Shown here: one piece after another, positions 1 through 64,000 of the stretch
Numbering within the stretch: position 1 is the first letter of the stretch
How the letters are laid out: each line of letters opens with the position of its first letter
From: Eledone cirrhosa
Lineage: Eukaryota
Assembly (NCBI GenBank): GCA_964016885.1
Contig: OZ024740.1
Coordinates: 7,254,001-7,318,000, forward strand
DNA: 64,000 nucleotides
Reading direction: 5' to 3'
Made by a program: the position numbers and the translations under genes
The notes under the pieces: model-generated
The model's database searches: none
What the model saw: the letters and a program-made list of their open reading frames with translations, nothing else
What the model was told of the DNA's origin: nothing

Positions 1-3000
1 GGTATGTTAGTTTCTATTGGTAAGTCAGCTTCGATTAGTATGTCAGTTTCTATAGGTATGTCAGTTTCGATTGGTATGTCAGTTTCTATTGGTATATCAG
101 TTCCTATTGGTATGTCAGTTTCGATTGGTATGTCAATTTCGATTGGTATATCAGTTTTGATTAGTATGTCAGTTTCTATTGGTATATCAGTTTCTATTGG
201 TATATCAGTTTCAATTGGTATGTTAGTTTCTATTGGTAAGTCAGCTTCGATTAGTATGTCAGTTTCGATTGGTATGTCAGTTTCTGTTGGTATATCATTT
301 TCGATTGGTATGTCAGTTTCTATTGGTATGTCAGTGTCGATTATTATATCAGTAACTATTGGTATGTCAGTTTCGATTGGTATGTCAGTTTCGATTAGTA
401 TATCAGTTTCTATTGGTATGTCAGTTTCTATTGATATACCAGTTTGGATTGGTATATCAGATTCGATTGGTATGTCAGTTTCGATTGGTATGTCAGTTTC
501 GATTGGTATATAAGTTTCTATTGGTATATCATTTTCCATAGGTATGTCAGATTTGATTGGTATATCAGTTTCGATTGGTATATTAGTTTTGATTGGTACA
601 TCAGTTTCTATTGGTATGTCAGTTTTGATTACTATATCAGTTACTATTGGAATGTCAGTTTCGATTGGTATGTCAATTTCGATTGGTATATCAGATTCGA
701 TTGGTATGTCAGTTTCGATTGGTATATCAGTTTCTATTGGTATGTCAGTTTCTATTGGTATATCAGTTTCGATTTGTATGTCAGTTTCTATTGGTATGTC
801 AGTCTCGATAGGTATGTCAGTTACTATTGGTATATCAGTTTCGATTGGTATGTCATTTTCGATAGGTATGTCAGTTTCTATGGGTATATCAGTTTCGATT
901 GGTATGTCAGATTTGATTGGAATATCAGTTTCTATTGGTATATCAGTTTCGATTGGTATGTCAGTTTCTATTGGTATGTCAGTTTCGATTAGTATATCAG
1001 TTTCTATTGGTATGTCTGTTTCTATTGGTATATCAGTTTTGATTGGTATATCAGTTTCGATTGGTATGTCAGTTTCGATTGGTATATCAGTTTCGATTGG
1101 TATATCAGTTTCAATTAGTATGTAAGTTTCTATTGTTATATCAGTTTCGATTGGTATGTCACTTTCGATTAGTATGTCAATTTCTATTGGTATGTCAGTT
1201 TGTATTGGTATATCAGTTTCGATTGGTATGGCAGTTTCGATTGGTATGTCAGGTTCGATTGGTATATCAGTTTCGATTGGTATAGAAGTTTGTATTGGTA
1301 TATCAGTTTGTATTGGTATATCAGTTTCGATTGGTATGTCAGGTTCGATTGGTATATCAGTTTCGATTGGTATGTCACTTTCGATTGGTATATCAGTTTC
1401 GATTAGTATGTCAGTTTCTATAGTTATATTAGTTTTGATTGGTACATCAGTTTCGATTGGTATGTCAGTTTCGATTGGTAAATCAGTTTCGATTGGTATG
1501 TCAGTTTCTATTGGTATATCACTTTCGACTGGTATATCAGTTTCGATTAGAATTTCAGTTTCTATTGTTATATCAGTTTCGATTGGTATGTCACTTTCGA
1601 TTGGTATATCAGTTTCGATTAGTATGTCAGTTTCTATAGTTATATTAGTTTTGATTGGTACATCAGTTTCGATTGGTATGTCAGTTTCGATTGGTATGTC
1701 AGTTTCTATTGGTATATCACTTTCGACTGGTATATCAGTTTCGATTAGAATGTCAGTTTTGATTGGTATTTCAGTGTCCATTGGTATATCAGTTTGGATT
1801 GATATATCAGTTTTCGATTAGTATGTCATTTTCTATTGGTATGTCAGTTTCTATTGGTATATCAGTTCCTATTGGTATGTCAGTTTTGATTGGTATGTCA
1901 GTTTCTATTGGTATATCAGTTTTGATTGGTATATCAGTCTCGATTGGTATATCAGTTTCTATTGGTATATCAGTTTCGATTGGTATGTCAGGTTCTATTG
2001 GTATATCAGTTTCAATTGGTATGTCAGTTTCTATTGGTATATGAGTTTCTATTGGTATGTCAGTTTCTATTGGTATATCAGTTTCAATTGGTATGTTAGT
2101 TTCTATTGGTAAGTCAGCTTCGATTAGTATGTCAGTTTCTATAGGTATGTCAGTTTCGATTGGTATATCAGTCTCGATTGGTATATCAGTTTATATTGGT
2201 ATATCAGTTTCGATTGGTATGTCAGTTCTCTATTGGTATATCAGTTTCAATTGGTATATCAGTTTCTATTCTTATATCAGTTTCTATTGGTATATGAGTT
2301 TCTATTGGAATATCAGTTTCAATTGGTATATCAGTTTCAATTGGTATGTCAGTTTCTATTGGTAAGTCAGCTTCGATTAGTATATCAGTTTCTATTGGTA
2401 TATCAGTTTCGATTGGTATATCAGTTTCGATTGGTATATCAGTTTCTATTGGTATATCAGTTTCGATTGGTATGTCAGTTTCGATTAGTTTATCAGTTTC
2501 GATTGGTATGTCAGTTTCTATTGGTATGTCAGTTTCGATTAGTATATCAGTTCCTATTGGTATGTCAGTTTCGATTGGTATGTCAGTTTCTATTGGTATA
2601 TCAGTTTCAATTGGTATGTCAGTTTCGATTGGTATATGAGTTTCTATTGGTATGTCAGTTTCTATTGGTATATAAGTTTCTATTGGTATATCAGTTTCCA
2701 TTGGTATGTCAGATTCGATTGGAATGTCAGTTTCTATTGGTATATCAGTTTCCATTGGTATGTCAGATTCGATTGGAATGTCAGTTTCTATTGGTATATC
2801 AGTTTCAATTGGTATGTTAGTTTCTATCGGTAAGTCAGCTTCAATTAGTATATCAGTTTCTATTGGTATGTCAGTTTCGATTGGTATATCAGTTTCAATT
2901 AGTATGTCAGTTTCTATTGGTATATCAATTTCGATTGGTATGTCAGTTTCGATTAGTATGTCAATTTCTATTGGAATGACAGTTTGTATTGGTATATCAG

Positions 3001-6000
3001 TTTCGATTGGTATGTCAGTTTCGATTGGTATGTCAGTTTCGATTGGTATATCAGTTTCGATTGGTATATCAGTTTCTATTGGTATATCAGTTTCGATTGG
3101 TATGTCAGTTTCAATTAGTTTATAAGTTTCTATTGGTATGTCAGTTTCTATTGGTATGTCAGTGTCGATTATTATATCAGTTACTATTGGTATGTCAGTT
3201 TCGATTGTTATATCAATTTCGATTGGTATCTCAGTGATGATTGGTATGTCAGTTTCGATTGGTATGTCAATTTCGATTAGTATATCAGTTTCTATTGGTA
3301 TGTCAGTTTCTCTTGGTATATCAGTTTCTATTGGTATGTCAGTTTCTCTTGGTATATCAGCTTCGATTATTATATCAGTTACTATTGGTACATCAGTTTC
3401 TATTGGTATGTCAGTTTTGATTACTATATCAGTTACTATTGGAATGTCAGTTTCGATTGGTATGTCAATTTCGATTGGTATATCAGATTCGATTGGTATG
3501 TCAGTTTCGATTGGTATATCAGTTTCTATTGGTATGTCAGTTTCTATTGGTATATCAGTTTCGATTTGTATGTCAGTTTCTATTGGTATGTCAGTCTCGA
3601 TAGGTATGTCAGTTTCTATTGGTATATCAGTTTCGATTGGTATGTCATTTTCGATAGGTATGTCAGTTTCAATTGGTATGTTAGTTTCTATTGGTAAGTC
3701 AGCTTCGATTAGTATGTCAGTTTCTATAGGTATGTCAGTTTCGATTGGTATGTCAGTTTCTATTGGTATATCAGTTTTGATTGGTATATCAGTCTCGATT
3801 GGTATATCAGTTTATATTGGTATATCAGTTTCGATTGGTATGTCAGTTCTCTATTGGTATATCAGTTTCAATTGGTATATCAGTTTCTATTCTTATATCA
3901 GTTTCTATTGGTATATGAGTTTCTATTGGAATATCAGTTTCAATTGGTATATCAGTTTCAATTGGTATGTCAGTTTCTATTGGTAAGTCAGCTTCGATTA
4001 GTATATCAGTTTCTATTGGTATATCAGTTTCGATTGGTATATCAGTTTCGATTGGTATATCAGTTTCTATTGGTATATCAGTTTCGATTGGTATGTCAAT
4101 TTCGATTGGTATCTCAGTTACGATTGGTATGTCAGTTTCGATTGGTATGTCAATTTCGATTAGTATATCAGTTTCTATTGGTATGTCAGTTTCTCTTGGT
4201 ATATCAGCTTCGATTGGTATATCAGTTTCGATTGGTATATTAGTTTTGATTGGTACATCAGTTTCTATTGGTATGTCAGTTTTGATTACTATATCAGTTA
4301 CTATTGGAATGTCAGTTTCGATTGGTATGTCAATTTCGATTGGTATATCAGATTCGATTGGTATGTCAGTTTCGATTGGTATATCAGTTTCTATTGGTAT
4401 GTCAGTTTCTATTGGTATATCAGTTTCGATTTGTATGTCAGTTTCTATTGGTATGTCAGTCTCGATAGGTATGTCAGTTTCTATTGGTATATCAGTTTCG
4501 ATTGGTATGTCATTTTCGATAGGTATGTCAGTTTCTATGGGTATATCAGTTTCGATTGGTATGTCAGATTTGATTGGAATATCAGTTTCTATTGGTATAT
4601 CAGTTTCGATTGGTATGTCAGTTTCTATTGGTATGTCAGTTTCGATTAGTATATCAGTTTCTATTGGTATGTCTGTTTCTATTGGTATATCAGTTTTGAT
4701 TGGTATATCAGTTTCGATTGGTATGTCAGTTTCGATTGGTATATCAGTTTCGATTGGTATATCAGTTTCAATTAGTATGTAAGTTTCTATTGTTATATCA
4801 GTTTCGATTGGTATGTCACTTTCGATTAGTATGTCAATTTCTATTGGTATGTCAGTTTGTATTGGTATATCAGTTTCGATTGGTATGGCAGTTTCGATTG
4901 GTATGTCAGGTTCGATTGGTATATCAGTTTCGATTGGTATAGAAGTTTGTATTGGTATATCAGTTTGTATTGGTATATCAGTTTCGATTGGTATGTCAGG
5001 TTCGATTGGTATATCAGTTTCGATTGGTATGTCACTTTCGATTGGTATATCAGTTTCGATTAGTATGTCAGTTTCTATAGTTATATTAGTTTTGATTGGT
5101 ACATCAGTTTCGATTGGTATGTCAGTTTCGATTGGTAAATCAGTTTCGATTGGTATGTCAGTTTCTATTGGTATATCACTTTCGACTGGTATATCAGTTT
5201 CGATTAGAATGTCAGTTTTGATTGGTATTTCAGTGTCCATTGGTATATCAGTTTGGATTGATATATCAGTTTTCGATTAGTATGTCAGTTTCTATTGGTA
5301 TGTCAGTTTCTATTGGTATATCAGTTCCTATTGGTATGTCAGTTTTGATTGGTATGTCAGTTTCTATTGGTATATCAGTTTTGATTGGTATATCAGTCTC
5401 GATTGGTATATCAGTTTCTATTGGTATATCAGTTTCGATTGGTATGTCAGGTTCTATTGGTATATCAGTTTCAATTGGTATGTCAGTTTCTATTGGTATA
5501 TGAGTTTCTATTGGTATGTCAGTTTCTATTGGTATATCAGTTTCAATTGGTATGTTAGTTTCTATTGGTAAGTCAGCTTCGATTAGTATGTCAGTTTCTA
5601 TAGGTATGTCAGTTTCGATTGGTATGTCAGTTTCTATTGGTATATCAGTTCCTATTGGTATGTCAGTTTCGATTGGTATGTCAATTTCGATTGGTATATC
5701 AGTTTTGATTAGTATGTCAGTTTCTATTGGTATATCAGTTTCTATTGGTATATCAGTTTCAATTGGTATGTTAGTTTCTATTGGTAAGTCAGCTTCGATT
5801 AGTATGTCAGTTTCGATTGGTATGTCAGTTTCTGTTGGTATATCATTTTCGATTGGTATGTCAGTTTCTATTGGTATGTCAGTGTCGATTATTATATCAG
5901 TAACTATTGGTATGTCAGTTTCGATTGGTATGTCAGTTTCGATTAGTATATCAGTTTCTATTGGTATGTCAGTTTCTATTGATATACCAGTTTGGATTGG

Positions 6001-9000
6001 TATATCAGATTCGATTGGTATGTCAGTTTCGATTGGTATGTCAGTTTCGATTGGTATATAAGTTTCTATTGGTATATCATTTTCCATAGGTATGTCAGAT
6101 TTGATTGGTATATCAGTTTCGATTGGTATATTAGTTTTGATTGGTACATCAGTTTCTATTGGTATGTCAGTTTTGATTACTATATCAGTTACTATTGGAA
6201 TGTCAGTTTCGATTGGTATGTCAATTTCGATTGGTATATCAGATTCGATTGGTATGTCAGTTTCGATTGGTATATCAGTTTCTATTGGTATGTCAGTTTC
6301 TATTGGTATATCAGTTTCGATTTGTATGTCAGTTTCTATTGGTATGTCAGTCTCGATAGGTATGTCAGTTACTATTGGTATATCAGTTTCGATTGGTATG
6401 TCATTTTCGATAGGTATGTCAGTTTCTATGGGTATATCAGTTTCGATTGGTATGTCAGATTTGATTGGAATATCAGTTTCTATTGGTATATCAGTTTCGA
6501 TTGGTATGTCAGTTTCTATTGGTATGTCAGTTTCGATTAGTATATCAGTTTCTATTGGTATGTCTGTTTCTATTGGTATATCAGTTTTGATTGGTATATC
6601 AGTTTCGATTGGTATGTCAGTTTCAATTAGTATGTAAGTTTCTATTGTAATATCAGTTTCGATTGGTATGTCACTTTCGATTAGTATGTCAATTTCTATT
6701 GGTATGTCAGTTTGTATTGGTATATCAGTTTCGATTGGTATGGCAGTTTCGATTGGTATGTCAGGTTCGATTGGTATATCAGTTTCGATTGGTATAGAAG
6801 TTTGTATTGGTATATCAGTTTGTATTGGTATATCAGTTTCGATTGGTATGTCAGGTTCGATTGGTATATCAGTTTCGATTGGTATGTCACTTTCGATTGG
6901 TATATCAGTTTCGATTAGTATGTCAGTTTCTATAGTTATATTAGTTTTGATTGGTACATCAGTTTCGATTGGTATGTCAGTTTCGATTGGTAAATCAGTT
7001 TCGATTGGTATGTCAGTTTCTATTGGTATATCACTTTCGACTGGTATATCAGTTTCGATTAGAATTTCAGTTTCTATTGTTATATCAGTTTCGATTGGTA
7101 TGTCACTTTCGATTAGTATGTCAATTTCTATTGGTATGTCAGTTTGTATTGGTATATCAGTTTCGATTGGTATGGCAGTTTCGATTGGTATGTCAGGTTC
7201 GATTGGTATATCAGTTTCGATTGGTATAGAAGTTTGTATTGGTATATCAGTTTGTATTGGTATATCAGTTTCGATTGGTATATTAGTTTTGATTGGTACA
7301 TCAGTTTCTATTGGTATGTCAGTTTTGATTACTATATCAGTTACTATTGGAATGTCAGTTTCGATTGGTATGTCAATTTCGATTGGTATATCAGATTCGA
7401 TTGGTATGTCAGTTTCGATTGGTATATCAGTTTCTATTGGTATGTCAGTTTCTATTGGTATATCAGTTTCGATTTGTATGTCAGTTTCTATTGGTATGTC
7501 AGTCTCGATAGGTATGTCAGTTTCTATTGGTATATCAGTTTCGATTGGTATGTCATTTTCGATAGGTATGTCAGTTTCTATGGGTATATCAGTTTCGATT
7601 GGTATGTCAGATTTGATTGGAATATCAGTTTCTATTGGTATATCAGTTTCGATTGGTATGTCAGTTTCTATTGGTATGTCAGTTTCGATTAGTATATCAG
7701 TTTCTATTGGTATGTCTGTTTCTATTGGTATATCAGTTTTGATTGGTATATCAGTTTCGATTGGTATGTCAGTTTCGATTGGTATATCAGTTTCGATTGG
7801 TATATCAGTTTCAATTAGTATGTAAGTTTCTATTGTTATATCAGTTTCGATTGGTATGTCACTTTCGATTAGTATGTCAATTTCTATTGGTATGTCAGTT
7901 TGTATTGGTATATCAGTTTCGATTGGTATGGCAGTTTCGATTGGTATGTCAGGTTCGATTGGTATATCAGTTTCGATTGGTATAGAAGTTTGTATTGGTA
8001 TATCAGTTTGTATTGGTATATCAGTTTCGATTGGTATGTCAGGTTCGATTGGTATATCAGTTTCGATTGGTATGTCACTTTCGATTGGTATATCAGTTTC
8101 GATTAGTATGTCAGTTTCTATAGTTATATTAGTTTTGATTGGTACATCAGTTTCGATTGGTATGTCAGTTTCGATTGGTAAATCAGTTTCGATTGGTATG
8201 TCAGTTTCTATTGGTATATCACTTTCGACTGGTATATCAGTTTCGATTAGAATGTCAGTTTTGATTGGTATTTCAGTGTCCATTGGTATATCAGTTTGGA
8301 TTGATATATCAGTTTTCGATTAGTATGTCAGTTTCTATTGGTATGTCAGTTTCTATTGGTATATCAGTTCCTATTGGTATGTCAGTTTTGATTGGTATGT
8401 CAGTTTCTATTGGTATATCAGTTTTGATTGGTATATCAGTCTCGATTGGTATATCAGTTTCTATTGGTATATCAGTTTCGATTGGTATGTCAGGTTCTAT
8501 TGGTATATCAGTTTCAATTGGTATGTCAGTTTCTATTGGTATATGAGTTTCTATTGGTATGTCAGTTTCTATTGGTATATCAGTTTCAATTGGTATGTTA
8601 GTTTCTATTGGTAAGTCAGCTTCGATTAGTATGTCAGTTTCTATAGGTATGTCAGTTTCGATTGGTATGTCAGTTTCTATTGGTATATCAGTTCCTATTG
8701 GTATGTCAGTTTCGATTGGTATGTCAATTTCGATTGGTATATCAGTTTTGATTAGTATGTCAGTTTCTATTGGTATATCAGTTTCTATTGGTATATCAGT
8801 TTCAATTGGTATGTTAGTTTCTATTGGTAAGTCAGCTTCGATTAGTATGTCAGTTTCGATTGGTATGTCAGTTTCTGTTGGTATATCATTTTCGATTGGT
8901 ATGTCAGTTTCTATTGGTATGTCAGTGTCGATTATTATATCAGTAACTATTGGTATGTCAGTTTCGATTGGTATGTCAGTTTCGATTAGTATATCAGTTT

Positions 9001-12000
9001 CTATTGGTATGTCAGTTTCTATTGATATACCAGTTTGGATTGGTATATCAGATTCGATTGGTATGTCAGTTTCGATTGGTATGTCAGTTTCGATTGGTAT
9101 ATAAGTTTCTATTGGTATATCATTTTCCATAGGTATGTCAGATTTGATTGGTATATCAGTTTCGATTGGTATATTAGTTTTGATTGGTACATCAGTTTCT
9201 ATTGGTATGTCAGTTTTGATTACTATATCAGTTACTATTGGAATGTCAGTTTCGATTGGTATGTCAATTTCGATTGGTATATCAGATTCGATTGGTATGT
9301 CAGTTTCGATTGGTATATCAGTTTCTATTGGTATGTCAGTTTCTATTGGTATATCAGTTTCGATTTGTATGTCAGTTTCTATTGGTATGTCAGTCTCGAT
9401 AGGTATGTCAGTTACTATTGGTATATCAGTTTCGATTGGTATGTCATTTTCGATAGGTATGTCAGTTTCTATGGGTATATCAGTTTCGATTGGTATGTCA
9501 GATTTGATTGGAATATCAGTTTCTATTGGTATATCAGTTTCGATTGGTATGTCAGTTTCTATTGGTATGTCAGTTTCGATTAGTATATCAGTTTCTATTG
9601 GTATGTCTGTTTCTATTGGTATATCAGTTTTGATTGGTATATCAGTTTCGATTGGTATGTCAGTTTCGATTGGTATATCAGTTTCGATTGGTATATCAGT
9701 TTCAATTAGTATGTAAGTTTCTATTGTAATATCAGTTTCGATTGGTATGTCACTTTCGATTAGTATGTCAATTTCTATTGGTATGTCAGTTTGTATTGGT
9801 ATATCAGTTTCGATTGGTATGGCAGTTTCGATTGGTATGTCAGGTTCGATTGGTATATCAGTTTCGATTGGTATAGAAGTTTGTATTGGTATATCAGTTT
9901 GTATTGGTATATCAGTTTCGATTGGTATGTCAGGTTCGATTGGTATATCAGTTTCGATTGGTATGTCACTTTCGATTGGTATATCAGTTTCGATTAGTAT
10001 GTCAGTTTCTATAGTTATATTAGTTTTGATTGGTACATCAGTTTCGATTGGTATGTCAGTTTCGATTGGTAAATCAGTTTCGATTGGTATGTCAGTTTCT
10101 ATTGGTATATCACTTTCGACTGGTATATCAGTTTCGATTAGAATTTCAGTTTCTATTGTTATATCAGTTTCGATTGGTATGTCACTTTCGATTAGTATGT
10201 CAATTTCTATTGGTATGTCAGTTTGTATTGGTATATCAGTTTCGATTGGTATGGCAGTTTCGATTGGTATGTCAGGTTCGATTGGTATATCAGTTTCGAT
10301 TGGTATAGAAGTTTGTATTGGTATATCAGTTTGTATTGGTATATCAGTTTCGATTGGTATGTCAGGTTCGATTGGTATATCAGTTTCGATTGGTATGTCA
10401 CTTTCGATTGGTATATCAGTTTCGATTAGTATGTCAGTTTCTATAGTTATATTAGTTTTGATTGGTACATCAGTTTCGATTGGTATGTCAGTTTCGATTG
10501 GTATGTCAGTTTCTATTGGTATATCACTTTCGACTGGTATATCAGTTTCGATTAGAATGTCAGTTTTGATGGGTATTTCAGTGTCCATTGGTATATCAGT
10601 TTGGATTGATATATCAGTTTTCGATTAGTATGTCATTTTCTATTGGTATGTCAGTTTCTATTGGTATATCAGTTCCTATTGGTATGTCAGTTTTGATTGG
10701 TATGTCAGTTTCTATTGGTATATCAGTTTTGATTGGTATATCAGTCTCGATTGGTATATCAGTTTCTATTGGTATATCAGTTTCGATTGGTATGTCAGGT
10801 TCTATTGGTATATCAGTTTCAATTGGTATGTCAGTTTCTATTGGTATATGAGTTTCTATTGGTATGTCAGTTTCTATTGGTATATCAGTTTTGATTGGTA
10901 TATCAGTCTCGATTGGTATATCAGTTTATATTGGTATATCAGTTTCGATTGGTATGTCAGTTCTCTATTGGTATATCAGTTTCAATTGGTATATCAGTTT
11001 CTATTCTTATATCAGTTTCTATTGGTATATGAGTTTCTATTGGAATATCAGTTTCAATTGGTATATCAGTTTCAATTGGTATGTCAGTTTCTATTGGTAA
11101 GTCAGCTTCGATTAGTATATCAGTTTCTATTGGTATATCAGTTTCTATTGGTATGTCAGTTTCGATTAGTATATCAGTTTCTATTGGTATGTCTGTTTCT
11201 ATTGGTATATCAGTTTTGATTGGTATATCAGTTTCGATTGGTATGTCAGTTTCGATTGGTATATCAGTTTCGATTGGTATATCAGTTTCAATTAGTATGT
11301 AAGTTTCTATTGTTATATCAGTTTCGATTGGTATGTCACTTTCGATTAGTATGTCAATTTCTATTGGTATGTCAGTTTGTATTGGTATATCAGTTTCGAT
11401 TGGTATGGCAGTTTCGATTGGTATGTCAGGTTCGATTGGTATATCAGTTTCGATTGGTATAGAAGTTTGTATTGGTATATCAGTTTGTATTGGTATATCA
11501 GTTTCGATTGGTATGTCAGGTTCGATTGGTATATCAGTTTCGATTGGTATGTCACTTTCGATTGGTATATCAGTTTCGATTAGTATGTCAGTTTCTATAG
11601 TTATATTAGTTTTGATTGGTACATCAGTTTCGATTGGTATGTCAGTTTCGATTGGTAAATCAGTTTCGATTGGTATGTCAGTTTCTATTGGTATATCACT
11701 TTCGACTGGTATATCAGTTTCGATTAGATTGTCAGTTTTGATTGGTATTTCAGTGTCCATTGGTATATCAGTTTGGATTGATATATCAGTTTTCGATTAG
11801 TATGTCAGTTTCTATTGGTATGTCAGTTTCTATTGGTATATCAGTTCCTATTGGTATGTCAGTTTTGATTGGTATGTCAGTTTCTATTGGTATATCAGTT
11901 TTGATTGGTATATCAGTCTCGATTGGTATATCAGTTTCTATTGGTATATCAGTTTCGATTGGTATGTCAGGTTCTATTGGTATATCAGTTTCAATTGGTA

Positions 12001-12068
12001 TGTCAGTTTCTATTGGTATATGAGTTTCTATTGGTATGTCAGTTTCTATTGGTATATCAGTTTCAATT

Positions 12069-15000
12069 GGTATGTTAGTTTCTATTGGTAAGTCAGCTTC
12101 GATTAGTATGTCAGTTTCTATAGGTATGTCAGTTTCGATTGGTATGTCAGTTTCTATTGGTATATCAGTTCCTATTGGTATGTCAGTTTCGATTGGTATG
12201 TCAATTTCGATTGGTATATCAGTTTTGATTAGTATGTCAGTTTCTATTGGTATATCAGTTTCTATTGGTATATCAGTTTCAATTGGTATGTTAGTTTCTA
12301 TTGGTAAGTCAGCTTCGATTAGTATGTCAGTTTCGATTGGTATGTCAGTTTCTGTTGGTATATCATTTTCGATTGGTATGTCAGTTTCTATTGGTATGTC
12401 AGTGTCGATTATTATATCAGTAACTATTGGTATGTCAGTTTCGATTGGTATGTCAGTTTCGATTAGTATATCAGTTTCTATTGGTATGTCAGTTTCTATT
12501 GATATACCAGTTTGGATTGGTATATCAGATTCGATTGGTATGTCAGTTTCGATTGGTATGTCAGTTTCGATTGGTATATAAGTTTCTATTGGTATATCAT
12601 TTTCCATAGGTATGTCAGATTTGATTGGTATATCAGTTTCGATTGGTATATTAGTTTTGATTGGTACATCAGTTTCTATTGGTATGTCAGTTTTGATTAC
12701 TATATCAGTTACTATTGGAATGTCAGTTTCGATTGGTATGTCAATTTCGATTGGTATATCAGATTCGATTGGTATGTCAGTTTCGATTGGTATATCAGTT
12801 TCTATTGGTATGTCAGTTTCTATTGGTATATCAGTTTCGATTTGTATGTCAGTTTCTATTGGTATGTCAGTCTCGATAGGTATGTCAGTTACTATTGGTA
12901 TATCAGTTTCGATTGGTATGTCATTTTCGATAGGTATGTCAGTTTCTATGGGTATATCAGTTTCGATTGGTATGTCAGATTTGATTGGAATATCAGTTTC
13001 TATTGGTATATCAGTTTCGATTGGTATGTCAGTTTCTATTGGTATGTCAGTTTCGATTAGTATATCAGTTTCTATTGGTATGTCTGTTTCTATTGGTATA
13101 TCAGTTTTGATTGGTATATCAGTTTCGATTGGTATGTCAGTTTCGATTGGTATATCAGTTTCGATTGGTATATCAGTTTCAATTAGTATGTAAGTTTCTA
13201 TTGTTATATCAGTTTCGATTGGTATGTCACTTTCGATTAGTATGTCAATTTCTATTGGTATGTCAGTTTGTATTGGTATATCAGTTTCGATTGGTATGGC
13301 AGTTTCGATTGGTATGTCAGGTTCGATTGGTATATCAGTTTCGATTGGTATAGAAGTTTGTATTGGTATATCAGTTTGTATTGGTATATCAGTTTCGATT
13401 GGTATGTCAGGTTCGATTGGTATATCAGTTTCGATTGGTATGTCACTTTCGATTGGTATATCAGTTTCGATTAGTATGTCAGTTTCTATAGTTATATTAG
13501 TTTTGATTGGTACATCAGTTTCGATTGGTATGTCAGTTTCGATTGGTAAATCAGTTTCGATTGGTATGTCAGTTTCTATTGGTATATCACTTTCGACTGG
13601 TATATCAGTTTCGATTAGAATTTCAGTTTCTATTGTTATATCAGTTTCGATTGGTATGTCACTTTCGATTGGTATATCAGTTTCGATTAGTATGTCAGTT
13701 TCTATAGTTATATTAGTTTTGATTGGTACATCAGTTTCGATTGGTATGTCAGTTTCGATTGGTATGTCAGTTTCTATTGGTATATCACTTTCGACTGGTA
13801 TATCAGTTTCGATTAGAATGTCAGTTTTGATTGGTATTTCAGTGTCCATTGGTATATCAGTTTGGATTGATATATCAGTTTTCGATTAGTATGTCATTTT
13901 CTATTGGTATGTCAGTTTCTATTGGTATATCAGTTCCTATTGGTATGTCAGTTTTGATTGGTATGTCAGTTTCTATTGGTATATCAGTTTTGATTGGTAT
14001 ATCAGTCTCGATTGGTATATCAGTTTCTATTGGTATATCAGTTTCGATTGGTATGTCAGGTTCTATTGGTATATCAGTTTCAATTGGTATGTCAGTTTCT
14101 ATTGGTATATGAGTTTCTATTGGTATGTCAGTTTCTATTGGTATATCAGTTTCAATTGGTATGTTAGTTTCTATTGGTAAGTCAGCTTCGATTAGTATGT
14201 CAGTTTCTATAGGTATGTCAGTTTCGATTGGTATATCAGTCTCGATTGGTATATCAGTTTATATTGGTATATCAGTTTCGATTGGTATGTCAGTTCTCTA
14301 TTGGTATATCAGTTTCAATTGGTATATCAGTTTCTATTCTTATATCAGTTTCTATTGGTATATGAGTTTCTATTGGAATATCAGTTTCAATTGGTATATC
14401 AGTTTCAATTGGTATGTCAGTTTCTATTGGTAAGTCAGCTTCGATTAGTATATCAGTTTCTATTGGTATATCAGTTTCGATTGGTATATCAGTTTCGATT
14501 GGTATATCAGTTTCTATTGGTATATCAGTTTCGATTGGTATGTCAGTTTCGATTAGTTTATCAGTTTCGATTGGTATGTCAGTTTCTATTGGTATGTCAG
14601 TTTCGATTAGTATATCAGTTCCTATTGGTATGTCAGTTTCGATTGGTATGTCAGTTTCTATTGGTATATCAGTTTCAATTGGTATGTCAGTTTCGATTGG
14701 TATATGAGTTTCTATTGGTATGTCAGTTTCTATTGGTATATAAGTTTCTATTGGTATATCAGTTTCCATTGGTATGTCAGATTCGATTGGAATGTCAGTT
14801 TCTATTGGTATATCAGTTTCCATTGGTATGTCAGATTCGATTGGAATGTCAGTTTCTATTGGTATATCAGTTTCAATTGGTATGTTAGTTTCTATCGGTA
14901 AGTCAGCTTCAATTAGTATATCAGTTTCTATTGGTATGTCAGTTTCGATTGGTATATCAGTTTCAATTAGTATGTCAGTTTCTATTGGTATATCAATTTC

Positions 15001-16166
15001 GATTGGTATGTCAGTTTCGATTAGTATGTCAATTTCTATTGGAATGACAGTTTGTATTGGTATATCAGTTTCGATTGGTATGTCAGTTTCGATTGGTATG
15101 TCAGTTTCGATTGGTATATCAGTTTCGATTGGTATATCAGTTTCTATTGGTATATCAGTTTCGATTGGTATGTCAGTTTCAATTAGTTTATAAGTTTCTA
15201 TTGGTATGTCAGTTTCTATTGGTATGTCAGTGTCGATTATTATATCAGTTACTATTGGTATGTCAGTTTCGATTGTTATATCAATTTCGATTGGTATCTC
15301 AGTGATGATTGGTATGTCAGTTTCGATTGGTATGTCAATTTCGATTAGTATATCAGTTTCTATTGGTATGTCAGTTTCTCTTGGTATATCAGTTTCTATT
15401 GGTATGTCAGTTTCTCTTGGTATATCAGCTTCGATTATTATATCAGTTACTATTGGTACATCAGTTTCTATTGGTATGTCAGTTTTGATTACTATATCAG
15501 TTACTATTGGAATGTCAGTTTCGATTGGTATGTCAATTTCGATTGGTATATCAGATTCGATTGGTATGTCAGTTTCGATTGGTATATCAGTTTCTATTGG
15601 TATGTCAGTTTCTATTGGTATATCAGTTTCGATTTGTATGTCAGTTTCTATTGGTATGTCAGTCTCGATAGGTATGTCAGTTTCTATTGGTATATCAGTT
15701 TCGATTGGTATGTCATTTTCGATAGGTATGTCAGTTTCAATTGGTATGTTAGTTTCTATTGGTAAGTCAGCTTCGATTAGTATGTCAGTTTCTATAGGTA
15801 TGTCAGTTTCGATTGGTATGTCAGTTTCTATTGGTATATCAGTTTTGATTGGTATATCAGTCTCGATTGGTATATCAGTTTATATTGGTATATCAGTTTC
15901 GATTGGTATGTCAGTTCTCTATTGGTATATCAGTTTCAATTGGTATATCAGTTTCTATTCTTATATCAGTTTCTATTGGTATATGAGTTTCTATTGGAAT
16001 ATCAGTTTCAATTGGTATATCAGTTTCAATTGGTATGTCAGTTTCTATTGGTAAGTCAGCTTCGATTAGTATATCAGTTTCTATTGGTATATCAGTTTCG
16101 ATTGGTATATCAGTTTCGATTGGTATATCAGTTTCTATTGGTATATCAGTTTCGATTGGTATGTCA
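12069..16166. repeat. Higher-order copy of window 1-~4098 (offset 12,068 bp)
   Basis: Identical variant-monomer strings and ORF translations at constant offset (444/12512, 2222/14290, 3138/15206). 12068 = 670x18+8, matching eight +1 monomers in between. Confidence 0.9.
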
Positions 16167-19100
16167 GTTTCGATTAGTTTATCAGTTTCGATTGGTATGT
16201 CAGTTTCTATTGGTATGTCAGTTTCGATTAGTATATCAGTTCCTATTGGTATGTCAGTTTCGATTGGTATGTCAGTTTCTATTGGTATATCAGTTTCAAT
16301 TGGTATGTCAGTTTCGATTGGTATATGAGTTTCTATTGGTATGTCAGTTTCTATTGGTATATAAGTTTCTATTGGTATATCAGTTTCCATTGGTATGTCA
16401 GATTCGATTGGAATGTCAGTTTCTATTGGTATATCAGTTTCCATTGGTATGTCAGATTCGATTGGAATGTCAGTTTCTATTGGTATATCAGTTTCAATTG
16501 GTATGTTAGTTTCTATCGGTAAGTCAGCTTCAATTAGTATATCAGTTTCTATTGGTATGTCAGTTTCGATTGGTATATCAGTTTCAATTAGTATGTCAGT
16601 TTCTATTGGTATATCAATTTCGATTGGTATGTCAGTTTCGATTAGTATGTCAATTTCTATTGGAATGACAGTTTGTATTGGTATATCAGTTTCGATTGGT
16701 ATGTCAGTTTCGATTGGTATGTCAGTTTCGATTGGTATATCAGTTTCGATTGGTATATCAGTTTCTATTGGTATATCAGTTTCGATTGGTATGTCAGTTT
16801 CAATTAGTTTATAAGTTTCTATTGGTATGTCAGTTTCTATTGGTATGTCAGTGTCGATTATTATATCAGTTACTATTGGTATGTCAGTTTCGATCGTTAT
16901 ATCAATTTCGATTGGTATCTCAGTGATGATTGGTATGTCAGTTTCGATTGGTATGTCAATTTCGATTAGTATATCAGTTTCTATTGGTATGTCAGTTTCT
17001 CTTGGTATATCAGTTTCTATTGGTATGTCAGTTTCTCTTGGTATATCAGCTTCGATTATTATATCAGTTACTATTGGTACATCAGTTTCTATTGGTATGT
17101 CAGTTTTGATTACTATATCAGTTACTATTGGAATGTCAGTTTCGATTGGTATGTCAATTTCGATTGGTATATCAGATTCGATTGGTATGTCAGTTTCGAT
17201 TGGTATATCAGTTTCTATTGGTATGTCAGTTTCTATTGGTATATCAGTTTCGATTTGTATGTCAGTTTCTATTGGTATGTCAGTCTCGATAGGTATGTCA
17301 GTTTCTATTGGTATATCAGTTTCGATTGGTATGTCATTTTCGATAGGTATGTCAGTTTCTATGGGTATATCAGTTTCGATTGGTATGTCAGATTTGATTG
17401 GAATATCAGTTTCTATTGGTATATCAGTTTCGATTGGTATGTCAGTTTCTATTGGTATGTCAGTTTCGATTAGTATATCAGTTTCTATTGGTATGTCTGT
17501 TTCTATTGGTATATCAGTTTTGATTGGTATATCAGTTTCGATTGGTATGTCAGTTTCTATTGGTATATGAGTTTCTATTGGTATGTCAGTTTCTATTGGT
17601 ATATCAGTTTCAATTGGTAGGTCAGTTTCTATTGGTATGTCAGTTTCGATTAGTATATCAGTTTCTAATGTTATGTCAGTTTCGATTGGTATGTCAGTTT
17701 CTATTGGTATATCAGTTTTGATTGGTATATCAGTCTCGATTGGTATATCAGTTTATATTGGTATATCAGTTTCGATTGGTATGTCAGTTCTCTATTGGTA
17801 TATCAGTTTCAATTGGTATATCAGTTTCTATTCTTATATCAGTTTCTATTGGTATATGAGTTTCTATTGGAATATCAGTTTCTATTGGTATATCAGTTTC
17901 AATTGGTATGTCAGTTTCTATTGGTAAGTCAGCTTCGATTAGTATATCAGTTTCTATTGGTATATCAGTTTCGATTGGTATATCAGTTTCGATTGGTATA
18001 TCAGTTTCTATTGGTATATCAGTTTCGATTGGTATGTCAGTTTCGATTAGTTTATCAGTTTCGATTGGTATGTCAGTTTCTATTGGTATGTCAGTTTCGA
18101 TTAGTATATCAGTTCCTATTGGTATGTCAGTTTCGATTGGTATGTCAGTTTCTATTGGTATATCAGTTTCAATTGGTATGTCAGTTTCGATTGGTATATG
18201 AGTTTCTATTGGTATGTCAGTTTCTATTGGTATATAAGTTTCTATTGGTATATCAGTTTCCATTGGTGTGTCAGATTCGATTGGAATGTCAGTTTCTATT
18301 GGTATATCAGTTTCCATTGGTATGTCAGATTCGATTGGAATGTCAGTTTCTATTGGTATATCAGTTTCAATTAGTATGTCAGTTTCTATTGGTATATCAA
18401 TTTCGATTGGTATGTCAGTTTCGATTAGTATGTCAATTTCTATTGGAATGACAGTTTGTATTGGTATATCAGTTTCGATTGGTATGTCAGTTTCGATTGG
18501 TATGTCAGTTTCGATTGGTATATCAGTTTCGATTGGTATATCAGTTTCTATTGGTATATCAGTTTCGATTGGTATGTCAGTTTCAATTAGTTTATAAGTT
18601 TCTATTGGTATGTCAGTTTCTATTGGTATGTCAGTGTCGATTATTATATCAGTTACTATTGGTATGTCAGTTTCGATCGTTATATCAATTTCGATTGGTA
18701 TCTCAGTTACGATTGGTATGTCAGTTTCGATTGGTATGTCAATTTCGATTAGTATATCAGTTTCTATTGGTATGTCAGTTTCTCTTGGTATATCAGTTTC
18801 TATTGGTATGTCAGTTTCTCTTGGTATATCAGCTTCGATTATTATATCAGTTACTATTGGTACATCAATTTCTATTGGTATGTCAGTTTTGATTACTATA
18901 TCAGTTACTATTGGAATGTCAGTTTCGATTGGTATGTCAATTTCGATTGGTATATCAGATTCGATTGGTATGTCAGTTTCGATTGGTATATCAGTTTCTA
19001 TTGGTATGTCAGTTTCTATTGGTATATCAGTTTTGATTTGTATGTCAGTTTCTATTGGTATGTCAGTCTCGATAGGTATGTCAGTTTCTATTGGTATATC

Positions 19101-22100
19101 AGTTTCGATTGGTATGTCATTTTCGATAGGTATGTCAGTTTCTATGGGTATATCAGTTTCGATTGGTATGTCAGATTTGATTGGAATATCAGTTTCTATT
19201 GGTATATCAGTTTCGATTGGTATGTCAGTTTCTATTGGTATGTCAGTTTCGATTAGTATATCAGTTTCTATTGGTATGTCTGTTTCTATTGGTATATCAG
19301 TTTTGATTGGTATATCAGTTTCGATTGGTATGTCAGTTTCGATTGGTATATCAGTTTCGATTGGTATATCAGTTTCAATTAGTATGTAAGTTTCTATTGT
19401 TATATCAGTTTCGATTGGTATGTCACTTTCGATTAGTATGTCAATTTCTATTGGTATGTCAGTTTGTATTGGTATATCAGTTTCGATTGGTATGGCAGTT
19501 TCGATTGGTATGTCAGGTTCGATTGGTATATCAGTTTCGATTGGTATAGAAGTTTGTATTGGTATATCAGTTTGTATTGGTATATCAGTTTCGATTGGTA
19601 TGTCAGGTTCGATTGGTATATCAGTTTCGATTGGTATGTCACTTTCGATTGGTATATCAGTTTCGATTAGTATGTCAGTTTCTATAGTTATATTAGTTTT
19701 GATTGGTACATCAGTTTCGATTGGTATGTCAGTTTCGATTGGTAAATCAGTTTCGATTGGTATGTCAGTTTCTATTGGTATATCACTTTCGACTGGTATA
19801 TCAGTTTCGATTAGAATGTCAGTTTTGATTGGTATTTCAGTGTCCATTGGTATATCAGTTTGGATTGATATATCAGTTTTCGATTAGTATGTCAGTTTCT
19901 ATTGGTATGTCAGTTTCTATTGGTATATCAGTTCCTATTGGTATGTCAGTTTTGATTGGTATGTCAGTTTCTATTGGTATATCAGTTTTGATTGGTATAT
20001 CAGTCTCGATTGGTATATCAGTTTCTATTGGTATATCAGTTTCGATTGGTATGTCAGGTTCTATTGGTATATCAGTTTCAATTGGTATGTCAGTTTCTAT
20101 TGGTATATGAGTTTCTATTGGTATGTCAGTTTCTATTGGTATATCAGTTTCAATTGGTATGTTAGTTTCTATTGGTAAGTCAGCTTCGATTAGTATGTCA
20201 GTTTCTATAGGTATGTCAGTTTCGATTGGTATGTCAATTTCGATTGGTATATCAGTTTTGATTAGTATGTCAGTTTCTATTGGTATATCAGTTTCTATTG
20301 GTATATCAGTTTCAATTGGTATGTTAGTTTCTATTGGTAAGTCAGCTTCGATTAGTATGTCAGTTTCGATTGGTATGTCAGTTTCTGTTGGTATATCATT
20401 TTTGATTGGTATGTCAGTTTCTATTGGTATGTCAGTGTCGATTATTATATCAGTAACTATTGGTATGTCAGTTTCGATTGGTATGTCAGTTTCGATTAGT
20501 ATATCAGTTTCTATTGGTATGTCAGTTTCTATTGATATACCAGTTTGGATTGGTATATCAGATTCGATTGGTATGTCAGTTTCGATTGGTATGTCAGTTT
20601 CGATTGGTATATAAGTTTCTATTGGTATATCATTTTCCATAGGTATGTCAGATTTGATTGGTATATCAGTTTCGATTGGTATATTAGTTTTGATTGGTAC
20701 ATCAGTTTCTATTGGTATGTCAGTTTTGATTACTATATCAGTTACTATTGGAATGTCAGTTTCGATTGGTATGTCAATTTCGATAGGTATATCAGATTCG
20801 ATTGGTATGTCAGTTTCGATTGGTATATCAGTTTCTATTGGTATGTCAGTTTCTATTGGTATATCAGTTTCGATTTGTATGTCAGTTTCTATTGGTATGT
20901 CAGTCTCGATAGGTATGTCAGTTACTATTGGTATATCAGTTTCGATTGGTATGTCATTTTCGATAGGTATGTCAGTTTCTATGGGTATATCAGTTTCGAT
21001 TGGTATGTCAGATTTGATTGGAATATCAGTTTCTATTGGTATATCAGTTTCGATTGGTATGTCAGTTTCTATTGGTATGTCAGTTTCGATTAATATATCA
21101 GTTTCTATTGGTATGTCTGTTTCTATTGGTATATCAGTTTTGATTGGTATATCAGTTTCGATTGGTATGTCAGTTTCGATTGGTATATCAGTTTCGATTG
21201 GTATATCAGTTTCAATTAGTATGTAAGTTTCTATTGTTATATCAGTTTCGATTGGTATGTCACTTTCGATTAGTATGTCAATTTCTATTGGTATGTCAGT
21301 TTGTATTGGTATATCAGTTTCGATTGGTATGGCAGTTTCGATTGGTATGTCAGGTTCGATTGGTATATCAGTTTCGATTGGTATAGAAGTTTGTATTGGT
21401 ATATCAGTTTCTATTGGTATATCAGTTTCGATTGGTATATCAGTTTCAATTAGTATGTAAGTTTCTATTGTTATATCAGTTTCGATTGGTATGTCACTTT
21501 CGATTAGTATGTCAATTTCTATTGGTATGTCAGTTTGTATTGGTATATCAGTTTCGATTGGTATGTCAATTTCGATTGGTATATCAGATTCGATTGGTAT
21601 GTCAGTTTCGATTGGTATATCAGTCTCGATTGGTATATCAGTTTCTATTGGTATATCAGTTTCGATTGGTATGTCAGGTTCTATTGGTATATCAGTTTCA
21701 ATTGGTATGTCAGTTTCTATTGGTATATGAGTTTCTATTGGTATGTCATTTTCGATAGGTATGTCAGTTTCAATTGGTATGTTAGTTTCTATTGGTAAGT
21801 CAGCTTCGATTAGTATGTCAGTTTCTATAGGTATGTCAGTTTCGATTGGTATGTCAGTTTCTATTGGTATATCAGTTTTGATTGGTATATCAGTCTCGAT
21901 TGGTATATCAGTTTATATTGGTATATCAGTTTCGATTGGTATGTCAGTTCTCTATTGGTATATCAGTTTCAATTGGTATATCAGTTTCTATTCTTATATC
22001 AGTTTCTATTGGTATATGAGTTTCTATTGGAATATCAGTTTCAATTGGTATATCAGTTTCAATTGGTATGTCAGTTTCTATTGGTAAGTCAGCTTCGATT

Positions 22101-23705
22101 AGTATATCAGTTTCTATTGGTATATCAGTTTCGATTGGTATATCAGTTTCGATTGGTATATCAGTTTCTATTGGTATATCAGTTTCGATTGGTATGTCAG
22201 TTTCGATTAGTTTATCAGTTTCGATTGGTATGTCAGTTTCTATTGGTATGTCAGTTTCGATTAGTATATCAGTTCCTATTGGTATGTCAGTTTCGATTGG
22301 TATGTCAGTTTCTATTGGTATATCAGTTTCAATTGGTATGTCAGTTTCGATTGGTATATGAGTTTCTATTGGTATGTCAGTTTCTATTGGTATATAAGTT
22401 TCTATTGGTATATCAGTTTCCATTGGTATGTCAGATTCGATTGGAATGTCAGTTTCTATTGGTATATCAGTTTCCATTGGTATGTCAGATTCGATTGGAA
22501 TGTCAGTTTCTATTGGTATATCAGTTTCAATTGGTATGTTAGTTTCTATCGGTAAGTCAGCTTCAATTAGTATATCAGTTTCTATTGGTATGTCAGTTTC
22601 GATTGGTATATCAGTTTCAATTAGTATGTCAGTTTCTATTGGTATATCAATTTCGATTGGTATGTCAGTTTCGATTAGTATGTCAATTTCTATTGGAATG
22701 ACAGTTTGTATTGGTATATCAGTTTCGATTGGTATGTCAGTTTCGATTGGTATGTCAGTTTCGATTGGTATATCAGTTTCGATTGGTATATCAGTTTCTA
22801 TTGGTATATCAGTTTCGATTGGTATGTCAGTTTCAATTAGTTTATAAGTTTCTATTGGTATGTCAGTTTCTATTGGTATGTCAGTGTCGATTATTATATC
22901 AGTTACTATTGGTATGTCAGTTTCGATCGTTATATCAATTTCGATTGGTATCTCAGTGATAATTGGTATGTCAGTTTCGATTGGTATGTCAATTTCGATT
23001 AGTATATCAGTTTCTATTGGTATGTCAGTTTCTCTTGGTATATCAGTTTCTATTGGTATGTCAGTTTCTCTTGGTATATCAGCTTCGATTATTATATCAG
23101 TTACTATTGGTACATCAGTTTCTATTGGTATGTCAGTTTTGATTACTATATCAGTTACTATTGGAATGTCAGTTTCGATTGGTATGTCAATTTCGATTGG
23201 TATATCAGATTCGATTGGTATGTCAGTTTCGATTGGTATATCAGTTTCTATTGGTATGTCAGTTTCTATTGGTATATCAGTTTCGATTTGTATGTCAGTT
23301 TCTATTGGTATGTCAGTCTCGATAGGTATGTCAGTTTCTATTGGTATATCAGTTTCGATTGGTATGTCATTTTCGATAGGTATGTCAGTTTCTATGGGTA
23401 TATCAGTTTCGATTGGTATGTCAGATTTGATTGGAATATCAGTTTCTATTGGTATATCAGTTTCGATTGGTATGTCAGTTTCTATTGGTATGTCAGTTTC
23501 GATTAGTATATCAGTTTCCATTGGTATGTCTGTTTCTATTGGTATATCAGTTTTGATTGGTATATCAGTTTCGATTGGTATGTCAGTTTCTATTGGTATA
23601 TGAGTTTCTATTGGTATGTCAGTTTCTATTGGTATATCAGTTTCAATTGGTAGGTCAGTTTCTATTGGTATGTCAGTTTCGATTAGTATATCAGTTTCTA
23701 ATGTT

Positions 23706-26700
23706 ATGTCAGTTTCGATTGGTATGTCAGTTTCTATTGGTATATCAGTTTTGATTGGTATATCAGTCTCGATTGGTATATCAGTTTATATTGGTATATC
23801 AGTTTCGATTGGTATGTCAGTTCTCTATTGGTATATCAGTTTCAATTGGTATATCAGTTTCTATTCTTATATCAGTTTCTATTGGTATATGAGTTTCTAT
23901 TGGAATATCAGTTTCAATTGGTATATCAGTTTCAATTGGTATGTCAGTTTCTATTGGTAAGTCAGCTTCGATTAGTATATCAGTTTCTATTGGTATATCA
24001 GTTTCGATTGGTATATCAGTTTCGATTGGTATATCAGTTTCTATTGGTATATCAGTTTCGATTGGTATGTCAGTTTCGATTAGTTTATCAGTTTCGATTG
24101 GTATGTCAGTTTCTATTGGTATGTCAGTTTCGATTAGTATATCAGTTCCTATTGGTATGTCAGTTTCGATTGGTATGTCAGTTTCTATTGGTATATCAGT
24201 TTCAATTGGTATGTCAGTTTCGATTGGTATATGAGTTTCTATTGGTATGTCAGTTTCTATTGGTATATAAGTTTCTATTGGTATATCAGTTTCCATTGGT
24301 ATGTCAGATTCGATTGGAATGTCAGTTTCTATTGGTATATCAGTTTCCATTGGTATGTCAGATTCGATTGGAATGTCAGTTTCTATTGGTATATCAGTTT
24401 CAATTGGTATGTTAGTTTCTATCGGTAAGTCAGCTTCAATTAGTATATCAGTTTCTATTGGTATGTCAGTTTCGATTGGTATATCAGTTTCAATTAGTAT
24501 GTCAGTTTCTATTGGTATATCAATTTCGATTGGTATGTCAGTTTCGATTAGTATGTCAATTTCTATTGGAATGACAGTTTGTATTGGTATATCAGTTTCG
24601 ATTGGTATGTCAGTTTCGATTGGTATGTCAGTTTCGATTGGTATATCAGTTTCGATTGGTATATCAGTTTCTATTGGTATATCAGTTTCGATTGGTATGT
24701 CAGTTTCAATTAGTTCATAAGTTTCTATTGGTATGTCAGTTTCTATTGGTATGTCAGTGTCGATTATTATATCAGTTACTATTGGTATGTCAGTTTCGAT
24801 CGTTATATCAATTTCGATTGGTATCTCAGTGATGATTGGTATGTCAGTTTCGATTGGTATGTCAATTTCGATTAGTATATCAGTTTCTATTGGTATGTCA
24901 GTTTCTCTTGGTATATCAGTTTCTATTGGTATGTCAGTTTCTCTTGGTATATCAGCTTCGATTATTATATCAGTTACTATTGGTACATCAGTTTCTATTG
25001 GTATGTCAGTTTTGATTACTATATCAGTTACTATTGGAATGTCAGTTTCGATTGGTATGTCAATTTCGATTGGTATATCAGATTCGATTGGTATGTCAGT
25101 TTCGATTGGTATATCAGTTTCTATTGGTATGTCAGTTTCTATTGGTATATCAGTTTCGATTTGTATGTCAGTTTCTATTGGTATGTCAGTCTCGATAGGT
25201 ATGTCAGTTTCTATTGGTATATCAGTTTCGATTGGTATGTCATTTTCGATAGGTATGTCAGTTTCTATGGGTATATCAGTTTCGATTGGTATGTCAGATT
25301 TGATTGGAATATCAGTTTCTATTGGTATATCAGTTTCGATTGGTATGTCAGTTTCTATTGGTATGTCAGTTTCGATTAGTATATCAGTTTCTATTGGTAT
25401 GTCTGTTTCTATTGGTATATCAGTTTTGATTGGTATATCAGTTTCGATTGGTATGTCAGTTTCTATTGGTATATGAGTTTCTATTGGTATGTCAGTTTCT
25501 ATTGGTATATCAGTTTCAATTGGTAGGTCAGTTTCTATTGGTATGTCAGTTTCGATTAGTATATCAGTTTCTAATGTTATGTCAGTTTCGATTGGTATGT
25601 CAGTTTCTATTGGTATATCAGTTTTGATTGGTATATCAGTCTCGATTGGTATATCAGTTTATATTGGTATATCAGTTTCGATTGGTATGTCAGTTCTCTA
25701 TTGGTATATCAGTTTCAATTGGTATATCAGTTTCTATTCTTATATCAGTTTCTATTGGTATATGAGTTTCTATTGGAATATCAGTTTCTATTGGTATATC
25801 AGTTTCAATTGGTATGTCAGTTTCTATTGGTAAGTCAGCTTCGATTAGTATATCAGTTTCTATTGGTATATCAGTTTCGATTGGTATATCAGTTTCGATT
25901 GGTATATCAGTTTCTATTGGTATATCAGTTTCGATTGGTATGTCAGTTTCGATTAGTTTATCAGTTTCGATTGGTATGTCAGTTTCTATTGGTATGTCAG
26001 TTTCGATTAGTATATCAGTTCCTATTGGTATGTCAGTTTCGATTGGTATGTCAGTTTCTATTGGTATATCAGTTTCAATTGGTATGTCAGTTTCGATTGG
26101 TATATGAGTTTCTATTGGTATGTCAGTTTCTATTGGTATATAAGTTTCTATTGGTATATCAGTTTCCATTGGTATGTCAGATTCGATTGGAATGTCAGTT
26201 TCTATTGGTATATCAGTTTCCATTGGTATGTCAGATTCGATTGGAATGTCAGTTTCTATTGGTATATCAGTTTCAATTAGTATGTCAGTTTCTATTGGTA
26301 TATCAATTTCGATTGGTATGTCAGTTTCGATTAGTATGTCAATTTCTATTGGAATGACAGTTTGTATTGGTATATCAGTTTCGATTGGTATGTCAGTTTC
26401 GATTGGTATGTCAGTTTCGATTGGTATATCAGTTTCGATTGGTATATCAGTTTCTATTGGTATATCAGTTTCGATTGGTATGTCAGTTTCAATTAGTTTA
26501 TAAGTTTCTATTGGTATGTCAGTTTCTATTGGTATGTCAGTGTCGATTATTATATCAGTTACTATTGGTATGTCAGTTTCGATCGTTATATCAATTTCGA
26601 TTGGTATCTCAGTTACGATTGGTATGTCAGTTTCGATTGGTATGTCAATTTCGATTAGTATATCAGTTTCTATTGGTATGTCAGTTTCTCTTGGTATATC

Positions 26701-29316
26701 AGTTTCTATTGGTATGTCAGTTTCTCTTGGTATATCAGCTTCGATTATTATATCAGTTACTATTGGTACATCAGTTTCTATTGGTATGTCAGTTTTGATT
26801 ACTATATCAGTTACTATTGGAATGTCAGTTTCGATTGGTATGTCAATTTCGATTGGTATATCAGATTCGATTGGTATGTCAGTTTCGATTGGTATATCAG
26901 TTTCTATTGGTATGTCAGTTTCTATTGGTATATCAGTTTTGATTTGTATGTCAGTTTCTATTGGTATGTCAGTCTCGATAGGTATGTCAGTTTCTATTGG
27001 TATATCAGTTTCGATTGGTATGTCATTTTCGATAGGTATGTCAGTTTCTATGGGTATATCAGTTTCGATTGGTATGTCAGATTTGATTGGAATATCAGTT
27101 TCTATTGGTATATCAGTTTCGATTGGTATGTCAGTTTCTATTGGTATGTCAGTTTCGATTAGTATATCAGTTTCTATTGGTATGTCTGTTTCTATTGGTA
27201 TATCAGTTTTGATTGGTATATCAGTTTCGATTGGTATGTCAGTTTCGATTGGTATATCAGTTTCGATTGGTATATCAGTTTCAATTAGTATGTAAGTTTC
27301 TATTGTTATATCAGTTTCGATTGGTATGTCACTTTCGATTAGTATGTCAATTTCTATTGGTATGTCAGTTTGTATTGGTATATCAGTTTCGATTGGTATG
27401 GCAGTTTCGATTGGTATGTCAGGTTCGATTGGTATATCAGTTTCGATTGGTATAGAAGTTTGTATTGGTATATCAGTTTGTATTGGTATATCAGTTTCGA
27501 TTGGTATGTCAGGTTCGATTGGTATATCAGTTTCGATTGGTATGTCACTTTCGATTGGTATATCAGTTTCGATTAGTATGTCAGTTTCTATAGTTATATT
27601 AGTTTTGATTGGTACATCAGTTTCGATTGGTATGTCAGTTTCGATTGGTAAATCAGTTTCGATTGGTATGTCAGTTTCTATTGGTATATCACTTTCGACT
27701 GGTATATCAGTTTCGATTAGAATGTCAGTTTTGATTGGTATTTCAGTGTCCATTGGTATATCAGTTTGGATTGATATATCAGTTTTCGATTAGTATGTCA
27801 GTTTCTATTGGTATGTCAGTTTCTATTGGTATATCAGTTCCTATTGGTATGTCAGTTTTGATTGGTATGTCAGTTTCTATTGGTATATCAGTTTTGATTG
27901 GTATATCAGTCTCGATTGGTATATCAGTTTCTATTGGTATATCAGTTTCGATTGGTATGTCAGGTTCTATTGGTATATCAGTTTCAATTGGTATGTCAGT
28001 TTCTATTGGTATATGAGTTTCTATTGGTATGTCAGTTTCTATTGGTATATCAGTTTCAATTGGTATGTTAGTTTCTATTGGTAAGTCAGCTTCGATTAGT
28101 ATGTCAGTTTCTATAGGTATGTCAGTTTCGATTGGTATGTCAATTTCGATTGGTATATCAGTTTTGATTAGTATGTCAGTTTCTATTGGTATATCAGTTT
28201 CTATTGGTATATCAGTTTCAATTGGTATGTTAGTTTCTATTGGTAAGTCAGCTTCGATTAGTATGTCAGTTTCGATTGGTATGTCAGTTTCTGTTGGTAT
28301 ATCATTTTTGATTGGTATGTCAGTTTCTATTGGTATGTCAGTGTCGATTATTATATCAGTAACTATTGGTATGTCAGTTTCGATTGGTATGTCAGTTTCG
28401 ATTAGTATATCAGTTTCTATTGGTATGTCAGTTTCTATTGATATACCAGTTTGGATTGGTATATCAGATTCGATTGGTATGTCAGTTTCGATTGGTATGT
28501 CAGTTTCGATTGGTATATAAGTTTCTATTGGTATATCATTTTCCATAGGTATGTCAGATTTGATTGGTATATCAGTTTCGATTGGTATATTAGTTTTGAT
28601 TGGTACATCAGTTTCTATTGGTATGTCAGTTTTGATTACTATATCAGTTACTATTGGAATGTCAGTTTCGATTGGTATGTCAATTTCGATTGGTATATCA
28701 GATTCGATTGGTATGTCAGTTTCGATTGGTATATCAGTTTCTATTGGTATGTCAGTTTCTATTGGTATATCAGTTTCGATTTGTATGTCAGTTTCTATTG
28801 GTATGTCAGTCTCGATAGGTATGTCAGTTACTATTGGTATATCAGTTTCGATTGGTATGTCATTTTCGATAGGTATGTCAGTTTCTATGGGTATATCAGT
28901 TTCGATTGGTATGTCAGATTTGATTGGAATATCAGTTTCTATTGGTATATCAGTTTCGATTGGTATGTCAGTTTCTATTGGTATGTCAGTTTCGATTAGT
29001 ATATCAGTTTCTATTGGTATGTCTGTTTCTATTGGTATATCAGTTTTGATTGGTATATCAGTTTCGATTGGTATGTCAGTTTCGATTGGTATATCAGTTT
29101 CGATTGGTATATCAGTTTCAATTAGTATGTAAGTTTCTATTGTTATATCAGTTTCGATTGGTATGTCACTTTCGATTAGTATGTCAATTTCTATTGGTAT
29201 GTCAGTTTGTATTGGTATATCAGTTTCGATTGGTATGGCAGTTTCGATTGGTATGTCAGGTTCGATTGGTATATCAGTTTCGATTGGTATAGAAGTTTGT
29301 ATTGGTATATCAGTTT
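23706..29316. repeat. Higher-order copy of ~15800-21410 (offset 7,906 bp)
   Basis: ORF pairs 15911/23817, 17784/25690 and 20123/28029. 7906 = 439x18+4. Boundaries are approximate. Confidence 0.88.
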
Positions 29317-32300
29317 GTATTGGTATATCAGTTTCGATTGGTATGTCAGGTTCGATTGGTATATCAGTTTCGATTGGTATGTCACTTTCGATTGGTATAT
29401 CAGTTTCGATTAGTATGTCAGTTTCTATAGTTATATTAGTTTTGATTGGTACATCAGTTTCGATTGGTATGTCAGTTTCGATTGGTAAATCAGTTTCAAT
29501 TGGTATGTCAGTTTCTATTGGTATATCACTTTCGACTGGTATATCAGTTTCGATTAGAATGTCAGTTTTGATTGGTATTTCAGTGTCCATTGGTATATCA
29601 GTTTGGATTGATATATCAGTTTTCGATTAGTATGTCATTTTCTATTGGTATGTCAGTTTCTATTGGTATATCAGTTCCTATTGGTATGTCAGTTTTGATT
29701 GGTATGTCAGTTTCTATTGGTATATCAGTTTTGATTGGTATATCAGTCTCGATTGGTATATCAGTTTCTATTGGTATATCAGTTTCGATTGGTATGTCAG
29801 GTTCTATTGGTATATCAGTTTCAATTGGTATGTCAGTTTCTATTGGTATATGAGTTTCTATTGGTATGTCAGTTTCTATTGGTATATCAGTTTCAATTGG
29901 TATGTTAGTTTCTATTGGTAAGTCAGCTTCGATTAGTATGTCAGTTTCTATAGGTATGTCAGTTTCGATTGGTATGTCAGTTTCTATTGGTATATCAGTT
30001 CCTATTGGTATGTCAGTTTCGATTGGTATGTCAATTTCGATTGGTATATCAGTTTTGATTAGTATGTCAGTTTCTATTGGTATATCAGTTTCTATTGGTA
30101 TATCAGTTTCACTTGGTATGTTAGTTTCTATTGGTAAGTCAGCTTCGATTAGTATGTCAGTTTCGATTGGTATGTCAGTTTCTGTTGGTATATCATTTTC
30201 GATTGGTATGTCAGTTTCTATTGGTATGTCAGTGTCGATTATTATATCAGTAACTATTGGTATGTCAGTTTCGATTGGTATGTCAGTTTCGATTAGTATA
30301 TCAGTTTCTATTGGTATGTCAGTTTCTATTGATATACCAGTTTGGATTGGTATATCAGATTCGATTGGTATGTCAGTTTCGATTGGTATGTCAGTTTCGA
30401 TTGGTATATAAGTTTCTATTGGTATATCATTTTCCATAGGTATGTCAGATTTGATTGGTATATCAGTTTCGATTGGTATATTAGTTTTGATTGGTACATC
30501 AGTTTCTATTGGTATGTCAGTTTTGATTACTATATCAGTTACTATTGGAATGTCAGTTTCGATTGGTATGTCAATTTCGATTGGTATATCAGATTCGATT
30601 GGTATGTCAGTTTCGATTGGTATATCAGTTTCTATTGGTATGTCAGTTTCTATTGGTATATCAGTTTCGATTTGTATGTCAGTTTCTATTGGTATGTCAG
30701 TCTCGATAGGTATGTCAGTTACTATTGGTATATCAGTTTCGATTGGTATGTCATTTTCGATAGGTATGTCAGTTTCTATGGGTATATCAGTTTCGATTGG
30801 TATGTCAGATTTGATTGGAATATCAGTTTCTATTGGTATATCAGTTTCGATTGGTATGTCAGTTTCTATTGGTATGTCAGTTTCGATTAGTATATCAGTT
30901 TCTATTGGTATGTCTGTTTCTATTGGTATATCAGTGTTGATTGGTATATCAGTTTCGATTGGTATGTCAGTTTCGATTGGTATATCAGTTTCGATTGGTA
31001 TATCAGTTTCAATTAGTATGTAAGTTTCTATTGTTATATCAGTTTCGATTGGTATGTCACTTTCGATTAGTATGTCAATTTCTATTGGTATGTCAGTTTG
31101 TATTGGTATATCAGTTTCGATTGGTATGGCAGTTTCGATTGGTATGTCAGGTTCGATTGGTATATCAGTTTCGATTGGTATAGAAGTTTGTATTGGTATA
31201 TCAGTTTGTATTGGTATATCAGTTTCGATTGGTATGTCAGGTTCGATTGGTATATCAGTTTCGATTGGTATGTCACTTTCGATTGGTATATCAGTTTCGA
31301 TTAGTATGTCAGTTTCTATAGTTATATTAGTTTTGATTGGTACATCAGTTTCGATTGGTATGTCAGTTTCGATTGGTATGTCAGTTTCTATTGGTATATC
31401 ACTTTCGACTGGTATATCAGTTTCGATTAGAATGTCAGTTTTGATTGGTATTTCAGTGTCCATTGGTATATCAGTTTGGATTGATATATCAGTTTTCGAT
31501 TAGTATGTCATTTTCTATTGGTATGTCAGTTTCTATTGGTATATCAGTTCCTATTGGTATGTCAGTTTTGATTGGTATGTCAGTTTCTATTGGTATATCA
31601 GTTTTGATTGGTATATCAGTCTCGATTGGTATATCAGTTTCTATTGGTATATCAGTTTCGATTGGTATGTCAGGTTCTATTGGTATATCAGTTTCAATTG
31701 GTATGTCAGTTTCTATTGGTGTATGAGTTTCTATTGGTATGTCAGTTTCTATTGGTATATCCTTTCAATTGGTATGTTAGTTTCTATTGGTAAGTCAGCT
31801 TCGATTAGTATGTCAGTTTCTATAGGTATGTCAGTTTCGATTGGTATGTCAGTTTCTATTGGTATATCAGTTCCTATTGGTATGTCAGTTTCGATTGGTA
31901 TGTCAATTTCGATTGGTATATCAGTTTTGATTAGTATGTCAGTTTCTATTGGTATATCAGTTTCTATTGGTATATCAGTTTCGATTGGTATATCAGTCTC
32001 GATTGATATATCAGTTTCTATTGGTATATCAGTTTCGATTGGTATATCAGTTTCGATTAGTATGTCAGTTTCTATAGGTATGTCAATTTCGATAGGTATA
32101 TCAGTTTCCATTGGTATGTCAGTTTCGATTAGTATATCAGTTTCTATTGGTATGTCAGTTTCTATTGGTATATCAGTTTCAATTGATATATAAGTTTCGA
32201 TTAGTATGTCAGTTTCTATTGGTATGTCAGTTTCGAATAGTATATCAGTTTCTATTGGTATGTCAGTTTCGATTGGTATGTCAGTTTCTATTGGTATATC

Positions 32301-35300
32301 AGTTTCGATTGGTATATCAGTTTCGATTGGTATATCAGTTTCTATTGGTATATCAGTTTCTCTTGGTATGTCAGTTTTGATTGGTATATCAGTTTCGATT
32401 CGTATGTCACTTTCGATTGGTATATCAGTTTCGATTGATATATCAGTTTTCGACTAGTATGTCAGTTTCTATTGGTATGTCAGTTTCGATTAGTATATCA
32501 GTTTATATTGGTATATCAGTTTTGATTGGTATATCAGTCTCGATTGGTATATCAGTTTATATTGGTATATCAGTTTCGATTGGTATGTCAGTTGTCTATT
32601 GATATATCAGTTTCTATTGGTATGTCAGTTTCGATTAGTATATCAGTTTCTATTGGTATGTCAGTTTCGATTGGTATATTAGTTTCGAATGGTATATCAA
32701 TTTCTATTGGTATATCAGTTTCGATTTGTATGTCAGTTTCGATTGGTATATAAGTTTCAATTGGTATATCATTTTCCATTGGTATGTCAGATTTGATTGG
32801 AATGTCAGTTTCTATTGGTATATCAGTTTCGATTGGTAGGTCAGTTTCTATTGGTATGTCAGTTTCGATTAGTATATCAGTTTCTATTGGTATGTCTGTT
32901 TCTATTGGTACATTAGTTTTGATTTTTATATCAGTTTCGATTGGTATGTCAGTTTCTATTGGTATGTCAGTTTTGATTGGTATATCAGTTTCAATTAGTA
33001 TGTCAGTTTCTATTGGTATATCAGTTTCGATTGGTATGTCAGTTTCGATTAGTATGTCAATTTCTATTGGTATGTCAGTTTGTATTGGTATATCAGTTTC
33101 GATTGGTATGTCAGTTTCGATTGGTATGACAGGTTCGATTGGTATATCAGTTTCGATTGGTATAGAAGTTTCTATTGGTATGTCAGTTTCGATTGGTATA
33201 TCAGTTTCGATTGGTATGTCACTTTCGATTGGTATATCAGTTTCGATTAGTATGTCAGTTTCTATTGTTATATTAGTTTTGATTGGTACATCAGTTTCGA
33301 TTGGTATGTCAGTTTCGATTGGTATATCAGTTTCGATTGGTATGTCAGTTTCTATTGGTATATCAGCTTCGATTGGTATATCAGTTTCGATTGGTATGTC
33401 AGTCTCTATTGGTATGTCAGTTTTGATTATCATATCAGTTACCATTGGTATGTCAGTTTTGATTGGTATGTCAGTTTCGATTGGTATATCACTTTCGACT
33501 GGTATATAAGTTTCGATTAGAATGTCAGTTTCGATTGGTATTTCAGTGTCCATTGGTATATCAGTTTGGATTGATATATCAGTTTTCGATTAGTATGTCA
33601 GTTTCTATTGGTATGTCAGTTTCTATTGGTATATCAGTTCCTATTGGTATGTCAGTTTTGATTGGTATGTCAGTTTCTATTGGTATATCAGTTTCTATTG
33701 GTATATCAGTTTCAATTGGTATGTCAGTTTCTATTGGTATATCAGTTTCAATTGGTATGTCAGTTTCTATTGGTAAGTCAGCTTCGATTAGTATGTCAGT
33801 TTCGATTGGTATGTCAGTTTCTGTTGGTATATCATTTTCGATTGGTATGTCAGTTTCTATTGGTATGTCAGTGTCGATTATTATATCAGTAACTATTGGT
33901 ATGTCAGTTTCGATTGGTATGTCAGTTTCGATTAGTATATCAGTTTCTATTGGTATGTCAGTTTCTATTGATATACCAGTTTGGATTGGTATATCAGATT
34001 CGATTGGTATGTCAGTTTCGATTGGAATGTCAGTTTCTATTGGTATATCAGTTTCAATTGGTAGGTCAGTTTCTATTGGTATGTCAGTTTCGATTAGTAT
34101 ATCAGTTTCTATTGGTATGTCAGTTTCGATTGGTATGTCAGTTTCTATTGGTATATCAGTTTTGATTGGTATATCAGTCTCGATTGGTATATCAGTTTAT
34201 ATTGGTATATCAGTTTCGATTGGTATGTCAGTTCCCTATTGGTATATCAGTTTCAATTGGTATATCAGTTTCTATTCTTATATCAGTTTCTATTGGGATA
34301 TGAGTTTCTATTGGAATATCAGTTTCTATTGGTATATCAGTTTCAATTGGTAGGTCAGTTTCTATTGGTATGTCAGTTTCGATTAGTATATCAGTTTCTA
34401 TTGGTATGTCAGTTTCAATTGGTATGTCAGTTTCTATTGGTAAGTCAGCTTCGATTAGTATATCAGTTTCTATTGGTATATCAGTTTCGATTGGTATATC
34501 AGTTTCGATTGGTATATCAGTTTCTATTGGTATATCAGTTTCGATTGGTATGTCAGTTTCGATTAGTTTATCAGTTTCGATTGGTATGTAAGTTTCTATT
34601 GGTATGTCAGTTTCGATTAGTATATTAGTTCCTATTGGTATGTCAGTTTCGATTGGTATGTCAGTTTCTATTGGTATATGAGTTTCAATTGGTATGTCAG
34701 TTTCGATTGGTATATGAGTTTCTATTGGTATGTCAGTTTCTATTGGTATATAAGTTTCTATTGGTATATCAGTTTCCATTGGTATGTCAGATTCGATTGG
34801 AATGTCAGTTTCTATTGGTATATCAGTTTCCATTGGTATGTCAGATTCGATTGGAATGTCAGTTTCTATTGGTATATCAGTTTCAATTGGTATGTTAGTT
34901 TCTATTGGTAAGTCAGCTTCAATTAGTATATCAGTTTCTATTGGTATGTCAGTTTGGATTGGTATATCAGTTTCAATTAGTATGTCAGTTTCTATTGGTA
35001 TATCAATTTCGATTGGTATGTCAGTTTCGATTAGTATGTCAATTTCTATTGGTATGTCAGTTTGTATTGGTATATCAGTTTCGACTGGTATGTCAGTTTC
35101 GATTGGTATGTCAGTTTCGATTGGTATATCAGTTTCGATTGGTATATCAGTTTCTATTGGTATATCAGTTTCGATTGGTATGTCAGTTTCAATTAGTTTA
35201 TAAGTTTCTATTGGTATGTCAGTTTCTATTGGTATGTCAGTGTCGATTATTATATCAGTTACTATTGGTATGTCAGTTTCGATCGTTATATCAATTTCGA

Positions 35301-38300
35301 TTGGTATCTCAGTTACGATTGGTATGTCAGTTTCGATTGGTATGTCAGTTTCGATTAGTATATCAGTTTCTATTGGTATGTCAGTTTCTCTTGGTATATC
35401 AGCTTCGATTGGTATATCAGTTTCGATTGGTATATCAGTTTCGATTTGTATATCAGCTTCGATTGGTACATCAGTTTCTATTGGTATGTCAGTTTTGATT
35501 ACTATATCAGTTACTATTGGAATGTCAGTTTCGATTGGTATGTCAATTTCGATTGGTATATCAGATTCGATTGGTATGTCAGTTTCTATTGGTATATCAG
35601 TTTCTATTGGTATGTCAGTTTTGATAGGTATGTCAGTTTCTATTGGTATATCAGTTTCGATTTGTATGTCAGTTTCTATTGGTATGTCAGTCTCGATAGG
35701 TATGTCAGTTTCTATTGGTATATCAGTTTCGATTGGTATGTCATTTTCGATAGGTATGTCAGTTTCTATTGGTATATCAGTTTCGATTGGTATGTCAGTT
35801 TCTATTGGTATATCAGTTTCGATTGGTATGTCAGGTTCGATTGGTATATCAGTTTCTATTGGAATGTCAGGTTCGATTGGTATATCAGTTTCGATTCGTA
35901 TGTCAATTTCGATTGGTATATCAGTTTCGATTAGTATTTCAGTTTCTAATGGTATATAAGTTTTGATTGGTACATCAGTTTCGATTGGTATGTCAGATTC
36001 GATTAGTATATCAGTTACTGTAGGTATGTCAGTTTCTATTGGTATATCACTTTCGACCGGTATATCAGTTCCGATTAGAATTTCAGTTTCTATTGGTATA
36101 TCAGTTTCAATTGGTAGGTCAGTTTCTATTGGTATGTCAGTTTCGATTAGTATATCAGTTTCTATTGGTATGTCAGTTTCAATTGGTATGTCAGTTTCTA
36201 TTGGTAAGTCAGCTTCGATTAGTATATCAGTTTCTATTGGTATATCAGTTTCGATTGGTATATCAGTTTCAATTAGTATGTCAGTTTCTATTGGTATATC
36301 AATTTCGATTGGTATGTCAGTTTCGATTAGTATGTCAATTTCTATTGGTATGTCAGTTTGTATTGGTATATCAGTTTCGATTGGTATTTCAGTTTCGATT
36401 GGTATGTCAGTTTCGATTGGTATATCAGTTTCGATTGGTATGTCAGTTTCTATTGGTATATCAGTTTCGATTGGTATATCAGTTTCAATTAGTATGTCAG
36501 TTTCTATTGGTATGTCAGTTTCGATTGGTATGTCAGTTTCGATTAGTATGTCAATTTCTATTGGTATGTCAGTTTGTATTAGTATATCAGTTTCGATTGG
36601 TATGTCAGTTTCGATTGGTATGTCAGGTTCGATTGGTATATCAGTTTCGATTGGTATAGAAGTTTCTATTGGTATGTCAGGTTCGATTGGTATATCAGTT
36701 TGTATTGGTATGTCAGTTTCGATTGGTATGTCAGGTTCGATTGGTATACCAGTTTCGATTGGTATGTCAATTTCGATTGGTATATCAGTTTCGATTAGTA
36801 TGTCAGTTTCTATTGTTATATTAGTTTTGATTGGTACATCAGTTTCGATTGGTATGTCAGTTTCGATTGGTATATCAGTTTCGATTGGTATGTCAGTTTC
36901 TATTGGTATATCAGCTTCGATTGGTATATCAGTTTCGATTGGTATGTCAGTTTCGATTGGTATGTCAGTCTCTATTGGTATGTCAGTTTCGATTATCATA
37001 TCAGTTACTATTGGTATGTCAGTTTTGATTGGTATGTCAGTTTCGATTGGTATGTCAGATTCGATTAGTATATCAGTTTCTATAGGTATGTCAGTTTCTA
37101 TTGGTATATCACTTTCGACTGGTATATCAGTTTCGATTAGAATGTTAGTTTCGATTGGTATTTCAGTGTCCATTGGTATATCAGTTTGGATTGATATATC
37201 AGTTTTCGATTAGTATGTCAGTTTCTATTGGTATGTCAGTTTCTATTGGTATATCAGTTTTGATTGGTATATCAGTATCGATTGGTATGTCAGTTTCTAT
37301 GGGTATATCAGTTTCAATTGGTATGTCAGTTTCTATGGGTATATCAGTTTCAATTGGTATGTCAGTTTCTATTGGTATGTCAGTTTCTATTGGTATATCT
37401 GTTTCGATTGGTATGTCAGTTTCTATGGGTATATCAGTTTCAATTGGTATGTCAGTTTCTATTGGTATATGAGTTTCTATTGGTATGTCAGTTTCTATTA
37501 GTATATCAGTTTCAATTGGTATGTTAGTTTCTATTGGTAAGTCAGCTTCGATTAGTATGTCAGTTTCGATTGGTATGTCAGTTTCTGTTGGTATATCATT
37601 TTCGATTGGTATGTCAGTTTCTATTGGTATGTCAGTGTCGATTATTATATCAGTAACTATTGGTATGTCAGTTTCGAATGGTATGTCAGTTTCGATTGGT
37701 ATCTCAGTTTCTATTGGTATGACAGGTTCGATTGGTATATCAGTTTCGATTGGTATATCAGTTTTGATTGGTATGTCAGTCTCGATTAGTATATCAGTTT
37801 CAAATAGTATGTCAGTTTCTATTGGTATATCAGTTTCGATTGGTATGTCAGTTTCGATTAGTATGTCAATTTATATTGGTATGTCAGTTTCAATTGGTAT
37901 ATCAGTTTCGATTGATATATCAGTTTCTATTGGTATGTCAGTTTCGATTGGTATGTCAGTTTCTATTGGTATATCAGTTTCGATTGGTATGTCAGTTTCT
38001 ATTGGTATATCAGTGTCGATTATTATATCAGTTTCTATTGGTATGTCAGTTTCGATTGTTATATCAATTTCGATTGGTATCTCAGTTACGATTGGTATGT
38101 CAGTTTCGATTGGTATGTCAATTTCGATTAGTATATCATTTTCTATTGGTATATCAGTTTCTCTTGGTATATCAGCTTCGATTGGTATATCAGTTTCGAT
38201 TGGTATATTAGTTTTGATTGGTATATCAGTTTCTATCGGTATGTCAGTTTTGATTATTATATCAGTTACTATTGGTATGTCAGTTTCGATTGGTATGTCA

Positions 38301-40840
38301 ATTTCGATTGGTATATCAGATTCGATTGGTATGTCAGTTTCTATTGGTATATCAGTTTCTATTGGTATGTCAGTTTCGATAGGTATGTCAGTTTCTATTG
38401 GTATATCAGTTTCGATTTGTATGTCAGTTTCTATTGGTATGTCAGTCTCGATAGGTATGTCAGTTTCTATTGGTATATCAGTTTCGATTGGTATGTCATT
38501 TTCGATAGGTATGTCAGTTTCTATTGGTATATCAGTTTCGATTGGTATGTCAGTTTCTATTGGTATATCAGTTTCGATTGGTATGTCAGGTTCGATTGGT
38601 ATATCAGTTTCTATTGGTATGTCAGGTTCGATTGGTATATCAGTTTCGATTGTTATGTCAATTTCGATTGGTATATCAGTTTCGATTAGTATGTCAGTTT
38701 CTATTGGTATATAAGTTTGATTTGTACATCAGTTTCGATTGGTATGTCAGTTTCGATTGGTATATCAGTTTCGATTGGTATGTCAGTTTCTATTGGTATA
38801 TCAGCTTCGATTGGTATATCAGTTTCGATTAGTATGTCAGTTTCCATTGGTATGTCAGTTTCGATTATTATATCAGTTTCTATTGGTATGTCAGTTTCGA
38901 TTGGTATGTCAGTTTCGATTGGTATATCAGTTTCGATTGGTATATCAGCTTCGATTGGTATGTCAGTTTCTATTGGTATATGAGTTTCTATTGGTATGTT
39001 AGTTTCTATTGGTAAGTCAGCTTCGATTAGTATGTCAGTTTCGATTGGTATGTCAGTTTCTGTTGGTATATCATTTTCGATTGGTGTGTCAGTTTCTATT
39101 GGTATGTCAGTGTGGATTATTATATCAGTAACTATTGGTATGTCAGTTTCGATTGGTACGTCAGTTTCGATTGGTATCTCAGTTTCTATTGGTATGACAG
39201 GTTCGATTGGTATGTCAGTTTCGATTGGTATATCAGTTTCGATTGGTATATCAGTTTCGATTGGTATGTCAGTTTCTATTGGTATATCGGTTTCGATTGG
39301 TATGTCATTTTCGATAGGTATGTGAGTTTCTATTGGTATATCAGTTTCGATTGGTATGTCAGTTCCGATTGGTATGTCAATCTCGATTGGTATGTCAGTT
39401 TCTATTGGTATATGAGTTTCGATTGGTATGTTAGTTTCTATTGGCAAGTCAGCTTCGATTAGTATGTCAGTTTCGATTGGTATGTCAGTTTCTGTTGGTA
39501 TATCATTTTCGATTGGTATGTCAGTTTCGATTGGTATGTCAGTTTCGATTGGTATCTCAGTTTCTATTGGTATGACAGGTTCGATTGGTATATCAGTTTC
39601 GATCGGTATCTCAGTTTCGATTGGTATGTCAGTTTCGATTGGTATGTCAGTTTCTAATGGTATATCAGTTTCGATTGGTATATCAGTTTCTATTAGTATG
39701 TCAACTTCGATAGGTATATCAGTTTCGATTGGTATGTCAGTGTCGATTATTATATCAGTAACTATTGGTATGTCAGTTTCGATCAGTATATCAGCTTCGA
39801 TTGGTATATCAGTTTCAATTAGTATGTCAGTTTCTGTTGGTATATCAGTTTCGATTGGTATGTCAGTTTCGATTAGTATGTCAATTTATATTGGTATGTC
39901 AGTTTCAATTGGTATATCAGTTTCGATTGTTATATCAGTTTCGATTGGTATGTCAGTTTCTATTGGTATGTCAGTTTCTATTGGTATATCAGTTTCGATT
40001 ATTATATCAGTTTCTATTGGTATATCAGTTTCGATTGGTATGTCAGTTTCTATTGGTATATGAGTTTCTATTGGTATGTCAGTTTCTATTGGTATGACAG
40101 GTTCGATTGGTATGTCAGTTTCGATTGGTATATCAGTTTCGATTGGTATATCAGTTTCGATTGGTATGTCAGTTTCTATTGGTATATCAGTTTCGATTGG
40201 TATGTCATTTTCGATAGGTATGTGAGTTTCTATTGGTATATCAGTTTCGATTGGTATGTCAGTTTCGATTGGTATGTCAATTTCGATTGGTATGTCAGTT
40301 TCGATTGCTATATCAGTTTCGATTGGTATATCAGTTTCGATTGGTATGTCAGTTTCTATTGGTATATCAGTTTCGATTTGTATGTCAGTTTCTATTGGTA
40401 TGTCAGTCTCGATAGGTATGTCAGTATCTATTGGTATGTCAGTTTCGATTGGTATGTCATTTTCGATAGGTATGTCAGTTTCTATTGGTATATCAGTTTC
40501 GATTGGTATGTCAGTTTCTATTGGTATATCAGCTTCGATTGGTATATCAGTTTCGATTAGTATGTCAGTTTCCATTGGTATGTCAGTTTCGATTAGTATA
40601 TCAGTTTCTATTGGTATGTCAGTTTCGATTGCTATGTCAGTTTCGATTGGTATATCAGTTTCGATTGGTATATCAGTTTCGATTAGTATGTCAGTTTCGA
40701 TTGGTATGTCAGTTTCTATTGGTATATCAGTTTCGATTGGTATGTCAGTTTCGATTGGTATATCAGTTGTGATTGCTATGTCAGTTTCTATTGGTATGTC
40801 AGTTTCGATTATCATATCAGTTACTATTGGTATGTAAGTT

Positions 40841-43800
40841 TTCAATCACTTCTATGTCCTAAATTCACACTATATCATATTTTCACCATTATATATCATA
40901 TCTTTTCTCTAAAAATCATATTTTCCCTATCACCGCATTTTCTCTATCGTAATTTCTTAAACAAAACAAATCTTGTATTTTCGTTTATTGTTAAATTATG
41001 CCCAATTTTTTCTCGATTCTTCTCTCCATTCGAACCCATTCATTCAATCACTTCTATGTCCTAAATTCACACTATATCATATTTTCACCATTATATATCA
41101 TATCTTTTCTCTAAAAATCATATTTTCCCTATCACCGCATTTTCTCTATCGTAATTTCTTAAACAAAACAAATCTTGTATTTTCGTTTATTGTTAAATTA
41201 TGCCCAATTTTTTCTCGATTCTTCTCTCCATTCGAACCCATTCATTCAATCACTTCTATGTCCTAAATTCACACTATATCATATTTTCACCATTATATAT
41301 CATATCTTTTCTCTAAAAATCATATTTTCCCTATCACCGCATTTTCTCTATCGTAATTTCTTAAACAAAACAAATCTTGTATTTTCGTTTATTGTTAAAT
41401 TATGCCCAATTTTTTCTCGATTCTTCTCCACATTCGAACCCATTCATTCAATCACTTCTATGTCCTAAATTCACACTATATCATATTTTCACCATTATAT
41501 ATCATATCTTTTCTCTAAAAATCATATTTTCCCTATCACCGCATTTTCTCTATCGTAATTTCTTAAACAAAACAAATCTTGTATTTTCGTTTATTGTTAA
41601 ATTATTCCCAATTTTTTCTCGATTCTTCTCTCCATTCGAACCCATTCATTCAATCACTTCTATGTCCTAAATTCACACTATATCATATTTTCACCATTAT
41701 ATATCATATCTTTTCTCTAAAAATCATATTTTCCCTATCACCGCATTTTCTCTATCGTAATTTCTTAAACAAAACAAATCTTGTATTTTCGTTTATTGTT
41801 AAATTATGCCCAATTTTTTCTCGATTCTTCTCTCCATTCGAACCCATTCATTCAATCACTTCTATGTCCTAAATTCACACTATATCATATTTTCACCATT
41901 ATATATCATATCTTTTCTCTAAAAATCATATTTTCCCTATCACCGCATTTTCTCTATCGTAATTTCTTAAACAAAACAAATCTTGTATTTTCGTTTATTG
42001 TTAAATTATGCCCAATTTTTTCTCGATTCTACTCTCCATTCGAACCCATTCATTCAATCACTTCTAGGTCCTAAATTCACACTATATCATATTTTCACCA
42101 ATATATATCATATCTTTTCTCTAAAAATCATATTTTCCCTATCACCGCATTTTCTCTATCGTAATTTCTTAAACAAAACAAATCTTGTATTTTCGTTTAT
42201 TGTTAAATTATGCCCAATTTTTTCTCGATTTTTCTCTCCATTCGAACCCATTCATTCAATCACTTCTATGTCCTAAATTCACACTATATCATATTTTCAC
42301 CATTATATATCATATCTTTTCTCTAAAAATCATATTTTCCCTATCACCGCATTTTCTCTATCGTAATTTCTTAAACAAAACAAATCTTGTATTTTCGTTT
42401 ATTGTTAAATTATGCCCAATTTTTTCTCGATTCTTCTCTCCATTCGAACCCATTCATTCAATCACTTCTATGTCCTAAATTCACACTATATCATATTTTC
42501 ACCATTATATATCATATCTTTTCTCTAAAAATCATATTTTCCCTATCACCGCATTTTCTCTATCGTAATTTCTTAAACAAAACAAATCTTGTATTTTCGT
42601 TTATTGTTAAATTATGCCCAATTTTTTCTCGATTCTTCTCTCCATTCGAACCCATTCATTCAATCACTTCTATGTCCTAAATTCACACTATATCATATTT
42701 TCACCATTATATATCATATCTTTTCTCTAAAAATCATATTTTCCCTATCACCGCATTTTCTCTATCGTAATTTCTTAAACAAAACAAATCTTGTATTTTC
42801 GTTTATTGTTAAATTATGCCCAATTTTTTCTCGATTCTTCTCTCCATTCGAACCCATTCATTCAATCACTTCTATGTCCTAAATTCACACTATATCATAT
42901 TTTCACCATTATATATCATATCTTTTCTCTAAAAATCATATTTTCCCTATCACCGCATTTTCTCTATCGTAATTTCTTAAACAAAACAAATCTTGTATTT
43001 TCGTTTATTGTTAAATTATGCCCAATTTTTTCTCGATTCTTCTCTCCATTCGAACCCATTCATTCAATCACTTCTATGTCCTAAATTCACACTATATCAT
43101 ATTTTCACCATTATATATCATATCTTTTCTCTAAAAATCATATTTTCCCTATCACCGCATTTTCTCTATCGTAATTTCTTAAACAAAACAAATCTTGTAT
43201 TTTCGTATATTGTTAAATTATGCCCAATTTTTTCTCGATTCTTCTCTCCATTCGAACCCATTCATTCAATCACTTCTATGTCCTAAATTCACACTATATC
43301 ATATTTTCACCATTATATATCATATCTTTTCTCTAAAAATCATATTTTCCCTATCACCGCATTTTCTCTATCGTAATTTCTTAAACAAAACAAATCTTGT
43401 ATTTTCGTTTATTGTTAAATTATGCCCAATTTTTTCTCGATTCTACTCTCCATTCGAACCCATTCATTCAATCACTTCTAGGTCCTAAATTCACACTATA
43501 TCATATTTTCACCATTATATATCATATCTTTTCTCTAAAAATCATATTTTCCCTATCACCGCATTTTCTCTATCGTAATTTCTTAAACAAAACAAATCTT
43601 GTATTTTCGTTTATTGTTAAATTATGCCCAATTTTTTCTCGATTCTTCTCTCCATTCGAACCCATTCATTCAATCACTTCTATGTCCTAAATTCACACTA
43701 TATCATATTTTCACCATTATATATCATATCTTTTCTCTAAAAATCATATTTTCTCTATCGTAATTTCTTAAACAAAACAAATCTTGTATTTTCGTTTATT

Positions 43801-46800
43801 GTTAAATTATGCCCAATTTTTTCTCGATTCTTCTCTCCATTCGAACCCATTCATTCAATCACTTCTATGTCCTAAATTCACACTATATCATATTTTCACC
43901 ATTATATATCATATCTTTTCTCTAAAAATCATATTTTCCCTATCACCGCATTTTCTCTATCGTAATTTCTTAAACAAAACAAATCTTGTATTTTCGTTTA
44001 TTGTTAAATTATGCCCAATTTTTTCTCGATTCTTCTCTCCATTCGAACCCATTCATTCAATCACTTCTATGTCCTAAATTCACACTATATCATATTTTCA
44101 CCATTATATATCATATCTTTTCTCTAAAAATCATATTTTCCCTATCACCGCATTTTCTCTATCGTAATTTCTTAAACAAAACAAATCTTGTATTTTCGTT
44201 TATTGTTAAATTATGCCCAATTTTTTCTCGATTCTTCTCTCCATTCGAACCCATTCATTCAATCACTTCTATGTCCTAAATTCACACTATATCATATTTT
44301 CACCATTATATATCATATCTTTTCTCTAAAAATCATATTTTCCCTATCACCGCATTTTCTCTATCGTAATTTCTTAAACAAAACAAATCTTGTATTTTCG
44401 TTTATTGTTAAATTATGCCCAATTTTTTCTCGATTCTACTCTCCATTCGAACCCATTCATTCAATCACTTCTATGTCCTAAATTCACACTATATCATATT
44501 TTCACCATTATATATCATATCTTTTCTCTAAAAATCATATTTTCCCTATCACCGCATTTTCTCTATCGTAATTTCTTAAACAAAACAAATCTTGTATTTT
44601 CGTTTATTGTTAAATTATGCCCAATTTTTTCTCGATTCTTCTCTCCATTCGAACCCATTCATTCAATCACTTCTATGTCCTAAATTCACACTATATCATA
44701 TTTTCACCATTATATATCATATCTTTTCTCTAAAAATCATATTTTCTCTATCGTAATTTCTTAAACAAAACAAATCTTGTATTTTCGTTTATTGTTAAAT
44801 TATGCCCAATTTTTTCTCGATTCTTCTCTCCATTCGAACCCATTCATTCAATCACTTCTATGTCCTAAATTCACACTATATCATATTTTCACCATTATAT
44901 ATCATATCTTTTCTCTAAAAATCATATTTTCCCTATCACCGCATTTTCTCTATCGTAATTTCTTAAACAAAACAAATCTTGTATTTTCGTTTATTGTTAA
45001 ATTATGCCCAATTTTTTCTCGATTCTTCTCTCCATTCGAACCCATTCATTCAATCACTTCTATGTCCTAAATTCACACTATATCATATTTTCACCATTAT
45101 ATATCATATCTTTTCTCTAAAAATCATATTTTCCCTATCACCGCATTTTCTCTATCGTAATTTCTTAAACAAAACAAATCTTGTATTTTCGTTTATTGTT
45201 AAATTATGCCCAATTTTTTCTCGATTCTTCTCTCCATTCGAACCCATTCATTCAATCACTTCTATGTCCTAAATTCACACTATATCATATTTTCACCATT
45301 ATATATCATATCTTTTCTCTAAAAATCATATTTTCCCTATCACCGCATTTTCTCTATCGTAATTTCTTAAACAAAACAAATCTTGTATTTTCGTTTATTG
45401 TTAAATTATGCCCAATTTTTTCTCGATTCTTCTCTCCATTCGAACCCATTCATTCAATCACTTCTATGTCCTAAATTCACACTATATCATATTTTCACCA
45501 TTATATATCATATCTTTTCTCTAAAAATCATATTTTCCCTATCACCGCATTTTCTCTATCGTAATTTCTTAAACAAAACAAATCTTGTATTTTCGTTTAT
45601 TGTTAAATTATTCCCAATTTTTTCTCGATTCTTCTCTCCATTCGAACCCATTCATTCAATCACTTCTATGTCCTAAATTCACACTATATCATATTTTCAC
45701 CATTATATATCATATCTTTTCTCTAAAAATCATATTTTCCCTATCACCGCATTTTCTCTATCGTAATTTCTTAAACAAAACAAATCTTGTATTTTCGTTT
45801 ATTGTTAAATTATGCCCAATTTTTTCTCGATTCTACTCTCCATTCGAACCCATTCATTCAATCACTTCTAGGTCCTAAATTCACACTATATCATATTTTC
45901 ACCATTATATATCATATCTTTTCTCTAAAAATCATATTTTCCCTATCACCGCATTTTCTCTATCGTATTTTCTTAAACAAAACAAATCTTGTATTTTCGT
46001 TTATTGTTAAATTATGCCCAATTTTTTCTCGATTTTTCTCTCCATTCGAACCCATTCATTCAATCACTTCTATGTCCTAAATTCACACTATATCATATTT
46101 TCACCATTATATATCATATCTTTTCTCTAAAAATCATATTTTCCCTATCACCGCATTTTCTCTATCGTAATTTCTTAAACAAAACAAATCTTGTATTTTC
46201 GTTTATTGTTAAATTATGCCCAATTTTTTCTCGATTCTTCTCTCCATTCGAACCCATTCATTCAATCACTTCTATGTCCTAAATTCACACTATATCATAT
46301 TTTCACCATTATATATCATATCTTTTCTCTAAAAATCATATTTTCCCTATCACCGCATTTTCTCTATCGTAATTTCTTAAACAAAACAAATCTTGTATTT
46401 TCGTTTATTGTTAAATTATGCCCAATTTTTTCTCGATTCTTCTCTCCATTCGAACCCATTCATTCAATCACTTCTATGTCCTAAATTCACACTATATCAT
46501 ATTTTCACCATTATATATCATATCTTTTCTCTAAAAATCATATTTTCCCTATCACCGCATTTTCTCTATCGTAATTTCTTAAACAAAACAAATCTTGTAT
46601 TTTCGTTTATTGTTAAATTATGCCCAATTTTTTCTCGATTCTTCTCTCCATTCGAACCCATTCATTCAATCACTTCTATGTCCTAAATTCACACTATATC
46701 ATATTTTCACCATTATATATCATATCTTTTCTCTAAAAATCATATTTTCCCTATCACCGCATTTTCTCTATCGTAATTTCTTAAACAAAACAAATCTTGT

Positions 46801-49800
46801 ATTTTCGTTTATTGTTAAATTATGCCCAATTTTTTCTCGATTCTTCTCTCCATTCGAACCCATTCATTCAATCACTTCTATGTCCTAAATTCACACTATA
46901 TCATATTTTCACCATTATATATCATATCTTTTCTCTAAAAATCATATTTTCCCTATCACCGCATTTTCTCTATCGTAATTTCTTAAACAAAACAAATCTT
47001 GTATTTTCGTTTATTGTTAAATTATGCCCAATTTTTTCTCGATTCTTCTCTCCATTCGAACCCATTCATTCAATCACTTCTATGTCCTAAATTCACACTA
47101 TATCATATTTTCACCATTATATATCATATCTTTTCTCTAAAAATCATATTTTCCCTATCACCGCATTTTCTCTATCGTAATTTCTTAAACAAAACAAATC
47201 TTGTATTTTCGTTTATTGTTAAATTATGCCCAATTTTTTCTCGATTCTTCTCTCCATTCGAACCCATTCATTCAATCACTTCTATGTCCTAAATTCACAC
47301 TATATCATATTTTCACCATTATATATCATATCTTTTCTCTAAAAATCATATTTTCCCTATCACCGCATTTTCTCTATCGTAATTTCTTAAACAAAACAAA
47401 TCTTGTATTTTCGTTTATTGTTAAATTATGCCCAATTTTTTCTCGATTCTTCTCTCCATTCGAACCCATTCATTCAATCACTTCTATGTCCTAAATTCAC
47501 ACTATATCATATTTTCACCATTATATATCATATCTTTTCTCTAAAAATCATATTTTCCCTATCACCGCATTTTCTCTATCGTAATTTCTTAAACAAAACA
47601 AATCTTGTATTTTCGTTTATTGTTAAATTATGCCCAATTTTTTCTCGATTCTACTCTCCATTCGAACCCATTCATTCAATCACTTCTATGTCCTAAATTC
47701 ACACTATATCATATTTTCACCATTATATATCATATCTTTTCTCTAAAAATCATATTTTCTCTATCGTAATTTCTTAAACAAAACAAATCTTGTATTTTCG
47801 TTTATTGTTAAATTATGCCCAATTTTTTCTCGATTCTTCTCTCCATTCGAACCCATTCATTCAATCACTTCTATGTCCTAAATTCACACTATATCATATT
47901 TTCACCATTATATATCATATCTTTTCTCTAAAAATCATATTTTCCCTATCACCGCATTTTCTCTATCGTGATTTCTTAAACAAAACAAATCTTGTATTTT
48001 CGTTTATTGTTAAATTATGCCCAATTTTTTCTCGATTCTTCTCTCCATTCGAACCCATTCATTCAATCACTTCTATGTCCTAAATTCACACTATATCATA
48101 TTTTCACCATTATATATCATATCTTTTCTCTAAAAATCATATTTTCCCTATCACCGCATTTTCTCTATCGTAATTTCTTAAACAAAACAAATCTTGTATT
48201 TTCGTTTATTGTTAAATTATGCCCAATTTTTTCTCGATTCTTCTCTCCATTCGAACCCATTCATTCAATCACTTCTATGTCCTAAATTCACACTATATCA
48301 TATTTTCACCATTATATATCATATCTTATCTCTAAAAATCATATTTTCCCTATCACCGCATTTTCTCTATCGTAATTTCTTAAACAAAACAAATCTTGTA
48401 TTTTCGTTTATTGTTAAATTATGCCCAATTTTTTCTCGATTCTTCTCTCCATTCGAACCCATTCATTCAATCACTTCTATGTCCTAAATTCACACTATAT
48501 CATATTTTCACCATTATATATCATATCTTTTCTCTAAAAATCATATTTTCCCTATCACCGCATTTTCTCTATCGTAATTTCTTAAACAAAACAAATCTTG
48601 TATTTTCGTTTATTGTTAAATTATGCCCAATTTTTTCTCGATTCTTCTCTCCATTCGAACCCATTCATTCAATCACTTCTATGTCCTAAATTCACACTAT
48701 ATCATATTTTCACCATTATATATCATATCTTTTCTCTAAAAATCATATTTTCCCTATCACCGCATTTTCTCTATCGTAATTTCTTAAACAAAACAAATCT
48801 TGTATTTTCGTTTATTGTTAAATTATGCCCAATTTTTTCTCGATTCTTCTCTCCATTCGAACCCATTCATTCAATCACTTCTATGTCCTAAATTCACACT
48901 ATATCATATTTTCACCATTATATATCATATCTTTTCTCTAAAAATCATATTTTCCCTATCACCGCATTTTCTCTATCGTAATTTCTTAAACAAAACAAAT
49001 CTTGTATTTTCGTTTATTGTTAAATTATGCCCAATTTTTTCTCGATTCTACTCTCCATTCGAACCCATTCATTCAATCACTTCTATGTCCTAAATTCACA
49101 CTATATCATATTTTCACCATTATATATCATATCTTTTCTCTAAAAATCATATTTTCCCTATCACCGCATTTTCTCTATCGTAATTTCTTAAACAAAACAA
49201 ATCTTGTATTTTCGTTTATTGTTAAATTATGCCCAATTTTTTCTCGATTCTTCTCTCCATTCGAACCCATTCATTCAATCACTTCTATGTCCTAAATTCA
49301 CACTATATCATATTTTCACCATTATATATCATATCTTTTCTCTAAAAATCATATTTTCCTTATCACCGCATTTTCTCTATCGTAATTTCTTAAACAAAAC
49401 AAATCTTGTATTTTCGTTTATTGTTAAATTATGCCCAATTTTTTCTCGATTCTTCTCTCCATTCGAACCCATTCATTCAATCACTTCTATGTCTTAAATT
49501 CACACTATATCATATTTTCACCATTATATATCATATCTTTTCTCTAAAAATCATATTTTCCCTATCACCGCATTTTCTCTATCGTAATTTCTTAAACAAA
49601 ACAAATCTTGTATTTTCGTTTATTGTTAAATTATGCCCAATTTTTTCTCGATTCTTCTCTCCATTCGAACCCATTCATTCAATCACTTCTATGTCCTAAA
49701 TTCACACTATATCATATTTTCACCATTATATATCATATCTTTTCTCTAAAAATCATATTTTCCCTATCACCGCATTTTCTCTATCGTAATTTCTTAAACA

Positions 49801-50676
49801 AAACAAATCTTGTATTTTCGTTTATTGTTAAATTATGCCCAATTTTTTCTCGATTCTTCTCTCCATTCGAACCCATTCATTCAATCACTTCTATGTCCTA
49901 AATTCACACTATATCATATTTTCACCATTATATATCATATCTTTTCTCTAAAAATCATATTTTCCCTATCACCGCATTTTCTCTATCGTAATTTCTTAAA
50001 CAAAACAAATCTTGTATTTTCGTTTATTGTTAAATTATGCCCAATTTTTTCTCGATTCTTCTCTCCATTCGAACCCATTCATTCAATCACTTCTATGTCC
50101 TAAATTCACACTATATCATATTTTCACCATTATATATCATATCTTTTCTCTAAAAATCATATTTTCCCTATCACCGCATTTTCTCTATCGTAATTTCTTA
50201 AACAAAACAAATCTTGTATTTTCGTTTATTGTTAAATTATGCCCAATTTTTTCTCGATTCTTCTCTCCATTCGAACCCATTCATTCAATCACTTCTATGT
50301 CCTAAATTCACACTATATCATATTTTCACCATTATATATCATATCTTTTCTCTAAAAATCATATTTTCCCTATCACCGCATTTTCTCTATCGTAATTTCT
50401 TAAACAAAACAAATCTTGTATTTTCGTTTATTGTTAAATTATGCCCAATTTTTTCTCGATTCTACTCTCCATTCGAACCCATTCATTCAATCACTTCTAT
50501 GTCCTAAATTCACACTATATCATATTTTCACCATTATATATCATATATTTTCTCTAAAAATCATATTTTCCCTATCACCGCATTTTCTCTATCGTAATTT
50601 CTTAAACAAAACAAATCTTGTATTTTCGTTTATTGTTAAATTATGCCCAATTTTTTCTCGATTCTTCTCTCCATTC
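40841..50676. repeat. 202-bp AT-rich tandem satellite, about 49 near-identical copies (three shortened to 185 bp)
   Basis: Unit ttcaatcacttctatgtcc...cgaacccattca starts at 40841, 41043 and so on. ORF starts step by 202 bp, or by 387 bp across deleted units. The array ends at ...ctctccattc (50676). Confidence 0.99.
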
Positions 50677-53540
50677 CAAATTACAATGGGTTCGGTGGGG
50701 TAGGAATCATGGTAGCAGAAAAGTGGGCAGATAAGATAATAGACGTAAATAGAGTGAACGACAGAATAATTAAAATAAGACTTGTCCTCAATAAAACTAC
50801 GGTGACAGTAATATCTGCGTACGCACCCCAATCCGGACTGCCCCGCGCTATAAAAGACAGATTCTACGAGACACTGATGCTCGCTACCTCCCAAATAACC
50901 GACAGTGACTATATAGTTATTGCAGGCAACCTAAATGGTCACGTTGGACAACATTGTGACGGCTATGACGGAATCCATGGAGGCTATGGGTTCGGTACTA
51001 GAAATGAGGAAGGCTCCAGAATCCTGGAATTCTGCGACGCAAATAACTTAACTATCTGTAACACTAACTTCAAAAAACGAGACAATCACTTGATCACCTA
51101 TAGATCGGGGGAACACACAAGCCAGGTAGATTATATCCTTACCAGAAGACGTGACAGAGTGTCTGTTGTTAACACTAAATCCCACCCCCATGAAGAATTC
51201 ACCTCCCAACATAGACTGATAATTAGCGACCTCATAGTCAGGACGAGACGTACTAGACAGCGAAAGAGGACTATCCTCAGGAGAAAAATATGGAAGCTAA
51301 AGGACCCCATAGCCAGAAATAAATTTCAAAGCAAATTACTTGACGCTTTCGACAGTAAGGAAGAGCAATTAGAGTCGTATAATATAGAGGAACAGTGGGA
51401 ATTCCTGAGAGCAAACCTGCTGACGGCGGCAGACGAAGTCTGTGGCTGGAGCAGGCCTGTAGGTAGGAGGAGAGTAACATGGTGGTGGAACAGTAAGGTG
51501 GAGGAGTCAATTAAGGCCAAAAAGCAGGCTTGGAAAGTATGGCGGGATGGGGGAAGTAGAGAAGACTATCAAGTGGCCAGGAGGGAAGCTAGGAGACAAG
51601 TGTACTTCGCAAGAAGGGAAGCAGAGGAAAGAAAGTTCAAGCATGTTCTAAAACGTGAGGACCAAAAACGTGAGGTGTTCAGGATTGCCAGGCAATGTGT
51701 CAAAGAAAACCGTGATATTGTCGGGGAGAAGTGTGTACTTAACGATGATGGCATACTTGCCATCACCGACGCTGATAAGAAGGTAGCTTGGAAGTGTCAC
51801 TACGAAAGGCTTCTAAATGAGGAGAACAAATGGGAGAAAGACAGTCTCCCCCAGATCGATCCAATAGAGGGACCAGCAGTGTTAGTTGAAGGTAGTATAA
51901 TAAGTAAGGCAATCAAAGATATGAAGACGGGTAAGGCGGCTGGGCCTTCGGAAATAGTTGCTGAGATGCTGAAGGCATCTGGTTCGGTGGGACACACCAT
52001 GGTCACCCGGATAGTTAACCAAGTCGTACAGAATGGGGTTGTTCCGAAGGAATGGCGTAGCAGCATCATCGTTAACTGCTATAAGGGAAAAGGAGATGCC
52101 CTAGATATGAGTAACTATAGAGGCATTAAATTAATCGACCAGGTCATGAAGGTCACGGAAAAAGTAATAGCGCAACTAATCAGAGAGAGAATTGATCTAG
52201 ATGAAATGCAGTTCGGGTTTGTGTCAGGCAAAAGTACCACAGACGCTCTTTTCATTGTACGACAACTACAGGAGAAGTACCTAGCTAAAAGTAAACCCCT
52301 ATACTTAGCTTTTGTCGACTTGGAGAAAGCCTTCGACAGAGTCCCCCGTTCCATTATCTGGTGGTCTCTTAGAAAACTAGGTGTTGACGAATGGCTTGTG
52401 AGAGCTATACAAGCCATGTATAAAGAAACAGTCAGTAAGGTTAGAATTAACAACGAATATAGTGAAGAGTTTAGCGTAAAAGTTGGTGTCCATCAGGGCT
52501 CTGTACTTAGCCCCCTACTATTTATTATTGCCCTTCAGGCTATAACAGAGGAGTTCAAGACCGGCTGCCCATGGGAACTCCTATACGCAGATGATCTAAC
52601 GCTCATAGCTGAATCAATGACCGATCTAGAGAAGAAATTCCAAACGTGGAAGCACGGCCTAGAATCAAAAGGCCTTAAAATTAACCTGGCTAAGACTAAA
52701 GTTCTAGTTTGTAGGAAAGAAAATAAGGCGGCGGTCCCATCGGGGAAATGGCCATGCTCAGTGTGTAGGAAAGGCGTAGGTAGAAACTCCATTTTATGTC
52801 CCAAATGCAAAGTATGGGTGCATAAAAGATGTAGTGGGATCACAGGTAAGCTAACTAAGAACATAGATTTTACATGTGGCCGGTGCTCTGGTGCAATAAG
52901 TAGCAGCAAGTGCCCACAAAATACTAGCTCCTTCAACTGCGCAGAGGGTTCTATAGAAATAGTGGACAGCTTCCGTTATCTGGGTGACAAAATCAGCAGT
53001 GGGGGAGGGTGCTCTGAAAGTACAGTAGCTAGAGTCAGAACTGGATGGAAAAAGTTCAGAGAGCTTATACCACTATTAGCCGCTAGAGGGTTCTCCCTAA
53101 AAATGAAAGGCAGGTTATACGATGCCTGCATACGAACAGCAATGCTGCATGGCAGTGAGACCTGGGCATTGTGTGCAGAGGATATACGCAGACTAGAGAG
53201 GAACGAAGCTTGCATGCTCCGCTGGATGTGTAACAGTAATATACGTGAACAGCAAAGCATAAACGAACTAAGGAAAAAATTAGAAATAAGAGGGATCAGA
53301 TGTTGTTTACTCGAGAGAAGGCTACGTTGGTACGGTCACGTGATGCGCATGAAAGACGACAGCTGTATAACAAAGTGCAGGGCAATAAAGATAGACGGTA
53401 GCCACGGAGTAGGCAGACCCAGAAAAACATGGGACGAGCTGATAAATTCCGACCTCACACGCTTACACCTCTCCAAGACAATGTCACTGGACCGAGACCT
53501 TTGGCGGTACTCAGTAATAGAGAAGACCCGCCTTACCTAA
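50643..53540 (+). CDS. LINE endonuclease-reverse transcriptase ORF, 965 aa, N-terminally truncated; first ~11 codons come from the 202-bp satellite
   Basis: APE motifs GVGI, SAYAPQ, G(N)LNGHVG, VDYIL, SQHRL. RT motifs NYRGIKL, QFGF, FVDLEKAFDRV, QGSVLSPLLF, YADD (52584-52595), KTK, FRYLG. No internal stop or frameshift. Expression unknown. Confidence 0.9.
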   Translation: MPNFFSILLSIPNYNGFGGVGIMVAEKWADKIIDVNRVNDRIIKIRLVLNKTTVTVISAYAPQSGLPRAIKDRFYETLMLATSQITDSDYIVIAGNLNGHVGQHCDGYDGIHGGYGFGTRNEEGSRILEFCDANNLTICNTNFKKRDNHLITYRSGEHTSQVDYILTRRRDRVSVVNTKSHPHEEFTSQHRLIISDLIVRTRRTRQRKRTILRRKIWKLKDPIARNKFQSKLLDAFDSKEEQLESYNIEEQWEFLRANLLTAADEVCGWSRPVGRRRVTWWWNSKVEESIKAKKQAWKVWRDGGSREDYQVARREARRQVYFARREAEERKFKHVLKREDQKREVFRIARQCVKENRDIVGEKCVLNDDGILAITDADKKVAWKCHYERLLNEENKWEKDSLPQIDPIEGPAVLVEGSIISKAIKDMKTGKAAGPSEIVAEMLKASGSVGHTMVTRIVNQVVQNGVVPKEWRSSIIVNCYKGKGDALDMSNYRGIKLIDQVMKVTEKVIAQLIRERIDLDEMQFGFVSGKSTTDALFIVRQLQEKYLAKSKPLYLAFVDLEKAFDRVPRSIIWWSLRKLGVDEWLVRAIQAMYKETVSKVRINNEYSEEFSVKVGVHQGSVLSPLLFIIALQAITEEFKTGCPWELLYADDLTLIAESMTDLEKKFQTWKHGLESKGLKINLAKTKVLVCRKENKAAVPSGKWPCSVCRKGVGRNSILCPKCKVWVHKRCSGITGKLTKNIDFTCGRCSGAISSSKCPQNTSSFNCAEGSIEIVDSFRYLGDKISSGGGCSESTVARVRTGWKKFRELIPLLAARGFSLKMKGRLYDACIRTAMLHGSETWALCAEDIRRLERNEACMLRWMCNSNIREQQSINELRKKLEIRGIRCCLLERRLRWYGHVMRMKDDSCITKCRAIKIDGSHGVGRPRKTWDELINSDLTRLHLSKTMSLDRDLWRYSVIEKTRLT
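52755..52886 (+). other. C4HC3 PHD-like zinc finger inside the LINE ORF
   Basis: CSVC-x10-CPKC-KVWV-H-KR-C-x14-CGRC, located between the RT KTK motif and the FRYLG motif. Confidence 0.8.
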
Positions 53541-53699
53541 ATACAAAGTAAAAACCTACTACAGTCAGTAGGCACCTCTATCAAAACACACCCCCGTCCC
53601 ACCACCTCCACACCGCCCCTTTCAATGTAAAGTTATGTTGGTCCCACAACATCCAGGCCGAAACAAATGAGATCGTGTAGGTGTCACGACAAAAAACAC

Positions 53700-53931
53700 A
53701 CAGTCCACGCTGTAAATGTGGCCGTGTAGGCAACACGGTAAAAACCTCCCAGCCCCACACTGTAAATGTGGTTGGTGTTAGGAAGGGCATCCAGCTGTAG
53801 AAAACCCGCCAGACAGTCCACGCTGTAATGTGGCCGTGTAGGCAACACGGTAAAAACCTCCCAGCCCCACACTGTAAATGTGGTTGGTGTTAGGAAGGGC
53901 ATCCAACTGTAGAAAACCCGCCAGACAGTCC
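53700..53931 (+). repeat. 113/112-bp tandem duplication in the LINE 3' UTR
   Basis: ACAGTCC at 53700, 53813 and 53925. The two copies differ by one indel (tgtaaatg/tgtaatg) and one substitution (ccagc/ccaac). Confidence 0.95.
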
Positions 53932-54015
53932 TATGCGAGCAAGACAACCACTCTTGCCTCAAGTGGGAAAACCCCCGTCCAAACCCATGCAAGCGTGGAA
54001 CACGGACACTAAACC

Positions 54016-54036
54016 TGATGATGATGATGATGATGA
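54016..54036 (+). repeat. (TGA)7 LINE 3' tail
   Basis: ...actaaacc tgatgatgatgatgatgatga, followed directly by tatcagtttc of the 18-bp satellite. Confidence 0.92.
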
Positions 54037-54502
54037 TATCAGTTTCTATTGGTATGTCAGTTTCTATTGGTATATCAGTTTCAATTGGTATGTCAGTTTC
54101 TATTGGTATGTGAGTTTCTATTGGTATGTCAGTTTCTATTGGTATATCAGTTTCAATTGGTATGTTAGTTTCTATTGGTAAGTCTGCTTCGATTAGTATG
54201 TCAGTTTTGATTGGTATGTCAGTTTCTATTGGTATATCATTTTCGATTGGTATGTCAGTTTCTATTGGTATATCAGTGTAGATTATTATATCAGTAACTA
54301 TTGGTATGTCAGTTTCGATTGGTATGTCAGTTTCGATTGGTATCTCAGTTTCTATTGGTATGACAGGTTCGATTGGTATATCAGTTTCGATTGGTATGTC
54401 AGTTTCTAATGGTATATCAGTTTCGATTGGTATATCAGTTTCTATTAGTATGTCAGTTTCTATAGGTATATCAGTTTTGATTGGTATGTCTGTCGATTAT
54501 TA

Positions 54503-54689
54503 GGGCGGTGGATTGGCAGTATCGGTAGAGGGTCGGGCGCCATGCTTTGAAGCATAGAGTTACCTCCCTTTATGATCTGAGTTCAAATCCCGCCGAGGTT
54601 AACTTTGCCTTTCATCCTTACGGGGTCGATAAAATAAAGTACCAGTAATACACTGGGTAATTGCTGGCCTTGTGCCTAAAGTAGAAACA
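54503..54689 (+). mobile_element. tRNA-derived SINE, 187 bp, with 7-bp TSD ATTATTA; probable Nin/Deu-type core
   Basis: TSD at 54496-54502 and 54690-54696, with an empty paralogous site at 56614-56620. A and B boxes present. GGCGG/CCGCC acceptor-like stem. Core GCCTTTCATCCTTACGGGGTCGATAAAATAAAGTACCAG resembles the Nin-DC domain (from recall). Confidence 0.92.
54514..54590 (+). promoter_or_regulatory. RNA polymerase III internal promoter (A box and B box) of the SINE
   Basis: A box TGGCAGTATCGG at 54514-54525 and B box GTTCAAATCC at 54581-54590. Confidence 0.8.
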
Positions 54690-57600
54690 ATTATTATATC
54701 AGTAACTATTGTTATGTCAGTTTCGATCAGTATATCAGCTTCGATTGGTATATCAGTTTCAATTAGTATGTCAGTTTCTATTGGTATATCAGTTTCGATT
54801 GGTATGTCAGTTTCGATTAGTATGTCAATTTATATTGGTATGTCAGTTTCAATTGGTATATCAGTTTCGATTGTTATATCAGTTTCTATTGGTATGTCAG
54901 TTTCAATTGGTATGTCAGTTTCTATTGGTATATCAGTTTCGATTGGTATGTCAGTTTCTATTGGTATGTCAGTGTAGATTATAATATCAGTTACTATTGG
55001 TATGTCAGTTTCGATTGTTATATCAATTTCGATTGGTATCTCAGTTTCGATTGGTACGTCAGTTTCGATTGGTATGTCAATTTCGATTAGTATATCAGTT
55101 TCTATTGGTATGTCAGTTTCTCTTGGTATATCAGCTTCGATTGGTATATCAGTTTCGATTGGTATATTAGTTTTGATTGGTATATCAGTTTCTATTGGTA
55201 TGTCAGTTTTGATTATTATATCAGTTACTATTGGTATGCCAGTTTCGATTAGTATGTCAATTTCGATTGGTATATCAGATTCGATTGGTATGTCAGTTTC
55301 TATTGGTATATCAGTTTCTATTGGTATGTCAGTTTTGATAGGTATGTCAGTTTCTATTGGTATATCAGTTTCGATTTGTATGTCAGTTTCTATTGGTATG
55401 TCAGTCTCGATAGGTATGTCACTTTCTATTGGTATATCAGTTTCGATTGGTATGTCATTTTCGATAGGTATGTCAGTTTCTATTGGTATATCAGTTTCGA
55501 TTGGTATGTCAGTTTCTATTGGTATATCAGCTTCGATTGGTATATCAGTTTCGATTAGTATGTCAGTTTCCATTGGTATGTCAGTTTCGATTAGTATATC
55601 AGTTTCTATTGGTATGTCAGTTTCGATTGGTATGTCAGTTTTGATTGGTATATCAGTTTCGATTGGTATATCAGTTTCGATTGGTATGTCAGTTTCTATT
55701 GGTATATCAGTTTCGATTGGTATGTCAGTTTCGATTGGTATATCAGTTTTGATTGGTATGTCAGTTTCTATTGGTATGTCAGTTTCGATTATCATATCAG
55801 TTACTATTGGTATGTAAGTTTTGATTGGTATGTCAGTTTCGATTGGTATTTCAGATTCGATTAGTATATCAGTTTCTGTAGGTATGTCAGTTTCTATTGG
55901 TATATCACTTTCGACTGGTATGTCAGTTTTGATTAGTATATCAGTTTCGATTGGTATGTCATTTTCGATTAGTATATCAGTTTCTATTCGTATGTCAGTT
56001 TCTATTGGTATATCAGTTTCGATTGGTATATCAGTTTCGATTGGTATGTCAGTTTCGATTGGTATATCAGTTTCGATTGGTATGTCAGTTTCTATAGGTA
56101 CGTCAGTTTCGATTGGTATGTCAGTTTCGTTTGGTATGTCAGTTTCGATTAGTATATCAGTTTCTATTGGTATGTCAGTTTCTATTGGTATATCAGTTTC
56201 AATTGGTATGTCAGTTTCTATTGGTATGTGAGTTTCTATTGGTATGTCAGTTTCTATTGGTATATCAGTTTCAATTGGTATGTTAGTTTCTATTGGTAAG
56301 TCAGCTTCGATTAGTATGTCAGTTTTGATTGGTATGTCAGTTTCTATTGGTATATCATTTTCGATTGGTATGTCAGTTTCTATTGGTATGTCAGTGTAGA
56401 TTATTATATCAGTAACTATTGGTATGTCAGTTTCGATTGGTATGTCAGTTTCGATTGGTATCTCAGTTTCTATTGGTATGACAGGTTCGATTGGTATATC
56501 AGTTTCAATTGGTATGTCAGTTTCTAATGGTATATCAGTTTCGATTAGTATATCAGTTTCTATTAGTATGTCAGTTTCTATAGGTATATCAGTTTTGATT
56601 GGTATGTCTGTCGATTATTATATCAGTAACTATTGTTATGTCAGTTTCGATCAGTATATCAGCTTCGATTGGTATATCAGTTTCAATTAGTATGTCAGTT
56701 TCTATTGGTATGTCAGTTTCGATTGGTATGTCAGTTTCGATTAGTATGTCAATTTATATTGGTATGTCAGTTTCAATTGGTATATCAGTTTCGATTGTTA
56801 TATCAGTTTCAATTGGTATGTCAGTTTCTATTGGTATATCAGTTTCGATTGGTATGTCAGTTTCTATTGGTATGTCAGTGTAGATTATTATATCAGTTTC
56901 GATTGGTATGTCAGTTTCGATTGGTATATCAATTTCGATTAGTATATCAGTTTCTATTGGCATGTCAGTTTCCCTTGGTATATCAGCTTCGATTGGTATA
57001 TCAGTTTCGATTGGTATATCAGTTTCTATTGGTATGTCTGTTTTGATTATTATATCAGTTACTATTGTTATGCCAGTTTCGATTGGTATGTCAATTTCGA
57101 TTGGTATATCAGATTCGATTGGTATGTCAGTTTCTATTGGTATATCAGTTTCTATTGGTATGTCAGTTTTGATAGGTATGTCAGTTTCTATTGGTATATC
57201 AGTTTCGATTTGTATGTCAGTTTCTATTGGTATGTCAGTCTCGATAGGTATGTCATTTTCGATAGGTATGTCAGTTTCTATTGGTATATCAGTTTCGATT
57301 GGTATGTCAGTTTCTATTGGTATATCAGCTTCGATTGGTATATCAGTTTCGATTAGTATGTCACTTTCCATTGGTATGTCAGTTTCGATTAGTATATCAG
57401 TTTCTATTGGTATGTCAGTTTCGATTGGTATGTCAGTTTCGATTGGTATATCAGTTTCGATTGGTATATCAGTTTCGATTGGTATGTCAGTTTCTATTGG
57501 TGTATCAGTTTCGATTGGTATGTCAGTTTCGATTGGTATATCAGTTTTGATTGGTATGTCAGTTTCTATTGGTATGTCAGTTTCGATTATCATATCAGTT

Positions 57601-60600
57601 ACTATTGGTATGTAAGTTTTGATTGGTATGTCAGTTTCGATTGGTATTTCAGATTCGATTAGTATATCAGTTTCTGTAGGTATGTCAGTTCTATTGGTAT
57701 ATCACTTTCGACTGGTATATCAGTTTCGATTAGAATTTCAGTTTCGATTGGTATGTCAGTTTCTATTAGTATATCAGTTTCGATTGGTATGTCATTTTCG
57801 ATTGGTATGTCAATTTCGATTGGTATGTCAGTTTCGATTGGTATATCAGTTTCGATTGGTATGTATGTTTCTACTGGTATGTCAGTTTTGATTAGTATAT
57901 CAGTTTCGATTGGCATGTCATTTGCGATTAGTATATCAGTTTCTATTCGTATGTCAGTTTCTATTGGTATATCAGTTTCGATTGGTATATCAGTTTCGAT
58001 TGGTATGTCAGTTTCGATAGGTATGTCAGTTTCTATTGGTATATCAGTTTCGATTGGTATGTCAGTTTCTATCGGTATAACAGTTTCGATTGGTATGTCA
58101 GGTTCGATTGGTATATCAGCTTCTATTGGTATGTCAGCTTCGATTGGCATATCAGTTTCGATTGGTATGTCAATTTCGATTGGTATATCAGTTTCGATTA
58201 GTATGTCAGTTTCTATTGGTATATCAGTTTTGATTGGTACATCAGTTTCGATTGGTATGTCAGTTTCGATTGGTATATCAGTTTCGATTGGTATGTCAGT
58301 TTCTATTGGTATATCAGCTTCGATTGGTATGTCAGTTTCTATTGGTATGTCAGTTTCGATTATCATATCAGTTACTATTGGTATGTAAGTTTCGATTGGT
58401 ATGTCAGTTTCGATTGGTATGTCAGATTGGATTAGTATATCAGCTTCTGTAGGTATGTCAGTTTCTATTGGTATATCACTTTCGACTGGTATATCAGTTT
58501 CGATTAGAATTTCAGTTTCGATAGGTATGTCAGTTTCTATTAGTTTCGATTGGTATGTCATTTTCGATAGGTATGTAAGTTTCTATTGGTATATCAGTTT
58601 CGATTGGTATGTCAGTTTCGAGTGGTATGTCAGTTTCAATTGGTATGTCAATTTCGATTGGTATGTCAGTTTCGATTGGTATATCAGTTTCGATTGGTAT
58701 GTCAGTTTCTATTGGTATGTCAGTTTTGATTAGTATATCAGTTTCGATTGGTATGTCATTTTCGATTAGTATATCAGTTTCTATTCGTGTGTCAGTTTCT
58801 ATTGGTATATCAGTTTCGATTGGTATGTCATTTTCGATTGGTATGTCAGTTTCTATAGGTACGCCAGTTTCGATTGGTATGTCAGTTTCGATTGGTATGT
58901 CAGTTTCGATTAGTATATCAGTTTCTATTGGTATGTCAGTTTCTATTGGTATATCAGTTTTGATTGGTATGTCAGTTTCTATTTGTATGTCAGTTTCTAT
59001 TGGTATATCAGTTTCGATTAGTATGTCAGTTTCTATTGGTATGTCAGTTTCGAATAGTATATCAGTTTCTATCGGTATGTCAGTTTCGATTGGTATGTCA
59101 GATTCTATTTGTATATCAGTTTCGATTGGTATATCAGTTTCGATTGGTATGTCAGTTTCGATTGGTATATCAGTTCCGATTGGAATGTCAGTTTCGATTG
59201 GTATGTAAGTTTTGATTGGTATGTAAGTTTCGATTGGTATATCAGTTTCGATTAGAATGTCAGTTTCGATTGGTTTTTCAATTTCTATTGGTATATCAGT
59301 TTCGATTGGTATATCACTTTTCGATTAGTGTGTCAGTTTCTATTGGTATGTCAGTTTCGATTAGTATATAAGTTTCTATTGGTATGTCAGTTTCGATTGG
59401 TATGTCAGTTTCTATTGGTATATCAGTTTTGATTGGTATATCAGTCTCGATTGGTATATCAGTTTATATTGGTATATCAGTTTCGATTGGTATGTCAGTT
59501 CTCTATTGGTATATCAGTTTCAATTGGTATATCAGTTTCTATTCTTATATCAGTTTCTATTGGTATATGAGTTTCTATTGGAATATCAGTTTCTATTGGT
59601 ATATCAGTTTCAATTGGTATGTTAGTTTCTATTGGTAAGTCAGCTTCGATTAGTATAACAGTTCCTATTGGTATGTCAGTTTCGATTAGTATAACAGTTC
59701 CTATTGGTATGTCAGTTTCGATTGGTATGTCAGTTTCTATTGGTATATCAGTTTTGATTGGAATATCAGTCTCGATTGGTATATCAGTTTCTATTGGTAT
59801 ATCAGTTTCAATTGGTATGTCAGTTTCGATTGGTATATGAGTTTCTATTGGCATGTCAGTTTCTATTGGTATATAAGTTTCTATTGGTATATCAGTTTCC
59901 ATTGGTATGTCAGATTCGATTGGAATGTCAGTTTCTATTGGTATATCAGTTTCAATTGGTATGTTAGTTTCTATCGGTAAGTCAGCTTCAATTAGTATAT
60001 CAGTTTCTATTGGTATGTCAGTTTCGATTTGTATATCAGTTTCGATTGTTATATCAGTTTCTATTGGTATATCAGCTTCGATTGGTATATCAGTTTCGAT
60101 TGGTATATTAGTTTTGATTGGTATATCAGTTTCTATTGGTATGTCAGTTTTGATTATTATATCAGTTACAATTGGTATGTCAGTTTCGATCGTTATATCA
60201 ATTTCGATTGGTATCTCAGTTACGATTGGTATGTCAGTTTCTATTGGTATATCAGTTTCTATTGGTATGTCAGTTTCGATAGGTATGTCAGTTTCAATTG
60301 GTATATCAGTTTCGATTTGTATGTCAGTTTCTATTGGTATGTCAGTCTCGATAGGTATGTCAGTTTCTATTGATATATCAGTTTCGATTGGTATGTCATT
60401 TTCGATAGGTATGTCAGTTTCTATTGGTATATCAGTTTCGATTGGTATGTCAGTTTCTATTGGTATATCAGTTTCGATTGGTATGTCAGGTTCGATTGGT
60501 ATATCAGTTTCTATTGGTATGTCAGGTTCGATTGGTATATCAGTTTCGATTGTTATGTCAATTTCGATTGGTATATCAGTTTCGATTAGTATGTCAGTTT

Positions 60601-63600
60601 CTATTGGTATATAAGTTTTGATTGTTACATCAGTTTCGATTGGTATGTCAGTTTCGATTGGTATATCAGTTTCGATTGGTATGTCAGTTTCTATTGGTAT
60701 ATCAGCTTCGATTGGTATGTCATTTTCTATAGGTATGTGAGATTCTATTGGTATATCAGTTTCGATTGGTATGTCAGTTTCGATTGGTATGTCAATCTCG
60801 ATTGGTATGTCAGTTTCGATTGGTATATCAGTTTCGATTGGTATATCAGCTTCGATTGGTATGTCAGTTTCTATTGGTATATCAGTTTCGATTGGTATAT
60901 CAGCTTCAATTAGTATGTCAGTTTCTATTGGTATTTCAATTTCGATTGGTACGTCAGTTTCGATTAGTATGTCAATTTCTATTGGTATGTCAGTTTGTAT
61001 TGGTATGTCAGTTTCGATTGGTATGTAAGTTTTGATTGGTATCTCAGTTTCTATTGGTATGACAGGTTCGATTGGTATATCAGTTTCGATTGTTATCTCA
61101 GTTTCGATTGGTATGTCAGTTTCGATTGGTATGTCAGTTTCGATTAGTATGTCAGTTTCTAATGGTATATCAGTTTCGATTGGTATGTCAGTTTCTATTA
61201 GTATGTCAGTTTCGATAGGTATATCAGTTTTGATTGGTATGTCAGTGTTGATTATTATATCAGTAACTATTGGTATGTCAGTTTCGATCAGTATATGAGC
61301 TTCGATTGGTATATCAGTTTCAATTAGTATGTCAGTTTCTATTGGTATATCAGTTTCGATTGGTATGCCAGTTTCAATTAGTATGTCAATTTATATTGGT
61401 ATGTCAGTTTCAATTGGTATATCAGTTTCGATAGTTATATCAGTTTCTATTGGTATGTCAGTTTCAATTGGTATGTCAGTTTCTATTGGTATATTAGTTT
61501 TGATTGGTACATCAGTTTCGATTGGTATGTCAGTTTCGATTGGGATATCAGTTTCGACTGGTATGTCAGTTTCGATTGGTATGTCAGTTTCGATTGGTAT
61601 ATCAGTTTCGATTAGTATGTCAGTTTCCATTGCTATGTCAGTTTCGATTAGTATATCAGTTTCTATTGGTATATCAGTTTCGATTGGTATGTCAGTTTCA
61701 ATTTGTATATCAGTTTCGATTGGTATGTCAGTTTCGATTGGTATGTCAGTTTCGATTGGTATGTCAGTTTCGATTGGTATGTCAGTCTCTATTGGTATGT
61801 CAGTTTCGATTATCATATCAGTTACTATTGGTATGGCAGTTTTGATTGGTATGTCAGTTTCGATTGGTATGTCAGATTCGATTGGTATGTCAGTTTCTAT
61901 TGGTATATCACTTTCGACTGGTATTTCAGTGTCTATTGGTATATCAGTTTGGATTGATATATCAGTTTTTGATTAGTATGTCAGTTTCTATTGGTATGTC
62001 AGTTTCTATTGGTATATCAGTTCCTATTGGTATGTCAGTTTTGATTGGTATGTCAGTTTCTATTGGTATATCAGTTTCTATTGGTATATGAGTTTTGATT
62101 GGTATGTCAGTGTCGATTATTATATCAGTAACTATTGGTATGTCAATTTCGATCAGTATATGAGCTTCGATTGGTATATCAGTTTCAATTAGTATGTCAG
62201 TTTCTATTGGTATATCAGTTTCGATTGGTATGCCAGTTTCAATTAGTATGTCAATTTATATTGGTATGTCAGTTTCAATTGGTATATCAGTTTCGATTGT
62301 TATATCAGTTTCTATTGGTATGTCAGTTTCAATTGGTATGTCAGTGTCTATTGGTATGTCAGTGTCAATTATTATATGAGTTACTATTGGTATGTCAGTT
62401 TCGATTGGTATATTAGTTTTGATTGGTATATCAGTTTCGATTGTTATATTAGTTTTGATTGGTATATCAGTTTCTATTGGTATGTCAGTTTTGATTATTA
62501 TATCAGTTACTATTGGTATGCCAGTTTCGATTGGTATGTCAATTTCGATTGGTATATCAGATTCGATTGGTATGTCAGTTTCTATTGGTATATCAGTTTC
62601 TATTGGTATGTCAGTTTTGATAGGTATGTCAGTTTCTATTGGTATATCAGTTTCGATTTGTATGTCAGTTTCTATTGGTATGTCAGTCTCGATAGGTATG
62701 TCAGTTTCTATTGGTATATCAGTTTCGATTGGTATGTCATTTTCGATATGTATGTCAGTTTCTATTGGTATATCAGTTTCGATTGGTATGTCAGTTTCTA
62801 TTGGTATATCAGCTTCGATTGGTATATCAGTTTCGATTAGTATGTCAATTTCCATTGCTATGTCAGTTTCGATTAGTATATCAGTTTCTATTGGTATGTC
62901 AGTTTCGATTGGTATGTCAGTTTCGATTGGTATATCAGTTTCGAGTGGTATATCAGTTTCCATTGGTATGTCAGTTTCTATTGGTATATCAGTTTTGCTG
63001 GGTATGTCAGTTTCGATTGGTATATCAGATTTGATTGGTATGTCAGTTTCTATTGGTATGTCAGTTTCGATTATCATATCAGTTTCTATTGGTATGTAAG
63101 TTTTGATTGGTATGTCAGTTTCGATTGGTATGTCAGATTCGATTAGTATATCAGTTTCTGTAGTTATGTCAGTTTCTATTGGTATATCACTTTCGACTGG
63201 TACATCAGTTTCGATTAGAATTTCAGTTTCGATAGGTATGTCAGTTTCTATTTGTATATCAGTTTCGATTGGTATGTCATTTTCGATAGGTATGTAAGTT
63301 TCTATTGGTATATCAGTTTCTACTGGTATGTCAGTTTTGATTAGTATATCAGTTTCGATTGGTATGTCATTTTCGATTAGTATATCAGTTTCTATTCGTA
63401 TGTCAGTTTCTTTTGGTATATCAGTTTCGATTGGTATATCAGTTTCGATTGGTATGTCAGTTTCGATTGGTATATCAGTTTCGATTGGTATGTCAGTTTC
63501 TATAGGTACGTCAGTTTCGATTGGTATGTCAGTTTCGATTGGTATGTCAGTTTCGATTAGTATATCAGTTTCTATTGGTATGTCAGTTTCTATTGGTATA

Positions 63601-64000
63601 TCAGTTTCAATTGGTATGTCAGTTTCTATTGGTATATGAGTTTCTATTGGTATGTCAGTTTCTGTTGCTATATCAGTTTCAATTGGTATGTTAGTTTCTG
63701 TTGGTAAGTCAGCTTCGATTAGTATGTCAGTTTCGATTGGTATGACAGGTTTGATTGGTATATCAGTTTCGATTGGTATCTCAGTTTCTATTGGTATGAC
63801 AGGTTTGATTGGTATATCAGTTTCGATTGGTATCTCAGTTTCGATTGGTATGTCAGTTTCGATTGGTATGTCAGTTTCGATTAGTATGTCAGTTTCTAAT
63901 GGTATATCAGTTTCGATTGGTATATCAGTTTCTATTAGTATGTCAGTTTCGATAGGTATATCAGTTTTGATTGGTATGTCTGTCGATTATTATTGTTATG

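What the first reader, a model, noticed from the sequence alone, without database searches (positions are those of the whole stretch)
40841..54036. 13.2-kb block of 202-bp satellite plus RTE LINE appears inserted into the 18-bp array with a target deletion: possible LINE-mediated satellite seeding
Seen: the left junction (...attatcatatcagttactattggtatgtaagtttt|) matches a downstream paralog ending at 55822. The right junction (|atatcagtttctattgg...tatgtgag...ggtaagtc) matches that paralog from 56154. The flanks are therefore collinear and co-oriented, with about 331 bp missing (about 460 bp against the paralog at 63104-63562). There is no TSD, only 2-nt microhomologies (tt on the left, at on the right), and no 202-bp units lie 3' of the LINE. 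Inference: a single event is possible, in which reverse transcription primed in the 18-mer array and then template-switched onto 202-bp satellite RNA or circular DNA, carrying one satellite into another. Alternatives are ectopic recombination, deletion after two separate insertions, or misassembly.
Basis: partly seen in the sequence, partly recalled or inferred. Interest (0 to 1): 0.75.

Follow-up and report, generated by a model that had tools for sequence, protein, structure and literature searches.

The report
LINE's own leader grown satellite-sized
The 202-base "satellite" is the repeated front end that a young jumping gene (a LINE) carries all over this genome; this copy landed in an unrelated 18-base satellite, lost a linker, and its front-end repeats likely multiplied in place to 49, much as is known for mouse L1 elements.

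Summary
The anatomy is as described, but the block is one element, not two. At 18 of 18 other loci picked by the 202-mer, it sits about 510 bp upstream of the same LINE, in the same orientation. So do 13 of 15 monomer clusters taken in order along C1. The genome holds only 861 exact monomer cores and 173 exact linker junctions, so the assembly shows no donor satellite. The 202-mer is the 5' leader repeat of a young RTE-like family (median leader 0.5 kb; up to 26 kb). This copy has a unique deletion of at least 689 bp that fuses monomers to the ORF. One variant recurs about every 7 units and occurs nowhere else (7 of 7), which points to growth in place. A target deletion of at least 331 bp holds; lacking a TSD is common in this family. 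Template switching onto foreign satellite RNA or eccDNA is not supported. Closest precedent: mouse L1 monomer promoters, one with 50 monomers. This scan noted the same before for other RTE leaders in this genome. Promoter function is untested.

The parts
1..40842 (+). 18-bp host satellite, left flank; last 2 bases (TT) shared with the leader
40841..50676 (+). 5' leader array of the LINE: 48 full 202-bp monomers plus a 192-bp last one (three monomers lack 17 bp; they start at 43671, 44664 and 47677); no ~285-bp spacer module in this copy; variant T179A in units 6, 13, 18, 25, 34, 41, 48
50677..50694 (+). Deletion junction, unique in the genome: at least 689 bp lost (monomer end, last 163-bp monomer, ~513-bp linker, about the first 120 of 1073 codons); three substitutions within 16 bp; 50685-50694 is an exact inverted copy of monomer positions 189-198
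50678..53540 (+). Remainder of the single ORF: partial APE endonuclease, reverse transcriptase, PHD finger; frame open to the stop
53541..54015 (+). 3' UTR with a 112-bp internal duplication (53700-53931) that most sister copies share
54016..54037 (+). (GAT)n tail; final AT shared with the target
54036..63980 (+). 18-bp host satellite, right flank; 55823-56153 is the paralog of the segment missing at the insertion

Best explanation
The 13.2-kb block is one copy of a young single-ORF LINE whose 5' leader is built of tandem repeats; it inserted into the 18-bp satellite with loss of target DNA, lost at least 689 bp between leader and ORF, and its monomers likely multiplied in place from about 7 to 49. 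Shown: the family architecture is [(202-bp monomer)n + ~285-bp spacer]m + monomers + ~510-bp linker + ORF + (GAT)n; none of the 78 loci scored has a unique 5' end; the junction is unique; array variants are private. Inferred steps: (1) target-primed reverse transcription primed by tail-target pairing at AT; (2) 5' attachment by TT microhomology upstream, deleting at least 331 bp; (3) linker loss guided by fold-back pairing of the monomer end with the ORF, at or after insertion; (4) later multi-unit duplications (unequal exchange or slippage); (5) the repeated leader likely serves as a renewable promoter and 5' buffer, with a start site predicted in the spacer, which this copy lacks.
For: All 16 other loci and both have the array ending at monomer position 163, then the linker, then a body 98-99.6% identical (the C21 body is rearranged after 968 bp). 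Linkers align almost without change in 16 copies. 13 of 15 clusters among the first 100 of 861 monomer sites have the exact linker 199-403 bp downstream; the other two are this window and a 26.5-kb array that ends at a run of N. From the LINE side, 44 of 58 linker-anchored copies carry at least one monomer junction; median leader 507 bp, 12 of 58 at least 1 kb, 2 of 58 at least 3 kb. The window body differs from 17 sisters at only 12-23 of ~3,300 bases; 33 of 70 copies keep an ORF of at least 1000 aa. The junction occurs once in the genome; 75 other bodies carry the undeleted sequence there. T179A: 7 of 7 genome matches lie in this array, spaced 5-9 units. Recurring private variants occur in 4 of the 6 arrays with 29 or more units. 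The best of 13,022 monomer/body 30-mer duplexes (-28.7 kcal/mol) lies at both deletion endpoints (post hoc). 12 of 22 5' ends that fall in the spacer lie within 22 bp (4 of 200,000 simulations; post hoc). Four of 5 other insertions into tandem targets lack a TSD. The monomer-to-linker join is also in contigs built from public runs of organisms A and B. A mouse L1 with 50 monomers is ascribed to unequal crossing-over (PMC6454616, passages).
Against: Substitution density does not show the array to be younger than the body: 14 distinct substitutions against 17.8 expected, P=0.22. Growth therefore happened early, or partly before insertion. Two of the six longest arrays (C5, 45 units; L118, 29 units) have no recurring private variant. 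The 17-bp deletion is not strictly private (3 of 4 matches here, 1 in a single monomer on C12). The 5'-end cluster could be a reverse-transcriptase stop rather than a start site. The RTE label rests on architecture, not on a tree.
Confidence: 0.82

Rival explanations
1. Same element, but the ~10-kb leader was already long in a source copy (absent from this assembly) and was retrotransposed whole, or was amplified during insertion by repeated template jumps.
For: The array's substitution density is compatible with the body's age. Leaders of 8-26 kb exist at other loci and could be sources. Leader expansion during second-strand priming is a published model for mouse L1 (PMC6454616, passage).
Against: Nested shared variants (T179A x7, T13G x3, C177T x2, G158T x2) need mutation between rounds of duplication. 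T179A and the junction occur at no other locus. Only 2 of 58 sampled copies have leaders of 3 kb or more.
Confidence: 0.12
2. One reading: reverse transcription switched from the LINE RNA onto RNA or circular DNA of an independent 202-bp satellite.
For: The array-body junction here is non-canonical and unique. A jump from the ORF to leader monomers of the same or a sister RNA cannot be told from a deletion.
Against: No independent satellite in the assembly: 861 cores in 3.0 Gb, nearly all that were checked attached to the LINE. The orientation and order are those of the intact element.
Confidence: 0.02
3. Misassembly, or ectopic recombination joining a LINE-leader array from elsewhere to the 18-mer array.
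For: One other leader array ends at a run of N, so these arrays can trouble assembly. The left flank is an older paralog (93.8%), so later exchange within the 18-mer array may have changed the deletion size.
Against: The junctions share only 2 bases, whereas chimeric joins normally need long homology (general knowledge). The flanks are collinear. The array has its own periodic variants. Two further copies sit in the same 18-mer satellite (L045, L069).
Confidence: 0.04

Closest known systems
Mouse L1Md monomer promoters (A, Gf, Tf); PMC6454616 (Background section and passages); PMC5381506 (passages)
   Same: Tandem ~200-bp monomers at the 5' end, joined to the ORF by a tether; copy number varies (mouse means 2.7-3.1); 5' monomer truncated with a common truncation site; a rare 50-monomer array ascribed to unequal crossing-over.
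   Different: Here a single-ORF RTE-like element in an invertebrate-type genome, not L1. The leader is AT-rich (28% GC), not a CpG island. It has two nested levels (202-bp monomer inside a ~490-bp module). Arrays reach 25-26 kb. Promoter activity is not shown.
Ogre LTR-retrotransposon-derived satellites of Lathyrus sativus (PMC7004042, abstract) and PisTR-A (PMC9659126, passages)
   Same: Short tandem arrays carried inside a retrotransposon that occasionally expand to satellite length.
   Different: Those are LTR elements (3' UTR arrays for PisTR-A) with pericentromeric expansion; here a non-LTR 5' leader, still attached to its element.
L1 insertions with target-site deletion (PMC1920257, abstract)
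   Same: Insertion without TSD, with loss of target DNA.
   Different: Those lack endonuclease signatures. This copy keeps an intact tail and 3' end, and blunt or slightly deleted junctions look common in this family (4 of 5).
Template-switch chimeras such as U6/L1 (recalled, no call)
   Same: A non-coding 5' part fused to a LINE 3' part in one insertion.
   Different: The 5' part here is the element's own leader, not a separate cellular RNA.

Membership tests
RTE-clade LINE | Single ORF with APE endonuclease and RT, no ORF1 (feature list recalled) | tested here: met
   Intact sister ORF of 1073 aa: Exo_endo_phos 72-295, RVT_1 597-797, PHD 813-856; best PDB hits are L1 ORF2p and R2; only repeats lie upstream
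RTE-clade LINE | 3' microsatellite-like tail | tested here: met
   (GAT)n in the window and in the sister 3' ends printed
RTE-clade LINE | RT groups with reference RTE/BovB elements in a tree | not tested
   No named references were at hand; the 120 listed homologues (36-53% identity, same domains) carry no clade names. RTE-like is therefore by architecture only.
RTE-clade LINE | TSD with the thymine-stretch signature of PMC6007223 (abstract and Introduction) | tested here: inconclusive
   Most copies sit in (TA)n, where a TSD cannot be read; 4 of 5 tandem-target copies show none and one fits an 11-12 bp duplication
Mouse L1Md monomer-type promoter | Tandem ~200-bp monomers 5' of a tether, variable number, no unique 5' end | tested here: met
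   (78 loci)
Mouse L1Md monomer-type promoter | Common 5' truncation site marking the start of transcription | tested here: inconclusive
   12 of 22 spacer-located 5' ends lie within 22 bp; no dominant site in the 202-mer itself; an RT stop is not excluded
Mouse L1Md monomer-type promoter | Monomers have promoter activity | not testable with these tools
   Needs CAGE or reporter assays
Mouse L1Md monomer-type promoter | L1 clade (ORF1 + ORF2) with CpG-rich monomers | tested here: not met
   Single ORF; 28% GC. It works like these promoters in layout but is not a member.
Independent satellite DNA family | Long arrays that exist apart from a transposon | tested here: not met
   861 cores genome-wide; 18 of 18 and 13 of 15 attached to the LINE; one array unresolved at a run of N
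Template-switch chimeric retrocopy | 5' part derived from a separate cellular RNA or DNA | tested here: not met
   The 5' part is the element's own leader

The most novel reading that the evidence does not exclude
RTE-like LINEs of this genome have independently evolved the mouse-L1 solution: an endless, self-renewing 5' leader whose ~490-bp module holds the start site. Several lineages carry non-homologous leaders, and growth in place turns single copies into 10-26 kb promoter batteries and nascent satellites. A built-in fold-back between leader and ORF can cut out the linker and leave an array fused to an endonuclease-less, RT-intact frame, as here.
Probability: 0.35. Interest if true: 0.62.

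Novelty: new variant of a known kind. Interest (0 to 1): 0.4.

Why it matters
It replaces an exotic satellite-capture story with a testable general route: a LINE's own 5' repeats are sown at at least 173 sites and some grow 20- to 50-fold beyond the median. How monomeric leaders are kept up against 5' truncation is described as unclear even in mouse (PMC6454616, abstract passage). A very young family (about 0.5% divergence) with leaders from under 0.1 kb to 26 kb gives a natural series for separating growth during insertion from growth afterwards. It is also a warning for annotation: such arrays would be filed as satellites. Four paper searches and a looser fifth listed no report of monomeric 5' leaders in RTE elements or cephalopods. 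I saw only their listings plus passages of PMC10294476, PMC12628747 and PMC9659126; the library lacks most subscription journals and Repbase, and no supplements were read.

Tried and rejected
Read support for the junctions is unresolved. Only Logan contigs were laid; no listed piece of X1, X5, X4 or X6 bridged 50676 (26 shown, 74 not shown), nor did any listed piece. The runs may be other individuals and records are filtered, so this is no evidence either way. No RNA holder listed. Ribozyme or structured RNA in the leader: Rfam gave one chance hit (E 4.2); a monomer dimer folds no better than shuffles (z -0.44). Dating the array against the body by substitution density: not significant. A deletion subfamily: rejected, the junction occurs once. 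An imperfect 11-bp TSD in the window: rejected, the two sides differ at 3 bases and come from different units. The first target-phase run used wrong periods for two loci and was redone. One search's leader walk broke early on a few loci; one search is the one used. The protein atlas gave no result for the ORF or a homologue. ARAGORN found no tRNA in the SINE-like insert. Sequence look-ups of monomer and linker among earlier findings were blank. Sampling: the 58 copies are from the first listed of 173 linker sites (C1 to C3:316 Mb), leaving out six fetched earlier and two at C2:284 Mb, which shifts the sample slightly towards short leaders; the 18 array-side loci came from the best hits. An earlier count said 17 loci; the correct count is 16.
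Full report
Observation. The window holds an 18-bp satellite interrupted at 40841-54037 by 48.9 copies of a 202-bp unit and a 3.36-kb LINE with a (GAT)n tail. The LINE frame encodes part of an APE endonuclease, an RT and a PHD finger. Both junctions have 2-base microhomology and no TSD. The flanks are collinear: the right flank matches 56154 at 463 of 467 bases and the left flank matches 55822 at 176 of its last 180. Three paralog pairs show 331, 368 or 457 bp between these two motifs. Because the left unit is only 93.8% identical to the right one, 331 bp is a minimum. The description is confirmed.

What the 202-mer is. A search of the own genome found it at many dispersed places. I fetched 16 of them, then two long ones. 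In all 18 the array ends at monomer position 163, followed by a ~510-bp linker and the same LINE body at 98-99.6% identity, in the same orientation; the C21 body is rearranged after 968 bp. A position-ordered check is less biased: of 15 clusters among the first 100 monomer sites on C1, 13 have the exact linker 199-403 bp downstream, one is this window, and one is a 26.5-kb array ending at a run of N. The genome holds 861 exact monomer cores and 173 exact linker junctions, so the assembly has no large donor satellite. From the LINE side, 44 of 58 linker-anchored copies carry at least one monomer junction; the median leader is 507 bp, 12 reach 1 kb and 2 reach 3 kb. The leader is nested: runs of 202-bp monomers separated by a ~285-bp spacer, sometimes in higher-order periods of ~695 or 1295 bp. 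None of the 78 loci scored shows a unique 5' end. The family is very young: 12-23 differences in ~3,300 bases, and 33 of 70 copies keep an ORF of 1000 aa or more. The monomer-to-linker join also appears in contigs of public runs labelled organism A and organism B, and the monomer in organism C, so the layout is not an artefact of this assembly.

What is special in this copy. It has lost at least 689 bp, from monomer position 192 to about codon 120 of the ORF. The junction occurs once in the genome. Three substitutions lie within 16 bp of it, and one makes an exact 10-bp inverted copy of the monomer bases at the breakpoint. Of 13,022 monomer/body 30-mer pairs, the most stable duplex joins exactly these two endpoints. 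This was noticed after the fact, so it is a hint, but it suggests that the deletion was guided by a fold-back in RNA or single-stranded DNA. Whether it happened at insertion or later cannot be told.

How the array grew. T179A recurs in 7 units, 5-9 units apart, and all 7 exact genome matches are here. T13G (x3), C177T (x2) and G158T (x2) are nested in that pattern. Recurring private variants occur in 4 of the 6 arrays with 29 or more units. This fits repeated multi-unit duplication of a block of about 7 monomers at this locus. Against it, the array's substitution density is not lower than the body's (14 against 17.8 expected, P=0.22), and the 17-bp deletion also occurs once on C12. I put growth in place well ahead of transfer of a ready-made 10-kb leader, without excluding the latter.

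Target site. Most copies sit in (TA)n. In five other copies inside tandem targets the phase can be read: four are blunt or lack up to 5 bp modulo the period, and one, in the same 18-mer satellite, fits an 11-12 bp duplication. A missing TSD is therefore common in this family; only the size of the deletion is unusual. L1 insertions with target deletion are published (PMC1920257, abstract).

Function of the leader (inferred). Among 22 5' ends that fall in the spacer, 12 lie within 22 bp, against 4 of 200,000 simulations. In mouse L1 such common truncation sites are read as start sites (PMC6454616, passages). An RT stop is the alternative. If the start is in the spacer, this copy, which has no spacer, would lack it. 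Rfam and folding gave no sign of a ribozyme.

Comparison and novelty. The layout is that of mouse L1 monomer promoters, including a published 50-monomer array ascribed to unequal crossing-over. It fails membership: single ORF, AT-rich leader. Retrotransposon-internal repeats that grow into satellites are known from Ogre elements, and LINE UTRs are named as satellite sources in a review (PMC12628747, passages). RTE-like is an architectural label; no tree was built. I reached this reading before opening earlier notes; three unreviewed notes report the same phenomenon for leaders of 400-600 bp in this genome, while my monomer and linker found no sequence match among them. They are not independent support, but I saw one such case myself: an 85%-identical relative in L033 has a duplicated leader with no blast match to this one.

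Verdict. Real feature; first reading partly supported; new variant of a known kind; interest 0.40.

Noticed in passing
window 54503-54699: A ~190-bp SINE-like insert in the 18-mer array with an apparent 7-bp TSD, absent from the 98.8% identical paralog at 56620, so it is younger than that duplication. ARAGORN finds no tRNA. The SINE label is recalled.
   Followed up: partly
window 50643-53540: The deletion fuses an ATG in the last monomer in frame to the body, giving a 965-aa frame with intact RT but without the N-terminal part of the endonuclease.
   Followed up: no
L033:6790-7370 (minus strand): An 85%-identical relative of the LINE carries a different duplicated leader (two copies 73% alike with gaps) with no blast match to the 202-mer or spacer, suggesting leader replacement between subfamilies.
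   Followed up: partly
L122-L125 (G000 C1, about 365.7 Mb): A leader array of at least 26.5 kb with 36 spacer modules in ~695/848-bp periods; it ends at a run of N, so its LINE body is not seen.
   Followed up: partly
L052-L056 (G000 C21, 31.53-31.56 Mb): A 24.6-kb leader (107 monomers, nested higher-order periods) whose LINE body turns into an inverted segment after 968 bp, with no adjoining 3' end.
   Followed up: partly
L045:4640-8970 and L069: Two more copies of the family lie in the same 18-mer satellite 1.1 and 2.1 Mb away; L045 uses the same 3' phase as the window copy.
   Followed up: partly
runs X4 and X6 laid on window 50590-50740: Contigs labelled organisms B and C match the monomer at 0-1 differences in 56-87 bases: very close relatives, horizontal transfer or mixed samples; not resolved.
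   Followed up: no
window 1-40842 and 54039-63980, minus strand: The 18-mer reads as long open IETDIP-repeat frames (up to 1017 aa); likely a by-product of a unit without a stop in that frame. The array extends at least 20 kb on each side of the window.
   Followed up: no
L137:1327-11680: Two copies lie back to back with leaders 1.7 kb apart, pointing away from each other.
   Followed up: no
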